Source: Planctomycetota bacterium (GTDB taxonomy: Bacteria; Planctomycetota; Phycisphaerae; Phycisphaerales; UBA1924). Taken from it: 62,955 bases of DNA. Every line of letters starts with the position of its first letter. Position 1 is the stretch's first letter. Where the stretch lies: the NCBI GenBank assembly GCA_022563015.1, contig JADFOF010000001.1, positions 1 through 62,955 of the forward strand. Direction: 5' to 3'. Positions 1-62,955 of this stretch are shown in pieces. The notes under the pieces are model-generated. The model saw only the letters and a list, made by a program, of their open reading frames with translations, searched no databases and was not told the origin of the DNA. Position numbers and translations under genes: made by a program.

Positions 1-627
1 ACGGTCCGCGACACGTGGTCCGGCGGTCGGGTCAACGAGCAGATGCTGGCGTCGATGGGGTACATCGTGTTCCGGGCCGATCCGCGCAGCGCCAGTGGCA
101 AGGGGGCCGTGAGTGCGTGGACCGCGTACCAGCGGCTGGGCGTCGGCGAATTGAGCGATATCGAGGACGCGATCCGCTGGATCACGGCTCACGAATGGGC
201 GGACAAAGCACGGGTGGGCATAAGCGGGCACAGCTACGGCGGGTTCATGACGGCGTACGCGCTCACGCACAGCGATCTGTTCGCCGCCGGAATCGCGAGC
301 GCCCCGGTGACCGACTGGAGGGATTACGACACGATCTACACCGAGCGCTACATGAACACGCCGGCGGAGAACCCCGACGGCTATGCCGAGTCATCGGTCG
401 TGGCGGCGGCTAAAAACCTGCACGGGCGCCTCCTGCTGCTGCACGGGGAGATGGACGACAACGTGCACATGCAGAACACGATGCGTCTGGCACGGTCGAT
501 GCAGCAGGCGAACAAAGCGTTCGAGATGATGGTGTACCCCGGGTCTCGGCACGGGATACGGGGCCGGCACTATCAGAAGCTCGTGGTCGATTTCATGCGT
601 AAAACGATCGGGACCGAGAAGCAGTAG
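1..627 (+). CDS. S9-family serine peptidase (prolyl oligopeptidase/DPP-IV-like), C-terminal catalytic domain; 5' end lies outside the window
   Basis: Frame 1 is open from nt 1. GISGHSYGG nucleophile elbow and HGEMDDNVH acid/His region are typical of S9 alpha/beta-hydrolase peptidases. Confidence 0.85.
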   Translation, partial: TVRDTWSGGRVNEQMLASMGYIVFRADPRSASGKGAVSAWTAYQRLGVGELSDIEDAIRWITAHEWADKARVGISGHSYGGFMTAYALTHSDLFAAGIASAPVTDWRDYDTIYTERYMNTPAENPDGYAESSVVAAAKNLHGRLLLLHGEMDDNVHMQNTMRLARSMQQANKAFEMMVYPGSRHGIRGRHYQKLVVDFMRKTIGTEKQ

Positions 628-804
628 GGCGGCTGACGGGAGATATCGGGCGTCCGCGTCGGGATGTGCGGCATGGGTCGGTGTTGTGGCTTTGGTGCGT
701 GCGCCCCGGCGCGGACTTCGAGCCCGACGAGGCGGAAACGCCGATGCAGGACATGGCTCACTCCGTCGGAGGGGCCGTCCGTTCACCACGCCGGGCCACG
801 CCTC

Positions 805-1188
805 ATGTCGCCAAAGCGAATACTCCTGGCTGACGACGATTGTCTGATGACGCACATCCTGCGTCTGAAGATGGAAGAGGCGGGGTACGTCGTGGATGTC
901 GTGCGGGACGGCCTTGAGGGGCTCGAGCGAGCCAGAGAATGTCCGCCGGACATGGTCATCACGGACCTTCAGATGCCGAGGATGGATGGGTTCGGCTTCG
1001 CGTGCGCGTTGCGCGAGGAATCCGCAACGTCGTCCGTTCCGATCGTGCTGCTGACCGGGCGTGGGCACAAGCTCTCAGCGGAACAAATCGCCGGCAGCGG
1101 CATCGTCCAGGTGGTGCCCAAGCCCTTCAGCGCTCGGGAGATCCTGAGAATCGTTCAGTCGCAGATCGGCGCAGAGTCCGCCGCATGA
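805..1188 (+). CDS. single-domain response regulator (CheY-like receiver)
   Basis: ATG at 805 inside ORF 664..1188. KRILLADDD, VITDLQMPRMDG and KPF receiver signatures. Stop overlaps the next start (ATGA at 1185-1188). Confidence 0.85.
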   Translation: MSPKRILLADDDCLMTHILRLKMEEAGYVVDVVRDGLEGLERARECPPDMVITDLQMPRMDGFGFACALREESATSSVPIVLLTGRGHKLSAEQIAGSGIVQVVPKPFSAREILRIVQSQIGAESAA

Positions 1189-2783
1189 CGCTCATGGCCG
1201 ACCGGAACGACGGCTGCGGTGCATCGGTCGAGCGTTTCGCCACCCGATGTGCCGAGCTGGGCGCGATGGTGTGGCGCGTCGGTGAAGGCGCACGATCGCG
1301 GTTGATCCTCGCGGACGAGTTCAGCCGACTGTTCAACACGCGAAGGATGATCGAGTTGGTCAGCCGCAGCAGCGGGGCGCCTTGCGGCGAGGTCGTCGAA
1401 CTGGCGCCCGATCTCTCGCTGGCGATCCTCAGCGAGGGAGGCCCTGAGAAAACAGCGACGGCGGTGATGGTTCTTGGGCATGACTTCGAGCAGACCGCGT
1501 TGTTCAACGAGTGTGCCGATGAGGCGGGGCTGACGCCTGCTGCGGCCGACGCGGAGATCGCGCCGCTGCGGCGGTACGACCGTGAATCGTGCGGGGCCTT
1601 TGTTCGAACGGCCGGATGGATGCTGGCGGACCTGGAGCGGATGGCGGAGCATCACGCCGTGATCGAATCGTTCTCGATGGAGCTGATGGACGCGTACGAG
1701 CAGATCGGGCTGCTCTATCGGCTTGGGCGTGCGATGGGCAGCGGAACGCCGACCGAGCGGTTCGTGACCGATCTGTGCGAGGAGTTGCGGCAGTATTCGA
1801 GATTCGAATGGATTGCGGCGGTGTTCACGCCCGACGCCGAATACACATCGACAGTAGTGGGCGGACCGACAGCCACGGGGCGATCGGCCGAGCATCGACA
1901 CACGCTCGTCCGCTCCGCCTCTGAACTGACGCGGGAGTTGGGCGATGCTCGGTCAGCCATACTCGAGCCAGCCGAGGGCGGGCTTGCGGGCGCGATCAAT
2001 TCCGAGTTGGCGGTGCACACGATCCTTCTTGATGGCAAGCCGGCCGGCGCGCTCGTGGCGGGTGACAAAGCGGGAGATGACCCCGGCGTCAGCAGCAGGG
2101 ATACGCAACTGCTTAAAGTGGCGTCAGAGTTCATGAGCGTCTTCCTGGACAATGCCCGGATGTACGAGGACCAGCGCCGCTTGTTCATGGGCACGCTCCA
2201 GGCGCTCACCGCGTCGATCGACGCCAAGGACCGCTACACGCGTGGCCATTCCGAGCGCGTCGCACACCTGGCCGTCATGCTCAGTGAGGCGATCGGATTT
2301 GACCAGGGGTTCGTCGAGGATGTCCGCATCTGCGGTCTCGTGCACGACGTCGGCAAGATTGGTGTGCCGGAGTCGGTGTTGCAGAAGGTGGGCACGCTCA
2401 CGAAGGAAGAGTTCGTCCTGATTCGTCAGCACCCGGAGATCGGGCACAGAATTCTGCGCAATGTCCCGCAGTTGTCGAACATTCTGCCGGGTGTGCTGCA
2501 CCACCATGAAAGGTGGGACGGCGGCGGGTATCCGCACGGCCTGGCGGGCGAGGAGATCCCGCTCATGGCCCGGCTGCTCAGCGTCGCCGACACGTTCGAT
2601 GCCATGAGTTCGAGTCGATCGTACCGCGAGGCCATGCCACGCGACGTGGTGGTCAAAGAGATTCAGGACTGCGCCGGCACGCAGTTTGATCCGGAGCTGG
2701 CGCGTGCCTTCATCGGTCTTGACTTCCGCGTGTACGACGAGATGGCGCGCGTGCATGGCATGCAGCACGAGTGCGCGGCGTAA
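1185..2783 (+). CDS. GAF-like sensor plus HD-GYP domain c-di-GMP phosphodiesterase
   Basis: HDVGKIGVP and HHHERWDGGGYP (HD-GYP signature), preceded by a GAF-like region. ATG at 1185 is translationally coupled to the receiver gene. The longer ORF from 939 overlaps the receiver and was rejected. Confidence 0.88.
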   Translation: MTLMADRNDGCGASVERFATRCAELGAMVWRVGEGARSRLILADEFSRLFNTRRMIELVSRSSGAPCGEVVELAPDLSLAILSEGGPEKTATAVMVLGHDFEQTALFNECADEAGLTPAAADAEIAPLRRYDRESCGAFVRTAGWMLADLERMAEHHAVIESFSMELMDAYEQIGLLYRLGRAMGSGTPTERFVTDLCEELRQYSRFEWIAAVFTPDAEYTSTVVGGPTATGRSAEHRHTLVRSASELTRELGDARSAILEPAEGGLAGAINSELAVHTILLDGKPAGALVAGDKAGDDPGVSSRDTQLLKVASEFMSVFLDNARMYEDQRRLFMGTLQALTASIDAKDRYTRGHSERVAHLAVMLSEAIGFDQGFVEDVRICGLVHDVGKIGVPESVLQKVGTLTKEEFVLIRQHPEIGHRILRNVPQLSNILPGVLHHHERWDGGGYPHGLAGEEIPLMARLLSVADTFDAMSSSRSYREAMPRDVVVKEIQDCAGTQFDPELARAFIGLDFRVYDEMARVHGMQHECAA

Positions 2784-2798
2784 TGGCGCGAAGGCGAC

Positions 2799-4061
2799 CT
2801 ATTTCACCGCTCTTTCCCACGTGCCGGGCTGTACAGTGTAGTGGTACTTCTCGACGAACCCGTCCGGCGGCGTTTTCTGAATCGCGCGGTCGTGCCGTAC
2901 GATGAACGTGTCACTGCACTCCAATCGCCCGGCCAGCACCACGCCGTCGAACACAGCGCGATCCCGACACGACAGCGTGCCTGATACATATATCAGGCCG
3001 CGGATCTCCGACGGGTATCGATCGTCGATCGTGCTGTCCTCGACGCCTTCGTAAGGAGTTCCGACGGGATTAAAGTTCGTGCCAAGATCCGGTTCGCTGA
3101 GCAGAAACTGTCGAAGTCGAATGGTGATCGAACCCTGAACGAGCAGCGTCGGTTCGCCCGGGCGTGCGGGTTCCATCAGCACGGCCTCTGAGATCCTGGA
3201 AGATGCGCCCACATTGAGCAGGATCAGTGTGCCGACGATGCGGCAGTTTCGCAGGGTGATGTTGGCGCCCTGGCAGTCGATGACGTACAGGCCGGCAGGA
3301 TGAGTCACACCGGTGAACGGCTGGTTGCCGGGGCTGAGGACGACGTCTTCAATTCGGCCGGACGGCAGCGATGCGAAGGGGATGGGCACCGCCCTGGCCG
3401 CGTAGTCGTCAAACAGCACGGGCGCGGGTATGGACCCGAACCCACTGCCCGAGGATGTCAGGCCGAGATAGCTCCCGCCGATCACGCCGCCCGCCGCCTC
3501 GACGTCTGCGTCGATTTCCGACGACATGGCGAAGATGTTGCTGTTGGCGGCGATCGGAGCGTCGGCATACACGATCGCTGCGCTGAACACGATGTCTCCC
3601 GCGACGTGGACCGCGTGCGACAGTGTGCTGAATGGAACGGCGCGGGGTTGAAAGGTCACACTCATGAGTTGCGTGGCCTCACCCACCGTCGCCTCGGCGA
3701 GCACGCTGACCGGGCTGAGCGGCGCCGCATCAAGTGCACTCCATGTGACGGTGACGATGCCCGAGCCGATGGCCTCGGCGTCGACGATGGGTGTCGAGGC
3801 GTACAGCGTTCTCCAGTCGGGCGTGTTCGTCAGGCGATGTCCGGCCAGATCCACGCCCGAGACGGCCAGCATCCGAGCTTTCCCGACGCTGCCGACCAGC
3901 CTCGAGGACTGCAACTCGCGCGCGACGACGGCGATGGTGGTCAGCCCGATGGTCGTCAGGATCGCCGAGACGATGATGACCAACAGATAGATGCTGCCGC
4001 GTCGCGTCGACGGGCGTGCACCGTGCGGTGCTCGTGTGTGCTCGTGCGGCGTTCGGATCAT
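2799..4061 (-). CDS. membrane-anchored protein, last gene of the pilus-like operon (possible GspK/PilX-like minor component)
   Basis: N-terminal hydrophobic anchor RRGSIYLLVIIVSAILTTIGL without a prepilin cleavage motif. ATG at 4061 overlaps the upstream stop (ATGA). No recognisable catalytic motif. Confidence 0.55.
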   Translation of the reverse strand: MIRTPHEHTRAPHGARPSTRRGSIYLLVIIVSAILTTIGLTTIAVVARELQSSRLVGSVGKARMLAVSGVDLAGHRLTNTPDWRTLYASTPIVDAEAIGSGIVTVTWSALDAAPLSPVSVLAEATVGEATQLMSVTFQPRAVPFSTLSHAVHVAGDIVFSAAIVYADAPIAANSNIFAMSSEIDADVEAAGGVIGGSYLGLTSSGSGFGSIPAPVLFDDYAARAVPIPFASLPSGRIEDVVLSPGNQPFTGVTHPAGLYVIDCQGANITLRNCRIVGTLILLNVGASSRISEAVLMEPARPGEPTLLVQGSITIRLRQFLLSEPDLGTNFNPVGTPYEGVEDSTIDDRYPSEIRGLIYVSGTLSCRDRAVFDGVVLAGRLECSDTFIVRHDRAIQKTPPDGFVEKYHYTVQPGTWERAVK

Positions 4062-4567
4062 GGACTGTCCCACGTTTGTGTGCGAAGGGCGACGATGGAG
4101 TCGAGCGTCGTTCCCTTTCGCCGAACCGAGACCGTGATCTCGATGACGCCCGTGTCGCCGATCATCTCGTCGAGCGTGTCCATCGCGACGTGACGGCAGG
4201 TGACGGAGCGATTCCAGCCGGCGAAACCGTTCAGCGGCGCGCCGTCTTTCGACTGCGGCGGCGACACGGACCAGCCGTGGTAGTCGTCCACATCGTCGAA
4301 GAGTGCCCGCGTGCCGGAGACTTCGCCGGGCTCAGGCCCGAGGTTCACGCCTGCGCCGAGCGTTGGGTCGGCGTACGGGAGACTGAGAATCTCGGACATC
4401 AGATCGGACGCAAGCAGGCGCGCTCGTTGCCTTTGCGCCAGACGATGCCGCGTCATGGCGGCGGCTCCGATGACGTTCAACGACGCCACCAGTACGCCAC
4501 CGACGATGATGGTCGAAATGGCTGCCTCCACGAGCGTGAAGCCGAAGCAGTGGCGAAAAGAGGTCAC
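4058..4567 (-). CDS. minor pseudopilin with prepilin-type N-terminal methylation motif
   Basis: N-terminus HCFGFTLVEAAISTIIVGG (G|FTLVE). GTG start at 4567 overlaps the upstream stop (GTGA). Confidence 0.75.
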   Translation of the reverse strand: MTSFRHCFGFTLVEAAISTIIVGGVLVASLNVIGAAAMTRHRLAQRQRARLLASDLMSEILSLPYADPTLGAGVNLGPEPGEVSGTRALFDDVDDYHGWSVSPPQSKDGAPLNGFAGWNRSVTCRHVAMDTLDEMIGDTGVIEITVSVRRKGTTLDSIVALRTQTWDSP

Positions 4568-5622
4568 GGCAACTCCGGGTGGTTGTACACAAGAGTCGCA
4601 CCGCGTGCCGGCGGCGCCGCGTTCGCCTCGAGAATCCCTGACAGCCGCCGAAGCTCGACGTGAGTGATCGTCGTGTCCGGCAGGCGGGTCAGGGTCGTGC
4701 CACGCAATCGGTAGGGCGTGCTGAGCGAATCGGTCTGGTACCAGGTTGCCGCTCCGTCATCGCTGAGCCATGCGGCAGAGCGTGTCGACACCTGCGAAAC
4801 CATGGGCAGTTCCGCCGAGACCCCGTCTGCCGCATCAGAAAGGACGATGCACACGCCCTCGTTGGGTGCAAGAGCGGGGACGTTGGTGAATGTGTGCCGC
4901 GTCCATTGATGACTCAGAGGCAGGTCTCCTTCCAACACGATCGTGGACGCCAGCACCTGCCCGCTGGGCGCGTTGTTCGGGCCGGGCGCCTGCAACTCGA
5001 TGAGGACCTTTTCAGACGCGTCTCCCGTGGAGCTTTTCCTCATTTGCAGGTCGATGCTCGTGAGTGTCCAGCTCAGCGTGCCCTTGGGAAACTCGGGTCG
5101 AACGTACTGGGACACGGTAAATGATGCGATCACAAAGGTTGTCCCGAACGAGCCCGTGAAGAATGCAAGATCCTGCTCAACGGAGTTGAGCGTGCCGCCG
5201 GGGATGACTTCATCGCGACTGGCTGTGTCGTATTCCAGCTCGAAGCGGGTGATGCCCTGAGCAACCGTTGTCGGCGCGTTGGCGTTGAGTTGACGCTGCA
5301 GCGGATCGCCGGGCGTCCCGCTCCATGAGTATCGGATGATGTCGTCAACGTTGTCACCTGTGCGGTCGGGCAGCGTAAAGGTCAGGGCGGTCGGCGTGTG
5401 CTCAGTCACGGTGATGGCGAGCGAGGCTTCTTCCAGCAGCCTGTTCAAAGCCCCGCCCAGCGACGACAGCGTGCTCGCGGGCGACGGCCGCGGGCTGACC
5501 GCGCGTGAGGCGACGATGACAGCCGAAGAGACCGCCCCGATGATGAGCGTGACGATGCTCATGCTCACGACCATTTCAATGAGCGTCAGGGCTCGGGCTA
5601 GATTGTGCGTGGAGTGTCTCAC
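4564..5622 (-). CDS. GspJ-like minor pseudopilin with C-terminal extension
   Basis: ARALTLIEMVVSMSIVTLIIG prepilin-like N-terminus. GTG at 5622 overlaps the stop of the upstream gene (GTGA). The 506-aa ORF version would overlap the upstream pseudopilin gene. Confidence 0.7.
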   Translation of the reverse strand: MRHSTHNLARALTLIEMVVSMSIVTLIIGAVSSAVIVASRAVSPRPSPASTLSSLGGALNRLLEEASLAITVTEHTPTALTFTLPDRTGDNVDDIIRYSWSGTPGDPLQRQLNANAPTTVAQGITRFELEYDTASRDEVIPGGTLNSVEQDLAFFTGSFGTTFVIASFTVSQYVRPEFPKGTLSWTLTSIDLQMRKSSTGDASEKVLIELQAPGPNNAPSGQVLASTIVLEGDLPLSHQWTRHTFTNVPALAPNEGVCIVLSDAADGVSAELPMVSQVSTRSAAWLSDDGAATWYQTDSLSTPYRLRGTTLTRLPDTTITHVELRRLSGILEANAAPPARGATLVYNHPELP

Positions 5623-6080
5623 GGCGTATTCACCGCGCTGGCGCCGGTATCGTCCAGGAGAACGGACGCGGTGTGCCCGGACGAGGTGACAACCAGCGTC
5701 AACTGCACATCGGGCCGGCCGAAGCCGTCGAATGTGACCCGGTTGCCCGGCGGCAGCGACGCGACGGTGATGGATGAGGCGTAGGGCGGATCGGTCAGGA
5801 TAATGACGGACTCGACCCAGGCGGTGTCCGCCGGATCGACAATCGTCGTGTAGCCGCTGCCGTCGCTCAGAAAGACAACCGCCACGCTCGTGCTCTTTGC
5901 GGACGCGAGTGTGGCGGCGTGTTCCAGATCGGCGGCGAGTCGGTGGGCGGCCGAGCGGACCCGGAACGTGGCCTGCGCCGAGCCGTACCGCGGGATCGCG
6001 ATCGCGGTCAGGATTCCCATGATCGCCACCACAAGCGTGAGCTCGATAAGACTGAACGCCGGGCGCACGCGGCGCGGCAT
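5619..6080 (-). CDS. GspH/FimT-like minor pseudopilin
   Basis: ATG at 6080. MPRRVRPAFSLIELTLVVAIMGILTAIAIPRY followed by RVRSAAHRLAADLEHA, typical of GspH-type pseudopilins. Confidence 0.75.
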   Translation of the reverse strand: MPRRVRPAFSLIELTLVVAIMGILTAIAIPRYGSAQATFRVRSAAHRLAADLEHAATLASAKSTSVAVVFLSDGSGYTTIVDPADTAWVESVIILTDPPYASSITVASLPPGNRVTFDGFGRPDVQLTLVVTSSGHTASVLLDDTGASAVNTP

Positions 6081-6189
6081 GCATTGTGGTCCAAAGAGTG
6101 CGCGACGCCGACTGTAGTTTGATGCAAAGACGTGGCGAAAAGCGTCAAGCGGCACGTCGATCCTCCCCGCGCGCGCCTCCGAAGGTCTA

Positions 6190-6660
6190 TCAATACGAGC
6201 TGAACGGAACGCCCTTGGAGTCCGTCTCGCCACCGTCATAGATCACGATCTTTCCGGTGATTGCGTCGTAGACCCATGCGATTCCTGCTCCCGGTATGGC
6301 GCCGACGGTGGTCAAACCCTTGGACGGCCCGACGGGGGCAGCGGGGATCGAGTGGATGTATGGCCCGAACTCAAACGTGGCGGTCCTCGATGGGTTGGGG
6401 TTGCTGGCCGAGTCCGAATAGGTCTCAAGCAGCAGCTCGAAGTTCAGGAGCGTCGGGTAGTCGCCGTCGTGCTCGGCCGCGTACAGCTCGATCGAGTTTC
6501 GAAGCACGGCCAGGTCGCCGCGCAGAGCGTTCTCGCTGGCACCCTTGCTCCCGCGGCTCATGCGTGGGATGGCCATGGCCCCGATGATTCCGATAATCAC
6601 GACGACAATAACCAGTTCGATGAGGCTGAACGCTCGTGTTCGTTTTCGAGGGTCAGACAT
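6190..6660 (-). CDS. major (pseudo)pilin, GspG/type IV pilin-like
   Basis: ATG at 6660. MSDPRKRTRAFSLIELVIVVVIIGIIGAMAIPRM, then NALRGDLAVLRNSIELY. GGAGA Shine-Dalgarno upstream. Confidence 0.8.
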   Translation of the reverse strand: MSDPRKRTRAFSLIELVIVVVIIGIIGAMAIPRMSRGSKGASENALRGDLAVLRNSIELYAAEHDGDYPTLLNFELLLETYSDSASNPNPSRTATFEFGPYIHSIPAAPVGPSKGLTTVGAIPGAGIAWVYDAITGKIVIYDGGETDSKGVPFSSY

Positions 6661-6677
6661 GCGGTCGTCTCCGTGGC

Positions 6678-6711
6678 AAGTCGGCTCCCATGGTCGCTGT
6701 GCAGCCGACTT
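6678..6711 (-). promoter_or_regulatory. 9-bp-stem hairpin about 18 nt upstream of the major pilin start codon
   Basis: AAGTCGGCT (6678-6686) and AGCCGACTT (6703-6711) are exact reverse complements with a 16-nt loop. It sits in the 98-nt gap between the PilP-like gene and the pilin gene. Confidence 0.45.
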
Positions 6712-6758
6712 CATCCGTATCGGCGTTCGAGCAGAGCCATGAGAGAGTCACGACCAAC

Positions 6759-7349
6759 CTACTGACCGTTTGACGCGGAGAGTCTGATTGTGCGGCCGTT
6801 TTGGGCGAGCAGCACATACGGCGACTGCAGACCCTCTGATCCGCGAAGGCCCATCTCCACGACCAAAAAGCCGTCGAGGCGGTCGCCCACGGTCACTCGT
6901 CGAACGAAAGGCTTGGACTCGTTTGCGGCCTTGACCTCGATGAAGGCGGCTTCGCCCGCAATGTCGTCAAGGTCGCTGCCCGTACGGCTCGCGATCACTC
7001 CGACCAGCCGATGCTCCCTGAGAAACTTTCGCTCTGAGACCAAGATGGTATCTGGCGCGGCGTCGCGCTGGATGCTTCCCTGGCGGTGCTTCGCGGAGAA
7101 GATGTCGGGCAATTCGGAGAGATCGAGATTCTCGGACTGTTTGAGTTGATGCAGGCGAGCGCCGAGCGACGTCTGGTTGCCCTGCTCCTCGACGGTCGTG
7201 GCTGGCGAGGACGACACGGCATACGTCGCCTGAGAGGCGGCGGCATCGGCCGGACCCGTCATGTCGCCACTCAGGACAAAGCGATCGACCGCCAATGCGA
7301 CGATCCCGGTTCCGAGAATCGCGGTCAGGATAAGCCGCTCCCTGGACAC
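6759..7349 (-). CDS. PilP/GspC-like inner-membrane-anchored assembly protein
   Basis: N-terminal TM LILTAILGTGIVALAV. C-terminal HRLVGVI...VTVGDRLDGFLVVEM...LLAQNGRTIRL resembles the PilP/GspC HR domain. Gene position follows PilO. Confidence 0.55.
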   Translation of the reverse strand: MSRERLILTAILGTGIVALAVDRFVLSGDMTGPADAAASQATYAVSSSPATTVEEQGNQTSLGARLHQLKQSENLDLSELPDIFSAKHRQGSIQRDAAPDTILVSERKFLREHRLVGVIASRTGSDLDDIAGEAAFIEVKAANESKPFVRRVTVGDRLDGFLVVEMGLRGSEGLQSPYVLLAQNGRTIRLSASNGQ

Positions 7350-7400
7350 GGATATATGGGTGCAAACACACGCGTCAATTTCAAGGAGGCCGCCGAGATA

Positions 7401-7955
7401 TTATTTGTCCCGCTCCGGCAAAACATACCACGCCAGTTCGAGGTGAAACTCGGGCGTCTCGCCGGCCGCCGCCGGGTTGGTCGCGATCTGGAACGATCGG
7501 ACGTTCACATCGGGATACTGCTCGACGAGCGCATGAATGAAGCGCGTCGTTGCCAGAAAGCCCCCTTTTCCCGACAGCAGTATCGGAACGATCGCGTGCA
7601 ACTCGTTGTCTATCGTTTCGCTAGCCGTGCTCGACTCCACGATCAGCCCGGTGTTCTGCGCCAACTCCGTAATCAGGCTGATGGTGTGGTTCGCCTGCGC
7701 CCGGTCCGACAAGTGGATGGCTCCTGAGATCCGGGCGCGCACGTCGGCCAGCGCCGTCTCGATTCGTTGCTCATCCACGCGGTGCTGGGCCGCGAGTTGC
7801 CGTGACGCCTCGAGGTGCTGATGAAGGGCGCGACGCTCGGATCGTGCGTCGAAGATGGGGCGAAACCCGACCCCGTACCCCGCGCCGAGGATGACAAGCG
7901 ACGCGATGGCGCCGCTCATGTCGACCTTGAAGAACGTGCTCAGCCAGGTCTGCAT
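7401..7955 (-). CDS. PilO/GspM-like assembly protein
   Basis: Single N-terminal TM, a coiled-coil segment, then a ferredoxin-like C-terminal region. Position follows the PilN-like gene. Confidence 0.55.
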   Translation of the reverse strand: MQTWLSTFFKVDMSGAIASLVILGAGYGVGFRPIFDARSERRALHQHLEASRQLAAQHRVDEQRIETALADVRARISGAIHLSDRAQANHTISLITELAQNTGLIVESSTASETIDNELHAIVPILLSGKGGFLATTRFIHALVEQYPDVNVRSFQIATNPAAAGETPEFHLELAWYVLPERDK

Positions 7956-7958
7956 GGG

Positions 7959-8573
7959 CTAGTCCACCTCCTCGATGAGAGTGCACCGGATGGTGAACGC
8001 GATGGAGCCTTCAAGGCCCCTCTGGTCGCGCGCGCTCTGCTCGATGATGACCCGGCTGAACAGACTCAGCTCCTCCAGCCGGACTGAGAACAGCGATACC
8101 TGGTGGGCGGATACGCCGGTGCCGGAGAGCACCAGGTCCCGCGGCTGTGGGCGTGGCTGAGCCGCGGCCGTCCCCTCAGGCGTGCGACTCCGGGGTCGTG
8201 TCGGTGCGGGCCGCTCCAGCCCGATCCGAGCGAGCACGATCTGTTCGCCGGTGCGCGCGGCGACAGCAGCCAGCAGGATGCTCCAGTCCGGCTGATCTCT
8301 GATTCGTTCCGCCGCGTAGAGCCCCGCCCAGGCGTGCTCCAGCTCCCGATCGAGAGAAACGATCCGATCCTCGAGCACCCGGTTGGATCCTTCCGAGTCC
8401 TCAAGCATCTCGCGGAGCTGCGCGCGATCGTCGCGCCAGGTGGCCGCGACGGTCACAAACACACCGGTGAGCACCATCGTGCCGATGCAGATGCCGCCGA
8501 TCCACGCTCGCGTGCGCACTTTTCGGCATCGTGCGATCCGGCGAGCTGCCGGCAATAGATTCGCCATGATCAT
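7959..8573 (-). CDS. PilN-like assembly protein
   Basis: N-terminal NLLP motif followed by TM IGGICIGTMVLTGVFVTVAA. Start overlaps the PilM-like stop. Confidence 0.6.
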   Translation of the reverse strand: MIMANLLPAARRIARCRKVRTRAWIGGICIGTMVLTGVFVTVAATWRDDRAQLREMLEDSEGSNRVLEDRIVSLDRELEHAWAGLYAAERIRDQPDWSILLAAVAARTGEQIVLARIGLERPAPTRPRSRTPEGTAAAQPRPQPRDLVLSGTGVSAHQVSLFSVRLEELSLFSRVIIEQSARDQRGLEGSIAFTIRCTLIEEVD

Positions 8574-9619
8574 GGCTCACCCCGGTGCCTGGCCAGCCCG
8601 AGCGCGACAATGAGTGCGGGATCGTCGGCGATGTGCGCGACATGCGACGGACACGTTGCGAACCGGCTCGGCGTCGCGATCATGGGGCTGTGCCCGATCT
8701 GCTGTCCCACGTGCTCGCGAACTCCAGGCAGCCTCGCGCCCTGGCCGAACAGAATCACTCGATCCGTCGTGACGTGCGGATAGCAATACGACGCGTAGTT
8801 GAGCGCGGTGTGAATCTCGTCGCTGAGCGTGTCGAGGTAGGTGCTGATCAGCCGGGCGATCTCGACCAGAACCCAGCCGGCGTCAGTGTCCAGTCCCGAG
8901 GGCGTATTCATTCGCTCGATCAGAAACTCGCACGACATCCGATCGAAGCCGAGGCGCTTTTCGATATCGTCCAGAAGGTGGTCCACACCGATCTCGGAAG
9001 TGCATCGATGATAGATGGGAAGCCCGGCGATGAGCAGTTGCGGCGCCGACCCCGTATCTCCGATCTCGATCATCGCAACGAGCCCGCCGCCCGACGCGAC
9101 CATGGGCTCGCACGCCGCGACGGCGGCGCACGGCCTGGGATAGAGCGAAACGATATCGAAACCGGCCTGATCCAGCGGTTCAAGAAACTCGTTGGCTTTA
9201 TCGTTCCCGCATCCGACAGCGACGATCTGCGTCTGCTCCCCCGCCCGCGCGAAGTCTGGCGTGTCCCAGCACCCCGCTGTGATCTGGTCGGCGGACAGAC
9301 CCGCATTGCTCGCAAGTTCGGCCACCGCGAGCGACTCGATAGGTGCCCCGCTCGACCGCGGCGGCAGCAAGAACGACGCCCACATGAGATCCGGATCCGG
9401 CACACCGACCGACACCTGCTTGCCGCGGAATCCCTGCCGATCGAGGATCTCACCGATGCGGTCGGACTCGCGGGCGGACAGGGAGAGCCCCGTCTCGACG
9501 CGCGAGAAGCGTGCCGCGGCTGCGATCTCGCCGTCCCTGGTGAGTTGGACCGCCGCGATGTGCCGCGAGCACACATCCAGTCCGATGACGCCGACGTTCG
9601 CGCCTCTGCGGCTCATCAC
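8570..9619 (-). CDS. PilM-like actin-fold assembly ATPase-like protein
   Basis: About 350 aa. N-terminal VGVIGLDVCSRHIAAVQL is actin/PilM-like. Sits between GspF-like and PilN-like genes with 4-nt overlaps on both sides. Confidence 0.65.
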   Translation of the reverse strand: MMSRRGANVGVIGLDVCSRHIAAVQLTRDGEIAAAARFSRVETGLSLSARESDRIGEILDRQGFRGKQVSVGVPDPDLMWASFLLPPRSSGAPIESLAVAELASNAGLSADQITAGCWDTPDFARAGEQTQIVAVGCGNDKANEFLEPLDQAGFDIVSLYPRPCAAVAACEPMVASGGGLVAMIEIGDTGSAPQLLIAGLPIYHRCTSEIGVDHLLDDIEKRLGFDRMSCEFLIERMNTPSGLDTDAGWVLVEIARLISTYLDTLSDEIHTALNYASYCYPHVTTDRVILFGQGARLPGVREHVGQQIGHSPMIATPSRFATCPSHVAHIADDPALIVALGLARHRGEP

Positions 9620-10839
9620 GCGGCCCCCTGTGTCGCCGACGTCAGATCAAGCAGTGGGAGGAACATGCTCAGCGCCACGAACCCCACGACAAAGCCGAGC
9701 AGAATGAGAATGAACGGCTCGACAATCGTGGACATCGAGCGAAGCGTCATCTCGTTGTCCTCGTCGAGGACGTCGGCGATGCCGATCAGCACGCAGCCGA
9801 GCGTGCCCGTGCGCTCGCCGGTGTCCATGGCCTCGACGACCGTGGGGCTGATCAGCCTGGATTTTCGGAATGCCGCGGTGAGGGTGTCGCCGTCGGTGAC
9901 TGCGGCCTGGGCGGCGTCGATCAGTTGCCGGTATCGTTCGTTTCCCGCGGCCTGCCCACACAGTTCGAGCGCGTCGAGCAGAGACACCTTGCTCTCCAGC
10001 AGCGTACCCAGGAGGCGAACAATTCGCGCGGTGATGAGATGCTGCGCGACCCGGCCGAGAACGGGCACGCTCAGCATGTAGTTCCCGATCGTCTGCTTGC
10101 CCGCGGGTCGTGTCGCCCAGAATGCTGCGCCGACCACGGTCCCGACGACAGCGGGCACGAGCGCCCACCAGTACATGCGAATGAAAGAGCTGAAGCCCAT
10201 GAGCAACTGCGTGCTCGGCGGAAGCGGGGCGTCAAGCGTGTCGAACAGCTCGGCGAATCGTGGCAACACAAACGTGATCATCGCGACCATCACGGCCATC
10301 GAGACGAACAGCAGGATGGACGGATACGCCAGCGACCCCATGATGGCGTTGCGCGTGCGCAGCCTTTGCCGTGTCATATGCGCGAGGCGGTCCAGCATGG
10401 GTTTCAGTTGGCCGCTCGACTCTCCGGCCGCGACGAGGCTCTGGCAGACGACATCGAACCGCTTGCTGTGATGCTCGAGCGCTCCTGAAAGCGACGCGCC
10501 GTTCTCAACCCGCGAGCGGATGTCGGTGACGATCCCGGCCCACACCGGATCGTCCTGCTGGCGCTCCACCGCGCCCAGCGCCTGCACGACCGGTGTCCCG
10601 GCGCCCACGAGCACGCTCAATTGCCGGCAGAAGTCGCTGACACGCTTGAGATCGTTCCGTCGCCGCAGCCGAACTGAGCGCACCGACGAGCGATCGGCCT
10701 CCGAGTCGCAGGGGCGCACCGAGAGCGGGATCAGGCCATGGGCGCGCAGCTTGTCGGACGCCTCGGCCACCGTCCCGGCGGTGATGGTGTCCGTGACCTT
10801 TGTGCCATCAGAGTCATACGCTTCGTACGTCAGCTTCAT
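9616..10839 (-). CDS. type II secretion/type IV pilus platform protein (GspF/PilC family)
   Basis: 407 aa with duplicated T2SSF-type cytoplasmic domains and 3 TM segments. Typical C-terminus LPLLDL. Overlaps the ATPase stop. Confidence 0.88.
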   Translation of the reverse strand: MKLTYEAYDSDGTKVTDTITAGTVAEASDKLRAHGLIPLSVRPCDSEADRSSVRSVRLRRRNDLKRVSDFCRQLSVLVGAGTPVVQALGAVERQQDDPVWAGIVTDIRSRVENGASLSGALEHHSKRFDVVCQSLVAAGESSGQLKPMLDRLAHMTRQRLRTRNAIMGSLAYPSILLFVSMAVMVAMITFVLPRFAELFDTLDAPLPPSTQLLMGFSSFIRMYWWALVPAVVGTVVGAAFWATRPAGKQTIGNYMLSVPVLGRVAQHLITARIVRLLGTLLESKVSLLDALELCGQAAGNERYRQLIDAAQAAVTDGDTLTAAFRKSRLISPTVVEAMDTGERTGTLGCVLIGIADVLDEDNEMTLRSMSTIVEPFILILLGFVVGFVALSMFLPLLDLTSATQGAA

Positions 10840-12593
10840 GCCGCGGCCCCGCCGGTATCAGCCTGATCGTCGCTGCAGGACTGATCGTCCTCGATGCTCG
10901 TGACGCGCAGGACTTCTTCAAGGCTCGTCTTGCCCTCCAGCGCGTGCTCGACCCCTTCGCGTCGCAATGAATAGACGCCGCTGCGCCGCAGAACCTGCCG
11001 CAGCGCGTGCGTGGGCTCGCCGGCGTGGATCAACTGACGCATGCGCCCGTCGACCTCCATGACCTCGAAGATGCCCAGGCGTCCCTGGAACCCGCTGTCG
11101 TGACACTGCCGGCACCCCTCGCCCTTGCGGAACGACCGCCCCTCGGCCGGGTCCAGCCCGGCGTCGATCAGCACCTGTTCGACAGGGTAGTAGTTCGTCG
11201 CGCACGCGGGACAGATCATCCGCGCCAGCCGCTGGGCGACGACGCCCTGCAGAGCGCCCGAGATCAGGTACGATTCGATGCCCATGTCCACCAGCCTCGC
11301 AATCGCTCCGGGCGCGTCGTTGGTGTGCAGCGTGGCGAGCACGACGTGGCCGGTCAGGGCGGCCTGGATCGCCACGCGGGCCGTCTCCTGGTCGCGAACC
11401 TCGCCCACCATCATCACGTCGGGATCCTGGCGCAGCAGGCTCCGCAGCACCCGGGCGAAGGTCAGCCCGATCGATTCCTGCACCTGCACCTGGTTGACAT
11501 AATCAAGCCGATACTCGACCGGATCCTCGGCGGTGACGATGTTTCGTGTCGGCCCGCGCAGCAGATCGATCGCCGAGTACAGCGTGGTCGTCTTGCCGCT
11601 CCCGGTCGGTCCCGTGACCAGCAGGAGTCCGTACGGGCGGGCCAGCACGCGGCGCACGCTCTCCAGCGATCTCACTCGCATGCCCAGATCCGACAATTGC
11701 ACCTTGAGGTTGTCCTTGTCCAGGATGCGGATGACGAGCTTCTCACCGAGCAGCGTCGGCATGCTGGACACGCGAAGATCGATCTCGCGTCCTTCCGCGA
11801 CGATGTGGACGCGGCCCTCCTGTGGCAGACGGCGCTCACCGATGTCCATCTTGCCGATGACCTTGACGCGCGAGACGATGGCCGAGTGCATGCCCGGCGG
11901 TGGATTCATGAGTTCGCGCAGAACGCCGTCGATCCGCTGCCGCATGCGCGTCCCGCGGTTGGTGGGTTCGATGTGGATGTCGCTGGCGCCGGCCTTGATC
12001 GAGGTCAGCAGGGCGACGTTGATCAGCGTGACGATCGGGCTGCCCTCGACCATCTTGTCGAGATCCGTGGCCGTATCGTCGTCGATCGACTCCTTCTCGA
12101 TGACCTGGACGTTGGATTCGGACAGGGACGCCAGGAACGAGTTGACATCGACGTCGCCCGCGGCGTACTTGCGCACGAACTCCAGGATGTTGCTCTCGAG
12201 CGCGAGCACCGGCCTGATCTTGCAGCCCGTCAGCGAGCGCACGCGGTCGATCGTGGGCAGCGATTGCGGCTCGGCCATCGCCAGCGTCAGGGTATCGCAG
12301 ACGCGGAACATCGGGATGACCTTGAGCCGTTCGGCCTCTTCGGCGCCGATGAGTTTGAGCAGCGCCGGATCGATCATCCCGTGCCGGAGCTGGCAGCCCT
12401 TCACGCCCAGGCGGTTCGCCAGCGCCCTGATCAAGACGCCGGCCGGAACGACTCCCTCCTCAACCAGCACCTCGCCGAGCAGGCGTCCGGAGCGGCGTTG
12501 CACGGCCAGGGCGGTCTCGAGCTCTTCGTTCGTGATGACGCCCTCGCTGACGAGCGCCTCACCGACCCGGGGTGGTTGTGACGAGGGTTTCAC
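10836..12593 (-). CDS. MshE-type secretion/pilus ATPase (GspE/PilB family) with N-terminal MshEN-like c-di-GMP-binding motif
   Basis: Walker A GPTGSGKTTT, Asp/His boxes, tetracysteine CPAC...CRQC. N-terminal RVGEALVSEGVITNEELETALAVQ. Proposed GTG start at 12593 overlaps the STAS stop (GTGA). The ORF track start at 12749 would overlap the STAS gene by about 160 nt. Confidence 0.85.
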   Translation of the reverse strand: MKPSSQPPRVGEALVSEGVITNEELETALAVQRRSGRLLGEVLVEEGVVPAGVLIRALANRLGVKGCQLRHGMIDPALLKLIGAEEAERLKVIPMFRVCDTLTLAMAEPQSLPTIDRVRSLTGCKIRPVLALESNILEFVRKYAAGDVDVNSFLASLSESNVQVIEKESIDDDTATDLDKMVEGSPIVTLINVALLTSIKAGASDIHIEPTNRGTRMRQRIDGVLRELMNPPPGMHSAIVSRVKVIGKMDIGERRLPQEGRVHIVAEGREIDLRVSSMPTLLGEKLVIRILDKDNLKVQLSDLGMRVRSLESVRRVLARPYGLLLVTGPTGSGKTTTLYSAIDLLRGPTRNIVTAEDPVEYRLDYVNQVQVQESIGLTFARVLRSLLRQDPDVMMVGEVRDQETARVAIQAALTGHVVLATLHTNDAPGAIARLVDMGIESYLISGALQGVVAQRLARMICPACATNYYPVEQVLIDAGLDPAEGRSFRKGEGCRQCHDSGFQGRLGIFEVMEVDGRMRQLIHAGEPTHALRQVLRRSGVYSLRREGVEHALEGKTSLEEVLRVTSIEDDQSCSDDQADTGGAAA

Positions 12594-12925
12594 AGGAAGC
12601 TCCGAACAGCGTCCGCCTGGTTGCTGAAGAACTCGAACAGCGGCGACAGATCCGTGAGATCGAGCACCTCCCTGATGGTGTCGTTGACGCCGCACACCTT
12701 CAGACATTCGCCCGCGCGACCGGTGCTCTCGGCCGTCTGCATCAGGCATTCAAGCCCGATGCTGTCCACGTACGCCACGGATCCCAGATCGAGAACCAGC
12801 CGACCGAGACTGCGTTCGGCGACGGCTTCGATGCGCGCCCTGAACACGGGCGCGTCGGTCTCGACCAGGGGACCGATGGGAGAGACGATCGTCACCGCAC
12901 CTTGTCTGTGTTCGTGGATTTCCAT
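12590..12925 (-). CDS. STAS-domain protein (anti-sigma-factor antagonist-like)
   Basis: 111 aa. LVLDLGSVAYVDSIGLECL is the SpoIIAA/RsbV-type STAS core. Confidence 0.8.
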   Translation of the reverse strand: MEIHEHRQGAVTIVSPIGPLVETDAPVFRARIEAVAERSLGRLVLDLGSVAYVDSIGLECLMQTAESTGRAGECLKVCGVNDTIREVLDLTDLSPLFEFFSNQADAVRSFL

Positions 12926-12932
12926 GGCGAAA

Positions 12933-14453
12933 CTATGCGGCCTTGGTCCGATTCGGAATGCTCAACGTAAACGTGCTCCCGCGGTCGGGCTCGGACTGAA
13001 CGGTGAGTTGTCCGCCGTGCAGCCGAATCACTTCCCGCGCCAGCGAAAGCCCGAGTCCTGAGCCTGAGATTCTCGAGACGCGCTGGTCCTGCACTCGATA
13101 GAACTTCTCGAAGATCCGATTCTGGTCTTCGGGCCGGATGCCGATGCCGTTGTCGCTCACCGAGACGTTGAGCTCGCTCTCATCCTGTCGCACCGACACG
13201 GTGACGAATCCTCCGGCGGGCGTATACTTGAAGGCGTTGCCGACCAGGTTGTGCAGGGCCATCGTCAGTTTGTCGCGGTCCGCGTGCAGCACGAAAAGCT
13301 TCGGTGGCAGTTCAAGCGTGAAGGTGATGTCTTTGTTCCGGGCGAGCTCGTCGTAGTCGAGCTTGAGCTCGTCCATGAGCGCCTCAAGATGCACCTCCGC
13401 GACCTCGATCTGGAGTGAGCCGGCATCGATTTCCGAGGCGGAGAGCATGTCCGTGACGATCCGCTCGAGCCGGCGCGCCTCCTGGTTGATCACATTGAGA
13501 CATTCGCCACGGATCAGAGGATCCTCGCCCTGCTCGATCGCCCGTTCGGCGTAGAGGCGGATGTTTGTCAGTGGCGTGCGCAGCTCGTGGGTCGCCTGAG
13601 TGACAAAGGTGTCGCGGGCCACATCGGCCGCGTGCTGTTGCGTGAGATCCTCGATCAGGATGATGAGCGGCGAGCCCGCGTCCGACCCCGCTCGCGTGGC
13701 GCTGAAGCGAAGCACGGTTTCGGCGTCGTCATCGCCGGACCTGGCCTTCGTCTTGCACCGCTTTCGGCCGGAAGATGCCCCGGCCTCGCGAACCATCGCC
13801 AGGGCCTCGGGATCATCGATGATCTGGTCGATCGGGCTTCCGATAGCGTGCTGTGGCGAGGTCCGCAGCAGTCGTCCCGCGGCGCCGTTGCAGAACACCA
13901 CGCGCCCGCGGGAATCCACCACGACGCATCCCAGCCACAGCGCGGCGCACGCCTGCTCGAGCGCGTCGGCGCCGGGTCTGGACGCGGCAATCGTCTGCGC
14001 GATCACGGTGGCCCGCGCTGCCTCCCTCGCCCTGTCGACCTCCTCGAGGTGCTTGTTCCAGGCCTCGGCTTCCGGACCCGTCCGCTCGTCCAGGCGCAGG
14101 GCGGCGGTGTCGGTCTCCCCGCGGGCGATCGCCGCCATGGCGCCGCGTATCGCCAGCAGCGGCTTGGCGGCCCGAATCACCGCGACGACCACTACCAACG
14201 TGAGCGCCGCCGACGCCAGCGCCCACCCCGCGATCGATCCAGCCAAAGCCTGCATTGCTGCGGGAGCCGACCCGGGGCTCCTCGTCAACGCCCACACAAA
14301 GCCCCCGCCCGCCACCAGCGGACACACCACCAGCACGCGCACCGTCAGGTTGAAGCGCCAGCGAACGCCTCGGCGGTGCGGTGGACGACGGACCGGTATC
14401 TCTACTTCTTGAGTGGGCATGTGGCAAAGGGCCGGCGCAGCCGACCTCATCAA
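12933..14453 (-). CDS. sensor histidine kinase (TM, HAMP-like, PAS, HisKA, HATPase_c)
   Basis: H-box HELRTPLTNI, N-box GNAFKYT, G1 DNGIGI, G2 GSGLGLSLAR. Alternative start at ATG 14420. Confidence 0.88.
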   Translation of the reverse strand: MMRSAAPALCHMPTQEVEIPVRRPPHRRGVRWRFNLTVRVLVVCPLVAGGGFVWALTRSPGSAPAAMQALAGSIAGWALASAALTLVVVVAVIRAAKPLLAIRGAMAAIARGETDTAALRLDERTGPEAEAWNKHLEEVDRAREAARATVIAQTIAASRPGADALEQACAALWLGCVVVDSRGRVVFCNGAAGRLLRTSPQHAIGSPIDQIIDDPEALAMVREAGASSGRKRCKTKARSGDDDAETVLRFSATRAGSDAGSPLIILIEDLTQQHAADVARDTFVTQATHELRTPLTNIRLYAERAIEQGEDPLIRGECLNVINQEARRLERIVTDMLSASEIDAGSLQIEVAEVHLEALMDELKLDYDELARNKDITFTLELPPKLFVLHADRDKLTMALHNLVGNAFKYTPAGGFVTVSVRQDESELNVSVSDNGIGIRPEDQNRIFEKFYRVQDQRVSRISGSGLGLSLAREVIRLHGGQLTVQSEPDRGSTFTLSIPNRTKAA

Positions 14454-14796
14454 ATGCTGTGTTCCCCGAAACTATCGGCAAATGGGCGGGCCAACTGAGG
14501 CTCCTGGATCCTGCACCGGGAGCGCTTATCGTCGGCCAACGCACGCCATGCCTCGCCGCCGGATGTTCGCAAGGCGTTTGAACCCCGTGAAGACACCAGC
14601 TCCAGAGCGGGATCTGCGTCCGAAAACCAGTCTCACGTGCAATTTCCTCGAATGGCGGCGTTAGGCAGCCGGCGCGAGGCGGCCGGGGGAAATGACACAG
14701 GTGTCGCGCCACGAGTGAGCAGGAGTCGAAGCAATGCGTCTGACAAGAACAACGGTGAGCAGTTCAGGATTGGTCGGCAGGTACCCCAGAATCGCG

Positions 14797-16056
14797 ATGC
14801 GAGCACTTATCGCTGCGGCGTGCCTTGGGGTCTTCGCGCCAGCCGCCCAGGCCCAGTTCGGAGGCGGCTTTGGTGGCTTTGGAGGCTCGGCGGGCATCAA
14901 CAGCCGGAACCTGGAGCAATATGCCGAGATCCTTCGTCTGACCGAAGAACAGCGCGATGTCGTCCAGATCCTGTTCGAGGAGTACATGCAGGAGACGCAG
15001 GATCTGAGCCAGGAACGGCGTTCGCAGATGGAGAGCATGCGCGAGGCGATGCGGTCGGGCGGAGGAGGCGGTGACTTCAGCCGGTTCCGCACCGTGGGCG
15101 AGCAATTCGGGAAAAAAAGACAGGCGCTGCAGGATCGGCTTCTGGGTGATGTCCGGGTCATGCTGACCGAGGACCAGGCGACGCAATGGCCCCGGCTCGA
15201 GCGGGCGATCCGCAGGGACCAGTCGTTGCGGAGAGGGTTCCTCAGCGGCGAACGGGTGGATCTGACGCGCGTCGTCGGGCAGGTCGATCTCAGCGAAGAG
15301 CAGCTTGCCGAAGTGGAGACGGTGCTCGAGCGGTACGAGGTCGATCTGGATCGCGCCCTCGTGGCCCGCGACGCGGCGCAGACACGCGCCATGGAGCAGG
15401 CTCGTGAGGTATTTCGCTCGGGCGACGCTGAAGCCGGCGAGGAGTTGTTCGAGAAACAACGCAAGATGAGTGCCCGCGTGCGCGACCTGAACCGGCGGTA
15501 CGCCCGCGAGATCGAGGGGCTTCTGGCCGACGATCACAAGGCCCGTTTTCAGGATTCCTACAAGCGCTCGAGCTTCCCGCAGGTGTATCGCCCGGGCCGG
15601 GGACAGCGCGTGATGGAGCTGATCTCGGCGTACGAGGATCTGACCGAGGAACAACGCGACGCGATCGCGTCGATCCGTGAGACGTACGAGCGTGACGTGA
15701 GCAAGGTGAACCAGCAGCACGCCGCCGCCATCGAGGAATCCGAGATGTCGATGACCGTGCGCGATATGTTCCGCATGCGCGGGCGCGGCGGGCGCGATCA
15801 GGGCGGGGGCGGTCGTGGCAATCGCGGTGACCGAGGCGATCGTGGCGATCGCGGAGGCCGGGGCAATCGCGACGCCGGACCGGGCGCGGAGTTCGTCCAG
15901 AAGAAGCGCGAGCTGGACGCACACACCGTCGAGACCATCCAGAGGCTCCTCAGTGAAGCTCAGGCCGAGCGACTCGAAGACCAACTGAACGAGATTCGCC
16001 AGCGCGAGCGCGAGCAGCGCGGGGACCGTGGGCGGCAGTTCCGCCGCGACCGCTAA
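14797..16056 (+). CDS. secreted L(T/S)xxQ-repeat protein (Spy/CpxP-like periplasmic family, tentative), paralogue 1 of 3
   Basis: Signal peptide MRALIAAACLGVFAPAAQAQ. Repeated LTEEQ/LTEDQ/LSEEQ motifs. RG-rich tract, then tail LNEIRQREREQRGDRGRQFRRDR. Confidence 0.75.
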   Translation: MRALIAAACLGVFAPAAQAQFGGGFGGFGGSAGINSRNLEQYAEILRLTEEQRDVVQILFEEYMQETQDLSQERRSQMESMREAMRSGGGGGDFSRFRTVGEQFGKKRQALQDRLLGDVRVMLTEDQATQWPRLERAIRRDQSLRRGFLSGERVDLTRVVGQVDLSEEQLAEVETVLERYEVDLDRALVARDAAQTRAMEQAREVFRSGDAEAGEELFEKQRKMSARVRDLNRRYAREIEGLLADDHKARFQDSYKRSSFPQVYRPGRGQRVMELISAYEDLTEEQRDAIASIRETYERDVSKVNQQHAAAIEESEMSMTVRDMFRMRGRGGRDQGGGGRGNRGDRGDRGDRGGRGNRDAGPGAEFVQKKRELDAHTVETIQRLLSEAQAERLEDQLNEIRQREREQRGDRGRQFRRDR

Positions 16057-16295
16057 ATTCGCCGTTCGTTGTTCGCTAACAATTCGGGATAGGCTGACCG
16101 GCGTACCCGAGATCGTGTAGGCTGCTCCTTCGACCAAGCGCCGAGTTATGAGATCGGGCGAATCCACAAGGACTGACTCCGACCGTACAGGCCGGAACCC
16201 GTGTGGGTGGCCTCATTCCACACGCCGGGTTTGCACCGACCGGGCAACCAGGAGCGCAGCAATGGAAGCCACGCGGATCGGGCTCGGACACGTGG
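15898..16295 (+). repeat. high-identity block A (3' end of paralogue 1, 205-nt spacer, 5' end of paralogue 2)
   Basis: Aligns without net indel to 17330..17727 (offset 1432 bp). The core 15981..16121 shows about 6 mismatches in 141 nt by eye. Confidence 0.85.
16069..16082 (+). promoter_or_regulatory. AT-rich inverted repeat TTGTT-CGCT-AACAA in the spacer upstream of paralogue 2
   Basis: Perfect 5-bp arms. The same element is at 17501..17514 (TTGTT-CGGT-AACAA). Operator- or promoter-like in a GC-rich background. Confidence 0.4.
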
Positions 16296-17488
16296 TTGGG
16301 GCAGCTGTTCTTGCTGTTTCAGTCGCCGCAGCATCGCCCGTTGCCTTCGCTCAGTTCGGAGGCCATGGGGGTCTAAATGCTGGACTCAGCAGCCGCGATC
16401 TTCGCCAGCTCGAAGACATTCTGATGCTTGATGATGAGCAACGGGAGGTGGTGCACCTGCTGTTTGAGGACTTCATGCAAAGAACGCAAGAGATCTCCCG
16501 CAAGCAGCGCGCCGAGCGCGAAGCGCACATAAAGGCGATGTCAGCTGGAGTCTTCGACCGCGACGGTCGTCAAGGCCAAATGATAGAGAAGGCCAACAAG
16601 ATGCGTTTGGACTTGGAAGGGCAGTTTCTCGGTGATGTTCGCGTTATTCTGAGCGAGGAACAGGCACAGCAGTGGCCGATTCTGGAACGAGCCATTCGCA
16701 GGAATCAGTCGGTTCCGCTAGGGGGTTTTAGCGGCGAACGCGTGGATCTCACCAAGCTCGTCCCGCAGGTTGAATTGGAAGAGGCGTCGCTGGCATCGGT
16801 AAGTCCTTTGCTCGGGCAGTACGAGGTGGACTTTGATCGCGTGCTCGCCGCTCGCTACGAGGGTCAGACCCGAGTTGGGGCTCAGATACAAAAGGTCTGG
16901 GGTTCAGGTGATGACGACGCGATTAACGAACTGTTCATTAGAATGCGCAGATTCAGCGTTCGAGTGAGAGATGTCAATCGTCGTTATGCCCGAGAGATTG
17001 GGGGAATGCTGGCGGGTGAGGAACAAGCCCGTTTCAATGACGCATTCAAGCGAGCCAGCTTCCCCCAGGTGTTCAGGCCCGGACGTGCGCAGCGCGTGCT
17101 TGACCTTGTGCTTGCGTACGAAGATCTGAGTGGCGAGCAAAGATCGATGGTTGAAGAGATTGGCGAGGGATTCAGCCGCGACACGTTCATCCTGAACGAA
17201 CGGCACATCGCTGTGACTGAAGAGTTAGAAATGTCGATGAACTGGCGCGAGTGGGGTCGCTATCTTGGGGCCGGAGACCGTGGTAATCGGGGCGGAGACC
17301 GCGATCAAACGCCTCTGGAAAAGGTCGTGCAGAAGAAGCGCGACTTGGACTCTCACACCGTCGAGAACATCCAGAGGCTTCTCACTGAGAGTCAGGCTGA
17401 GAGGCTCGAGAACCAACTGAACGAAATTCGCCAGCGCGAGCGCGAGCAGCGCGGGGACCGTGGGCGGCAGTTCCGCCGCGACCGCTAG
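16262..17488 (+). CDS. secreted L(T/S)xxQ-repeat protein, paralogue 2 of 3 (low-GC copy)
   Basis: Signal peptide MEATRIGLGHVVGAAVLAVSVAAASPVAFAQ, AGGAG 9 nt upstream. The last 23 aa are identical to paralogue 1. Confidence 0.75.
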   Translation: MEATRIGLGHVVGAAVLAVSVAAASPVAFAQFGGHGGLNAGLSSRDLRQLEDILMLDDEQREVVHLLFEDFMQRTQEISRKQRAEREAHIKAMSAGVFDRDGRQGQMIEKANKMRLDLEGQFLGDVRVILSEEQAQQWPILERAIRRNQSVPLGGFSGERVDLTKLVPQVELEEASLASVSPLLGQYEVDFDRVLAARYEGQTRVGAQIQKVWGSGDDDAINELFIRMRRFSVRVRDVNRRYAREIGGMLAGEEQARFNDAFKRASFPQVFRPGRAQRVLDLVLAYEDLSGEQRSMVEEIGEGFSRDTFILNERHIAVTEELEMSMNWREWGRYLGAGDRGNRGGDRDQTPLEKVVQKKRDLDSHTVENIQRLLTESQAERLENQLNEIRQREREQRGDRGRQFRRDR

Positions 17489-17500
17489 AATCGCGGTTCG

Positions 17501-17514
17501 TTGTTCGGTAACAA
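17501..17514 (+). promoter_or_regulatory. AT-rich inverted repeat TTGTT-CGGT-AACAA upstream of paralogue 3
   Basis: Second copy of the element at 16069..16082. Confidence 0.4.
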
Positions 17515-17608
17515 TTCGGGATAGGCTGACCGGCGTACCCGAGTTCGTGTAGGATGGACCTCCGACCGAGTGCCGGATTATGGGATCTGGCGCATCCAGA
17601 GGACTGAC

Positions 17609-17642
17609 CCACACCGCGCGGGCTGGAGCCCGCGCGGTGTGG
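17609..17642 (+). promoter_or_regulatory. perfect 15-bp-stem hairpin in the leader of paralogue 3
   Basis: CCACACCGCGCGGGC-TGGA-GCCCGCGCGGTGTGG. No U-tract follows. Lies about 50 nt upstream of ATG 17694. Confidence 0.5.
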
Positions 17643-17693
17643 CCTCATTCCACTCGCCCGGTCCGCACCGACCGGGCAACGAGGAGCGCAGCA

Positions 17694-18959
17694 ATGGACA
17701 TGGCACGGATCGGGCTCGGACGTGTTGTCACTGCGGTGGTGCTCGCGACCGCTGCTCTGGGCGGCACAGCCTCGACGGCGTGGTCGCAGCAGGTCATGGT
17801 CTTCGAGAGCGTCGGCGGGTTTCGAGGGGCGCGTACAGCGAGCCGAGTGACGAGTCGAAGCGTCGCCGCGTACAGCCGACTGCTCGGCCTCGAAGAAACC
17901 CAGGTCGAGATCGCCCAGGGACTGCTCGAGCAGTACACAGCCAACATCGAGGACGCCTCGCGAGAGCGTCGAAACCGACTGCGGGCCTTGATGGAGGAGT
18001 TCCGCGAGACGCAAGACCACACGATCATGATGGAGCGCATGCCAGCGATCTCGGAGGACTTCGCCGAGCGTTCCAGGGCGATCGAGGCGTCGTTCTTCAG
18101 CGATCTGAGGCTCTTGCTCGACGATCAGCAGGCGTCGAAGTGGGAGCGCGTGCAACGCCTCCGCCGGCGGGAAACGGTGCTCCGGCAGGGCTCGTTGAGC
18201 GGCGAGACGGTTGACCTGATCGCGATCGCGGACTCGGTGGGCGACGGGCTGGATCTCGGCGACGAAGTCAGGGCGGCGCTCGAGCAATATGAGCTTGAGC
18301 TGGACCGCGCATTGATCGCCAAGGCCGCGACGCTCGAGAAGATGCGAGAATCCTCTTCCGGCACGTTCATGGGGTTTGACCTGTCGGAGATAGAGGAGAT
18401 GTCCGCCAAGACGCGCGAGGTGGGTCTGCGGGTGCGAGACCTGAACCGTCGCCACGCACGACTGATCGAGTCGATGCTCCCCGAGGAGCTCGCGGCACAG
18501 TTTCGAGGTGAGACCAGACGGCGGAGCTTCCCGCGCGTCTACAAGGAATCCAGTGTGGACCGCGTGCTCCTCGCCGCCGAGTCGCTCGATGATCTCGCCC
18601 CCGACCAGCGCCAGTCGCTCGGCGAGATCCACACCTCCTACACGCGGGACAGAGCGTCGGCGGATGAGAAGTGGGTCGCCGCCATACGCGATCAGGAGGA
18701 AGAGGGCGGCACGGGCTGGGCGGTCGGCCAGCTGATGATCCGGTATTCGATGGGAGAGGATTCCGACGACCCGGTCTCGAAGGCCCGGGCGGCACGCCAC
18801 AAGGTCGATGAGCGGTACGGGGACAAGATTCACGCCGTTCTCACCCCGGACCAGCGCGAGCAGATGCCCACGCCGGATGACCCCCAATCAGGGGCAGGCC
18901 GGCGGTTTCAGACCGATAGCGGGATGATGATCCACCTTTCCCCGGGCGGGGGCGGCTAG
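17694..18959 (+). CDS. secreted L(T/S)xxQ-repeat protein, paralogue 3 of 3 (divergent C-terminus)
   Basis: Signal peptide MDMARIGLGRVVTAVVLATAALGG. Same repeat architecture as the other two. Lacks the shared RQREREQRGDRGRQFRRDR tail. Confidence 0.72.
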   Translation: MDMARIGLGRVVTAVVLATAALGGTASTAWSQQVMVFESVGGFRGARTASRVTSRSVAAYSRLLGLEETQVEIAQGLLEQYTANIEDASRERRNRLRALMEEFRETQDHTIMMERMPAISEDFAERSRAIEASFFSDLRLLLDDQQASKWERVQRLRRRETVLRQGSLSGETVDLIAIADSVGDGLDLGDEVRAALEQYELELDRALIAKAATLEKMRESSSGTFMGFDLSEIEEMSAKTREVGLRVRDLNRRHARLIESMLPEELAAQFRGETRRRSFPRVYKESSVDRVLLAAESLDDLAPDQRQSLGEIHTSYTRDRASADEKWVAAIRDQEEEGGTGWAVGQLMIRYSMGEDSDDPVSKARAARHKVDERYGDKIHAVLTPDQREQMPTPDDPQSGAGRRFQTDSGMMIHLSPGGGG

Positions 18960-19130
18960 ACCTCCCAATCGTGCAAGATCGGCGGGAGTGATTCGTTGAA
19001 CGTGTGAACTCGTGTCGGCGCTTATGGTGCGCTCGAACACGACCCCGGAGCCGGGATCGGCGCGTCCGTGGATTCAGACTCGCCGGGTGTACGATGGATT
19101 CCTGATTCAAGACGGACACCGCAACTTCGT

Positions 19131-20756
19131 ATGGCGAGAATCGATTCAAATCAGGCGGATCATAAGGCGGCTCAACGGGCTCACGCGGTCGAAGCCAAGC
19201 CCACCGAGCTCGCCGCGGGTCGCAATGGTTCGGTGGGCGCCAAGCTCGAAGCCGACCCGGCTGCGGCGTCGCTGATCACCGCCGAGCAGGCCGTCCGATT
19301 GCAGGCCGTGCCCGTTCGGATCGACGACGCGAGGCTGCAGGTGGCGATGTCCGATGTCACCGACTTCGCGGCGGCGGACGAGATCTCGGTCTCCGCAGGC
19401 CGACCCGTCACGCGCATCGAGGTCACCAAGGACGTGCTGACCGAGCTGATCCGGGCGGTGTATGGCACGACCGCGTCGCAGATGGCGGCGAGGCTTGGCG
19501 CCGAGGGAGACGACGCGGACCACCTCATCGCCAATCTGGAAGCGATCGAGGCGGACGACCTGCACCGCATGGCCGAGCAGCCGTCGCTGATCAATCTCGT
19601 CAACCTGATCATCCTCGAAGCGATCCGCGCCCGCGCTTCGGACGTGCACATCGAGCCGTTCGAGAGGACGCTCACCGTGAAATACCGGGTGGACGGCCTG
19701 CTGTATGAGCAGGACTCGCCGCCCAAGCGGCTTCAGCCCGCGATCACCAGCCGCGTCAAGATCATGGCGTCAATGAACATCGCCGAGCGGTACACGCCGC
19801 AGGACGGGCACATCTCGCTGCGGTTCGAGGATCGGAAGATCGATATCCGCGTGTCGACGGTGCCGACGCTGTACGGCGAGTCGGTCGTGATGCGCATCCT
19901 GGACAAGCAGGCGATCCGGCTGGACCTCGAGGCGCTCGGCATGCGCGGGCCGGACCGCGCCGCCATGGATCGGCTCATCGCCCTGCCGCACGGCATGGTG
20001 CTCGTGACCGGGCCGACCGGCTCGGGAAAGACGACCACGCTCTACGCGGCGCTCACCAAGCTCTACGACCCGTCCAAGAAGATCATCACGATCGAGGATC
20101 CGGTCGAGTACGAGCTGACCGGCGTGAACCAGATCCCCGTGAACCCAAAGCGGGGCCTGTCCTTCGCGTCGGGGCTGCGGCACATTCTTCGCCAGGATCC
20201 CGACGTGATCATGGTGGGGGAGATCCGCGACTCGGAAACCGCGGACATCGCGGTGCGAGCGGCGCTCACCGGGCACCTGCTCTTCTCCACTCTTCACACG
20301 AACGACGCGGTCAGCGCGATCGGTCGGCTGCTGGACATGGGCGTCGAGCCGTTCCTGCTCGCCAGCGTTCTTGAGGGCGTGCTGGCGCAACGACTCGGCC
20401 GACGGATCTGCGAGAACTGTCGCGCGGCCCGTCCGATCCCGGAAGAGTTGATGCATCGGCTGCTGCCCGCCGAACTGGAGTTGTTCGACGACGGACAGTG
20501 CTATCACGGAATGGGGTGCGACGAGTGCAACCAATCCGGCACGCGCGGCCGAATCGGGTTCTATGAGGTGCTCGAAGTGACGTCGGGGATTCGGCAGGCG
20601 ATCTCGCAGAAGCGCGCGGCGCAGGAACTCAGCGCGCTGGCGTCGTCGGCGCACGTGCCGATGCGGACCGACGGGCTGATGAAGGCGGCCCAGGGGCTCA
20701 CCACGCTGGACGAGGTGCTGCGCGCGACGCAGGACACGGAAGAGGCCGACATCTGA
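19131..20756 (+). CDS. gspE: type II secretion ATPase GspE
   Basis: T2SSE N-terminal domain, Walker A GPTGSGKTTT, tetracysteine CENC...CDEC. First gene of the gsp operon. Confidence 0.9.
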   Translation: MARIDSNQADHKAAQRAHAVEAKPTELAAGRNGSVGAKLEADPAAASLITAEQAVRLQAVPVRIDDARLQVAMSDVTDFAAADEISVSAGRPVTRIEVTKDVLTELIRAVYGTTASQMAARLGAEGDDADHLIANLEAIEADDLHRMAEQPSLINLVNLIILEAIRARASDVHIEPFERTLTVKYRVDGLLYEQDSPPKRLQPAITSRVKIMASMNIAERYTPQDGHISLRFEDRKIDIRVSTVPTLYGESVVMRILDKQAIRLDLEALGMRGPDRAAMDRLIALPHGMVLVTGPTGSGKTTTLYAALTKLYDPSKKIITIEDPVEYELTGVNQIPVNPKRGLSFASGLRHILRQDPDVIMVGEIRDSETADIAVRAALTGHLLFSTLHTNDAVSAIGRLLDMGVEPFLLASVLEGVLAQRLGRRICENCRAARPIPEELMHRLLPAELELFDDGQCYHGMGCDECNQSGTRGRIGFYEVLEVTSGIRQAISQKRAAQELSALASSAHVPMRTDGLMKAAQGLTTLDEVLRATQDTEEADI

Positions 20757-21985
20757 TGGCCACGTTCCAGTATCACGCTGTCTTCCCTCATGGCGCGAGC
20801 GGATCTATTGACGCGACCGATCGGGCCGCGGCGGTTCGTGCGCTCCTCCAGCGGGGGGTCACGCCCGAGCGCGTCGAACCGATCAGCAACAAGAGCGATC
20901 ATGCGCCCGCCGCCCTCTTCTCCGCGCCGACCATGAGAATCCGACGCAAGGCCATGTCTCGGAGCGAGACAGCCACGTTTGTGCGCGAGCTTGCGACGGC
21001 GATCCAGGCGGGGCTGCCCATCGTGCAGGCGATCCGCACCATTGCCAGGCAGGTCCGCAAACGGGCGCAGCAGGACTTGCTCGGTGCGATCCTGCACGAC
21101 GTGGAGCACGGCCACTCGCTGGCCGAGGCGTTCGCGGCACGGGACGGGCAGTTCGGCGAATTGATCGTCAATATGACCCGCGCCGGCGAGGCGTCGGGTC
21201 GGCTGGGAGAAGTTCTGACGCAGGCGGCAAACCTGCTCGACCGGGACTTGAAGCTCCGTCGCGCCGTGCTCAGTGCCACGCTCTATCCCATGATCCTGGG
21301 CGTGCTGATATTCGCGGCGATCGTGATCCTGGTGACGGTGATCGTGCCGGGCATTATTGCGAGCGTCGGGCCGAACATCGTGCTCCCGCTCCCGACCCGG
21401 ATCGTGGTCGGAACAGCGGATATTTTCAGCGGGTACTGGTGGCTCATCGTGGCGGGTGTCGCGCTCGTGTATTACGGCGCCCGGCGGTGGTACGCACAGC
21501 CGCAGACGCGGATCCGCGTGGACGCGGCGCTGCTGGGGACGCCGGTGCTCGGGCGGCTGCTGCGGGACGTGGCCGTCGCGCGGTTCACACGAACCCTGGG
21601 CACGCTGACGTCCGCGGGCGTGCCCGTGCTGTCCGCGTTGCAGGTGACCAAGGGGACGCTTGGCAACAAGGCGATGGAGGCGGTCGTGGACGACGTGTGC
21701 GTGCAGGTCGCCGCCGGTCGCACCATCGCCGACCCGATGGAGCAGAGCGGCTACTTCCCGCCCATGCTCGTGCAGATCGTGAATCTGGGCGAGCGAACGG
21801 GACGCCTGGACGAGATGCTCGATCAGGCGGCCGGTGCGTTCGAGGATCGAACGGAGATGAGTCTCAAGCTGTTCACGACCGCGCTGCCGCCGATCCTGGT
21901 GGTGATGATGGCGTGCGTGGTCGGGTTCATCGTGCTGTCGGTGCTGCTGCCGTTGATGGAGATGCAGGATCAGATCGGGGGATAG
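20756..21985 (+). CDS. gspF: type II secretion platform protein GspF
   Basis: 409 aa with duplicated T2SSF domains. The start codon shares 1 nt with the gspE stop. Confidence 0.9.
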   Translation: MATFQYHAVFPHGASGSIDATDRAAAVRALLQRGVTPERVEPISNKSDHAPAALFSAPTMRIRRKAMSRSETATFVRELATAIQAGLPIVQAIRTIARQVRKRAQQDLLGAILHDVEHGHSLAEAFAARDGQFGELIVNMTRAGEASGRLGEVLTQAANLLDRDLKLRRAVLSATLYPMILGVLIFAAIVILVTVIVPGIIASVGPNIVLPLPTRIVVGTADIFSGYWWLIVAGVALVYYGARRWYAQPQTRIRVDAALLGTPVLGRLLRDVAVARFTRTLGTLTSAGVPVLSALQVTKGTLGNKAMEAVVDDVCVQVAAGRTIADPMEQSGYFPPMLVQIVNLGERTGRLDEMLDQAAGAFEDRTEMSLKLFTTALPPILVVMMACVVGFIVLSVLLPLMEMQDQIGG

Positions 21986-21996
21986 GAGTCGAAGCG

Positions 21997-22422
21997 ATGA
22001 AACAGCGACAAAGACAAAACAAAGGGTTCACTATCATCGAGGTGCTCGTGATCGTTGTGATCCTTGGTGTGATCGCCATGATCATCACGCCGAGGATCCT
22101 GGGTCGCATCGGGCAGGCGAAGACGAGCGCGGCGGCGAGCACCGCGGCCAGCCTGGCCAACGCGGTGCGGATGTTCAGCATCGACCACGGCATGCCGGAG
22201 CGCGGCTCCACGATCGACATACTCTGGGAGAAGCCGGGCAGTGTCGCCGACGAGGGATGGGAGCCTTACGTGGACAAGCCCGACGATTTGCTCGACCCGT
22301 GGGGCCGCCCGTTCGTGCTCAAGGTTCCAGGAGAACGCAACATCGACTTTGACATCGTGAGCTATGGGTCGGACGGTCAGCCGGGCGGGGAGGGCGACGC
22401 CGCGGACATCATCAAGCCGTGA
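21997..22422 (+). CDS. gspG: major pseudopilin GspG
   Basis: MKQRQRQNKGFTIIEVLVIVVILGVIAMIITPR and C-terminal DPWGRPF...SYGSDGQPGGEGDAADI, diagnostic of GspG. ATG at 21997 inside a longer spurious ORF. Confidence 0.92.
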   Translation: MKQRQRQNKGFTIIEVLVIVVILGVIAMIITPRILGRIGQAKTSAAASTAASLANAVRMFSIDHGMPERGSTIDILWEKPGSVADEGWEPYVDKPDDLLDPWGRPFVLKVPGERNIDFDIVSYGSDGQPGGEGDAADIIKP

Positions 22423-23006
22423 GCACGCGCACGCGACACCACGATCGGGCACATGCGTTCACGCTCCTGGAGGTGGTGGTGGTGGTCGTCGTGCTTTCAG
22501 TGCTCGCGGGTGTGATCGTGCCGCGGCTCGTCTCGAAGAATCGCTCGCAGACGAAGATGACGCTGAACGCGGTCCGCACACTGCTCTCCGCCGCAGCCCA
22601 GCGCGACGCCCTGACAAGCCAGGCGGTGGCGATCCGATTCGACGCCGAGTCGGCCACGCTCAGCGTGCTCACACCCTCGGAGGACGACGAGCGGCGACGC
22701 GGGGACGATCTCTGGCCCTGGCGCGTCGATCCACTGATTCTCCCTGTGCGTCTCGATGGTCTCACGCTGCAACGAGCCGCTGCGGACTCTCTCGAACTGG
22801 ACGACGATCAGTGGATTCTCGAACTGGCTCGCGGCGAGCGCAGGCCTGATCTCACGCTCGAGTGTCTCGACGATCGGGGTAGGTCATGGGTCGTGTTCCT
22901 GCCGAGCGGGTCGGGCGTGGCGAAGGTGTGGTCGGGCGAGTCGGCCGAGGCGGATCGCATGACCATAGATCTGGACGAAGAGGGAAGGGGGCGGCAGGAA
23001 TGGTGA
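22419..23006 (+). CDS. GspH-like minor pseudopilin
   Basis: GTG start in a GTGA overlap. RAHAFTLLEVVVVVVVLSVLAG prepilin-type N-terminus. Confidence 0.75.
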   Translation: MSTRTRHHDRAHAFTLLEVVVVVVVLSVLAGVIVPRLVSKNRSQTKMTLNAVRTLLSAAAQRDALTSQAVAIRFDAESATLSVLTPSEDDERRRGDDLWPWRVDPLILPVRLDGLTLQRAAADSLELDDDQWILELARGERRPDLTLECLDDRGRSWVVFLPSGSGVAKVWSGESAEADRMTIDLDEEGRGRQEW

Positions 23007-23443
23007 GCCGCAGGTCGTCCTCATCGCGGCGCGGCGTGATCCTCATCGACGCGATCGTGGGATCGGTCCTGCTGGCGATCGCGCTGTCGGTCGTGCTCGG
23101 GCTCGCGGCACGGGCGTTGCGGTCGCAGGCGCAGGGGGATCGGCTCACGGAAGTCGCCATGCTGCTCGATGAGCAGCTGAATCTCATCCTCATGCGAGGC
23201 CCGGACAACTACCGCAGGCGATTCGAGACGCGCGGCACGTGCGAGGAACCCTTCGAGGCGTACCGGTTCGAGCTTGAGTTCTCAGGGGGCACGGGCGGCG
23301 ATCCGTACGAGGTCACGGCTACGGTTCTCTGGGATACGCCCACTGGCGAGCGGTCCGCGTCCATCCAGACCAGCATGGCGCCCCGGCTGGGCGATGAGCC
23401 CGACCCCATCCGCACACCCATCGAACCCGTGAGCAGGTACTGA
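23000..23443 (+). CDS. GspI-like minor pseudopilin
   Basis: ATG at 23000. RRGVILIDAIVGSVLLAIALSVV (Asp replaces Glu at +5). Size and position match GspI. Confidence 0.65.
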   Translation: MVSRRSSSSRRGVILIDAIVGSVLLAIALSVVLGLAARALRSQAQGDRLTEVAMLLDEQLNLILMRGPDNYRRRFETRGTCEEPFEAYRFELEFSGGTGGDPYEVTATVLWDTPTGERSASIQTSMAPRLGDEPDPIRTPIEPVSRY

Positions 23444-24145
23444 ATGATGGACGATTCAGCACAACGCAGCCGCGGATTCACGCTCGTCGAAGTGATCGTC
23501 GGGTCGATCGTGCTGGCGATCGTGACCGGAGCGACGACGACGGCGGTTTCCAATCTGGCGCGGGCGAAATCGGTGTCGGCGGCCCGGCAGCAGGCCGTGG
23601 AGCGCGCCCACACCGCCGCGGCGATGATCGCGACCGACGCACTGCGGCTGGTGCGCGACCACGACCTGTACTTCACCCGCGTGGTCATCCAGAGCGACAC
23701 CCGTAAGGGCAAGCCGGCCGATGATCTGCTGCTCATCGTGCGGACCATCGAACCCGTGCGCGGGCTGTTCGGGACGCCCGAGGGCGCGGACTTTGAGGTG
23801 CAGTACCGACTCGAAGCGATCGAAGCGGGCGAATCGGACGACCGAGATGGATTCGCGATGTGGCGGCGGATGGACCCGGCGCTGGACGAATACCCGACGG
23901 CCGGAGGTGTCGCGAGCGTCATCGCGGAAGGAATGGTCTCGTTCTCGGTCGAGGCGTACGACGGCCAGGAATGGCTCGAAACCTGGGATTCGGATCTGGA
24001 CGGGCTTCCGCACGGGCTGCGCATCGAGGTCACAGCGACGGATGATCGCGGGAACCGCACGGTGGTGGCGCGGCGCGTGGTCGCGATCGATCGCACGCCG
24101 TTGCCGATCGACACAAGCGATGGCGATGAGGGAGACGACCGATGA
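23444..24145 (+). CDS. GspJ-like minor pseudopilin
   Basis: QRSRGFTLVEVIVGSIVLAIV N-terminus. 233 aa. Sits between the I-like and K-like genes. Confidence 0.75.
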   Translation: MMDDSAQRSRGFTLVEVIVGSIVLAIVTGATTTAVSNLARAKSVSAARQQAVERAHTAAAMIATDALRLVRDHDLYFTRVVIQSDTRKGKPADDLLLIVRTIEPVRGLFGTPEGADFEVQYRLEAIEAGESDDRDGFAMWRRMDPALDEYPTAGGVASVIAEGMVSFSVEAYDGQEWLETWDSDLDGLPHGLRIEVTATDDRGNRTVVARRVVAIDRTPLPIDTSDGDEGDDR

Positions 24146-25461
24146 GCGCGCGAGCGAGTGGTTTCGCCACCATCATCGTCCTGTGGGTCGTCGCGGTGAC
24201 GACGGCGCTGCTGATGGGGCTGCAATCGACGACCTTTCGCCAGGCGGCAGCAGGGCGGGAAGTGATGGCACGCACCCGCGCCTATTGGGCGGCCCGGGGC
24301 GGGATCGAGGCGACCATCGCGCGGCTGGCTCACGACACGCTGAACCCGGACCCGAGCGATCCGCTCCGCGTCGTGTTTGACATGGAGGACGTCGCGGAGG
24401 GTACGTATCCGGGAGCGAGCTACGCGATATCGCACACCGAACGCGACGTGGAGCTGCTCGGGCCCGAGGACGCGCACGCGAAAATCCACATCGCGACGAT
24501 GACCGCCGACGCGCTGCTGCTCCTGCCCTACATGACCGAGGACACGGCCGACGCGATCGTCGACTGGATGGACGGCGACGACGAGGTGAGCAACTTCGGC
24601 GCCGAGTACAGCCAGTACCTCCAGCAGCCGTACCCGTACCTGCCGCGCAACGCTCCGATCCGATCGCTGCTCGAACTGGAGCTCGTGCTCGGGGTGGAGC
24701 CTCTATTCGTGCGCGGCGAAGACCTGAACCTCAACGGGCTAATGGACATCTGGGAGGACGACGGAAACGGACAGTTCGACCGTGAGTGGGGCGAGTTCGT
24801 GACGGCGTCGAGCGTGGGCGGCGGGTACGCGTCGTCCGGGCAACCCAGGCTCAACCTGGCCGAGGCTGACCCCGGTGAGGTCGCCCAGCGCACGGGTGTG
24901 TCCGCGCAGCAGGCGGACGTGATCGTCGGATGGGCGTCGGGAATCCTCGCGGGTCAGCCCCGGTCGATGACGGACTACATCTCCACCCCCCTGACTGCGA
25001 TGTTCAATCAGCTGAACCAGGGTGACGGCGGAAACCAGGGCGCGATCCGGCCGGAGAACCTGAATAGCGATCAGCTCGCGCTGCTGCTGGCCGAAGCGAC
25101 GATCGTGGACCTGCTCGATGACGGAACACCGTGGTTGGGCAAGGTCAACATCAACACCTGTTCTGACAAGGTGCTCGAGTATCTGCCGGGGATCGACATC
25201 GCGGTGATCGACGCGCTGATCGCGGCCCGGAACTCGCGGGGGAGCGCCGGATTTGCGTCATTGCCGGAGATCCTCGACGAGACCGTGCTGATCTCGCAGC
25301 AGCAGCTCGCGCAGCTGTACGAGGTGCTCGACGTTCGCTCCAACGTCTACATCTGCCGGTCCCGGGGCCGAGATACGGCCACGGGGATCGAGGTTGAAAT
25401 CATCGCGACACTCGATCGTTCCACTCTCCCGGTGACCATCAGGGAGGTTCGGATCCGATGA
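24142..25461 (+). CDS. gspK: GspK minor pseudopilin
   Basis: SGFATIIVLWVVAVTTALLMGL N-terminus and C-terminal VNINTCSDKVLEYLPGIDIAVIDALIAARN helix-hairpin-helix-like segment typical of GspK. Confidence 0.8.
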   Translation: MSARASGFATIIVLWVVAVTTALLMGLQSTTFRQAAAGREVMARTRAYWAARGGIEATIARLAHDTLNPDPSDPLRVVFDMEDVAEGTYPGASYAISHTERDVELLGPEDAHAKIHIATMTADALLLLPYMTEDTADAIVDWMDGDDEVSNFGAEYSQYLQQPYPYLPRNAPIRSLLELELVLGVEPLFVRGEDLNLNGLMDIWEDDGNGQFDREWGEFVTASSVGGGYASSGQPRLNLAEADPGEVAQRTGVSAQQADVIVGWASGILAGQPRSMTDYISTPLTAMFNQLNQGDGGNQGAIRPENLNSDQLALLLAEATIVDLLDDGTPWLGKVNINTCSDKVLEYLPGIDIAVIDALIAARNSRGSAGFASLPEILDETVLISQQQLAQLYEVLDVRSNVYICRSRGRDTATGIEVEIIATLDRSTLPVTIREVRIR

Positions 25462-27197
25462 CCACGACGGCAGCCCAGTCCGGCAGGAACGGCCGACCCA
25501 CGCGGGTCGCGGCTGTGCACGCACAGGGCGATCGTTTGCGGCTCGTGGTGCTGTCGACGGATGCCCAGCCGGAGGTGCTCGAGGCGGTGGACCTGCCGCT
25601 GGGGCAGGCGGGCGACGTGTGCGGCGTGATCAAGCGGCACAATGTCGATTTCGTGGTGGCCGTCGCGCCGGCGCGACAGTGCGTCTGCCGGTGCGTGGAT
25701 ATGCCCGGCGCCGGGGACGATCCGGGTGACGCGATCTCGCTGCTGCTCGAAACCCAGCTGCCCGGCGACCCGCCCGCGCACCGACGGGCCGGCGGGGTTG
25801 TTCGCGGCGGGGTGAACGGCCAGCGCGTCGCGTTGTTGACCGGGTGGATCGACCGTGACGGTGCCGCCGTGGATTGGGCCGCGATCATCGATCCTGCCTG
25901 CTGGGTGGCCGAGGTGGCCTCGATCGAGGCGCTGCGAACGGATCGCAAGGGTCTGCTCGCGCACGCCGACCAGTCCGCCGGCACGATCTCGGTCTTCGCG
26001 GCTGGTGAAAAGGACACGGCGGCCCGCGTCCTGGTCGAGGACGGCTCGAACCAGGACGTGTGGCGTCAGGCGGTCGTGCGTGCGATCGAAGAGACCGCTG
26101 CCGCGGCTGGACTCGATACCGCCGATCAGGACATCCGCGCTCGTGACATCGTGCTGGTCATGTCCGCTTCGGATCGAGCGGCCCTGTCGGCGAAGATGAT
26201 CGGGATCGATCCAGCGGCGGCGTGGCTGGACACCTTCGGCGTCGCGCTGGGCGCGGCGTTGGTGGCGGGCTCAGCCCATGCAAACCGGCGCGGGCTCGCG
26301 GGCCTTTCGCTGGCGTCCAGGGCGGTGAGTGAGCCGGCGCTCGTGCGGGCGGCTGGATGGCTGGCCCAGCCCCGCAACGCGCTGGTCACATGCATGGCGG
26401 CGATCGTGCTGATGCTGATGACGCCGTTGACATTCGCATGGGGTCGAGCCGCGCTGCTGGAACACAAGGCCGATGCCGCGAAACAGCACGAGTTGCAACA
26501 GCGAGAGCGATCGCGGAGCGCGGCGGTGTATGGTGAGTTGAATAAGAGCTACTGGCCGGTGACGAAGCTTCTGTCGGACATCTCCCGGGCTGCGCCCATG
26601 GGCGTGGAGGTCGACCAGGTGACGATCGCTCCGCAGCAGGGGAGTGTGCTGATCGAGGGTCGGGCCGAGCTCCTGGAGGACGTGCACACGTTTCGAGGCA
26701 ATCTGAATGACTCGGGCGTGTTCGAGCGCGCACAGACCGCGCGCACGCAGGGCACGGACGACGGCACGATTGAGTTCTCCCTCACTGCAAACGTGGGGAA
26801 CGCCCACGTGCTCTACCGCGGCGAGCAGGACTTCGCCGCCCGGACGCTCGCGCAGCAACTGTACCAGGAAGACGATGCGTCCAACTTGAACTGGACGCCG
26901 AGTTCCGGCTCTGATTCGATTCGCCGCGCACCCGTTCGGAGCCGTCGGGCCGAAGCACGCAACGACGGCAGTGACCGACGCCCGGCCTCGACAGCGAAGC
27001 CCGCGGGCGATATCCCGCCCCCGCTGACGCCGGAGCAACTGCAGAGCACGGACAGAACGGCGCTCATGAAGGCGAAGGTCGCGCGGTACACGGCCCTCAG
27101 AAAAGTGGAGGACGAAGAAGCGAAGAACCGCTTGCAGGATGAGCTGAACCAACTCGACGAGCGGCTCAACGCCTTGAGGGCGGGGGGGACGCCGTGA
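25458..27197 (+). CDS. GspL-like assembly protein (PilM-like cytoplasmic domain, TM, PilN-like periplasmic domain, charged C-terminal extension)
   Basis: Position follows gspK. Single TM LVTCMAAIVLMLMTPLTF near residue 300. ATGA overlaps on both sides. Confidence 0.6.
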   Translation: MTTTAAQSGRNGRPTRVAAVHAQGDRLRLVVLSTDAQPEVLEAVDLPLGQAGDVCGVIKRHNVDFVVAVAPARQCVCRCVDMPGAGDDPGDAISLLLETQLPGDPPAHRRAGGVVRGGVNGQRVALLTGWIDRDGAAVDWAAIIDPACWVAEVASIEALRTDRKGLLAHADQSAGTISVFAAGEKDTAARVLVEDGSNQDVWRQAVVRAIEETAAAAGLDTADQDIRARDIVLVMSASDRAALSAKMIGIDPAAAWLDTFGVALGAALVAGSAHANRRGLAGLSLASRAVSEPALVRAAGWLAQPRNALVTCMAAIVLMLMTPLTFAWGRAALLEHKADAAKQHELQQRERSRSAAVYGELNKSYWPVTKLLSDISRAAPMGVEVDQVTIAPQQGSVLIEGRAELLEDVHTFRGNLNDSGVFERAQTARTQGTDDGTIEFSLTANVGNAHVLYRGEQDFAARTLAQQLYQEDDASNLNWTPSSGSDSIRRAPVRSRRAEARNDGSDRRPASTAKPAGDIPPPLTPEQLQSTDRTALMKAKVARYTALRKVEDEEAKNRLQDELNQLDERLNALRAGGTP

Positions 27198-27790
27198 CGA
27201 AGTTGTGGCTACGACTGACTGAGTTGTCATTCGTGATGAAGTTCGCGATCGGTGCGGGCGTATTCCTGGTGGTCTACTTCGTCGCAATCGAGCCGGGGCT
27301 CACCGCATACGGACGCTTCAACATGAGAGCGACGGACGCCTCGGCGTGGCTGAAGCAGTACGCCACGCGGACCGCCCAGCAGACGGGGCTCGTGTCGGAG
27401 GTTGCGGTCGGTGAGAGCCGATACGGGGTGGTCGAGCCTCCGGCGTCGTTCGAGCAGCGAACCGCCGACATGGACGAGAGCATCCGAGAGATCCTCGAGC
27501 AGTTCAACGTCGAAAACCAGAGCATCACCTCTCGATACAAGGTGCTGCCGCCGGACACACTGAGTGGCTCGGTCGATTCCGGCCAGCGGGTCGAGCGGGT
27601 ATTCAAGGAGATCGGGTTCGACTCGACGCCGGAGCAGTTTGCTTCGGTGCTCGCGGCGTTGGAGCAGAGCCCCGTCATTGTCGGTGTGTCGCGGCTGGAC
27701 ATTCGTCGCGACCGCTCCGGACAGCGGCGCGTGCTGGTCTCTATGACCGTCGACGGATGGGTCCTCGCCCGAAAGGAGGGCCCGCGATGA
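27194..27790 (+). CDS. GspM/PilO-like assembly protein
   Basis: GTG start in a GTGA overlap. N-terminal TM FAIGAGVFLVVYFVAI. Size and position match GspM. Confidence 0.6.
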   Translation: MTKLWLRLTELSFVMKFAIGAGVFLVVYFVAIEPGLTAYGRFNMRATDASAWLKQYATRTAQQTGLVSEVAVGESRYGVVEPPASFEQRTADMDESIREILEQFNVENQSITSRYKVLPPDTLSGSVDSGQRVERVFKEIGFDSTPEQFASVLAALEQSPVIVGVSRLDIRRDRSGQRRVLVSMTVDGWVLARKEGPR

Positions 27791-28467
27791 CCACCAGCCG
27801 CGGCGATGTGGTGCGCGCGGGCCGACTGCTCGGTGTCGGCGGCGGGATTGCCGCGCTGATGCTGGCGCTGTACGTGCTCGTCGCGTCGGTATCGGGTGTG
27901 TCGCTGATCTCGGCGCTGCTCGTGCCGACCACGAGCCCAAGCGAAAGTCCTGCGGATTCCCTTCCGGCAGGGCAGGATCGGCTCTCGGATTACGTCGCGC
28001 AGATCGATGGGCGCACCATGTTCTTCACACCCGCGCCACCTCCGCCACGGCCGGTGTTTGCAGCCAACAACCAGGACGGACCCGACGTGGATCCACCCCC
28101 GGCACGTTACGGCGGGCCGAGCGTGATCGGGCTCCTCAACGACATGGTCTGGTTCTCCGACAAGCGGCAGGCGATCGTCGGGGGCGAGGCGGTGGGGGAT
28201 CTGCGCGTGATTTCGACCGACGCCCCGTGGAGCGTGACGGTGAAATGGCAGGGCGTGGAGTTCGACGTGCCATTCCTGGCGCGGGACAGCGTCGTGCTGG
28301 CCGGCGACGAGGAGTCCGCGCGGGCCGAGGCTCTCGGTCCGATCGAACTGGCCTTGAGCGAACCCGGTCGTGCCGAGTCGGCCGCGTCAGAGCCCACGCC
28401 GGGCAACGAACCAGAAGTTGACCAGACAATTCCGCCAGCGGGCGTTCAGCCGGGAGACCAACGATGA
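27787..28467 (+). CDS. GspC/PilP-like protein
   Basis: ATG at 27787 (ATGA overlap). TM GGGIAALMLALYVLVASV, a proline-rich linker, then SVIGLLNDMVWF...GDLRVIS HR-like domain directly upstream of the secretin. Confidence 0.55.
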   Translation: MTTSRGDVVRAGRLLGVGGGIAALMLALYVLVASVSGVSLISALLVPTTSPSESPADSLPAGQDRLSDYVAQIDGRTMFFTPAPPPPRPVFAANNQDGPDVDPPPARYGGPSVIGLLNDMVWFSDKRQAIVGGEAVGDLRVISTDAPWSVTVKWQGVEFDVPFLARDSVVLAGDEESARAEALGPIELALSEPGRAESAASEPTPGNEPEVDQTIPPAGVQPGDQR

Positions 28468-30845
28468 TGAACTTCAACCGCTTCTCATGGACGATTCGCG
28501 CCGCGTGTGGCACCCTTGCGGCGCTGACGCTCGTGTGCGGGCAGGCGTTGGCGTTTCAGGACGAGGGAGACGCCCAACCTGACCGACGTGACGAGCGGGG
28601 TCGTCGCATTCTGAGCGGCCCGGACACGGTGCTCGCGTTCAAGAACGTCTCCATCGATCAACTCGTGCCGTTCATCGTCGAGGCGACGGGCAAGGTCGTC
28701 CTGCCCCAGAGCGACGTCCTGACGCGGCGGATCACGATCCTGAATGATCGGCTGATTCCGCGCCAGCGTGCGCTCGATCTGATATTCCTCGCGCTGCAGC
28801 AGGAGGGGATCGCGGTGGTCGAGACCGCCGAAACGATCACGCTTCGCGACATCACGGAGATCGATCGCCAGGACGTGCCGGTTCTGGGGTCCGAAGAGTC
28901 CGTGCTCGATCGTCGCGACTACGGCACGATCGTCGAGAAGGTCTTCGGGCTGAGCAACTCGACCGCGGAGACGATGGGCGACCTGCTCGAGGACATGATT
29001 CCGGACTACGCGAAGCTGACGGTCGACGAGGAGTCCAACCAGGTGGTGGTGATGGGGAACATCGCGCTGCTGCAGCGGATGGAGCGGCTGATCGCTTCGC
29101 TCGACCGAGATCGCTCGGACGCGGTGCAGACGGAGACGTTCCGCCTCCGCTACGCCGACGCCGAGCAGGTCAAGGAGAACATTGAAGAGCTCTACGCGGC
29201 TGACACGGGCCAGGGCGCCGGCAATCAGGCGCGAGGCAACCAGCGGACTCAGCAACAAGTTCGGTTCAACTTCGGCGGCCGGGGCGGGGCCGGCACCAGC
29301 GCCGGCGATTCGAACTCGTCAAATCCATCGGAGAATCTGCGCGTCAGCGCCAATGTTCAGCAGAACTCGGTGACGGTTGTCGCCGAGCCGAGCATACTGG
29401 CGCAGATCCGCGGCCTGATCGAGAACGATTGGGACGTGCCGATCGTGAAGGCAGAGGTCGTTCCCAAGGTGTATACCCTGCTGTATACGGATCCGATCAA
29501 GGTCGCCGATGCGCTTTCAGAGCTCTTCGACGACGAAGATGTGAACCGGCTGGCGGGGCAGTTCTCGTTCCAGCCGCTGGCGGATTCAAACCAGCTGGTC
29601 GTGCTGACGAAGTCGCCGGACAACATCGGCGTGGTTGACGAGATGATCGCCCAGATCGACAGGCCGCAGACCGTGGGGTTGCCGGCGATCGTCGAACTCA
29701 AGCACTCGTCCGCGGAGGAGGTGGCCGAGCAGCTCAACGCCCTGCTGGCGCAGGACGGCACGATCGCCCAGCTGCCCCGGTCCGAGACGGGGCTCGCCGC
29801 CGGGTCGTCCAACATCAGTCCGTTCTCGAGCACCGCGGACGACACTCAGACGCAGGACAACCAGCCGCAGGTGGACGTGATCCAGTTCTGGTGGCAGCGA
29901 TCGAGGCCGCCCACCGACGAGCGCGGGCCATCGAACCTTATCTCTCAGATCCGCATCGTCCCTGTGTGGCGTCAGAACGCGCTCATGGTCCTGGCCCCGC
30001 CGGAATACAAAGAGTCCATCGTCAAGCTGATCCAGGATCTCGACAAGCCGGGGCGGCAGGTGATGATTCGGGTCATCATCGCGCAGGTGTCAACGGACGA
30101 CTCGACGGCGCTGGGGTTCCGTTGGTCCAGCGATGCAATCAATCTGCAGACGGGCGACAACTCGATCCGGTTCGGGATCGGTGCGAATGCGACGGAGAAC
30201 AACCTCCTCGGCAATGCGTTCGATACGTCGGTGCTGAACGTGAACACCGACCTGAACGTCGTACTCCAGGCCCTGGCCCAGAACACGAGCGTGAACATCC
30301 TCACCTCGCCGGAGATCTTCACGAGCGACAACCAGGAGGCTTCTTTCTTCGACGGGCAGGACATCGCGTTTCCGGTGTCCGTCCAGACGTTTGATACAGG
30401 GGCGGTGACCGTGAACACGGACTACCGCGCGGTGGGAATCCAGCTTCGCGCCCGCCCTCGGATCACGCCCAGCGGCGACGTGGATCTGCGCGTCAATATC
30501 CAGGTCTCCAGCATCGCGCCCGGTCAGATCGTCAACGGCAGCATCGTGGTCGACCGGAGCGAGGCCACCACTCAGCTCATCGTCAAGAACGGCCAGACCA
30601 TCGTGCTCTCGGGAATCAAGCAGAGCGAGGACACGGAGATCATCCGCAAGGTGCCGATCCTGGGCGACATCCCGATTCTCGACTGGTTCTTCAAGTCCAA
30701 GGAAACGATTGCGGTCGAGTCCGAGCTGCTCTTCTTCATCACGCCGTACGTCGTCGAGAACACCGGCGAGCTGGAAAAGCTCAACCAGCCCTACATAGAC
30801 ACGCTGGACAGGCAGCGGGCCGAGAAGGAGAACGAGGGCCAGTGA
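28464..30845 (+). CDS. gspD: type II secretion secretin GspD
   Basis: Signal peptide, N0-N3-like repeats, C-terminal secretin core (ILTSPEIFTSDNQEA...VLSGIKQ...RKVPILGDIPILDWFFKSK). Confidence 0.92.
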   Translation: MMNFNRFSWTIRAACGTLAALTLVCGQALAFQDEGDAQPDRRDERGRRILSGPDTVLAFKNVSIDQLVPFIVEATGKVVLPQSDVLTRRITILNDRLIPRQRALDLIFLALQQEGIAVVETAETITLRDITEIDRQDVPVLGSEESVLDRRDYGTIVEKVFGLSNSTAETMGDLLEDMIPDYAKLTVDEESNQVVVMGNIALLQRMERLIASLDRDRSDAVQTETFRLRYADAEQVKENIEELYAADTGQGAGNQARGNQRTQQQVRFNFGGRGGAGTSAGDSNSSNPSENLRVSANVQQNSVTVVAEPSILAQIRGLIENDWDVPIVKAEVVPKVYTLLYTDPIKVADALSELFDDEDVNRLAGQFSFQPLADSNQLVVLTKSPDNIGVVDEMIAQIDRPQTVGLPAIVELKHSSAEEVAEQLNALLAQDGTIAQLPRSETGLAAGSSNISPFSSTADDTQTQDNQPQVDVIQFWWQRSRPPTDERGPSNLISQIRIVPVWRQNALMVLAPPEYKESIVKLIQDLDKPGRQVMIRVIIAQVSTDDSTALGFRWSSDAINLQTGDNSIRFGIGANATENNLLGNAFDTSVLNVNTDLNVVLQALAQNTSVNILTSPEIFTSDNQEASFFDGQDIAFPVSVQTFDTGAVTVNTDYRAVGIQLRARPRITPSGDVDLRVNIQVSSIAPGQIVNGSIVVDRSEATTQLIVKNGQTIVLSGIKQSEDTEIIRKVPILGDIPILDWFFKSKETIAVESELLFFITPYVVENTGELEKLNQPYIDTLDRQRAEKENEGQ

Positions 30846-32116
30846 GGAGAGCCCGCGTGGTGATGCGTCTGTGCTCTGTTCTCGCAGCGGTCGCGATGTT
30901 GGCCGGGTGCCAGGTCGAGGTGTCTCGCCGGCCGATCGGGCGAGGGGCTCGATCGGCCGAGCCTCGTGTCGAGATGCCGACCGGACCCATCGCAACCCTG
31001 CGTGCGAACGTCACGACGAGCGCTCGGATTCGGCTGGAGATCACGCCTGTCGGGGTGGTTCGCTACGACGGGCAGGTGCTGCCGATGCTCTCGCCGAACG
31101 GTCGATTCCTGGCGGTGCAAGAGGGTGCCGCGCCGACCTGGCCGACGCTGCTGGCCGCCGACGGCGCCGTCCCGCCACTCCGCACGCGGATCGCCGTGTA
31201 CGAGATCACCGATCGCCGGCTGCATCGCGTCGAGTTCGCGTTGCAGCTTCCGACCGGGCTCTTGCTCGGGCGATCGGCCGGCGAGAACGGGTTTCTTGTC
31301 GAGTCGCCCAGGCCCGACGGCTCGCGGTGGATCGGGCTGGTCGATTGGGTCGCCGGCGGCGTCGAGTGGCTGGTCCGCGACCAGCACGTCAATGCCCATG
31401 CGGTCTTCACCCCCACGGGCCACCTCGTGTACGCCAGACGCTCCGTCGGTCAGCCCGCCGTTTCGCTCGTGATGCGGGATCGATTCGGCAATGTGGATGT
31501 GCAGTCGAGCGACGAGGCCTCGGCCATGTTTCCGTTGTGCACCGATGAGCCGGGCGTTGTCTATGTCTTCGCCCAAGAGGACGGCGAGTTGATCGTCCGG
31601 GCGATTCACATCGTCGAGAGCTCGATCAGACGCGACGCGTTCGTTCTCGGATCGATCGAGATGCAGCGACGGATCGCGTCCAACGCGCCGGCGACGCTGG
31701 CCTATCAGTGTCTCGCGGGGGTGGGGTACGGCCTGCCGGCCGGAGACCAGGACGCCTCATTGCTCGAGCTGCCCGTCGTGTTCTTCCATCCCCTCCTGAA
31801 GCGTCTGGTGGCGATGGATCGGCGAGACGGGAGCTTCGGCACATTCCCGGAACGATCCTTCGCCGCGGCCCGATCCCGGTTCCAGGACACGCCCGGGTAT
31901 TTCGTCGCGACGCCGAACGAGCTGTTTTTCTCGATGCTTCGGAGCGGCCCGTTCAGCGCTGAACCGGTGCGATCCGCACGGGCGCTCGACGACGCCTACA
32001 TCCCGCGCGCCAGCACGAACCCCGATCTGCCCCTGGTCGTGTTCGGCCCCAGCGATCGAGATCCGTACGAACTCGCGGTGCTGCGCGTGACGATTCCGCG
32101 CCCGGATCAGAACTGA
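30842..32116 (+). CDS. lipoprotein co-transcribed with the secretin (function unknown; pilotin or accessory candidate)
   Basis: GTG start in a GTGA overlap with gspD. Lipobox VAMLAGC. No recognisable motif. Repeat-like beta-rich sequence. Confidence 0.6.
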   Translation: MRRARVVMRLCSVLAAVAMLAGCQVEVSRRPIGRGARSAEPRVEMPTGPIATLRANVTTSARIRLEITPVGVVRYDGQVLPMLSPNGRFLAVQEGAAPTWPTLLAADGAVPPLRTRIAVYEITDRRLHRVEFALQLPTGLLLGRSAGENGFLVESPRPDGSRWIGLVDWVAGGVEWLVRDQHVNAHAVFTPTGHLVYARRSVGQPAVSLVMRDRFGNVDVQSSDEASAMFPLCTDEPGVVYVFAQEDGELIVRAIHIVESSIRRDAFVLGSIEMQRRIASNAPATLAYQCLAGVGYGLPAGDQDASLLELPVVFFHPLLKRLVAMDRRDGSFGTFPERSFAAARSRFQDTPGYFVATPNELFFSMLRSGPFSAEPVRSARALDDAYIPRASTNPDLPLVVFGPSDRDPYELAVLRVTIPRPDQN

Positions 32117-32177
32117 GCGCAGCGGGGTTCGCTGAGCGGCCTGAGAAAGACGTCTGAATACGTGCGCCGCGATCCGC

Positions 32178-34214
32178 CTACCGACTGTGATGGTGCATCG
32201 CCAGGTCGATCCAGGCGTCGCTCTTGGCGCTCTCGGACCGAAGCACCGCGGCGCGGCGGCCGGACGACCACTGAGCCACGCCCCACAGAACTCTCGCTGC
32301 CAGGCGTCGAACCGTGCCGCGCGTCGAACGTGTGAGCGCGACGAGCAGTTTCAGACCGTGACGAGCCACCAGCTGGTCTTCGAGCGATATGTAGGTCTCC
32401 GCGAGCCCGGGATCGCCCTGCCGACCCGCGCGGCCGTAGAGCTGACGATCGACGCGGGACTCGGCGTGCCGTTCCGTGGCGATCACCACCAGGCCGCCCA
32501 GCTTGCGCGTTGTGTCGTCGATGATGATATCGGTGCCGCGACCGGCCATGTTCGTCGCGACCGTCACGGCGCCGGAGCGACCCGCCTGGGCCACGATCTG
32601 AGCCTCTTCCGCCTCGCGTGTCGCGTTCAGGATTCGGCACGGCACGCCGCGATCACTGAGCATCTGCCCGAGTCGTTCCGATGAGGCGACGCTGCGCGTG
32701 CCGATGAGCACCGCCCGCCCCTCGTGGTGCAGCGACTCGGTGCGCTTTGCGACGGCTATGAACTTCTCCGCCTCGGTCGTGAACACGCGGTCCCCGGCCT
32801 TGGCGCGGATCACGGGCCGATGCGTCGGCACGCGCACGACCCGCAGGCGGTAGTACTTCCAGAGCTCATCGGAGACCTCCCACGCGGTCCCGGTCATGCC
32901 GCTCAGCTTGCGGTAACGCTGGAAAAACCGCTGGTAGCTCACGCGGGCGCTCGTGACGCGCTCGTCGCTGAGATCCAGTTCTTCCTTGGCCTCGACGGCC
33001 TGGTGCACACCGAGCTGCCACTGTCGTCCGTCGAGCAGCCGTCCGGTCGAGCGGTCCACGATGATGAGCTTGCCCTCCTGGACGATGTAGTCGTCGTCCC
33101 TGACGTACAGCTCCCGCGCGGAGATCGCGCGCACGAGCAACTCCTCGCTGCGCCTTGGTCCCGCCCAGAACGGGGGCAACTCCCCGGCCAGCCCGGCCAG
33201 CTTGTTCCGCCCGGCGTCGGTCAGGCGCACCGTGTGCTGGCGTTTATCGACGGTGTAGTCGTGCTGCGTCTCGAATCGCCCGGCGAGTTCAGCCGCGATG
33301 CGAAAGTGCATGGTCCGCTGCCGGGTGGCGTCGTCGGGCAGTTCCTGGGCAATGATGGCCGGCGTCACCGCCTCGTCGATGAGCACGCTGTCCGCCTCGT
33401 CCACGATCGCCGCGTTCAACCCGCGCTGCACGACCATGTCGCCCCAACGGTGGCCTGGCGTGACCTGACTCTCCCGCGTGAGTTCATCCAGGAGCAACGA
33501 GGCCAGCCGCGGGTTCAGCGGCGACACGAGGCGGTCTCTCAGAAAGTCGAAGATCACCTGCTTGTCGGCGGCGTAGGTGACACACCTTGCGTACGCCTGC
33601 TTCCGCTCCAGCTGCGGCATCCCGTCCTGAAGCACCCCGACGGTTATGCCCAGCCGCCGAAATACCGGGCCTGTGATCCGGGCGTCGCGGTCGGCGAGAT
33701 AATCGTTCACGGTGATGACGTGCAGGCCCCGTCCGATCCAGCCCTCGATGGCGGCGGGCAGCACCGCCGTGATCGTCTTCCCTTCGCCGGTGGCCATCTC
33801 CGCGCAGCAGCCGCGCGACATCGCCAACGCCCCCATGATCTGCTCGACGTGCAAAGTGAGCCCGACATGGCGTCGAATGGCTTCGCAGGCCACGGCGTAG
33901 GCCTCGCCCAGCGATTCGCCGGTCGTTCCCACGCACAGCACGGACGCCCTGCACTCATCCACAACCGCGTCGAACGCCGCCTCGCTCAGCTTCGAGTGCG
34001 CCGCCGCTCGGCCGGCGATTCGTTCCGCCTCGCGACGGTCTCTCGCTGGGGCGCGCCGACGAAGCGCACGCGCCGCCAGTCGCTCCGCGATGGCGTCGGC
34101 ACCCCGCGTCGGCGTCGTGCGGACAAATGGCCGGGCCAGCGATGCCCAGAGACGATCATCGACACGCTGATCGTCCGCGCCCCGTACCGAGATGCTGCCC
34201 GACAGCAGGCTCAT
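32178..34214 (-). CDS. SecA-like ATPase, C-terminally truncated (NBD1, PPXD, NBD2 and a short helix only)
   Basis: EMATGEGKT (Walker A), VDEADSVLIDEAVTPAII (DEAD), LSGMTGTA, VLIGTRSV, ATNMAGRGTDI and GGLVVIATERHAESRVDRQLYGRAGRQGDPG all match SecA motor motifs. Ends about 70 aa after NBD2. ATGA overlap with the upstream gene. Confidence 0.85.
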   Translation of the reverse strand: MSLLSGSISVRGADDQRVDDRLWASLARPFVRTTPTRGADAIAERLAARALRRRAPARDRREAERIAGRAAAHSKLSEAAFDAVVDECRASVLCVGTTGESLGEAYAVACEAIRRHVGLTLHVEQIMGALAMSRGCCAEMATGEGKTITAVLPAAIEGWIGRGLHVITVNDYLADRDARITGPVFRRLGITVGVLQDGMPQLERKQAYARCVTYAADKQVIFDFLRDRLVSPLNPRLASLLLDELTRESQVTPGHRWGDMVVQRGLNAAIVDEADSVLIDEAVTPAIIAQELPDDATRQRTMHFRIAAELAGRFETQHDYTVDKRQHTVRLTDAGRNKLAGLAGELPPFWAGPRRSEELLVRAISARELYVRDDDYIVQEGKLIIVDRSTGRLLDGRQWQLGVHQAVEAKEELDLSDERVTSARVSYQRFFQRYRKLSGMTGTAWEVSDELWKYYRLRVVRVPTHRPVIRAKAGDRVFTTEAEKFIAVAKRTESLHHEGRAVLIGTRSVASSERLGQMLSDRGVPCRILNATREAEEAQIVAQAGRSGAVTVATNMAGRGTDIIIDDTTRKLGGLVVIATERHAESRVDRQLYGRAGRQGDPGLAETYISLEDQLVARHGLKLLVALTRSTRGTVRRLAARVLWGVAQWSSGRRAAVLRSESAKSDAWIDLAMHHHSR

Positions 34215-36421
34215 CGGTGCAGCCTCGCGTCCAGATACTGGGTGCCTCTGCGGAAGAGCTGCGCGGCGAGCGGCTCGCGGGCCAGGCCGAACCGCACCCG
34301 CGCACGCACACCCGGCTGGGCGCTCGAAACAGGATTGTCAGTGCTTTCGTCGGCCTCGATCTCGATGAGCCAGTGCGTCTCCATCGCCACGAGTCGCCCG
34401 GACTGCGACGGCTCGACAGCGATCGAACCCGCGGTCAGCCTCGCGTACGCTGGGTTCTGCAGGTCGCGCGTGCCCATCGTCGCGCGGCTGGTGATCGTTC
34501 CGGGAACGCTCTGTCCGGCATGACCCCGCACGCGCACCGTGACGCTTGGGCTAGGCTCCGCGCCCGCGAGGATGTGCGCATAGCTGCGGTCAGGCACGAG
34601 CGCCCGCACCACCAGTTCCGGGCTGGATACGAATCCGATGAGCGCGCCGTGCGGCAGGTATCGGCCGACGATGTTGTCGAAGTCGACCGCCGTGCCGTCC
34701 GACGGCGCGACAACGCCCGATATCGGCGCCCGCAGCACCAGCGCGTCCAGGCGCTGTGCCACGCGATCGTATTGGAGCTGGAGCTGCTGGCGCGCCGCCA
34801 GGGCGACCTCGAAGTCCAGCGCCGGGCCGGACATCGCCTCATCGACCTGACGCTGCGCCCGATCCAGCTGCGCGCCAAGGCGAGCGGCCTCGGCCTGGAG
34901 CTCGGGGCTCTGAAGCGTGACCACTGGATCTCCCTTGGCGACGTGCTGGCCCGCTCGGGCCACTATGCTCCGCACAAACCCGGACTCGCCCGCCCGGAGC
35001 GGCGCGGCGTGCTTAGCCTCGACGATCGCGGGCGCATACTCGGCCGACGACACCGGCACCAGGCCCAGCCCGACCAGCGGTATCCCCACCGCGGTCATCG
35101 ACACCAGGCACGCCCGCCCGCGCCGTCCGAGCAGTTTCGGCGACGACGCGAGATACCCGATCACCTTCAGCACCGGCCACACCAGCCACATCGCGGCCAT
35201 CATGCCGCCCAGCAACAACCCGAAGGCGGCGTAACGATCCATGATCAGCAGCACGATCGAGAGGCCGATGAAGATCCGGTACGGCGTGGATAAGAGGCCG
35301 AACACGGTGAGCACCGTCGCCTCGGTCCGATCGCGCACGCGCGGCGGCTGGCTGCTCTTGAGCCCGAACATGTAACGCTCGATGAGAAATCGGAGGAGAT
35401 CGCGGCTTCGTTGCGACAGGTTCGGCGAGCCGACCAGATCCGACAGAATGTAGTACCCGTCGTAGCGAAGCAGCGGGTTGAGATTGAAGAGCAACGTCGA
35501 CACGCCCGAGATGATCATCACCTGGTACGCGATTCCAACGAGCGTGGGCGACACAGCCGGGTCGGCCAGCGCCCAGTAGATGCCGGCGATCGCAGCCACG
35601 AGCGACTCAACGATCACCCCGGCTGCGGACACGAGCACGCGGGGCCGGATCCGCGCGAAGCGCCACGCCGTGGTGGCGTCGCAGTAGGGCAGCGGCAATA
35701 CACCGGCGATCATGATGACTCCGATCTCCGTGCTGCGCCCGCCCATCGCCTTGCACGCCGCGGCGTGTCCCATCTCGTGGATCGCTCGAAGCACGAGGAA
35801 CACGGCGCCCATCGCCGCCATGCCGCGCGGATCGAGCGCGAGCAGGCCCGCAAACTCGTCGCCGAAACGACCCGCGCTGCGGATCAGCAGATACGCCGCG
35901 ACAGACATCGTCACCAACCAGACCAGGGCGCCCCACCGCGAGAAGATCAGCTCGACAACCCGCCTGTGCCGATCGAGGAACGGCTCCGGGTTATACAGCG
36001 GGATGTTCCAGAAGACCCACATCCCGGTGCGTCGCTTGACGCGCGTCTCTCTCGCTTTCAGCTTGCGTTCCAGCACCATATCCGCGGCGAGTTCGTTGTC
36101 GCCCAGGAGCAATCCGAACAGTTGAAGTTGAGAGAGCAGCTGGACACACTCGCGCTGGGTCGGCGCTTCGTCGCCGAGTTGTGCATTGCACGCGTTCCAC
36201 GCGTCGTCGACGGTCCGACGCCCATCGAGCAGGCCGACAAAGAAGTACGCCGACTCGCTCAGCCGGTAATACTGCCCGCTGGCCGGATCCTCGACGATGT
36301 ACGCGATCGTCGGGCCGTACCGCTGGCGAATGATATTGGCGTGCGGCGTCAGCCTCGGGCGGGACTCCGCCACGCGGTACCAGATGTCGCTGAACGTGGC
36401 TCCGACTTCTTCCCAGGGCAC
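34211..36421 (-). CDS. fusion protein: PqqD-like N-domain, M50 (site-2-protease-like) membrane metalloprotease, and HlyD-type periplasmic adaptor
   Basis: HEMGH encoded at 35765-35779, NLNPLLRYDGYY third-ligand motif, N-terminal YYRLSESAYFFVGLLDGRRTVDDAW (PqqD/RRE-like). C-terminal lipoyl, coiled-coil and beta-barrel MFP-like region. Confidence 0.8.
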   Translation of the reverse strand: MPWEEVGATFSDIWYRVAESRPRLTPHANIIRQRYGPTIAYIVEDPASGQYYRLSESAYFFVGLLDGRRTVDDAWNACNAQLGDEAPTQRECVQLLSQLQLFGLLLGDNELAADMVLERKLKARETRVKRRTGMWVFWNIPLYNPEPFLDRHRRVVELIFSRWGALVWLVTMSVAAYLLIRSAGRFGDEFAGLLALDPRGMAAMGAVFLVLRAIHEMGHAAACKAMGGRSTEIGVIMIAGVLPLPYCDATTAWRFARIRPRVLVSAAGVIVESLVAAIAGIYWALADPAVSPTLVGIAYQVMIISGVSTLLFNLNPLLRYDGYYILSDLVGSPNLSQRSRDLLRFLIERYMFGLKSSQPPRVRDRTEATVLTVFGLLSTPYRIFIGLSIVLLIMDRYAAFGLLLGGMMAAMWLVWPVLKVIGYLASSPKLLGRRGRACLVSMTAVGIPLVGLGLVPVSSAEYAPAIVEAKHAAPLRAGESGFVRSIVARAGQHVAKGDPVVTLQSPELQAEAARLGAQLDRAQRQVDEAMSGPALDFEVALAARQQLQLQYDRVAQRLDALVLRAPISGVVAPSDGTAVDFDNIVGRYLPHGALIGFVSSPELVVRALVPDRSYAHILAGAEPSPSVTVRVRGHAGQSVPGTITSRATMGTRDLQNPAYARLTAGSIAVEPSQSGRLVAMETHWLIEIEADESTDNPVSSAQPGVRARVRFGLAREPLAAQLFRRGTQYLDARLHR

Positions 36422-36455
36422 GTTTCGTTCCTCACTGCGTTCCCGGCGGTCACAC

Positions 36456-38408
36456 TCACACCCAAAGCCACATGCGCAGCCTGTCGATGATCGGCCGAAA
36501 AATCGTGCTCAAAGGCGATCGACGCACCATCGATCCGTCCCGCTCGACGCCGAGCTTCACCGACGCGCTCATGCCCGGCGACAGAGCCACGCCCGCGGGA
36601 ATGGTCAGGATCTCGGCCTCGACCTTGTACACGTTGGCCCCTTCGACCGGCTCGGCGACCGGGCTGATGTGCGAGACGCGCACGCGGATCTTCGCACCCG
36701 GGCTCCCCTTGAGGACCATCGTGCCGGTCTGGCCGATCCGCACGTCCGTGATGTCCCGCTCATCGACATCAATGGCGGCGATGTTCTCGCTGCCGACGAT
36801 AATGAACAGCGGCGTCGTCGGCTCGACCCGCGCGCCCACCAGCGCTTCAAGATCGCCCTGCGCAACCGTTCCCGTGAACGGGGCCCGGATCAGGGCGTGC
36901 TCCAGCCGATACGTGACGATTCCCAGCCTCTGTTCGAGCGCCGCGATGTCATCAGACAGCGACTCGGCCTTGGCCTGCTGGCCGGCGCGCAGTGCGTCGT
37001 CGCGTTCGGTTCTGTACCGTTGCCGCTCCGCTTCCAGCCGGGCATGCTCATAGGTCAACTCCTGCGTATCAAGCGCGGCGAGCGGGTCGCCCTGTTCCAC
37101 CTCATCCCCGGGGCGCACATACACCTCAGCGAGGTGGCCCTCGAACGGGGGCACAATGGTGCGAGACAGAAGCGCCTTGATCTCAGCCGTCGCCGATATC
37201 TGCTGGGGAAGCCACGGGATCGAGCCCACCACGAGCGCGATGGCTGCGGCCATTCCGAGCAGTTTCTTGCCCGTGTGCCGCGGTCCAACGATCGCTCGGC
37301 ACAGATCCATCGTGCGGTCGCGCGTCACTGCCAGCACGCCGCGATCCGCCATGCGCCGTGTCCACAGGGCCGGGCCGATGAACTCGGCAACCAGCCGCAG
37401 CAAGGTCGCGGATCCGGGCGGGAAGGGGTTGTCCGCCGGGCGCTCGAGCACGACTACCCCGACCAGATCGCCCTCGACGCGCAGCGGAAGACTCAGTATG
37501 CTCGACGGACCGAACTGCGCGCTCAGCTTCTCATGCGCCCGCGTCACGCGGCGATCGGCCGGGTTCAGTTCGCTTTCAGGCGGCGGCGGGAAGATCACCT
37601 CGATGTCCTGATCGGCGCACTCGTCCATGGCGTTCTCGATCCCCCCGACCGCGACGCCGCGACGATCGAGGTGGTCCACGCCGCTGAGCGCCGTCAGGCG
37701 GATCTGTTCGCCGCGGATCAATCCAATCGAGACGCGCGAGCACCCGAACCGCCGCTGAAGCTCGTGGCACATGAGCGAGCCCATCACCTCGGCGTTGCTT
37801 CCTTGCTGCGAGGCGTCGAGCAGCTCGAGGGTTTCGCGCAGCCGGATCCTCTGCTCCGTCTCGCTCATCGCGCGCTGGCGCCACAGGAAGGATTCGAGGC
37901 GCGCGGTGGTTAGTTCGAGTCGGCTCAGCGCCTCTTGCGGCGACACCGTGCTCTCGTTGGGTTGAATGAGGATGAACGCGCCCTCGGTCCGTCCTTCCGC
38001 CACGATCGGGCATGCGAGCGCGCGGTGCGTCGGTTTCGCGTCGTACATCGCCGATTCGGTCAGGCGGATCGGATGCACGTCGCCGCCCTCGGCTCCCGCC
38101 GCCACATCGCGCCCGATGCGTTCGATGAGCGACCGGATTCTCCCGTTGGGAGCGAGCGCCGCGTGCAGTGGCTGCGCCGCCGGGTCGTCCATCACAAAGA
38201 TGGCCGCGATGCCCCCTTGACGGGTCTCGGTGCCGAGCAGCACGACCACGCCCCCGATCGCCCCGACGAGACCGCTCTGGTATTCGAGCAGGGACTGGAG
38301 GAAGACCCGCAGGTCGGCCATCGGGTCCGAGGGCGCGGCCCGGCCAGCGGCTAATTCACCGGCCGGGAACCTCGCTTCGGTCGCTTCGCTCGGCTTGGCG
38401 GTGCTCAT
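36456..38408 (-). CDS. tandem GAF domains, TM, and HlyD-type membrane-fusion protein
   Basis: Two cytoplasmic GAF-like regions, TM LLGMAAAIALVVGSIPWL, then an HlyD-like lipoyl/coiled-coil/barrel region (GDPLAALDT...IRAPFTGTV). Confidence 0.75.
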   Translation of the reverse strand: MSTAKPSEATEARFPAGELAAGRAAPSDPMADLRVFLQSLLEYQSGLVGAIGGVVVLLGTETRQGGIAAIFVMDDPAAQPLHAALAPNGRIRSLIERIGRDVAAGAEGGDVHPIRLTESAMYDAKPTHRALACPIVAEGRTEGAFILIQPNESTVSPQEALSRLELTTARLESFLWRQRAMSETEQRIRLRETLELLDASQQGSNAEVMGSLMCHELQRRFGCSRVSIGLIRGEQIRLTALSGVDHLDRRGVAVGGIENAMDECADQDIEVIFPPPPESELNPADRRVTRAHEKLSAQFGPSSILSLPLRVEGDLVGVVVLERPADNPFPPGSATLLRLVAEFIGPALWTRRMADRGVLAVTRDRTMDLCRAIVGPRHTGKKLLGMAAAIALVVGSIPWLPQQISATAEIKALLSRTIVPPFEGHLAEVYVRPGDEVEQGDPLAALDTQELTYEHARLEAERQRYRTERDDALRAGQQAKAESLSDDIAALEQRLGIVTYRLEHALIRAPFTGTVAQGDLEALVGARVEPTTPLFIIVGSENIAAIDVDERDITDVRIGQTGTMVLKGSPGAKIRVRVSHISPVAEPVEGANVYKVEAEILTIPAGVALSPGMSASVKLGVERDGSMVRRSPLSTIFRPIIDRLRMWLWV

Positions 38409-38469
38409 CGACGGGTGCTACCGACCTCCCACTGATCGAAGCCTGTTCAACCGTGTGTCGAACAGCCGC

Positions 38470-38811
38470 TCAGTCGGCCAGCTTCGGCCCGTCACTCTCC
38501 TCGGCGGGCTGACTCGGGCCGGGCAGGCGGATCTCACCGTTGCGCTCCTCATATTGGCGGACCACCTGCCCCAGCGTGATCGCCAGTCGCTTGGCCCCCC
38601 CCCAGTTCATGATGATGCGGCTGCCGACGTTGAACATCAGGGCGGCCTGATTGTCCGGCCCCTGCACCGGCAGGTTCATACCGAAGTCCATGACGACCTC
38701 GTCCGTCGTGGTTGACGTACGGATCGTGTTCGCATACGTCGAAACCATCTTCGATTCGTCGATGCGGAGCTGGATCTGCTGGGTCTTCGGCTGGTCCTGG
38801 TTCTCGGCCAT
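38470..38811 (-). CDS. DUF3467-family small protein
   Basis: 113 aa. YANTIRTSTTTDEVVMDFG core resembles the DUF3467 signature as I recall it. AGGGGA Shine-Dalgarno upstream. First gene of the operon. Confidence 0.65.
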   Translation of the reverse strand: MAENQDQPKTQQIQLRIDESKMVSTYANTIRTSTTTDEVVMDFGMNLPVQGPDNQAALMFNVGSRIIMNWGGAKRLAITLGQVVRQYEERNGEIRLPGPSQPAEESDGPKLAD

Positions 38812-38939
38812 GGTGGCGTCCCCTGTTGGCTTGGTCGGTCCCGTGCAGACCGATGCGGTTGATCTCTATGCGTGAGGCAGTGTGCCCAAGCCGGGATCGC
38901 GCCCGGCCCGGCGGAAGCACAGCTTAGCCACGCCCCATG

Positions 38940-38984
38940 ACGGATCCACACCAATGCACACGGATCCACTTCGGCACCGGATCC
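38940..38984. promoter_or_regulatory. direct repeats ACGGATCCAC x2 (20-bp phase) plus a third CGGATCC, upstream of the DUF3467 operon
   Basis: ACGGATCCAC at 38940-38949 and 38960-38969, CGGATCC at 38978-38984. Located 130-175 nt upstream of the start at 38811. Confidence 0.35.
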
Positions 38985-39155
38985 CCGCTCCGGCGGACAC
39001 GGCACGTCCTTCGACGCCGGCCCTTGCTCCTGCCGGGGATGGCGAGGCGACAGGAGGGCCCACGGGAGCCCCGCTCGCACGTTCCATACGCTTCTCGTTC
39101 GGCCTCGGTTCCGGGTCGCAAAGCCTGCCCGTCGCCGATCTCGCGTGTGGCGGCG

Positions 39156-39965
39156 CTACCGGGCGGGCACCACGCGCTCAGTCGGCGCCATGCCCGGCGG
39201 GGGCAGACGCAGGTACCGCGTCAGCACCCGGACGCCGATGTAGAACGGGATCGTGTCAACCAGCGCCACGATCAGCTTGAACACGTATCCCGTCGCGACG
39301 AGCGCGAGCACCAACAAGAGTGTCTTGTCGCCGCTGGCCAGATCGGCCGCGAACGTGATGAAGATCACCGCGACCGTGTCCACGAACTGGCTGACCAGCG
39401 TGGAGCCGTTGTTCCGCAGCCACAGATGCCTGCCACCCGTCAGGTTCTTCCAGAAGTGAAAGAGCTGGACATCGATGAGCTGCGCGGCCATGTAGGCGAT
39501 CATGGAGGCGAGGACGGCTTTCATCGCCAGATCCTTGACCTGGAAGAACGTCTCGCCGTCGTTGGGACTGAACCCCGGATCGAAGCCCGGCCAAGCCCCT
39601 CCGAGCCACAGAATGAATACAACCCAGACGTTGAGCACCAGTCCGATGAACACGACGAAATTCGCTCGCCTTCTGCCGAACAGTTCCGAAATGAAGTCCG
39701 TGCAGAGGAAGGTGACGGGGTACGGCAGCACGCCCACCGCGATCGCCAGCGGGTACTTCCACTCGCTCGAACCCTCGATGAAGAACGCCAGGTTCAGGAA
39801 CCGGGTGATGCCCAGGATGTTGAGCATGGTCAGCGAGCCGAGGAACAGCCCCGCGAACAGCACAAACACTCGCTCGCGTCGGTCGTGCAGCTGACGCGGC
39901 GTCAACACCGGCAGGTCGGTGTATCGGTGCTGGTCTGTCGGCAGTGGGGCGTGGTCGGACGACAT
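39156..39965 (-). CDS. yhhQ: queuosine-precursor transporter (YhhQ/DUF165 family)
   Basis: Polytopic membrane protein with YPVTFLCTDFISELFGRRRAN, the conserved YhhQ-family motif. Confidence 0.8.
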   Translation of the reverse strand: MSSDHAPLPTDQHRYTDLPVLTPRQLHDRRERVFVLFAGLFLGSLTMLNILGITRFLNLAFFIEGSSEWKYPLAIAVGVLPYPVTFLCTDFISELFGRRRANFVVFIGLVLNVWVVFILWLGGAWPGFDPGFSPNDGETFFQVKDLAMKAVLASMIAYMAAQLIDVQLFHFWKNLTGGRHLWLRNNGSTLVSQFVDTVAVIFITFAADLASGDKTLLLVLALVATGYVFKLIVALVDTIPFYIGVRVLTRYLRLPPPGMAPTERVVPAR

Positions 39966-40086
39966 GAGTGCCTGGGACTCCTCACCGCCGGCTGGCGTGC
40001 CACCCGCGGATCCGCTGGGCGTGACGACACGAAGACCTCTTGGGCGGCAATATACCGTTCAATGGCCCGGGGTGGTAGCATCACGC

Positions 40087-40713
40087 ATGGACGTTCAGAC
40101 CCACCAGAGAGAATCCACCACGCCGCACGCCTCGGTCACGGACCAGGCGGGCCTCTCGTGCGAGCCCACCCGCACGACCCCGGCCGATCTGGCGCCTTCG
40201 ATCGAGGCGGTCCTGCTCACGCTCGAGCGGCCGATCTCCGCCCTCAGGCTCGCCGAGGCGCTCCATGTCGCCTCGGAGGAGGCTCCGGGCGCCACGTGTA
40301 TCGAGCGGGCGATCAAGGACCTCAACGAGCAGTACGCCCGGAATGGTCGCTCGTTTCGAATCGAGAAGGTGGCCGGGGGCTTCCGGGTGATGACGCTGGC
40401 CCAGTTCGCTCCCGTGATCGCAGCGTTTCACGCCTCGCGCACGCAGACGAAACTCTCCCGCGCCGCGATCGAGACCCTGTCCGTCGTCGCCTACAGGCAG
40501 CCGATCACCCGCGCGGACCTCGAGGCCATCAGGGGAGTCTCGTGCGGCGACGTGCTCCGCTCGCTGATCGAGCGGCGACTGGTGACCATCACCGGGCGGG
40601 CGGAGGAGCTGGGCCGACCGATGCTGTACGGCACGACGAAGTCATTCCTGGATCTGTTCGGGCTGGCATCCACGAAGGATCTGCCGCCCGTCGCGGAGTT
40701 TCTCGGCTCATGA
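40087..40713 (+). CDS. scpB: segregation and condensation protein B
   Basis: IEAVLLTLERPIS..., LSRAAIETLSVVAYRQPITRADLEAIRGV..., GRPMLYGTTKSFLDLFGL. ATG at 40087 chosen to avoid overlap with yhhQ. Confidence 0.85.
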   Translation: MDVQTHQRESTTPHASVTDQAGLSCEPTRTTPADLAPSIEAVLLTLERPISALRLAEALHVASEEAPGATCIERAIKDLNEQYARNGRSFRIEKVAGGFRVMTLAQFAPVIAAFHASRTQTKLSRAAIETLSVVAYRQPITRADLEAIRGVSCGDVLRSLIERRLVTITGRAEELGRPMLYGTTKSFLDLFGLASTKDLPPVAEFLGS

Positions 40714-40765
40714 CGCTCGCGCTGCACGATCGTCACGCCCGACGCCGGCGAGCGAGACGCCCGTC

Positions 40766-42031
40766 GTGGCCGAGATGACCAGCCCCGCATTGAGCAAGAG
40801 GGTCAAGCTGGCCCGGCAGTACCACTTCGTCTCCGGCGGCGTGCTGTATGTCGCGGTCACCACGCTGCTCATGCTCGGGGCGTTGAACAGCCAGAACAAC
40901 CTGTTGTTCGCGGCGTTGGGGATCGCGATGGCGGGGCTTGTCGTGTCCGGCGTGCTGAGTGGCGCGGCCCTGCTGGGCGTCCGGGTCGAGCGTGTGTCGG
41001 TGTCCGATGCGGGCGTGGGGCGGCCGATGACCATCCGATACACGGTCCGAAACGTGAATCGTGTTGTTCCCGCGTTCGCCCTGATCGTCGAGGAAGTGCA
41101 CACGAAGTCGTCGACCTGGAATCGCCATCTGTCGCAGCCGCGCGCGTTCGTCGCCCACGTCGGTCCCGGGCAGGAGGTCGAGTGTGAAGCCGTCGTCTGG
41201 CCGTCCACACGCGGGACGCCCGTGTTCGACGCGGTCCGCGTCTGGTCATCGTTCCCGTTCGGGATCGCCAAGAAATCCGTCACTCAGCGGACGCGCTGGG
41301 ACCGGACGGTGGTGCGGCCGCTCGTTCTTCCCATGCGCGACGCGCTGCTCCAGCGGCCGAGTGGTTCGACCGAGGCGGGCTTGCGTTCGTCGCGCAGGCC
41401 GGGCAGCGGCGACGAGTTCTTCGGCTTGCGCGAGTTCGTCCCGGGCGACCAGCTTCGGCACATCGCGTGGCGGGCCACGGCGCGGACGGGAAAGGTGCTC
41501 GTCACCCAGTCCGCCTCGCCGGTGCCGGATCGATTATGGGTGATTCTCAGGCTCGACGCCTCCAGCGAGTTCCGCGCGTCCAACGAGAGGGCGATCGCGT
41601 TGGCAGCCAGCATCGCAAGTCGGGCCGGACGCGACGCCACGATGGTCGGCCTGGAAGCACCGCTGGTCGGGCTGTCCATCCCACCCGGCGCCGGTTGCCG
41701 CGCGGTGGATCGACTCCTGGACGCACTCGGTCGGCTTAGCCCGTCGGCGACGGTGGGGGGGAGCGGCTCTGTCGTATCCACGGCGGTTGGACCGCGCGAC
41801 AACGCGATCGTCGTGCACGCGGGAGAGGTCGATTCCGCGTTCGGCCCGCGACACGCCCGGCACATCAGCTCCGACGAGATCGAGCAGTGGGTTTCGGACA
41901 AAGACACGATCCAGCTGCTCGAGCAGCTCGCCGGCGGGCAACCGGCGGCCACTCGTCCCGTCGTGCTCGCCCGCCGCTTCGAAGCGTGGGCGGCTGCGCT
42001 TCTTACGGGGAACCAGGAGCGCGTCGCGTGA
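40766..42031 (+). CDS. DUF58-domain protein (vWA-like, MoxR-system-associated family)
   Basis: Two N-terminal TM segments and GSGDEFFGLREFVPGDQLRHIAWRATAR, the DUF58 signature. Confidence 0.8.
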   Translation: MAEMTSPALSKRVKLARQYHFVSGGVLYVAVTTLLMLGALNSQNNLLFAALGIAMAGLVVSGVLSGAALLGVRVERVSVSDAGVGRPMTIRYTVRNVNRVVPAFALIVEEVHTKSSTWNRHLSQPRAFVAHVGPGQEVECEAVVWPSTRGTPVFDAVRVWSSFPFGIAKKSVTQRTRWDRTVVRPLVLPMRDALLQRPSGSTEAGLRSSRRPGSGDEFFGLREFVPGDQLRHIAWRATARTGKVLVTQSASPVPDRLWVILRLDASSEFRASNERAIALAASIASRAGRDATMVGLEAPLVGLSIPPGAGCRAVDRLLDALGRLSPSATVGGSGSVVSTAVGPRDNAIVVHAGEVDSAFGPRHARHISSDEIEQWVSDKDTIQLLEQLAGGQPAATRPVVLARRFEAWAAALLTGNQERVA

Positions 42032-44253
42032 ACCAGTACCGCCGATTCCGTCAAGTAACGCTCGCGGTTGTGCTGCTTTCGATCGCGGTGTATTGCGTGG
42101 CCGCCGGCGATGTCGGGTTGGCGCTCATCGCGCTCCCCGGAGCAGCGGGCGCGTGGTGGTTCCGCACGCGATCAGTCGCGGCGCGTGTGCCGCGCCTGAT
42201 GCTGAATCTCGCACTGCTCGCGGCGATTCTGTATATCGCGATGCTCACGCTCCGTCGCGGTATCGTGCTCGATCGCGTCGCGGAGCTCATGGCGATTCTG
42301 TCCGTGATCAAGTGCTTCGATCGCACCAGCGCGCGCGACTACGTGGAGCTGTACATCCTGAGCGTGTTTCTCGTGATCGCGACGGTCATGACCAGCGTCC
42401 GCCTCGAGGTGGGCCTCATCCTGATCGTCTATGTCCCGGTTCTCGTGGTTGGTGTGATGCAGCTGCAGATCTACGCCGCGCATGAACGCGCCCTGATCGC
42501 CTCGCGACGCCGGGCGCCGCCCTGGGCGAGGCCGCTGCGCCCCAAACGAGCGGTCGGACACGGGGTCTCGGTGCAGTTTCGGGCCACGGCCACAGCCCTG
42601 GTGCTCAGCGGTGTTACGGTCGCCATCGCCGTGTTTGTGCTCATTCCAAGAGAGATCGGCGAGAACTTTCTGCACACGGCGGCCGGGTCGCCACGTGGCA
42701 TGAGGACGTCCTTCACGGGCGAGATCCAGCTCGGAAGGGCCGGGCTCCTCACCGAATCGCTCACGCCGGTTCTGCACGTGGCCGTTTCCAACGACGCCGG
42801 TGAGAATCTCGGTGGGCCGGCGATTGTCTATTACCTGCGCGGCAATGTCCTTGGTTCGTACGACGCCGCCACCGGCGCGTGGACGCGCCGTCAGGATTCG
42901 GGTCCAGCACGGAGCTGGCGGGTGCAAGCGGACGCGTGGCATCAACTGACTGGTGCAACGGGGCAGTTGCTGCGCCAAGAGATCACGTTGCTCGGCGCCG
43001 GGGACCAACAGACTTACGTGTTCAACGTGTATCGCACGGCCAGGATTCGGTTCGACCGCACGGTCATTCTCGACTCGCGCAGCGACGAGCGAATCGTGAT
43101 CCCGGATCATCGCGGCGAGTTGAAATACGAGGTCGAGTCTTTCATTCAGGCGCCCCGCGCCGAGGAAGATGGGCGGCTGCGCGAGGTTTCCTTCCCCTCG
43201 CTGGTCGTCCGCACTCTCACGGAATCCGTCCTGGCGCCGGCGCAGATCCCTACGGCCGGCGATCAGCGCGACCGTCTCACCGATCGACAGGCCGTGATCG
43301 CCATACGCGACTTCCTGCACACGCAGTTCACATACACGACGGACATACAGGCGCCGCCGACCGGTCAAGACCCCATCGAGTGGTTCCTTGAGGATCATCG
43401 TGAGGGGCACTGCGAGTATTTCGCGTCTGCGATGGCGGCCATGTGCCGGAGCATCGGGATCGAAGCCAGGATCGTGACCGGCTACGTCGCGATGGAGTGG
43501 AATGAAACTTCCGGCCAGTATGTTGTGCGAGAGCGCAACGCGCACGCGTGGGTGGAGGTGCGAGACCGTAGCGGCGTGTACCGAACCTATGACCCGACGC
43601 CCCCGGATGATCTGCGGGCCGTGCACGAGCCGCAACGCGGGCTCAGGGCTCGCCTGAGGAGCCTGATGGACGCGATGGAGCACCTGTGGGTCTCCCGCGT
43701 TGTGACCTTCGATTCCGGAATGCGCGACACGCTCATGCAGGACGGCGGCGGGTTCGAGTCAACCCTGTTCAAGTCGGCGCGAGCGCTGGTCGGAAGAACG
43801 CAACTGGCCGGATTGTCGTTGCTCGTTCAGGCGGTATTCGTCGGCACGCTCGTCTGCCTCGTGGTCATTGCCGTCGGCATATTTGTGCGCGCCGTTGTGG
43901 CCAAGAGGGCCCGTCGTCGTCGGCCGGGTGCGGGCGCCGCGGGTGCGGAATCGTCGCCCGACGCGCCGTGGCTGGAGCGGACCGACTTCTACGATCGGCT
44001 CCTGCGGCTGTTCACCGCGCGCGGCTGCCCCAAGCCGATGCACCGTCCACCCCTCACGCACGTGGACCTCATCAAGGACGCGAACCCGGATCTTGCGGGC
44101 GGAGCCGAGCGGCTTGTGAGCCTTTTCTACCGCGCGCGATTCGGGCGCCGGCCCATCAGCGCGGACGAACATCGGGCGGCGATTCGGCTCGTTTCGCGGC
44201 TGGAACCGGGCGCCGATATCGAACCATACGTCCGAGAAGTGGCGCGTTCGTAA
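42028..44253 (+). CDS. membrane transglutaminase-like protein (DUF3488 plus transglutaminase core)
   Basis: GTG at 42028 in a GTGA overlap. Multiple N-terminal TM segments. GHCEYFASAMAAMCR...NAHAWVEV...YDPT gives a Cys-His-Asp core. Confidence 0.82.
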   Translation: MNQYRRFRQVTLAVVLLSIAVYCVAAGDVGLALIALPGAAGAWWFRTRSVAARVPRLMLNLALLAAILYIAMLTLRRGIVLDRVAELMAILSVIKCFDRTSARDYVELYILSVFLVIATVMTSVRLEVGLILIVYVPVLVVGVMQLQIYAAHERALIASRRRAPPWARPLRPKRAVGHGVSVQFRATATALVLSGVTVAIAVFVLIPREIGENFLHTAAGSPRGMRTSFTGEIQLGRAGLLTESLTPVLHVAVSNDAGENLGGPAIVYYLRGNVLGSYDAATGAWTRRQDSGPARSWRVQADAWHQLTGATGQLLRQEITLLGAGDQQTYVFNVYRTARIRFDRTVILDSRSDERIVIPDHRGELKYEVESFIQAPRAEEDGRLREVSFPSLVVRTLTESVLAPAQIPTAGDQRDRLTDRQAVIAIRDFLHTQFTYTTDIQAPPTGQDPIEWFLEDHREGHCEYFASAMAAMCRSIGIEARIVTGYVAMEWNETSGQYVVRERNAHAWVEVRDRSGVYRTYDPTPPDDLRAVHEPQRGLRARLRSLMDAMEHLWVSRVVTFDSGMRDTLMQDGGGFESTLFKSARALVGRTQLAGLSLLVQAVFVGTLVCLVVIAVGIFVRAVVAKRARRRRPGAGAAGAESSPDAPWLERTDFYDRLLRLFTARGCPKPMHRPPLTHVDLIKDANPDLAGGAERLVSLFYRARFGRRPISADEHRAAIRLVSRLEPGADIEPYVREVARS

Positions 44254-44274
44254 GCGGCGCTGAACACGTGCTGC

Positions 44275-45249
44275 ATGGGCGTCATTCTCACGGCAATCAT
44301 GGGTTCCGACAAAATCGACCGCTCAAGCGGACGTGAGGAACGCCCGATGCCCGAGAGGGATACGACGCTGTCTGAAGTGGGAGAGAACGCCATGCCTGCA
44401 AACCGGTCACGAACGCTGCGGTGGCGCAGCTGCCTGGAGCAGCTCCGCGCCCGACGGGGAGCGCTGGAGATCGCGATCGATACCAATCGCGATCCCAACG
44501 CGACTGAATCTGGAAAAAGCCTGATCTGGCGTGTGCGTCTCGTTGACGTCTCCGATGAGGCAATCGTCGTCGAATCGCCGCGCGCATTCGGGCAGTCGAT
44601 CTCGTTCGACCCGGGTGCCGCGCTGGTCGTTGCGATGACGATCGGACAGAACCGATGGATGTTCCGCACGGAAGTGATTGATCCGGATCCGCGCATTCCC
44701 GATGCGATACGGCTTCGGTCGCCCGAGAAGGTCGAACGCTGCAGCAGGCGCAGCTTCTATCGAGTGTCAACGGCGCAACTGAACCCCGCGCCGGTGGAAT
44801 GCTGGCCCCTGCTCGACCCCGCCAGCGCAGTCGCCGCCGAGGTGGCCAACCGCGCCATGATCCAGCAGGCAATCTCCGAGGACAACCAGTGCGAGGGCAT
44901 CGATCAGGACGCATTCTGCGTGCTTCCCGAGGTCGGGCCAAAGTTCAGCGCACAGCTTGTCAACATCGGCGGCGGCGGAGCCGGGTTGCTCATAAGCGCC
45001 GCGGATTCGAGCGCCATCGGCCGTGCACCGCTGCTCTGGATGCGCATCGACCTGACGCCGGAGATCCCCATCCCGCTCGGCCTGACGGCGCGGGTCGTGC
45101 ACACGCATCTGGACAGCGCCCAGAACCTGTACGCCGGGATGACGTTTGACTTCTCATACAATACCGGTCACAGGGATTTCATCATCAGCCAGATTGCCCG
45201 ATACACGCGCCTGGTGCAGCACACGGGCAAGCTGAAAAAAGCCGGCTGA
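44275..45249 (+). CDS. PilZ-domain protein (YcgR-like architecture), putative c-di-GMP receptor
   Basis: RCSRRSFYRV (RxxxR) followed by NIGGGGAGLL (D/NxSxxG-like). Start uncertain (44275, 44347 or 44389). Confidence 0.7.
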   Translation: MGVILTAIMGSDKIDRSSGREERPMPERDTTLSEVGENAMPANRSRTLRWRSCLEQLRARRGALEIAIDTNRDPNATESGKSLIWRVRLVDVSDEAIVVESPRAFGQSISFDPGAALVVAMTIGQNRWMFRTEVIDPDPRIPDAIRLRSPEKVERCSRRSFYRVSTAQLNPAPVECWPLLDPASAVAAEVANRAMIQQAISEDNQCEGIDQDAFCVLPEVGPKFSAQLVNIGGGGAGLLISAADSSAIGRAPLLWMRIDLTPEIPIPLGLTARVVHTHLDSAQNLYAGMTFDFSYNTGHRDFIISQIARYTRLVQHTGKLKKAG

Positions 45250-45286
45250 TCTCGCACACCGACTCCACGCAGAGCGATGCAGATGG

Positions 45287-46099
45287 TCAGGATCCGCGCG
45301 GCTTGCCTCGCGAGCGGCGCATCTTCATGCGAACCGTGCCCTTGTCTGAATGAAGCGTGATCGAGTTCTCGCCCCCGTTGAGAACGCCCTCCCACCGGGC
45401 TGTGTCGCTGAGAACAACGTCTGAGACCTTCCCGGCCTTGACATCGAACTCGGCCCCACCGGACCCGCTGGTCAAGACGAACCGGCCGGTTGACCCCTCG
45501 CCGGGATTGAACAGGATGTTCCCGGAGTTTGTGCGGATCACGACGCGGTCAGTGATAGCCGCGTCCGTTCGGTACACAATGCTCACACTCCTGCCGTCAT
45601 TCGTATCAACGACGATGTCCACAGCACCGTTGGCGCCGATCACCTCGACGTCGCCGCCGGCCGTTCGGATCGTCACGTCGGCACAGGCGGGAATCCGCAC
45701 CGTCAGATCGGTCGTCAGGCTTGGAAGATTGCCGCGCACCGCATCGGTCCAGACCTTCAGCAGCACGCCGCCCTCGCGCTGCTCATACGACGCGGCAACG
45801 GGCGCGGCGCGAAAGGCTCTCTCACGCGTTATGCGGGTGACGAACGAGTCGTGCCGGAACAAGACGGTGATCTTCGGCTCGGTTCGCTTGGGATCGACGA
45901 TGACGCGCACGTCGCCGCGCACGTTGTGAATCTCGACCGACGTGGGGCCCTGGTTTGCCCGCGTGCCCTGTACGGCGATGGTGCGGATCTGTGCCGTCCC
46001 GCAGCCCACCAGCATGGTGGTCGAGGCCGATACGGCCATCAAAGCAAACCGCACCCGAAGTTTCTTGAGAGCAATCAAGGCAAATCTCCATGGGCTCAA
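45287..46099 (-). CDS. lipoprotein with DUF4097-like beta-strand repeats
   Basis: Lipobox TTMLVGCG. Repeated GDVRVIV / GGDVEVIG / SGNILF strands. Confidence 0.6.
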   Translation of the reverse strand: MSPWRFALIALKKLRVRFALMAVSASTTMLVGCGTAQIRTIAVQGTRANQGPTSVEIHNVRGDVRVIVDPKRTEPKITVLFRHDSFVTRITRERAFRAAPVAASYEQREGGVLLKVWTDAVRGNLPSLTTDLTVRIPACADVTIRTAGGDVEVIGANGAVDIVVDTNDGRSVSIVYRTDAAITDRVVIRTNSGNILFNPGEGSTGRFVLTSGSGGAEFDVKAGKVSDVVLSDTARWEGVLNGGENSITLHSDKGTVRMKMRRSRGKPRGS

Positions 46100-46617
46100 T
46101 CGTGAGAGCCCGATCTGTCGTGCGAGGGAGTCTACCCCACAGTCGGCACAGATCGAAGGCGGCTTGATATGCGGCGGCGGCCGGACCGACTCGAACCCCG
46201 GACATTCACCCGCTCGAACCCAGGCGGTCCGGGTGTGCTAAGATCGACCAGTCCGGCCAAGTGTCGGTTAGGGTTTTGTATAAGTATCCGGGACGCTGCA
46301 TGCGGAACCGGTCGTGGACAATCGTGAACGCCAACCCGACCTGGTTGATCGGGATTCGGCGGAAAATAGGTTCTTTCAGCATCGCTGAACGGGCCTCACA
46401 GAGAACGTTTCGAGCGTGAACGCGTGGTCTGCCGCTCTCCCCTCAGAGCGGCTTGCGAGAATTGAGATGGCAGATGGCGGTGAGCCTCCACCCTCCGGGA
46501 GGCGGGTTCCGCCGCGTTGAATTGCACCAGACAGGCAGGAGATAGGCGCCAGATCACGCCCGATTCGCTTCGCTTCACGACCCCGCCGCCCGAGTTTCGG
46601 GCATCGCGGTTCACCGG

Positions 46618-48255
46618 GTGACCAACGTGGAGGCCGCACAGGCGGCCCTCAACGCGGGGGTGCGCTCGATGAAGCAGGATTGGACGCTGGCTCTACAGAA
46701 CGTGGGAAGCGTGGGAATCGGCCTGGCAGGCGCGGCGGTCGGCCTGGTTGCCGGCTATATGCTCATTCGTTTGCTCGGTGGCCGCACGCTTGCGACAGCT
46801 CGCCGCGATGCGAAGGACATCCGCGACCGCGCCGAATCCCAGGCCACGACCAGGGGCGAGAAGCTCGAACTCGAAGCGGAAAAGCGCATCCTCAAACGCA
46901 AGGAGGAGTTTGACGCCACGCTCGAGGTCGCCCGCGAGAAGTCGCGAAACCTCGAGCGCGATCTGGAAAAGCGCGAGAACCTCGTCGAGCGAAAGGAAGA
47001 GATGCTCTCGCTCAAGGAGTCCACGCTCAGCAAGTCCGCGGACGCTCTGCGCTCGCGCGAGGAGGCAATGGGCACGAAGGAGCAGGAGATCGACGCCGCA
47101 CTCACCGAGCAGCGGGATCGCCTGCTGCAAATCGCGGGAATGTCGACCCAGGAAGCGCGGGAGGTCGTTCTGACGCGCATCGAGGAGGAGTCTCGACTCG
47201 ACGCGGCCAAGATCGCGAGGAAGATCACCGAGGAGGCCGAGCTCGAGGCCAAGGAAAAGGCCCGCGAAATCACCATCAACGCGATCCAGCGGTTTGCGAC
47301 CGAGCACACATCCGAATCGACCGTGCGGTCGGTCGCGATTCCTTCCGATGACATGAAGGGCCGGATCATCGGTCGTGAGGGCCGCAACATCCGCGCGATC
47401 GAGAAGGCCACCGGCGTGGACATCATCGTGGACGACACCCCCGGGCTCATCGTCGTCTCGTGCTTTGACAAGATCCGTCAGGCCGTGGCCGTGGAATCGC
47501 TTGAGCGGCTGATCGCCGACGGTCGGATGCACCCCACCCGCATCGAGGAGGTCGTCGAGACCGTGAAGAAAGAGTTTGGCGAGCGCGTCATCAAGCATGG
47601 AAAAGATGCGGTTCTTGAGGCGAACCTGCGAGGCGTGAGCCCGAAGATCGTCGAGGCGATGGGAAAGCTCCAGTTCCGGACCAGCTTCGGACAAAACATC
47701 TTGAAGCACTCGCTCGAGGTCGCGTATCTTTCGCAGATCATCGCGGACCAGCTGGGCCTGGACGGCCGGCTCGCCCGGCGGTGCGGTTTCCTGCACGACA
47801 TCGGCAAGGCGATGGACCACGAGATGGAGGGCGGCCACCCCAAGATCGGGATGGACTTTGCCCGTCAGCACGGCGAGAACGAGCCGGTCCTCAACGCCAT
47901 CGGCGGCCACCACGCCGACATCCCCGCAACCAGTTTCTACACGCCCATCGTGATGGCCGCCGACGCCGTCTCCAGCGCTCGACCGGGCGCGCGCCGAGAG
48001 TCAATGGAGAAGTACATCCAGCGCCTGAATGAACTCCAGGATACGGCGATGTCGTTCGATGGTGTGACGGAGGCCTACGCGATCCAGGCCGGACGCGAGG
48101 TTCGCGTCATGGTCGATGCGTCCAAGGTCGGCGACGACGAGGCGTACCTGATCGCGTCCAAGATCGCCAAGCGAATCAGCGACGAGATGACATTCCCCGG
48201 CGAGATCCGCGTGACCGTGCTCCGCGAGACCCGCGCCATCGAGATCGCCCGCTGA
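46618..48255 (+). CDS. rny: ribonuclease Y
   Basis: N-terminal TM, long coiled coil, KH (GRIIGREGRNIRAIE), HD (FLHDIGKA...GGHH). GTG at 46618, alternative ATG at 46669. Confidence 0.9.
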   Translation: MTNVEAAQAALNAGVRSMKQDWTLALQNVGSVGIGLAGAAVGLVAGYMLIRLLGGRTLATARRDAKDIRDRAESQATTRGEKLELEAEKRILKRKEEFDATLEVAREKSRNLERDLEKRENLVERKEEMLSLKESTLSKSADALRSREEAMGTKEQEIDAALTEQRDRLLQIAGMSTQEAREVVLTRIEEESRLDAAKIARKITEEAELEAKEKAREITINAIQRFATEHTSESTVRSVAIPSDDMKGRIIGREGRNIRAIEKATGVDIIVDDTPGLIVVSCFDKIRQAVAVESLERLIADGRMHPTRIEEVVETVKKEFGERVIKHGKDAVLEANLRGVSPKIVEAMGKLQFRTSFGQNILKHSLEVAYLSQIIADQLGLDGRLARRCGFLHDIGKAMDHEMEGGHPKIGMDFARQHGENEPVLNAIGGHHADIPATSFYTPIVMAADAVSSARPGARRESMEKYIQRLNELQDTAMSFDGVTEAYAIQAGREVRVMVDASKVGDDEAYLIASKIAKRISDEMTFPGEIRVTVLRETRAIEIAR

Positions 48256-48275
48256 CCCGGCTGACGAGTCGATCA

Positions 48276-49157
48276 CTACCCATCGTACGGCTCGGAGACG
48301 TGCCGCGTGAGCAGCGCGATGCCCACCGCCGCGATCAGGGGAATCAGCACACCCGCCAGTGCCAGAGCAGTCGCCTTCCACGACTGCCCGCGACGAACGC
48401 TCGGGATGACCGCCACCAGCGAGCCGAGCGGGGCGATCAGCACCAGCACATACGCCGAGAGGTGGAGCGGGTAGCTGGTGTGCTGGGTCGCGCCGACGCA
48501 TAGCGCCGCCAGCAACGAGTAGAGCACCAGCGTGCCGCCTCTGGAAATCGACATGCCCTTGTGGATGGCACCGACGATCGCAGCCGCGGTTGCCATCGCC
48601 ACCACGCCCCCCGCGTGCTGCGAGAGGATGGCGATACTCGAATACAGGCAGATCAAGCTCGTCGCGAGCGCCACAAACACCAGCTGAGTCGGCAGCACCC
48701 ACGCCGGCTGCGAGTTTCCCGCCCAGTCGGTCAGCGCGACGACCGCCGAGCCCCCGATCCCGACCGCGACTATCCAGACCACAAGGTCGGCCCGGGCAAG
48801 CGAGACCGCCGGCATCGATCCGATCACCACCCACACACAGAATCCGAGCGCCGAGGCCGAGATCACGTGCCGGACGAACGCGGGTTTATGAATCAGCACG
48901 CACCCCAGACCCGCGAGCATCGCGGCGAGCGCCACGTGCGGGAATCGGTATGACCCGTCCCTGGGCCACACCCGTGCGATGGAGTTGTTCGCCAAAAACG
49001 CGGGCAGGAACCCGAGTGCGAACACCACCGGCGCGACCCAGAGCGGTCCACGCCCGCGCCGTTTTCCACGGTTGAAAATCGTCCATGCACCCAGCAGCGT
49101 CACGCCGACGATCATGCCCGGCACAGGCCCGATCAGGATGAACTCGCGCGGCCCCAC
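48276..49157 (-). CDS. polytopic membrane protein, function unknown
   Basis: 293 aa with about 8 hydrophobic segments. Directly downstream of the YceI-like gene on the same strand. Confidence 0.55.
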   Translation of the reverse strand: MGPREFILIGPVPGMIVGVTLLGAWTIFNRGKRRGRGPLWVAPVVFALGFLPAFLANNSIARVWPRDGSYRFPHVALAAMLAGLGCVLIHKPAFVRHVISASALGFCVWVVIGSMPAVSLARADLVVWIVAVGIGGSAVVALTDWAGNSQPAWVLPTQLVFVALATSLICLYSSIAILSQHAGGVVAMATAAAIVGAIHKGMSISRGGTLVLYSLLAALCVGATQHTSYPLHLSAYVLVLIAPLGSLVAVIPSVRRGQSWKATALALAGVLIPLIAAVGIALLTRHVSEPYDG

Positions 49158-49166
49158 GGCGTCTGA

Positions 49167-49808
49167 TTACTGCTTCGGCCCTTCAACGCTGATGAGGATC
49201 TTCACCGTGTTTCCGAGCACGCCCGTGTCCGAACCGTCGGCGGCGCCGTAGGTGGTCATGCCGAAGTCGCGCCGATTAATGGTGAATATCGCCTCGAACG
49301 CGGCAAGATCATGGCCTCCAAAAGACCCCTCGCCGAGATACTCCAGGTCCGCGGTGACGGTGTGAGTCTCGCCGTGGAGCGTCAGCTCACCCGTGAGCGT
49401 GTACATCGAGCCGGAGACCGCTTCAAGCTTCGTGCTCTTGAAGCTGGTCGTGGGGAACTGCTTGACATTGAAGAAGTCAGCGCTCTTCAGGTGATTGTTG
49501 CGTTTATTCGAGCCCGTGTTCACCGTTGCGTTATCGATCTCGAACTCGAACGAAGCCGTCGAGAGGTCGTCGGGATCGAACGTCCACGAGCCGGTCATCT
49601 TGTCGAAGCGACCGTAGAAGTTGGTGACGCCGGCGTGCTTTATCTTGAAGATCACGGACGAGTGGACTGGATCGACGCCGTACATCGACGCCGCCGTCGG
49701 CGCCACCACGGGTCGGTCCGCCGATTCCCTGGACGCGACGCTCCATCCGAGCGTTCCGAGCGAGAGGGCGGCCAACGTTGCGACGATCGCGAGACGATGC
49801 GTACTCAT
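49167..49808 (-). CDS. YceI-family periplasmic protein
   Basis: ATG at 49808. Signal peptide, then VDPVHSSVIFKIKHAGVTNFYGRF..., the YceI-like signature. Confidence 0.8.
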   Translation of the reverse strand: MSTHRLAIVATLAALSLGTLGWSVASRESADRPVVAPTAASMYGVDPVHSSVIFKIKHAGVTNFYGRFDKMTGSWTFDPDDLSTASFEFEIDNATVNTGSNKRNNHLKSADFFNVKQFPTTSFKSTKLEAVSGSMYTLTGELTLHGETHTVTADLEYLGEGSFGGHDLAAFEAIFTINRRDFGMTTYGAADGSDTGVLGNTVKILISVEGPKQ

Positions 49809-49863
49809 ATTTCGATCCTCCAAAGGTGGTGTTTGTCCGATGTTCAACGCCCAGCCCTGCCGT

Positions 49864-51426
49864 TTATTCCCATTCAATGGTCGCCGGAGGCTTGGACGAG
49901 ATATCGTACACCACCCGGTTCACGCCCCGCACCTCGTTGATGATCCGGTTGGAGATCCGTGCCAGCACGTCGTAGGGGATCCGCGCCCAGTCAGCCGTCA
50001 TGAAATCCTGGGTTTCAACCGCCCGGATCGCCACCACGTTCTCGTACGTCCTCCCGTCGCCCATGACGCCGACGCTCTGCACCGGCAGCAGCACGGCGAA
50101 GACCTGGCTCGTCCGGCGGTAGAGCTCGGCCGAGACGATCTCCTCGAGCAGGATCTCGTCGCACTCGCACAGAGTGTGCAGGCGGTCCGGGGTCACCTCG
50201 CCCATGACCCGCACCGCAAGCCCCGGCCCGGGGAACGGGTGCCGCCACACGATCGCGTCGGGCAGCCCCAGCACCTCGCCCAGCTTGCGCACCTCGTCCT
50301 TGAACAGATCCCGCAGCGGCTCGATCAGCTCGAACCCGAGCTCCTCGGGCAGCCCCCCGACGTTGTGGTGCAGCTTGATGTTGGCGCTCTTGCCCGCCAG
50401 CCCGTGCCCGGACTCGATCACGTCCGGGTACAGCGTGCCCTGGGCGAGGAATCTCACATTGTCGATGCCCGCCGCCGCCTCCTTGAAGACGTCGATGAAC
50501 CGGTGCCCGATCAGCCGCCGCTTCTCCTGCGGATCGGTCACGCCGGCGAGATCGGCCAGGAACGACGCGCTGGCGTCAACCACTTTGAGGTCCAGGCGGA
50601 AATGATCGCGGAATGTCGCTTTGACCAGTTCGCGCTCGTTCTTACGGAGCAGCCCGGTGTCGACGAAAACGCATGTGAGCTGCGTGCCGATCGCCTTGTG
50701 GATCAACGCCGCGACCACCGAAGAGTCGACGCCGCCGGACAGCCCGCAGATCACGTGCGCGTCGCCCACGCGCCGGTGGATCCGCTCGCACGCGGATTGG
50801 GCGAAATCGGCCATCCGCCACGTGCTGGCGCACCCGCAGATCTCGAACAGGAAGTTCTGGAGGATCTCACCGCCGTGCGGCGTGTGCGTGACCTCCGGAT
50901 GAAACTGAACGCCGTAGAAACGCCGTCCGTTCCGCGTCGATCGCACGCCGCCCATGGGACAGGTCGGCGTGGATGCGAGCACCTGCAGCCCCGCCTGGTC
51001 GGTGTTGCTGATCTGGTCCCCGTGCGACATCCACACGGTCGTGCGCTCGGGGATCGCGCCGAACAGGTCGCTGCTGTCCGTGATCTGAAGGTTCGCCCGC
51101 CCGTACTCGCGGTGGTCGGCCCGAACGATGTCCGCTCCCAGCATCTGACACGCAAGCTGCATCCCGTAGCAGATTCCCAGCACCGGCACGCCCAGGTCCA
51201 GCACGCCCGGGTCGCAGCGAGGGGCGCCCTCGTCGTACACGCTGGCCGGACCACCCGACAGGATGATCCCCTTCGGGTTCAGATTGGCGATCTCCGAGGC
51301 CGGCAGCGCCGGATCGACCAGCACGGAGAATACCCCCGCCTCGCGAACCCGCCTGGCGATGAGCTGGGCGGTCTGCGAGCCGAAGTCCAGAATCAGGATG
51401 ACCTGTTCCTGCTGAGATTCGATCAT
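49864..51426 (-). CDS. guaA: GMP synthase (glutamine-hydrolysing)
   Basis: [35 protein letters not shown] (PP-loop), C-terminal [12 protein letters not shown] at 51426. Confidence 0.93.
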
Positions 51427-51578
51427 GAATCGCTTCACCCCGCCCGGAATCGGGAAACCTCTGGTCTGTGAGGGGAATCGTGATTGTATGCGCCGGGGCC
51501 GGGCGGGTCGATCAGTCCCGTCGGCGTGTTCTTCATGCCGCGGCCCCTCGGGGCCGGATCATTCCTACGATATCAACC

Positions 51579-51968
51579 GTGACCGGTCGAGTGATTTTTT
51601 TGATCCTGCTGACGGGCGGTATGTCGGGGTGCGCCTCGCCCCCAAAGGGGTTCGATTCCCCGGTGCCGGCCAACCGAATGGACGCCGCTGTGGACGCCGC
51701 ACGCGAGGGCGACCGCTCCGCGATTCCGGACCTGATCGGGCTGCTGGACAGCGACGACTCGCTGGTGCGTATGGTGGCGATCCTTTCGCTGGAGCGACTG
51801 ACCGGGCAGACACTTGGCTACGATCACGCCGCCCCGGAGTGGCGTCGCGATGAGGCCGTCGAACGCTGGGTCGCCTGGGCGTCGGCCGAAGCCGAGGCCG
51901 GATCCAGCCGAACATCTGATGGAGCGGCGGCGGAACCGGCTCGCTCAGGAGCACCTTCAAGCCGATGA
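51579..51968 (+). CDS. small HEAT-repeat-like lipoprotein
   Basis: GTG at 51579 gives VTGRVIFLILLTGGMSGC (lipobox). IPDLIGLLDSDDSLVRMVAILSLERL is HEAT-like. The stop overlaps the next start. Confidence 0.5.
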   Translation: MTGRVIFLILLTGGMSGCASPPKGFDSPVPANRMDAAVDAAREGDRSAIPDLIGLLDSDDSLVRMVAILSLERLTGQTLGYDHAAPEWRRDEAVERWVAWASAEAEAGSSRTSDGAAAEPARSGAPSSR

Positions 51969-52414
51969 CCGACATCCCGCCCATCAGCGTTCAGCTCCTC
52001 AGCGACCCCAAGTATCTGTGCGGGGTTCGAGAGTTGGTGGCCGCGGTCGCCGGGCGCCTCGGGTTCTCGGAGGAGGAATGCGGGCAGATCAAGCTCGCGG
52101 TCGACGAGGCCTTGTGCAACATCGTCCGCCACGGCTACCAGAGGAGGAAGGACGGGCAGATATGGATCAGCCTGAGCCCGATCTGCAACGGCCAGGACGT
52201 GACCCAGCTCCGCATCGTCATCGAAGACGAAGCCCGGCAGGTCGATCCCAGGACCATCAAGGGGCGCGACCTGGCCGACATCCGGCCGGGCGGGCTCGGC
52301 GTGCACATCATCCGTGAAATCATGGACGAGGTGGTGTATGAGAAGCGCGAGCCGACGGGCATGCGCCTCACCCTCGTGAAGACTCGATGCTCCTGCCCGG
52401 CCTCGAAGCCGTAG
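51965..52414 (+). CDS. anti-sigma regulatory factor / serine protein kinase (RsbW/SpoIIAB-like HATPase)
   Basis: EALCNIVRHGY (N-box-like), EDEARQVD, GGLGVHIIREIMDEV. Confidence 0.72.
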   Translation: MTDIPPISVQLLSDPKYLCGVRELVAAVAGRLGFSEEECGQIKLAVDEALCNIVRHGYQRRKDGQIWISLSPICNGQDVTQLRIVIEDEARQVDPRTIKGRDLADIRPGGLGVHIIREIMDEVVYEKREPTGMRLTLVKTRCSCPASKP

Positions 52415-52438
52415 CATTCACCGCGGAACACAAGACGC

Positions 52439-52786
52439 ATGGATCACGACTATCTGATCTCGACAAGGACTGAGCTTTCCGGAGCCGCCACGGTGGTCTC
52501 GCCCTCGGGAGACATCGACCTGGGTCGCTCACCCACGCTGCGAGCGCACCTGAAGCAGGTGCAGAGCAAGAAGCCGCCGCGATTGATCGTGGATCTCGGG
52601 CTCGTCGAATACATGGACAGCTCGGGCGTCGCGACGCTGGTCGAGGCGCTCCAGACCGCCCGCAAGCAGCAGGCGTCCATGGTGCTGTGCAACATGCAGG
52701 ACAAGGTCCGGTCGATCTTCGAGATCGCTCGACTCGACACCGTGTTTCAGATCGTGCCCGATGTCAAGACCGCCCTGGAACTCTAA
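52439..52786 (+). CDS. STAS-domain anti-sigma-factor antagonist-like protein
   Basis: LIVDLGLVEYMDSSGVATLVEAL with the phosphorylatable Ser context (DSSG). Confidence 0.8.
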   Translation: MDHDYLISTRTELSGAATVVSPSGDIDLGRSPTLRAHLKQVQSKKPPRLIVDLGLVEYMDSSGVATLVEALQTARKQQASMVLCNMQDKVRSIFEIARLDTVFQIVPDVKTALEL

Positions 52787-52799
52787 CTGACGAGCCTCC

Positions 52800-53660
52800 A
52801 TGATGCCCAGCGGCAAGCCGCGCGGCACAGATTCATCTCGTGAGCGGGTTTCTCCGTTTGTCGCGCCGTTCGAGCTCATCGGAGGGCGGGTTCTTGGTAT
52901 GCTGGACCAGATCGGTGCGGCGACACTGCTGTTCATCGACGCGGCGAGGTGGGTCGTGCGCGCGGTCTGCTCGCGCCGCGTGCGCATCGGGCGCGCCGGC
53001 ATCGTCTCGCAGATCGTCCGCGTCGGCGTGCGATCCATCTTCATCGTCACGCTGGTGTCGGGGAGCGTCGGCCTCATCCTGGCGCTGCAGATGGCCCCGC
53101 CGCTTGAGGCTCTCGGTCAGAAGGACAAGGTCGCGAACATCATCGGCGTCGCGATCTTCCGCGAGTTGGGCCCGCTGATCGCGGCGATTGTTCTGACCGG
53201 TTTCGCCGGCGCCGCGATCGCCGCCGAGATCGGGACCATGGTCGTCGGCGAGGAGGTCGAGGCTCTTCAGGCACACGCCCTCAACCCCGTGCGGTTTCTG
53301 GTTGTTCCGCGTGTGATCGCGACGATCGTGAGCATGGCGGCGCTGTCAGTGGTATCAACGCTCGCCGGCGTCATATCAGCCCTGCTCGTCTCCATGCTCG
53401 CCCTGGGCATCCCGTACACGACGTTCACGAACAATCTGCTGGTGCAGGTCAAGCCGGTTGACTTCATGACCGGGTGGGCCAAGTCGCTCGTGTTCGGCAC
53501 GCTCATCGGCGTCATCGCGTGCAGCAACGGGCTGCGGGTCACCGGCGGGGCGGCGGGGGTCGGCCAGGCGACCACGCGCACCGTCGTCCAGAGCATCGTC
53601 GCGATCGTCATCGCCGACCTGGTCTTCACGACCATCTTCTACGCGCTCGATCTCGTCTAG
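52800..53660 (+). CDS. mlaE: MlaE-family ABC transporter permease
   Basis: FRELGPLIAAIVLTGFAGAAIAAEIGTMVVGEEVEALQAHALNP matches the MlaE/YrbE core. Confidence 0.85.
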   Translation: MMPSGKPRGTDSSRERVSPFVAPFELIGGRVLGMLDQIGAATLLFIDAARWVVRAVCSRRVRIGRAGIVSQIVRVGVRSIFIVTLVSGSVGLILALQMAPPLEALGQKDKVANIIGVAIFRELGPLIAAIVLTGFAGAAIAAEIGTMVVGEEVEALQAHALNPVRFLVVPRVIATIVSMAALSVVSTLAGVISALLVSMLALGIPYTTFTNNLLVQVKPVDFMTGWAKSLVFGTLIGVIACSNGLRVTGGAAGVGQATTRTVVQSIVAIVIADLVFTTIFYALDLV

Positions 53661-54634
53661 CGTCGGTACCGCAGCGGTTGCTCGACGAGCCCGTACGCCT
53701 CCCGCAACGCGGTCATGCCCAGCAGACCGGCCAGGGTCAGCAGGCCGATGATCAACGTCGCGCCAAACTCCGCTTGACCGATGAACCACCCGCACGCGTA
53801 CAGGGCGAACCAGAGCGATCCGTACCGACCGATCTTCTCGGCGGCACGGGCGCCGCGACCATACTGCGCAAGCTTGCGCCACACGAACAGCCCGTACGCG
53901 AGGACGAGCGTTCCCTCGACCGCGCCCGCCCATGGGCTGACCCATTGGGGCCACGGCGACGTGAGTCCGTTCCGCCAGCCGATGTACAGAATCAGACCCG
54001 TCCAGAACATCCATCCGAGCACGGCCGCAACAACCGCCCGGCGGCTGATCGGCGGCGTTTTGCCCGAGACGACGTGCACGAGGGCAGCCACCACAAGCGA
54101 ATGGGTCAGCACCAGCACCACCGGCCAGACAAACACCAGCCGCACGTTCGGGATCACCATGTGCCCTGCATAGATGAGCCCGAGGAGCAGGAGCCCGATC
54201 GCGGGGATGAACTTGCCCGCGGCGTTGAACGCCATGATCGCCGTGGCGATCAGCAGCGAGAGAAGCACGCCGCCGGTCCCGAACACTGTCGCGCCCAGTA
54301 TCGCCGCCACCAGCGACCCGGCAACCAGGAACAGAGCGGTGTCTTTCGTCACCTGCCCGGAGGCCAGTGGACGGTTCGGGTGCATGGCCCGATCCCGGCG
54401 TTGATCGAGAATGTCGTTGAGGCTGGCCCCGAATGCGAACAATCCAAGAGCGGCGACGGTCCCGCCCGCCAGCAGCAGCCAGAGCCTGCCCTGCTCGACT
54501 TCCATCGGTCCGTGCTCGGCGTCGTGAACACGGGTCCACAAGATGACCAGCCAGACGTTGGCCACCGCGGCGAACGCGCTCGACACGCGCGTCAGATGAA
54601 GCACCGGGGCGAGTCGGAGGAGCAGGCGACGCAT
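53657..54634 (-). CDS. UbiA-family prenyltransferase
   Basis: NDILDQRRDR (NDxxDxxxD) and about 8 TM segments. Confidence 0.75.
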   Translation of the reverse strand: MRRLLLRLAPVLHLTRVSSAFAAVANVWLVILWTRVHDAEHGPMEVEQGRLWLLLAGGTVAALGLFAFGASLNDILDQRRDRAMHPNRPLASGQVTKDTALFLVAGSLVAAILGATVFGTGGVLLSLLIATAIMAFNAAGKFIPAIGLLLLGLIYAGHMVIPNVRLVFVWPVVLVLTHSLVVAALVHVVSGKTPPISRRAVVAAVLGWMFWTGLILYIGWRNGLTSPWPQWVSPWAGAVEGTLVLAYGLFVWRKLAQYGRGARAAEKIGRYGSLWFALYACGWFIGQAEFGATLIIGLLTLAGLLGMTALREAYGLVEQPLRYRR

Positions 54635-54691
54635 GAGCGGGCATGGTACGCGCCGGGAAACGACGATCCGGACGCTCTACGATGCCTCGCC

Positions 54692-55237
54692 ATGCCCGAC
54701 CCGTCAACATCCGCACCCTCCCCGAGCGACCAATTGCGCGTGGTGATCGTGGTCAGCCGGTACAACGCCTCGATCACCGATCGCCTGCTCGAAGGGGCGA
54801 TCGACGAGTATGTCAGTCGAGGCGGCGTCCGCGAGGAACTGGTCGTGCTCGAGACGCCGGGGGCGTTCGAGCTGCCCGTCATATGCCGCACCGCCGCCCG
54901 GTCCGGGCGGTTCGACGCCGTGGTGGCATTGGGCTGCCTTATCCGTGGGCAGACCATGCACGACCAGCACATCGCCCAGGCGGTGGCCGGCGGGCTGATC
55001 GAGGTCTCGAACCAGACGGGGATCCCGGTCGCGTTCGGCGTGCTGACCGTGGAGACGCCCCATCAGGCCGCCGCACGCGCCGGAGGAGCCAAGGGCAACA
55101 AGGGGGCCGCCGCGATGGCCGCCGCGATCGAATCCGCCTCGGTCATCCGCGCGTTCGAGCAGGATCCCGACCGTGCGGAGTATCGCGTTCGCACGCCGGT
55201 TGCGGACAAGGCGCACGCGGCGCTGGGAGAGCCGTGA
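54692..55237 (+). CDS. ribH: 6,7-dimethyl-8-ribityllumazine synthase
   Basis: VVIVVSRYNASITDRLLEGA...PGAFELP...ALGCLIRGQTMHDQHIA...GVLT. ATG at 54692 inside a longer spurious ORF. Confidence 0.9.
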   Translation: MPDPSTSAPSPSDQLRVVIVVSRYNASITDRLLEGAIDEYVSRGGVREELVVLETPGAFELPVICRTAARSGRFDAVVALGCLIRGQTMHDQHIAQAVAGGLIEVSNQTGIPVAFGVLTVETPHQAAARAGGAKGNKGAAAMAAAIESASVIRAFEQDPDRAEYRVRTPVADKAHAALGEP

Positions 55238-55686
55238 TGGCCTCGCCACGGGACATCCGCAGACTCGCCTTTCAGGCGCTCTACCAGCTCGACCTGACCG
55301 ACGGCACGGATCCTCAGGCCGCCCGCTGCGCGATCGAACAGTCCGCTGAGTGGACCGCCGATGACCTTGACCGGGCGCTGGCGCTGGCGGTCGCAGCCTT
55401 TGAGAACCGCCACGACTCCGACCAGCGCATGACGGAGCTCGCCCCGGACTGGCCCACGCACCGCCAGGCCGCGGTCGACCGCGCCATCCTCCGACTGGCG
55501 CACTACGAGATGATGTCCGGACAGACCCCGCCCAAGGTCGTCGTCAACGAGGCCGTCGAGCTCGCCAAGCGATTCAGCACCGAACGCTCGCCCTCGTTCG
55601 TCAATGCGCTGCTCGACAAGGTGCTCAAGGACGTGCTGGCAGCCGCGATTCCCTCGAGCGAGCAACACCCCGCGCCCGAGCTGTGA
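55237..55686 (+). CDS. nusB: transcription antitermination factor NusB
   Basis: RRLAFQALYQLD..., VDRAILRLAHYEM..., VVVNEAVELAKRFS...SFVNALLDKV. The ATG shares 1 nt with the ribH stop. Confidence 0.88.
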   Translation: MASPRDIRRLAFQALYQLDLTDGTDPQAARCAIEQSAEWTADDLDRALALAVAAFENRHDSDQRMTELAPDWPTHRQAAVDRAILRLAHYEMMSGQTPPKVVVNEAVELAKRFSTERSPSFVNALLDKVLKDVLAAAIPSSEQHPAPEL

Positions 55687-55708
55687 CCACGGGGTCCGAT
55701 TCACACGA

Positions 55709-56638
55709 ATGGCACTGATCAAGTCCGCATTCTCGCGATTCCGCACCGGCCTCGGTCGCACTCGAAAGGGGTTCGTCTTCGGCCTGCGGTCACTGCTCCC
55801 CGGGCGTGCGATCAACGATGAGCTGATCCGCGACATCGAGCGGCTGCTTATTCAGGGGGACGTCGGTGTTGGAACGACCGCTCGGCTCATCGACGGCATC
55901 AAGGCCGACCATCGCGACGGGAAGCTCTCTCGCGGCGAGGACGTTCTCGAATACCTCAAGCGCGAACTCAAGGCGCTCTGGCCGAACGACGACCGCGAGC
56001 TGCGCCTGGCCGCGGAAGGGCCGACCGTGATCCTGGTCACCGGCGTCAATGGGGCCGGCAAGACGACGAGTATCGCCAAGCTGTGCGCGGTGCTGCAAGG
56101 GCGGGGCAGGTCGGTCATGCTGGGCGCGTGCGACACGTTTCGCGCCGGCGCGGTGCGCCAGCTCGAAGTCTGGGCCGACCGGCTCGGGGTCGAGATCGTC
56201 AAGGGGCAGCAGGGTGGCGATCCCGCGGCCGTCGCCTTCGACGCCTGTCAGGCCGCCATGTCGCGCCGCATCGACGTGCTGATCCTGGACACGGCGGGAC
56301 GTTTGCACACGCAGGATCCACTCATGCGGCAGCTCTCCAAGATCCGCTCTGTCGTCGCCAGGCAGATCGAGGGCGCTCCGCACGAAACACTGCTGGTGCT
56401 CGACGCCACCGCCGGCCAGAACGCACTCCGCCAGGCCCAGCAGTTCTCAGACGCCGCCGAGGTCACCGGCATCTTCCTCGCCAAGCTCGACGGGACCGCC
56501 CGCGGCGGGATCGTCATCGCGATCAAGGAAGCGACCAGTATCCCCGTCAAGTTCGTCGGGCTCGGAGAGACCACCGACGACATCGAGCCGTTCGACCCCG
56601 ACGCGTTTGTCGAAGCCCTCTTCGCCGAGGGCGACTGA
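55709..56638 (+). CDS. ftsY: signal recognition particle receptor FtsY
   Basis: GVNGAGKTTSIAKL, DTAGRLHTQ, LAKLDGTARGG. ATG at 55709. Confidence 0.92.
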   Translation: MALIKSAFSRFRTGLGRTRKGFVFGLRSLLPGRAINDELIRDIERLLIQGDVGVGTTARLIDGIKADHRDGKLSRGEDVLEYLKRELKALWPNDDRELRLAAEGPTVILVTGVNGAGKTTSIAKLCAVLQGRGRSVMLGACDTFRAGAVRQLEVWADRLGVEIVKGQQGGDPAAVAFDACQAAMSRRIDVLILDTAGRLHTQDPLMRQLSKIRSVVARQIEGAPHETLLVLDATAGQNALRQAQQFSDAAEVTGIFLAKLDGTARGGIVIAIKEATSIPVKFVGLGETTDDIEPFDPDAFVEALFAEGD

Positions 56639-56675
56639 TTTGGAGCAGCTTCGACCAACGCGTCTACATCTGAAC

Positions 56676-56768
56676 GGACGCCGAGTCTGAGTCCGCGAAG
56701 GCTCGGATACTTCCGAGGACCGCCCGCGATCCGAGCCTTCGCCCGCAGCGGGCTCAGACTCGGCGTCC
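56676..56768. terminator. 93-nt imperfect long hairpin between convergent ftsY and the MscS gene (possible bidirectional terminator or REP-like element)
   Basis: Outer arms GGACGCCGAGTCTGAG / CTCAGACTCGGCGTCC and inner arms GAAGGCTCGGAT / ATCCGAGCCTTC are exact reverse complements. No clear U-tract. Confidence 0.4.
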
Positions 56769-56807
56769 TGCACACAACTCGTCGCTCTGTTTTATCTCGT
56801 GGACGCG

Positions 56808-58715
56808 CTACTCGGTCTCGGCCTGGAGGGGCCCTTGTGTGTTCGGCGGGCGCCCGTGGTACGACACGGGCCCAGGACGCGACTCGCGCCATCGCGCATC
56901 CCTGGTGATCAGACCCGCAGCCTCGATGCCAACCCGGCTCGCATCCATCTCCGCCGACTCGTCGGGCGGTGGTGCCGGCGTGTGGTCCGTGTCGGCCTCC
57001 TGCTGAAGCACGTGCAGCGTCTGCGTCGGAAACGCGAACTGCACGCCGAGGCGTTCGGCCAGACGCAGGATGTCAAGAAACAGCCGGTGCCGTTCCCGAA
57101 GCTCCGTCCCCCAGTCCGCGCACTGGTGAAACGCGTACACGAGCACGTCCAGGCTCGACGGGCCGAACCGGTTGAACCAGACGTGGTAGTAGTCCTTGCG
57201 CGTGTACGGATGGATCCGGATCAGCTCCCGGATTCCCTCGCAGAACGCCTCGATCTTCTCGGGCGGCGTGTCGTAGGTGAGCCCGAGGTGCATTTTGACG
57301 CGCCGGAATCGCCGCCGACCGTAGTTGTCCACCGTGGCCCGAACCAGCGTCGAGTTGGGCACGCTCACCAGCGAGTTATAAAACGTCCGGATCCGCGTGG
57401 AGCGAAACCCGAGTTCCTCCACCGTCCCCTCGACATCGCCGATCACGACCCAGTCGCCGACCTCGAAAGGCCGATCAACCACCACCGCGACCGACCCGAA
57501 TAAGTTCTCAATCGTGTCCTTAGCGGCGAACGCGAACGCCAGGCCGCCGATCCCAAGCCCCGTCAGCAGAGGCAGGATCTCGATCCGGAACGTGTCGGCG
57601 ATGTAGATCAGGCCGACGGCGAAGATGAGCACCTTGGCGGTCTTCCGGACCAGCGGAACGAGCAGGTCGTCGAACTTGGTCGCCGTTGCCGCCGCCTTGC
57701 TGGCCAGGAACTCCCCGAGCAGGTCTGTGACCCGGAACGCCGCCCAGACCGTCGAGAGCATCAGGAACACGCGGACCGCGGCCAGCACAAACACCAACGC
57801 CCGCGGCGGAAGCCCGAGCAGCCGCACGGTCCAGTAGAACAGCAATGCGGAGGCGAACAGTCCGAACGGCCGAACCGCCCTCTTCAGCAGCGGTCTGTCC
57901 GCCTCGCGGCCCCGCTGTTGCATGATCCGCCGCCATGTCCGTCGAATCGCAAACCGCACCGAGTAGTCCAGCACGATCCCGGCGAAGATGAACACCACCA
58001 GCCCGAGCCACTGCCAGTATTCCAGCCCGAACACCGCACTGTTGCGAAGCGGCGCCGGCATCCAGCTGCGGATGACCCGGTCGGGGGTCAGCGCGATGGT
58101 CGCGCTGCCGATCTCCGCCTCCAGCTCGCCCACGAGACGGCGGAACTCGGCCAGCCCCTCGACGGTGTCCTTGTCAAACCGCCATTCCCCGGTTTCATCT
58201 CTCGCCAGGGCGAGCAGGCCGTTCGGCGCCGCACTGCGCACAGGCTCATACCCGCCCAGCACGTGCATCCACCCGCTCTCATCCGGAAACAACTGATAGC
58301 GGTCCAGCCCTCGGGCGTTCGCTTCGGACAGATTCGGTACGAAGTGGATTCGGGCCCGGACCGCCCCGATCCGATTCACGATTTCCTGAAGATCCGTGGC
58401 CAGAGCGCGCCCGCTCTCGGGCTCGAGTCCCGACAGATCGAAGCACTCCGCCGCCTCGTCCAGGGCTCGCAATCGCGCGCTGCTGGGCAGGCCTTCGTTC
58501 TGGGCCCGATTCATCGCGTCGAAATACGTCGTCAGCGTGGAGCGCGGGCTGTCGAACCGCTCATTGGGCGCTGCCGGCGCCACGACCTGCTGGTTTTCCT
58601 GCCCACCCGCAGCGGGCTCACCCGGGGTCTGCGCACGCGCGATTCCCGCCGGTCCACAGAGCAGCGCGACCGCTGCAAAGATCTCCAAGATCGTTCTGAA
58701 TCGCAGCTTTGTCAT
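56808..58715 (-). CDS. mechanosensitive channel, MscS family, with large periplasmic N-terminal domain
   Basis: Signal peptide from ATG 58715. MscS core GDWVVIGDVEGTVEELGFRSTRIRTFYNSLVSVPNS. Confidence 0.85.
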   Translation of the reverse strand: MTKLRFRTILEIFAAVALLCGPAGIARAQTPGEPAAGGQENQQVVAPAAPNERFDSPRSTLTTYFDAMNRAQNEGLPSSARLRALDEAAECFDLSGLEPESGRALATDLQEIVNRIGAVRARIHFVPNLSEANARGLDRYQLFPDESGWMHVLGGYEPVRSAAPNGLLALARDETGEWRFDKDTVEGLAEFRRLVGELEAEIGSATIALTPDRVIRSWMPAPLRNSAVFGLEYWQWLGLVVFIFAGIVLDYSVRFAIRRTWRRIMQQRGREADRPLLKRAVRPFGLFASALLFYWTVRLLGLPPRALVFVLAAVRVFLMLSTVWAAFRVTDLLGEFLASKAAATATKFDDLLVPLVRKTAKVLIFAVGLIYIADTFRIEILPLLTGLGIGGLAFAFAAKDTIENLFGSVAVVVDRPFEVGDWVVIGDVEGTVEELGFRSTRIRTFYNSLVSVPNSTLVRATVDNYGRRRFRRVKMHLGLTYDTPPEKIEAFCEGIRELIRIHPYTRKDYYHVWFNRFGPSSLDVLVYAFHQCADWGTELRERHRLFLDILRLAERLGVQFAFPTQTLHVLQQEADTDHTPAPPPDESAEMDASRVGIEAAGLITRDARWRESRPGPVSYHGRPPNTQGPLQAETE

Positions 58716-58844
58716 GCCGGATGGTAAGCTCATCATTCCATTGGCGTCATGGGTCGGATCGGAGCGGACGGAACTCTCGAACCGCTCGAAGAGGAAACGT
58801 TGCCCCGGCTGTGTCCGCACGCCGGGGCCGAATCGACCCACAGC

Positions 58845-61046
58845 TTACCTGATCCGCAGCAGCTCTCGGTAGCTCGGCAGCGGCCACAGATCGTCCGCCA
58901 CACGCGTCTCCAGCTCGTCGGCCAGCTCGCGGACATCGCTCATGGCGGGGATCGTTTTGCGCTCGATGTGGTCCGCGAAAACGAACGGGTCTTCGTGCTC
59001 GTACGCGATGACCTGCTCGAGCACGCTCACCGCCGAGCGGAATCGCGACGTCAGCTCGACGAAATCCTCGAGCACGTTCCTGGCATCACCGGGATCGACG
59101 TCGGCCGCCTCGGTGGCGCCGACGACCTCGGCCAGTTCAATCTGATTCCGCCGGGCCGCGGGCAGGATCTGCGTTCGCGCGATCGTCGCCATCGTCTCCG
59201 CCTCGATGATGAGCTGCTTGACGTACTTCTCCATGAAGATCGTCGAACGACTCTCAAGCTCGGCTCGATTCAAGACGCTGTGGCGTGTGAACAGGCCGAC
59301 CACGCGCTCCGAACGGAGCACGGGGAACGACTCCACCGAGTTCTTGAGCTCCGGCAGGCCGCGGCGCTTCGCCTCCTCGCGCCATTGGTCGCTGTAGTTG
59401 TCGCCGTTGAAGATGACCCGCTTGTGCTGGGCGATCGTCTTCTGGAGCACGTCCTGCACGGCGTCTTCCATCGAGACGGCGTTCGCCAGGCGCGACTCCA
59501 GCTCGCCGGCCATGTAATCCAGCGAGTCCGCGACGATCGTGTTGATCACGGTCGCGGGCCACGCGATCGACGCGCTCGAGCCCACCGCGCGGAACTCGAA
59601 CTTGGCGCCCGTGAACGCGAACGGGCTCGTCCGATTCCGGTCGCCGGAATGACGCGGGATCTGCGGGAGCGTCGTGGCGCCCAGATCAAGCTTCCCTCCC
59701 TTGAGCGTCTTGGTCGGTGCTCCATTCTCGAACTGCTCGATGATGTCCGTCAGCATGTCGCCCAGAAAAACCGAGATGATCGAAGGCGGCGCCTCGTTGG
59801 CGCCCAGCCGGTAGTCGTTCCCGGACGAGGCGATCGAGGCCCGCAGCAGGTCCGCGTTCAGGTCCACCGCGCGGATCACCGCGCACAGGAACACGAGGAA
59901 CTGCATATTCGAGTGCGTCTCGTCCTGCGGGTCCAGCAGGTTCACGCCCGTGTCCGTCGCCATCGACCAGTTGAGATGCTTGCCCGAGCCATTGATGCCG
60001 GCGAACGGCTTCTCGTGCAGGATGCACTGCAGCCCGTAGCGCGGGGCCACGCGCTTGAGCGCCTCCATCACGATCATCTGATGATCGCAGGCGATGTTGG
60101 CCTGCTCGAAGTGCGCCGCCAGCTCGAACTGCATCGGCGCCACCTCGTTGTGCCGCGTCTGCACCGGCACCCCCAGCCGGGACAGCTCCTGCTCGGTCTC
60201 GGCCATGAACTCCAGCACCCGGGCCGGGATCGACCCGAAGTAGTGGTCCTCCAGCTGCTGACCCTTGGGCGGGCGGGTGCCGAAGAGGGTCCGGTCGCAC
60301 GTCGCCAGATCGGATCGCTCGAAGTACAGATCCTGATCGACCAGGAAGTACTCCTGCTCCGCGCCCACGGTCGAGCCGACGCGCGACACCCCGGCGTCAG
60401 TGCCGAAAAGCCCAAGCACGCGCAGCGCCTGCTTCGACAGCGCATCGATCGACCGCAGCAGCGGCGTCTTCTGGTCCAGCGCTTCACCGTTCCAGGACAC
60501 GAACGCAGTGGGAATCGAGAGCGTGACGTTGTTGGCGCCGCGGTTGAGGAACACCGGGCTCGTGCAATCCCACGCGGTGTAGCCCCTGGCCTCGAAGGTC
60601 GCCCGCAGCCCGCCCGACGGAAAGCTCGACGCGTCCGGCTCGCCCTGCACGAGCGCCGAACCGGAGAACTCGCTCAACGCACCGCCCCGGCCGTCCGGCA
60701 CGATGAAACTGTCGTGCTTCTCCGCGGTCTGACCCGTCAGCGGCTGGAACCAGTGCGTGTAGTGAGTGGCGCCGCGCTCGACGGCCCAGTCCTTGATGGC
60801 CGACGCGACAACATCCGCCACCGCCTGATCGAGCGGATCGCCCTGGTTGATCGTCCGCAGCAGACGACGGTAGATGTCCTTGGGCAGCCGCTGCTGCATC
60901 ACTCGGAGCGAGAACACGTCGGAGCCAAAGGTCTCTTCCACGGTGGCCTCCCAGTGGGTGGTCGGGTGCGTGCCATTCGAGGGCCCGCGCTCGTGGAGAA
61001 CGGCAGGGGAGCGGGCGGGACGCGTCGCGGTCGTCATGCTCGGCAT
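58845..61046 (-). CDS. glnN: glutamine synthetase type III
   Basis: 733 aa. N-terminal [21 protein letters not shown] and overall length are characteristic of GlnN. Confidence 0.88.
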
Positions 61047-61147
61047 TCCTTCGATCCGGGGTTGGGTCGATCAGACACCCGCATCTTTGCAGCCCGGCGA
61101 CATCCCGCAAGTGTCCCGGCCGGATTTGTTGACAACTCTGCGAGAAA

Positions 61148-61948
61148 TCACCGGCCTGTGGCCCCGTCGAGCCCGGCGGCGAGCTGGCGGACGAACGCCC
61201 CAGCCGCCGCCACCGGGTCATCCGCGTCGGCCATGCGGCGGACCAGGGCGCTGCCGACGATCGCCGCATCCGCCACAGCGGTCACCGCCGCCACGTGCTC
61301 AGCCGTCGAGATGCCGAACCCGCAGGCGATGGGCAGGTCGGTCTCACGCCGGATCGTCTCCACCGCCGCCCCGACACTGGGGGCCTCGGTTCGCTCGCCC
61401 GTAATCCCAGACCTGGCCAGCAGATAGACGAATCCGGTGCTGGCACGGGCGATATTCGCCGCCCGCTCCGGGGGCGTGGTGGGGGCGATCAGCAGCGAGG
61501 CGGTGCATCCCGCCCGGCCAGCCTCGGCCAGCAGATCGCCCGATTCCTCCAGCGGTGCATCGGGAAAGATGAACCCGTCGAAGCCGGCCTCGGCAGCGCC
61601 GGCCACGAACATCCGAGGCCCGCCCAGGCGGTGCACGATCGACACCGACACCATCGCGACAATGCCGATCCCGACCCGATCTCGCACAGACCGGACCTCG
61701 TCGAATATGGATTGTGGGGTCGTGCCCGCCTCGATCGCCTCGTGCATGGCCGCGGCGATCACCGGGCCGTCCGCGATCGGATCCGAGAACGGGATGCCGA
61801 CCTCGACCACGCTCGCGCCCGCACGCTCGAGCTCGGGCAGGATCCGCGCCAACAGCCCCGGCCGCGGGTATCCGCCGCACACGAACGGCATGAGGGCCTT
61901 GCGGCCGTCGCGCCTCAGCCCCGAGAAGATGTCGTCGATCCTGCTCAC
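61148..61948 (-). CDS. trpA: tryptophan synthase alpha chain
   Basis: KALMPFVCGGYP, VEVGIPFSDPIADGPVI, C-terminal GFGIS...VGSALV. Confidence 0.9.
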   Translation of the reverse strand: MSRIDDIFSGLRRDGRKALMPFVCGGYPRPGLLARILPELERAGASVVEVGIPFSDPIADGPVIAAAMHEAIEAGTTPQSIFDEVRSVRDRVGIGIVAMVSVSIVHRLGGPRMFVAGAAEAGFDGFIFPDAPLEESGDLLAEAGRAGCTASLLIAPTTPPERAANIARASTGFVYLLARSGITGERTEAPSVGAAVETIRRETDLPIACGFGISTAEHVAAVTAVADAAIVGSALVRRMADADDPVAAAGAFVRQLAAGLDGATGR

Positions 61949-61991
61949 AGTTACACCATGCGGCGCCCGGCTCCGCCCCGCGTCGAAAAGG

Positions 61992-62822
61992 TCACGTGAT
62001 CACGTCCGCGATGCTCTCCAGCCCCTCGGTCAGGATCCGGGGCCCGTCCTCGGTGATCAGCACGTCATGCTCGTAATGCACACTCATCGATCCGTCAGCC
62101 GTGTATATCGGCCACTGGTTGGGCCTTTGCCTGGTCTTGCCGGTCCCGACCGCGATCATCGGCTCGACCGCGACCAGTGTGCCGGGCGTGCACTCCGTCT
62201 CGCTGTCGGGCCACTCTCCTGAGAAGGTCGGCACGACGTTGGAGATGAACGGCGGGGCGTGCAGACTTCGGCCGTACCCGTGCCCCCCCAGCCCGCGCAC
62301 GAGGTGGAAGCCGTACTCCGATTCGACACATTCCTGCACGGCCTGCGCCCACGCGAGATACGTGTTGCCCGGACGCAGCTGCTCAATCCCGCGGCGCAGC
62401 GACTCCTTGCCGGATTCGCACAGCCTGGCCAGGGTCTCGTCCGGATCGCCGAACACGTACGTCCACGCCGCATCGCCGATCCAACCGCGATACGTCACCC
62501 CGATGTCGATCTTGAGAACGTCGCCGGTTCCCAAAGGCTCGGTGTGATACCCCGCTGTCCCGTGGACCACGCAGTCGTTGAGCGACAGGCAGGCGTGGCT
62601 GGGAAACGGGGGCGACTTGGACGTTCTGTACCCGCGGAAACACGATCGGCACCGCAAATCCTCGAGCGTGCGGGCCACGAACGCATCGACGTGCGCCAGC
62701 GTCTGACCCGGTTCGAGGAACTTCGACAGGCGGCGATGAGTCTCGACCACCCGCTGGGCAGCGTCACAGGCAAGCTCGATTTCTCCGGGTGAGAGCGTGT
62801 CAATCGTGCGGCTTCGGGCCAT
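61992..62822 (-). CDS. map: type I methionine aminopeptidase
   Basis: ATG at 62822. Metal ligands in DIGV...GWIGDAAWT, GHGYGRSLH, EPM and EHDVLITEDG. The longer ORF reads through an upstream repeat. Confidence 0.88.
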   Translation of the reverse strand: MARSRTIDTLSPGEIELACDAAQRVVETHRRLSKFLEPGQTLAHVDAFVARTLEDLRCRSCFRGYRTSKSPPFPSHACLSLNDCVVHGTAGYHTEPLGTGDVLKIDIGVTYRGWIGDAAWTYVFGDPDETLARLCESGKESLRRGIEQLRPGNTYLAWAQAVQECVESEYGFHLVRGLGGHGYGRSLHAPPFISNVVPTFSGEWPDSETECTPGTLVAVEPMIAVGTGKTRQRPNQWPIYTADGSMSVHYEHDVLITEDGPRILTEGLESIADVIT

Positions 62823-62885
62823 GGGTGGGCATGGTAGCGCCGGGGCGATTCGGGGAGAAGACGGTCGAGAAGGCACTGGGGATTG

Positions 62886-62927
62886 GGCAATGGGCAATAG
62901 GCAATCGGCGATGGGCAATCGGCAATG
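62886..62927. repeat. six tandem heptamers GGCAATN (ATTGCC on the map strand), 64-105 nt upstream of map
   Basis: ggcaatg ggcaata ggcaatc ggcgatg ggcaatc ggcaatg, read directly at 62886-62927. Confidence 0.8.
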
Positions 62928-62955
62928 GGAAAAGGTGGAGGCATCAGGCACGGAG

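Follow-up and report, generated by a model that had tools for sequence, protein, structure and literature searches.

A widely conserved, apparently undescribed operon pairing a truncated SecA-like ATPase with protease- and GAF-fused periplasmic adaptors: a candidate secretion machine for giant LEPR-XLL proteins

A four-gene operon in a 62,955-nt stretch of DNA from a Planctomycetota bacterium (called the window for simplicity) encodes a widely conserved and apparently undescribed envelope-spanning machine. Judged from sequence features, the operon probably supplies those parts of a one-step secretion machine that sit in the inner membrane and periplasm, the machine being dedicated to giant surface or secreted proteins with an N-terminal LEPR-XLL leader. 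Whether it amounts to a new type of secretion system, i.e. a TolC-coupled adaptor conduit in which a SecYEG-free SecA-derived motor and an RRE-guided M50 protease export and N-terminally process LEPR-XLL giants as long as about 13,000 residues, is in our judgement an even call.

The four open reading frames (ORFs) called in the window lie at 32178-38811 on the minus strand (Table 1), as described in an earlier note on this DNA. ORF coordinates and sequence bore out its layout of four co-directional genes: gaps of 61 nt and 34 nt are followed by an ATGA overlap, read directly in the sequence, between the stop codon of the M50-adaptor gene and the start codon of the SecA-like gene. The ATG of the DUF3467 gene is preceded, at a distance of about 8 nt, by a Shine-Dalgarno-like AGGGGA. 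The promoter search found no sigma-70 consensus at the operon, and the promoter in the intergenic region 5' of the DUF3467 gene is therefore only presumed; neither an Rfam family nor a significant internal terminator was found at the operon. The true upstream neighbours are the genes of a Vut_1/YhhQ-type transporter and of ScpB, and a 613-aa ORF at 38937-40778 in their place was discarded as spurious. A type II secretion cluster adjoining the operon was considered as a partner and dropped, because it is shared only with one near-identical relative and is not conserved. Each of the four operon proteins has hundreds of conserved homologues, which is more than chance would give.

Table 1. Features of the operon and its upstream flank in the window, and giant proteins encoded next to related modules on plasmids.
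Feature	Window position	Strand	Residues or length	Basis or remark
Intergenic region 5' of DUF3467 gene	38812..39155	-	345 bp	presumed promoter region
Vut_1/YhhQ-type transporter gene	39156..39965	-		upstream of operon
DUF3467 gene	38470..38811	-	113 aa	
GAF-adaptor fusion gene	36456..38408	-	650 aa	
N-terminal domain of GAF-adaptor		-	~30-190 (~150 residues)	cytoplasmic; no firm domain match
GAF domain	37365-37787	-	208-348	Pfam PF01590, 46 bits, match over 214-348
TM helix of GAF-adaptor	37209-37274	-	~379-400	hydropathy scan
Periplasmic adaptor (PAP/MFP) domain of GAF-adaptor		-	~401-650	HlyD_D23 + HlyD_3
RRE(PqqD)-M50 protease-adaptor fusion gene	34211..36421	-	736 aa	GTG start
RRE (PqqD-like) domain	36119-36337	-	29-101	cytoplasmic; Pfam PF05402, 29.7 bits vs 23.4
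HELGH motif	35765-35779	-	215-219	M50 HExxH
NLNPLLRYDG motif	35456-35485	-	313-322	M50 NxxPxxxxDG
Periplasmic adaptor of M50 fusion, with alpha-hairpin	34214-35056	-	456-736	HlyD_D23 + HlyD_3
SecA-like ATPase gene	32178..34214	-	678 aa	truncated
Walker A TGEGKT	33774-33791	-	142-147	SecA-like gene
PPXD	32991-33314	-	301-408	SecA-like gene
Giant protein, Methylosinus plasmid			8,847 aa	
Giant protein, Mesorhizobium plasmid			10,518 aa	
Giant protein, Thalassospira plasmid			4,033 aa	
Giant protein, Pseudosulfitobacter plasmid			12,918 aa	
Giant protein, Alisedimentitalea plasmid			8,148 aa	
Giant protein, Pontibrevibacter plasmid			10,603 aa	

The only ATPase of the operon was proposed to be a truncated SecA-derived motor, which its Pfam domains (SecA_DEAD, SecA_PP_bind and P-loop_SecA, i.e. 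NBD1, PPXD and NBD2 only) and the end of its alignment confirm. Its alignment with the 841-residue B. subtilis SecA covers residues 33-557 of the latter, and the protein ends about 50 residues later, so that it has no scaffold, wing or two-helix finger and no C-terminal region. NF006630 and NF009538 are the NCBIfam SecA models with the best scores (541 bits against a cutoff of 862 and 533.5 bits against 814, respectively), and the protein stays below the cutoffs of all NCBIfam SecA and SecA2 models. It carries a family-specific N-terminal extension in which R21, W23, G38 and D40 are invariant, an insert of 28 residues (231-258) and a short conserved helix at the C-terminus. ATPase motifs and family-specific motifs are kept in 27 SecA-like sequences, and the PPXD is conserved as well. 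Orthologues occur on plasmids or other plasmid-collection records of Rhizobium, Mesorhizobium, Ensifer and Methylosinus, genera that keep a housekeeping secA on the chromosome. When a distant relative that is likewise truncated (P0434) was used to scan metagenomes, all loci retrieved were canonical SecA ones (41-42% identity), which told nothing about the context of the wider family.

In the M50 fusion, Pfam, motifs and the AF2 fold agree on the proposed union of a PqqD-like N-terminal domain, an M50 protease and a HlyD-like region in one protein. The AF2 model (pLDDT 86) shows an RRE fold of the winged-helix type, with three strands (29-35, 38-44 and 51-54) and three helices (56-64, 71-85 and 89-101); seven TM helices and a re-entrant beta-hairpin make up the membrane domain. 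Both protease motifs, HExxH and NxxPxxxxDG, lie in TM helices with the hairpin between them and are invariant across 70 sequences; the Pfam M50 score is 20.2 bits, below the gathering threshold of 27.2. By its modelled fold and Pfam match, the RRE domain appears to be of the leader-binding type. Both fusions contain full adaptor folds with alpha-hairpins, and Foldseek matched the adaptor of the M50 fusion to MexA, AcrA and MacA at E ~1e-13 over ~290 columns.

Among curated families, the RRE-M50 part is closest to leader-removing RiPP proteases: residues 41-414 match daptide_HExxH (NF041824) with E=4e-42, and YydH/LiaK (NF058609) is matched at 5e-6. Together with the PqqD/RRE fold these matches would suit maturation and export of a RiPP-like small peptide, the leader of whose short precursor would be bound by the RRE and cleaved by the M50 protease before export through the adaptors. 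We hold this to be very improbable, since both matches fall below the equivalog cutoffs (144.6 bits vs 300 for the daptide model), clustering of neighbours at 80 loci (ORFs of at least 50 aa) brought out neither a small ORF that is conserved nor a modifying enzyme, what is conserved next to the module in Proteobacteria is a giant protein rather than a peptide, and a short peptide needs no processive polypeptide motor. Short ORFs near the module at four loci (L001, L013, L016 and L019) were assessed as precursors and rejected, as they looked like wrong-frame artefacts or lineage-specific genes. Even less credence goes to regulated intramembrane proteolysis for signalling, the usual role of site-2 proteases. 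The M50 enzyme would then cut a regulator in the membrane, for instance an anti-sigma factor, with the adaptor and GAF domains as its sensors. ECF sigma genes are found close to a single relative (L001), but genes for sigma or anti-sigma factors are not among the conserved neighbours, and the conserved partners are transport parts (adaptors, TolC and the SecA motor).

The GAF-adaptor fusion scores 84 bits against RND_mfp (NCBIfam), and its nearest PDB sequences are MacA and EmrA. Two GAF domains had been claimed for it; the one at residues 208-348 stands, and the supposed N-terminal copy gives only sub-threshold signals (E=0.009-0.13 for SpoVT_C and, in a single homologue, E=0.002 for GAF). 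The first protein of the operon was identified as DUF3467 (Pfam PF11950, 63 bits vs a cutoff of 25) and is the most conserved of the four, with 65-85% identity to relatives; in Phycisphaerales, a variable linker precedes a conserved C-terminal tail, GP[KR]L[AS][DQ]. Its AF2 model is poor (pLDDT 54), and neither Foldseek nor a profile search of PDB sequences found a match in the PDB. A profile comparison with E. coli SecB gave no support for a SecB-like chaperone, and this assignment was dropped. In Proteobacteria the DUF3467 gene directly follows the gene of the giant putative cargo, and the protein is a candidate chaperone or adaptor for that cargo.

Relatives of the M50-adaptor were found at at least 593 loci in a one-genome-per-species collection, of which 80 were fetched for synteny and neighbour counts. 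The GAF-adaptor gene lies directly upstream of the M50-adaptor gene at 65 of 67 loci and the SecA-like gene directly downstream at 62 of 65, so the proposed conservation of gene order holds up. By record title, most M50-adaptor loci belong to Phycisphaerales, Tepidisphaerales and other Planctomycetota, with single or few MAGs labelled Sulfuritalea (Betaproteobacteria), Thermodesulfovibrionia (Nitrospirota), Verrucomicrobiota and Desulfobulbia also carrying the module. Carriers beyond Planctomycetota further include rhizobia, roseobacters and methanotrophs, and the module is found on plasmids of cultured Alphaproteobacteria. The three loci with no SecA-like gene directly downstream include L055 and L060 among those inspected; a 582-aa ORF in that place at L055 is unrelated to SecA, and a 1,316-aa ORF behind the module at another locus (L083) is an HrpA helicase. 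In Thalassospira, the cluster leaves no space where a SecA-like gene could fit. These exceptions suggest that the motor may be dispensable or supplied from elsewhere. Full-text literature searches found no description of the four-gene module, and no specific NCBIfam or PADLOC (defence) model matched it, in line with the earlier view that it corresponds to no characterised system.

The likely cargo emerges from gene neighbourhoods outside Planctomycetota. The gene immediately upstream of the module encodes a giant repeat protein of secreted type in Sulfuritalea and other proteobacterial MAGs as well as on six alphaproteobacterial plasmids (Table 1). Four of five giant N-termini examined show a basic stretch followed by [LI]EPRxLL[SN]AD and score above the cutoff of NF012209 (NCBIfam); in the fifth, the LEPR-XLL motif is in frame just upstream of the annotated start. 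NCBI curates NF012209 for giants about 8,000 residues long, with no machinery attached. The cargo candidates contain RTX repeats, and Sulfuritalea-type giants also have a conserved C-terminal module. These adjacent genes favour a giant protein as the likely cargo, so that of the 'peptide or protein' initially proposed only the protein is retained. In the window, LE(P)RxLL-coding sequence is absent in all frames, and there is no cargo gene and no ORF of more than 900 aa. Among the 80 loci, a single planctomycete one has a LEPR-XLL ORF within 10 kb of the module, and for Planctomycetota the pairing of cargo and machine is thus extrapolated from Proteobacteria.

An N-terminal leader with a basic start resembles Sec signals, and the strong SecA homology would also fit a two-step route in which the SecA-like protein is an accessory SecA (SecA2-like) feeding the housekeeping SecYEG channel, the M50 protease removes the leader in the membrane like a signal peptidase, and adaptors and TolC expel a periplasmic intermediate. 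MacAB-TolC provides a precedent by expelling the enterotoxin STII from the periplasm, and MacA and EmrA are the closest relatives of the GAF-adaptor. We nevertheless rate such a route as quite improbable: the scaffold helix, two-helix finger and wing, used by canonical SecA on SecY, are missing from the SecA-like protein, the LEPR-XLL region has no obvious hydrophobic core, and translational coupling links the SecA-like gene with that of the M50-adaptor and not with a SecY-like gene. A periplasmic intermediate of 4,000-13,000 residues would, moreover, be hard to envisage.

The domain scan agrees with the earlier note that the operon contains no ABC, RND or MFS pump: no ABC, RND, MFS or TolC gene was found in the operon or the flanking ORFs scanned (~24-48 kb), and none of the three pump classes occurs in the six alphaproteobacterial plasmid clusters examined. 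TolC is absent from the operon, and from the entire 63-kb window, yet present in the wider family: in the Nitrospirota (Thermodesulfovibrionia) MAG, the Verrucomicrobiota MAG, Methylosinus and Thalassospira, a TolC-family gene lies inside the orthologous cluster. A third adaptor of about 290 aa is present at 47 of 80 loci. In the Phycisphaerae-type genome analysed here, genes for the cargo, for a TolC-family channel and for any third adaptor are missing from the window and must lie elsewhere.

An alternative that we consider unlikely, though ahead of the other rivals, is that the giant protein crosses by an ABC-type type I secretion system (T1SS) or by Sec and that the operon encodes a module for its processing, retention or release. 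M50 protease, GAF domain and adaptors would then anchor, cleave or free the cargo on a signal, by analogy with LapG/LapD and LapA, and the SecA-like protein would be a cytoplasmic holdase or unfoldase. M50 enzymes are proteases and not channels, and to our knowledge none is known to translocate polypeptides; no protein-conducting channel was identified in the module, which counts against its reading as a translocator. GAF is a typical signal-binding domain, the RTX repeats of the cargo are typical of ABC-type T1SS substrates, cyclic-nucleotide or c-di-GMP genes occur near some clusters (anecdotally), and the Thalassospira cluster does without the SecA-like gene. In Sulfuritalea, an ABC exporter gene closes the same gene string. 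It lies behind a uridine-kinase-like gene, however, and its product is MsbA-related (766 bits to TIGR02204 vs 323 bits to HlyB-type), so that it looks like an unrelated neighbour. Neither the six plasmid clusters nor the window contain an ABC exporter, three adaptors and TolC already make up a complete conduit through periplasm and outer membrane that would be redundant if export took place elsewhere, and the polypeptide clamp of SecA is conserved.

We therefore prefer one-step secretion, every step of which we infer from domain content and gene neighbourhood. The cytoplasmic RRE of the M50 fusion would bind the cargo leader [LI]EPRxLL[SN]AD, with DUF3467 possibly assisting recognition as a chaperone or adaptor. 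The SecA-derived motor, which retains its ATPase core as well as the clamp for polypeptides (PPXD) but has lost the SecY-docking parts, would dock on the cytoplasmic face of the M50/GAF complex and thread the unfolded chain into it, and the intact M50 active site would cut off the leader. The adaptor domains of the M50 and GAF fusions would build a tunnel to a TolC-family outer-membrane channel, joined in many lineages by the free third adaptor, and the GAF domain may tie activity to a cytoplasmic signal. The original proposal, in which a Sec-derived motor drives a polypeptide through the envelope after its recognition and processing, gains support from the TolC genes, the third adaptor and the upstream giant genes of relatives. 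If true, this would be a new inner-membrane engine for adaptor/TolC-type secretion and the first case of a SecA motor outside the Sec translocon, it would give a function to the LEPR-XLL motif and to DUF3467, and it would explain the export of adhesin-like proteins of 4,000-13,000 residues in plant symbionts, marine roseobacters, methanotrophs and the poorly understood Planctomycetota. The plasmid-borne module in cultured, genetically tractable Alphaproteobacteria makes the proposal directly testable.

Among known systems, T1SS (HlyB-HlyD-TolC, or LapB-LapC-LapE with LapA) share with the module the alpha-hairpin adaptors, the TolC-family channel in related clusters and a cargo gene that adjoins the transport genes and encodes a giant, repeat-rich protein with RTX calcium-binding repeats. 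In contrast to T1SS, the module has no ABC transporter of the HlyB/PrtD type, its sole ATPase being the SecA-derived motor and its inner-membrane platform an M50 protease; of its two or three distinct adaptors, two carry cytoplasmic domains as fusions. The cargo motif (LEPR-XLL) is N-terminal and probably cleaved, whereas the T1SS signal is C-terminal and uncleaved.

Tripartite pumps (AcrAB-TolC, MexAB-OprM, MacAB-TolC and EmrAB-TolC) resemble the module in the adaptor fold, which matches MexA, AcrA, MacA, ZneB and EmrA, and TriABC offers a precedent for two distinct adaptors in one pump. The module differs in having no ABC, RND or MFS component and in the fusion of its adaptors to a protease and a GAF domain. 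The abstract of a 2021 review names ABC, RND and MFS proteins as the only inner-membrane engines of tripartite pumps (PMC8277102).

RiPP RRE-M50 proteases (daptide, YydH/LiaK) likewise combine an N-terminal PqqD/RRE domain with a HExxH intramembrane protease, to which the M50 fusion adds three TM helices and a complete periplasmic adaptor; unlike for these proteases, no precursor-peptide or modification genes lie by the module. PCATs with HlyD-like accessory proteins, which export bacteriocins and microcins, offer an analogy, as leader recognition, cleavage and export would again be united in one adaptor-partnered membrane machine. The protease here is M50 instead of C39, recognition would be by an RRE, the motor is SecA-like and not an ABC NBD, and the putative cargo measures thousands of residues where that of PCATs is a peptide.

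SecA2 (mycobacteria, Listeria, Clostridioides and the streptococcal aSec system) is likewise a second SecA paralogue for special substrates and has the same NBD1-PPXD-NBD2 core. SecA2 proteins have about 760-790 residues (model lengths) and keep the scaffold regions, whereas the SecA-like protein has only ~50 residues past NBD2, and where SecA2 partners SecY or SecY2, the SecA-like protein would work with an M50 protease and adaptors in diderm hosts.

The operon comprises four minus-strand genes separated by spacers of 61 nt and 34 nt, with an ATGA overlap between the M50-adaptor and SecA-like genes. This layout, as claimed in an earlier note, was re-read in the sequence, and the claimed domain content (DUF3467, GAF-HlyD, PqqD/M50-HlyD and SecA-like) was matched by Pfam and NCBIfam.

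Features of the operon and its surroundings in the window
Feature	Position	Strand	Basis
Type II secretion-like cluster, converging on operon	19068-32116	+	
GspK-like gene of this cluster	24142-25461	+	
PilN-domain protein of this cluster	25458-27197	+	
Secretin of this cluster	28464-30845	+	
424-aa lipoprotein-like ORF at end of this cluster	30842-32116	+	
SecA-like gene, 678 aa	34214-32178	-	SecA_DEAD, SecA_PP_bind, P-loop_SecA (Pfam/NCBIfam)
M50-adaptor gene, 736 aa, GTG start	36421-34211	-	PqqD, HExxH M50-type protease, HlyD-type adaptor (Pfam/NCBIfam)
GAF-adaptor gene, 650 aa	38408-36456	-	GAF, HlyD-type adaptor (Pfam/NCBIfam)
DUF3467 gene, 113 aa	38811-38470	-	ORF call; Pfam/NCBIfam DUF3467
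Vut_1/YhhQ-type transporter, true upstream neighbour	39965-39156	-	
ScpB, true upstream neighbour	39919-40713	+	
DUF58 protein, then TgpA-type transglutaminase with DUF4129 domain	40766-44253	+	
PilZ-like protein	44275-45249		
RNase Y	46618-48255		

A 613-aa ORF (38937-40778, plus strand) considered as the upstream gene was rejected as a spurious, arginine-rich wrong-frame artefact. The source, a Planctomycetota MAG of Phycisphaerae type, is 97% identical to JADFGU010000036, and adjacency of the operon to a type II secretion cluster is common only to the window and the near-identical relative L004. As previously stated, the operon has neither a pump nor a TolC gene, and its flanks in the window have none either; for TolC this does not extend to relatives, in which TolC-family genes lie within the cluster in one Thermodesulfovibrionia MAG, in one Verrucomicrobiota MAG and on plasmids of Methylosinus and Thalassospira.

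When one genome per species was scanned, the M50-adaptor gene turned up at 593 loci at least, and synteny, a check the earlier note had asked for, was counted on 80 of these loci that were fetched. The gene order proved to be conserved: the GAF-adaptor gene is directly upstream of the M50-adaptor gene in 65/67 cases and the SecA-like gene directly downstream in 62/65, while DUF3467 was found in 33/64. Neighbour clustering brought out another adaptor in 47 of the 80 loci, a free third one that is about 290 aa long and has a signal peptide; it has no counterpart in the window. The majority of the 80 loci are labelled Phycisphaerales, Tepidisphaerales or other Planctomycetota, and a few come from MAGs labelled Sulfuritalea, Thermodesulfovibrionia, Verrucomicrobiota or Desulfobulbia; the module is also present on plasmids of cultured Alphaproteobacteria. 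In Sulfuritalea (L064 14938-18256, L081 9750-13072) the third adaptor is followed by three tightly packed genes, possible members of the system: one for a 281-aa protein, one for a uridine-kinase-like protein and one for an ABC exporter related to MsbA (TIGR02204, 766 bits). On a Pseudosulfitobacter plasmid, a SapC-family gene (L093 16260-17081) is located between the M50-adaptor and SecA-like genes. In Chlorochromatium, according to a 2026 preprint (10.64898/2026.03.19.712371), SapC and TolC genes adjoin giant proteins; the preprint also notes a recently acquired secA, Cag_1676. This arrangement may represent a related system.

The SecA-like protein, which carries an insert of 28 residues, aligns to residues 33-557 of the 841 residues of B. 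subtilis SecA and stops some 50 residues further on. This bears out the truncation claimed earlier. Because the alignment stops at residue 557, the scaffold, wing, two-helix-finger and C-terminal regions are missing. The protein scores far below all curated SecA and SecA2 cutoffs (NCBIfam) and, judged by sequence, fails to qualify as a member of either group. Every ATPase motif is kept in the family. Its conserved additions are an N-terminal extension, in which R21, W23, G38 and D40 are invariant, and a short helix at the C-terminus. The truncated proteins make up a large, deep family. Of the best 150 representatives of 50%-identity clusters, nearly all have about 620-700 residues, and the N-terminal GxD motif is kept even in members at only 37% identity. 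An unusual giant fusion of 4,930 residues (P0407) carries a SecA-like motor at residues 3019-3555 (31% identity). Several GenBank/RefSeq records call the truncated protein 'prepilin peptidase', probably a propagated misannotation. A two-step export in which the cargo passes through SecYEG matches the conserved partner set less well than does a dedicated export machine.

The anatomy of the M50 fusion was derived from a hydropathy scan and a confident AlphaFold2 model (pLDDT 86). In the model, three strands and three helices make up a cytoplasmic RRE fold, which is followed by seven TM helices with a re-entrant beta-hairpin. The motifs HELGH and NLNPLLRYDG lie within TM helices as in site-2 proteases. 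The C-terminal part forms a complete periplasmic adaptor, and each helix of its alpha-hairpin has about 25 residues. This adaptor matches MexA, AcrA, MacA, ZneB and EmrA (Foldseek, E ~1e-13), and both protease motifs are invariant across 70 homologues. By sequence, the RRE-M50 part is a relative of RiPP leader proteases, yet not equivalent to them; a RiPP system accounts less well for the partners conserved around it, and so does a signalling protease. The GAF fusion contains a single TM helix and an adaptor that resembles MacA and EmrA; of the two GAF domains claimed for it one is established, the N-terminal domain not being established as a second. DUF3467 shows the highest conservation among the operon proteins (65-85% identity to relatives). 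In Phycisphaerales, a variable Gln/Pro/Gly-rich linker precedes a conserved C-terminal GP[KR]L[AS][DQ] tail (window 38470-38500), which is missing in proteobacterial homologues and resembles, by analogy, docking tails of adaptor proteins.

Candidate cargo was found next to the module. In Sulfuritalea, L069 (labelled Proteobacteria) and L078 (labelled 'bacterium'), a gene for a very large RTX/Ig-repeat protein lies upstream of DUF3467 at a distance of up to about 180 nt (10 nt in Sulfuritalea), and in six alphaproteobacterial plasmid clusters the module is always directly 3' of a giant gene.

Giant genes and the genes that follow them on alphaproteobacterial plasmids
Organism	Giant (aa)	Following genes
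Methylosinus sp. C49	8,847	DUF3467, GAF-adaptor, M50-adaptor, SecA-like, third adaptor, TolC
Mesorhizobium ciceri	10,518	DUF3467, third adaptor, GAF-adaptor, M50-adaptor, SecA-like
Pontibrevibacter nitratireducens	10,603	DUF3467, GAF-adaptor, M50-adaptor, SecA-like, third adaptor
Pseudosulfitobacter sp.	12,918	GAF-adaptor, M50-adaptor, SapC, SecA-like, third adaptor
Alisedimentitalea scapharcae	8,148	GAF-adaptor, M50, SecA-like
Thalassospira marina	4,033	DUF3467, GAF-adaptor, M50-adaptor, third adaptor, TolC; no SecA-like

Thalassospira marina pCSC3H3 (L092) has a LEPR-XLL giant, its cluster is too tight for a SecA-like gene, and the plasmid is not among the best 30 SecA-like plasmid matches. 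In all four giant N-termini read, [LI]EPRxLL[SN]AD comes after a basic stretch, at about residues 40-58, and all four exceed the cutoff of NCBIfam NF012209 (LEPR-XLL, model 'LEPR-8K'); in a fifth giant the motif is in frame upstream of the annotated start. The literature found mentions LEPR-XLL merely in passing. One Tepidisphaeraceae locus has a LEPR-XLL ORF 7 kb away from the module. Since the window encodes neither a LEPR-XLL motif nor a giant ORF, the cargo gene appears to be unlinked to the module in Planctomycetota. The giants of Sulfuritalea (L064 6204-7700) and of the proteobacterial MAG L069 (1490-2986) have in common a conserved non-repeat C-terminal module with the motifs ...LAGDYAAV.FD...SLIRYG... 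and ...MLDRRAR.R...ID..AEKWLD..., which may serve as a second element for recognition or anchoring.

The sequences establish which domains the proteins contain, that the catalytic and ATPase motifs are intact, that gene order is conserved and that giant LEPR-XLL genes and TolC genes lie adjacent. RRE domains bind RiPP leaders, and by analogy the LEPR-XLL leader would be recognised by the RRE domain of the M50 fusion. The motor derived from SecA, no longer tied to SecY, would attach to the M50/GAF complex and push the giant chain, in unfolded form, through an exit tunnel of two or three adaptors and TolC. M50 would remove the leader, DUF3467 would serve as a chaperone or adaptor, and the machine might be gated by GAF. 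A processing/release module whose cargo leaves by another route would account for the conserved partners less well than this export mechanism.

In agreement with the earlier note, which could not match the module to a characterised system, full-text literature searches found no description of it, and GenBank/RefSeq names for its components are inconsistent ('hypothetical protein', 'prepilin peptidase', 'DEAD/DEAH box helicase', 'PqqD family protein'). For these reasons, together with the lack of an ABC, RND or MFS engine, the failure of the motor to qualify as SecA or SecA2 and the non-equivalence of the RRE-M50 part, we regard the module as real and widespread, and as secretion machinery of a kind that has apparently not been described, whose function we infer. 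The engines given in a comprehensive 2021 review are ABC, RND and MFS only (PMC8277102). The outer half of the module is like T1SS and tripartite pumps, but whereas these are defined by an ABC, RND or MFS engine, the module does without any of the three.

Follow-up and report, generated by a model that had tools for sequence, protein, structure and literature searches.

An M50 protease fused to a PqqD-like domain and a membrane-fusion adaptor: candidate core subunit of a probable export system for LEPR-tagged proteins

What could a single polypeptide do that joins a peptide-recognition domain, a membrane protease and a periplasmic adaptor? Such a protein is encoded in the window analyzed here, a 62,955-nucleotide stretch of DNA from a bacterium of the Planctomycetota, by an open reading frame of 736 codons without interruption (34211-36421, on the reverse strand, as are all the window features described below). 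The original prediction, which was made from the letters alone, saw in it a PqqD-like domain, an M50 protease and an HlyD adaptor, and took the combination to imply coupled cleavage and export of a peptide.

The three-part architecture is borne out by Pfam, NCBIfam, an AlphaFold2 model (pLDDT 87), Foldseek and a domain scan of 20 homologues, all of which carried PqqD and Peptidase_M50 and 18 of which carried HlyD. The N-terminal PqqD/RRE-like domain (residues 29-104, 36110-36337) is recognized by Pfam PqqD over residues 42-104 (E 8e-7, 29.7 bits over a cut-off of 23.4) and has the beta3-alpha3 elements of an RRE fold in the model; among PDB sequences it comes closest to the lasso-peptide RRE TfuB1 (6jx3_B), though only weakly (E 0.05). 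The C-terminal periplasmic membrane-fusion domain (residues 456-717, 34271-35056) is of the HlyD/MexA type, as had been proposed. It matches Pfam HlyD_3 (28.6 bits, cut-off 22.2) and HlyD_D23, and NCBIfam RND_mfp (TIGR01730, E 5e-13, residues 457-650). Foldseek places it with MexA, AcrA, MacA, ZneB and 9j3d_D (E about 1e-14), and two helices (506-529 and 534-559) form a short alpha-hairpin. Full-length relatives of the fusion were found in at least 594 species-level genomes and its profile matched 5,350 clusters at 50% identity (E<=1e-30), so the fusion is not a product of chance or of assembly.

Between both ends lies a membrane core similar to M50/site-2 proteases (residues 162-454, 35060-35938), with seven predicted transmembrane helices and a re-entrant beta-hairpin. 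This assignment rests on the secondary structure of the model, hydropathy, the distribution of lysine and arginine, the NCBIfam model NF041824 (E 4e-42) and the detection of Pfam M50 in homologues; Pfam Peptidase_M50 gave 20.2 bits on the window protein itself and missed its cut-off of 27.2. The zinc-binding and catalytic motif HEMGH was found exactly where it had been placed (residues 215-219, 35765-35779) and, together with NLNPLLRYDGYY (residues 313-324), it sustains the reading of an M50 zinc site. The first ten residues of the latter, NLNPLLRYDG (residues 313-322, 35456-35485), fit the NxxPxxxxDG of site-2 proteases, source of the third zinc ligand. H215, E216, H219, N313, P316, D321 and G322 showed no variation in 77 homologues, and N315 is likewise invariant. 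Like in RseP, SpoIVFB and MjS2P, the HExxH lies in a transmembrane helix followed by the re-entrant beta-hairpin and the NxxPxxxxDG comes at the end of a later helix. Unlike them, the fusion lacks PDZ and CBS domains and has extra transmembrane helices besides the periplasmic adaptor domain. No PDB site-2 protease was detectable by sequence profile, the PDB hits of the profile being adaptors only. The seven helices of the model and the positive-inside rule predict an N-in, C-out topology with a cytoplasmic RRE domain and a periplasmic adaptor, a compatible arrangement, although it is inferred without a dedicated topology predictor.

The fusion gene is the third of a tightly packed operon. The first gene (38470-38811) codes for a DUF3467 protein of 113 aa (Pfam PF11950, E 2e-17). 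The second (36456-38408) codes for a 650-aa protein, here called GAF-adaptor, with a cytoplasmic GAF region (Pfam GAF, E 9e-12), one transmembrane helix at about residues 379-397 according to hydropathy, and a periplasmic HlyD-type membrane-fusion domain (HlyD_D23, E 2e-15; HlyD_3, E 2e-12). The last one (32178-34214), whose first 4 nt are also the last 4 of the fusion gene, codes for a truncated SecA paralogue of 678 aa (Pfam SecA_DEAD, E 2e-81, with SecA_PP_bind and P-loop_SecA). This protein aligns with residues 33-557 of the 841 of Bacillus subtilis SecA. It shares with SecA and SecA2 the NBD1, the preprotein cross-linking domain, the NBD2 and all the ATPase motifs, but it lacks the helical wing domain, the two-helix finger, the C-terminal tail and the greater part of the scaffold, reaches none of the NCBIfam cut-offs for SecA or SecA2, and is encoded with the M50-adaptor fusion instead of SecY. 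The truncation is a family trait: the members have 645-708 aa, never contain SecA_SW, all stop about 50 aa past NBD2, and keep the ATPase motifs invariant across phyla.

We examined 82 sampled loci to see how far this gene set extends. The order GAF-adaptor, fusion, SecA-like was observed in 73-75 of them, belonging to Planctomycetota, Verrucomicrobiota, Kiritimatiellae, Nitrospirota, Desulfobacterota and Proteobacteria (including Betaproteobacteria). The GAF-adaptor gene was directly 5' of the fusion gene in 75 loci, a third small adaptor appeared in 45, and three loci with room for a SecA-like gene had none adjoining. DUF3467 was found upstream of the cassette in at least 29. Conservation is highest for this gene (median identity of 72%, against 44-54% for the rest of the set), and for this reason we consider it more likely an accessory factor, a candidate export chaperone or adaptor, than the precursor that the original prediction had included among the peptides to be tried. 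No description of this gene set was found in the searchable literature, so that the set, although conserved, is apparently undescribed.

For the N-terminal two thirds, the characterized protein that comes closest is MpaP, the RRE-dependent intramembrane leader peptidase of daptides, in which an N-terminal RRE/PqqD is likewise fused to a site-2/M50 membrane protease. According to the daptide preprint, the RRE is fused N-terminally to the site-2 protease and the protease removes the leader. Its model (NF041824, daptide_HExxH) covers residues 41-414 of the window protein, and the fusion also matches, weakly (E 5e-6), YydH/LiaK, the epipeptide maturation metalloprotease, another M50-type membrane protease with HExxH. 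Actually, the remark that automated pipelines give such proteins a YydH-like label was correct, since JGI applies to the family the name 'putative peptide zinc metalloprotease protein'. One could thus think of a RiPP-type leader peptidase/exporter that serves a small modified peptide whose gene lies elsewhere, with the SecA-like and GAF-adaptor genes as unrelated neighbors. We regard this as very unlikely indeed. The scores are far below the curated cut-offs (144.6 against 300 bits for MpaP, 26 against 225 bits for YydH/LiaK) and MpaP has no membrane-fusion domain. Besides, MpaP is encoded in RiPP clusters of actinobacteria, together with modifying enzymes and short precursors, while at the window locus, as had been noticed from the start, there is no radical-SAM enzyme (the epimerase of the YydH/LiaK systems), ABC transporter or short precursor gene nearby. 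Nor did the 82 loci contain a radical-SAM or other modifying enzyme, or any conserved short ORF except DUF3467, and the supposed neighbors keep their synteny across phyla and are coupled in translation.

The cargo of the relatives is likely of a different kind, a protein of very large size that carries a LEPRxLL leader at its N-terminus. In plasmids of cultured alphaproteobacteria a giant ORF ends just 5' of the cassette in all eight cases examined (24-39 kb in five annotated records). In the five cases in which the 5' end of the giant gene was read, the N-terminus has a LEPRxLLSA-type motif, a basic stretch followed by LEPRxLLSAD (NCBIfam LEPR-8K), and four of these N-termini pass the LEPR-8K cut-off. 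So does one ORF of Kiritimatiellae located directly 3' of the SecA-like gene. In four betaproteobacterial loci a long ORF ends immediately before DUF3467, which in proteobacteria separates the cassette from the giant cargo gene. LE[PE]RxL[LF] N-termini also flank the cassette in four loci of Planctomycetota (L052, L056, L060 and L061), and the cassette of Methylosinus has a small adaptor and TolC directly 3' of it. Most Phycisphaerales loci had no adjoining cargo gene, and in the window we found no LEPR-like or giant ORF, small adaptor or TolC homologue, so that the cargo of its own system can only be inferred to be encoded elsewhere. Since the gene set adjoins giant surface-protein LEPRxLL genes in many relatives, the system probably exports LEPR-tagged proteins, and does so without an ABC transporter.

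An alternative without export is a device for regulated intramembrane proteolysis or envelope quality control, in which the site-2 protease would cut a membrane regulator or stalled membrane proteins, while the GAF domain would do the sensing, the SecA-like ATPase the unfolding and the adaptor domains the tethering in the periplasm. The classical role of site-2 proteases is signaling (RseP, SpoIVFB), GAF domains are sensory and, in one locus (L001), there are ECF sigma genes no farther than about 8 kb away. However, a sigma/anti-sigma pair is not conserved beside the cassette, and the three adaptor-type proteins, TolC and the adjoining giant surface-protein genes indicate transport, leaving little room for this explanation.

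The periplasmic adaptor fold is shared with type I secretion and tripartite efflux systems (HlyB-HlyD-TolC, peptidase-containing ABC exporters, MacAB-TolC and the two-adaptor TriABC, whose TriAB fusion 6vej was also matched by profile), and so, in relatives, is the adjacency to TolC. C39-peptidase ABC exporters follow a comparable logic, a leader peptidase coupled to an exporter, and type I secretion is otherwise the typical route for giant repetitive adhesin-like cargo. The difference is that the window gene set has no ABC, RND or MFS transporter, the membrane subunit being an M50-like protein fused to an adaptor and the ATPase a SecA paralogue, and that the cargo tag is N-terminal instead of a C-terminal RTX-type signal.

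On balance we favor, with some reserve, the view that the 736-aa protein is the core subunit, in the inner membrane, of an export and processing system that has several components and spans the envelope, and for which we propose the following steps. In the cytoplasm the cargo leader, an N-terminal basic stretch plus LE[PE]RxL[LF], would be caught, probably by the RRE domain and possibly with the help of DUF3467. The SecA paralogue, with its DEAD motor and preprotein-binding domain intact and its SecY-inserting finger missing, would thread the unfolded chain from N to C at the expense of ATP, and the M50 active site would cut off the leader at the cytoplasmic face of the membrane. The adaptor domains of the fusion, of the GAF-adaptor and, where present, of the third small adaptor would build the passage leading to an outer-membrane channel of the TolC type, perhaps gated by a cytoplasmic ligand of the GAF domains. 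The coupling of cleavage and export originally suggested is strengthened by the genomic context, but with three corrections: there is an energy source next to the fusion, the likely cargo in relatives is a large protein rather than a small RiPP-like peptide, and DUF3467 more likely has another role. The function is deduced from domain content and gene neighborhood, without experimental evidence; what binds the leader, its cleavage, the direction of transport and the stoichiometry are inferences only. We know of no M50 protease acting as a protein-conducting channel, and the SecA-like protein resembles the N68 fragment of Escherichia coli SecA. That fragment is active as ATPase but does not translocate through SecYEG, which counts against our proposal, as do the three loci without an adjoining SecA-like gene, the absence from the window of cargo gene, small adaptor and TolC, and the lack of a cargo gene beside most Phycisphaerales cassettes.

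A variant would keep the same LEPR export system but deny the fusion the roles of leader receptor and leader peptidase. The M50-like domain would serve chiefly as scaffold or channel in the membrane, or would remove substrate that has jammed, and the RRE would dock DUF3467 or a tail of the SecA-like ATPase instead of the cargo leader. The unusual conservation of DUF3467, whose C-terminal tail GP[KR]L[AS][DE] is kept in Phycisphaerales, would agree with this. The invariance of both protease motifs argues instead for real proteolysis, and MpaP is precisely an RRE-dependent leader peptidase; we consider the variant improbable, though less so than the two alternatives above.

Plasmids of E. coli (IncF) and Azospirillum carry distant M50-HlyD fusions (24-31% identity over residues 83-632) that lack the RRE domain, and neither a SecA-like gene, DUF3467 nor a GAF domain accompanies them. 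In the records these plasmid fusions have no other name than 'HlyD family efflux transporter periplasmic adaptor subunit'. Their gene order, which is in line with our proposal of export, begins with a giant Ig-like protein (N-terminus ...FALESRQLFDGAA) and continues with TolC, two adaptors and the M50-adaptor. The cargo motif is similar, of the LExRxLF type (...LESRQLFDGAA). This favors the variant, since the presence of the RRE goes with that of the SecA-like gene and DUF3467 and not with the cargo motif, so that the RRE might dock one of these partners rather than the leader.

The open reading frame at 34211–36421 on the minus strand (736 open codons) codes for a fusion protein in which PqqD (Pfam PF05402) matches residues 42–104 with an E-value of 8e-7 (29.7 bits, above the cut-off of 23.4), and HlyD_3 and HlyD_D23 match residues 477–656 (HlyD_3 with 28.6 bits, above the cut-off of 22.2). 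The match to Peptidase_M50 (PF02163, residues 206–279) has 20.2 bits and is under the gathering cut-off of 27.2; distant relatives clear this value with 30.8–34.7 bits. When 20 homologues were scanned individually, all of them matched Peptidase_M50 (best E 7e-7) and PqqD, and 18 matched HlyD. The HEMGH zinc motif predicted at nt 35765–35779 was found there, corresponding to residues 215–219, and residues 313–324 read NLNPLLRYDGYY. H215, E216, H219, N313, N315, P316, D321 and G322 are invariant in an alignment of 77 homologues. At the level of sequence, these motifs fit the signature HExxH plus NxxPxxxxDG of the site-2 proteases, the proteolysis itself being inferred. The three-part architecture of the original prediction (PqqD, M50 and HlyD) is therefore supported by two matches above the Pfam cut-offs and by the invariant M50 motifs.

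An AlphaFold2 model of the fusion, built on the 77-sequence alignment, had a pLDDT of 87 and a pTM of 0.68. From N to C terminus it starts with a conserved helix, followed by a beta3-alpha3 unit at 29–101 (strands 29–35, 38–45 and 50–54, then helices 56–64, 71–85 and 89–101), which as modeled is the winged helix of the RRE fold, and by a long helix at 113–136. Searched alone against the PDB, the N-terminus has a weak match to the lasso-peptide RRE TfuB1 (E 0.05). The segment that precedes the RRE fold, FSDxWYRV...PRLxPH (residues 9–28; 36340–36397, minus strand), is strongly conserved, with F10, S11, D12, W14, Y15, R16, P22, R23 and H27 invariant or nearly so, and may be a partner-binding helix. 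Transmembrane helices are predicted at 162–181 and 198–225, with HEMGH near the C-terminal end of the second, at 258–285 and 292–313, the latter with NxxPxxxxDG (N313, P316, D321, G322) at its end and beyond, and, after amphipathic helices at 321–351, at 365–396, 398–426 and 434–454. A beta-hairpin after the HExxH helix (232–248) was taken in the model for the re-entrant membrane loop of site-2 proteases. The C-terminal part consists of a beta-rich domain, a short alpha-hairpin (506–529, 534–559) and a terminal helix.

Foldseek comparison of the model with the PDB retrieved only periplasmic adaptors (TMexC, MexA, AcrA, MacA and ZneB, E about 1e-14 over some 290 aligned columns), any matches for the M50 core being swamped by the adaptor domain, and a PDB sequence-profile search also gave adaptors only, with no solved site-2 protease matching the M50 core. 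The NCBIfam model RND_mfp (TIGR01730) matched residues 457–650 (E 5e-13). Judged from sequence and model together, the C-terminal third is a genuine adaptor. Seven true transmembrane helices would leave the N-terminus and the K/R-rich loops 226–257, 314–364 and 427–436 (5, 9 and 5 K/R residues) together on one side of the membrane. Going by the model and by the positive-inside rule, without a dedicated predictor, the RRE and the active site would be in the cytoplasm and the adaptor domain in the periplasm. The arrangement originally proposed, with the RRE cytoplasmic and the adaptor periplasmic, is thus compatible with the model, but is only inferred from the seven helices and the charge of their loops.

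The N-terminal two thirds are related to MpaP, the family of RRE-dependent site-2 leader peptidases from daptide biosynthesis, although the fusion is not a member. Its top NCBIfam match was NF041824 (‘daptide biosynthesis intramembrane metalloprotease’, residues 41–414, E 4e-42) with 144.6 bits, where this equivalog requires 300, and neither an aminotransferase/decarboxylase/methyltransferase cluster nor short precursors accompany it. The YydH-like label mentioned in the original prediction is not supported, the match to the YydH/LiaK epipeptide protease (NF058609) being weak, 26.4 bits against 225; the absence of a radical-SAM gene nearby, noted at the same time, was borne out.

The fusion belongs to a cassette of four minus-strand genes arranged head to tail: DUF3467 (38470–38811, 113 aa, Pfam E 2e-17), a GAF-adaptor (36456–38408, 650 aa) with cytoplasmic GAF domains, one transmembrane helix and a HlyD-type adaptor, the fusion itself, and a SecA paralogue (32178–34214, 678 aa) whose ATG overlaps the stop codon of the fusion by 4 nt. 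The paralogue has the SecA_DEAD, preprotein cross-linking and second nucleotide-binding domains in Pfam. Identity with SecA or SecA2 was rejected because it stays under every NCBIfam cut-off for them (the best 541 bits vs. 862) and has no wing/scaffold with the two-helix finger. Its alignment spans only residues 33–557 of the 841-residue B. subtilis SecA. Sixteen SecA-like members from several phyla, when aligned, had the Walker A TGEGKT, the DExD box, GMTGT, TNMAGRGTDI and the DRQLxGRxxRQGDPG region invariant, and in all 16 the chain ends about 50 residues past NBD2. The 120 closest relatives are 585–708 aa long and the wing/scaffold domain SecA_SW was found in none of them. As far as its domain content tells, the paralogue is without the two-helix finger that enters SecY, and we take it to correspond, as a naturally occurring protein, to the ‘N68’ motor fragment of SecA.

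RefSeq/PGAP systematically misnames this truncated paralogue as ‘prepilin peptidase’ or ‘DEAD/DEAH box helicase’, as seen at the related loci L089 (22222–24138) and L090 (23074–25098) and in proteins P0296, P0302 and P0323, all with SecA_DEAD, PPXD and P-loop_SecA in Pfam. Widespread annotations of the fusion as ‘PqqD family peptide modification chaperone’, ‘HlyD family...’ or ‘hypothetical’ are likewise corrected by our analysis.

Close homologues of the fusion number more than 1,296 in the protein database, nearly all of about 735 aa. A profile search over 1.84 billion cluster representatives gave 5,350 matches at E<=1e-30, and nearly all of the top 150 are full-length fusions. Scanning one genome per species, we found at least 594 loci in at least six phyla, mostly in Phycisphaerales and Tepidisphaerales, with further carriers among Planctomycetaceae, Verrucomicrobiota, Kiritimatiellae, Thermodesulfovibrionia, Desulfuromonadales, Sulfuritalea, Burkholderiales and Oxalobacteraceae. 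The order GAF-adaptor, fusion, SecA-like gene was recovered by tblastn and ORF clustering in 73–75 of 82 sampled loci, most of the others being interrupted by contig ends. A fifth gene, coding for a HlyD-type small adaptor of 280–330 aa, is present in 45 of them, and DUF3467 is located 5' of the cassette in at least 29. At three loci without an adjacent SecA-like gene (L030, L045 and L049) an alternative ATPase was sought, and the neighbours were unrelated. At least six of the sampled loci, all of Tepidisphaerales type, share a conserved ORF of about 126 aa with a zincin-like HEIGHHFG motif 5' of the cassette (in L027, L031, L044, L048 and L055 some 0.5 kb 5' of the small adaptor); it could be an additional component or reflect local synteny.

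The original prediction had named DUF3467 as a candidate peptide substrate. Among close relatives it has a median identity of 72%, the highest of the set, vs. 44–54% for the other genes, and it is found outside the cassette too, which speaks for an accessory role and against a fast-evolving peptide cargo. Apart from it, no conserved short ORF was detected around the cassette in the 82 loci, in agreement with the lack of an obvious precursor gene predicted earlier. DUF3467 as a SecB-like chaperone is unsupported: hhalign against E. coli SecB and a PDB profile search were both empty, and the AlphaFold2 model of DUF3467, a weak one (pLDDT 62, beta-beta-beta-beta-alpha), had no Foldseek match. Phycisphaerales copies end in a conserved tail, G-P-[KR]-L-[AS]-[DEN], missing from the aligned Planctomycetaceae and proteobacterial copies, that may be a docking motif.

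The cassette resembles type I and peptidase-ABC secretion in its logic, but it does so without the ABC transporter: as already foreseen, the operon contains none, nor does the neighbourhood conserved among the 82 loci. A link to cargo came from plasmids. With a beta-proteobacterial family member as tblastn query against PLSDB, 13 records matched over at least 99% of its length with 34–47% identity, all of them plasmids or chromids of cultured alphaproteobacteria. In all eight plasmids examined a very long ORF ends directly 5' of the cassette. Five of these are annotated: a ‘calcium-binding protein’ in Alisedimentitalea scapharcae (24.4 kb), an ‘Ig-like domain-containing protein’ in Mesorhizobium ciceri R30 (31.5 kb), a ‘LamG-like...’ in Methylosinus sp. 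C49 (26.5 kb) and ‘LEPR-XLL domain-containing protein’ in both Pseudosulfitobacter DSM 107133 (38.8 kb) and Pontibrevibacter (31.8 kb). The other three (Sinorhizobium chiapasense, Rhizobium sp. WSM1274 and Rhodobacteraceae M382) are unannotated, with frames of 4,200–6,000 aa or more in the stretch fetched. Methylosinus has the fullest set, giant gene, DUF3467, GAF-adaptor, fusion, SecA-like gene (as ‘prepilin peptidase’), small adaptor and TolC, with gaps of 117 nt at most. TolC also adjoins the clusters of the E. coli and Azospirillum relatives.

The N-termini of the giants show a basic stretch and then ...LEPRVLLNAD, ...LEPRLLLSAD, ...MEPRVLLSAD, ...LEPRLLLAAD or ...LEPRFLLSAD. Five of the six N-termini tested cleared NF012209 (LEPR-8K, ‘LEPR-XLL domain’), one of them from a Kiritimatiellae ORF whose start immediately follows the SecA-like gene (L072). 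N-termini of the type LE[PE]RxL[LF] flank the cassette in the Planctomycetota loci L052 (two genes), L056, L060 and L061, so that neighbours bearing this tag were seen at these four loci, at L072 and in five alphaproteobacterial plasmids. Besides, in four metagenome-derived proteobacterial loci a long ORF leaves the edge of the locus with its stop just 5' of DUF3467. The 63-kb window itself contains neither a LEPR-like nor a giant ORF, and small adaptor and TolC were searched for in it and not found. In the A. scapharcae plasmid (L095) LEPRLLLAAD lies 5' of the annotated start (about 183224) of the 24-kb ‘calcium-binding protein’, a start that is therefore probably annotated too far downstream.

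A 2026 preprint describes a 24-aa LEPRxLL domain at the N-terminus of the 36,806- and 20,647-aa proteins of Chlorobium chlorochromatii, a recently acquired ‘secA’ co-expressed with these giants, and a SapC family flanking their genes. We have found a SapC-family gene in or beside the cassette in two Rhodobacterales (L090, 22260–23081, and L095, 1058–1855), and SapC may be a further accessory component.

Our preferred explanation is that the fusion forms the inner-membrane core of a machine that spans the envelope and exports proteins with a leader tag, often giants; there is no experimental evidence for it. Observed directly are the domain architecture, the conservation of the catalytic and of the ATPase motifs, a gene order kept from phylum to phylum and, in relatives, the adjacency to LEPR-tagged genes and TolC. 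In the inferred mechanism the RRE would bind the leader, the LEPRxLL leaders being candidate ligands with no binding data, and the M50 site would remove it. More distant M50-adaptor fusions bear on the first of these steps, as they have no RRE. They are found on E. coli IncF and Azospirillum plasmids, and match 18 Escherichia and 8 Citrobacter plasmid records; their cluster context comes from one plasmid of each of the first two only (L100, E. coli NZ_CP081687.1, 44829–64580; L101, Azospirillum argentinense). Both clusters have the order giant Ig-like protein, TolC, small adaptor, 450-aa adaptor and M50-adaptor, the N-terminus of the giant being ...RFALESRQLFDGAA (...LESRQLFDGAA), and contain no SecA-like gene, ABC transporter or any recognisable ATPase. 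Because these relatives handle similar cargo without SecA-like protein and DUF3467, the RRE may dock these two partners rather than the leader.

Under the exporter reading, the SecA-like motor would thread the chain from N to C, and two or three adaptor species would make up the periplasmic duct. Very large proteins (up to more than 10,000 aa) would go N-terminus first, possibly co-translationally. With a tag at the N-terminus and a processive motor of SecA type, export could start while a chain of more than 10,000 residues is still incomplete, something that type I secretion, with its C-terminal signal, cannot do. Taken jointly, these elements would make an unrecognised class of Gram-negative secretion, with a TolC/adaptor conduit across the envelope, a site-2-protease-derived subunit fused to adaptor and RRE, a truncated SecA motor without SecYEG, and cargo selected by LEPRxLL; we hold this reading tentatively, as slightly more likely to fail than to stand. 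We rate the cassette as a TolC/adaptor system with a different engine, and whether it deserves the status of a distinct secretion system is roughly evenly balanced. We found no literature account of the cassette, of the function of DUF3467 or of a LEPR-XLL pathway, but coverage was incomplete and a prior description is not excluded.

The export of bacterial proteins of 5,000–36,000 residues is poorly understood, and our analysis ties the LEPRxLL tag to a conserved set of genes. If true, the joint reading would explain how giant LEPRxLL proteins leave the cell, including those of ‘Chlorochromatium aggregatum’, and would add a fourth type of inner-membrane engine to the TolC/adaptor systems, beside ABC, RND and MFS, with a SecA motor that works independently of SecY and a site-2 protease that takes part in transport. 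The export question is directly testable, since the full cassette and the adjacent cargo are located on plasmids of cultured bacteria, carriers being Mesorhizobium ciceri, Ensifer adhaerens, Rhizobium spp., Methylosinus sp. C49 and Pseudosulfitobacter.

Elsewhere in the window, a second copy of the cassette was considered at 56808–61046 (minus strand) from similar ORF sizes (677 and 733 aa), but the translations look otherwise and were read, by eye only, as mechanosensitive-channel-like and type III glutamine-synthetase-like. A type II secretion or type IV pilus-like operon on the plus strand (24142–32116) converges on the SecA-like gene, with a GspK-like gene (24142–25461), a PilN-like gene (25458–27197), a secretin (28464–30845) and an unassigned 424-aa ORF (30842–32116). 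A functional link to the cassette was discarded, as the adjacency is not kept in other loci. Promoter, terminator and Rfam scans of 30–41 kb gave nothing informative. On the other side, a DUF58 protein followed by a TgpA-type transglutaminase with DUF4129 in Pfam (40766–44253, plus strand) appears unrelated to the cassette. The arginine-rich 613-aa ORF at 38937–40778 (plus strand), without Pfam match, is likely to be spurious, and a polytopic membrane protein of 269 aa that looks real overlaps it on the minus strand (39156–39965).
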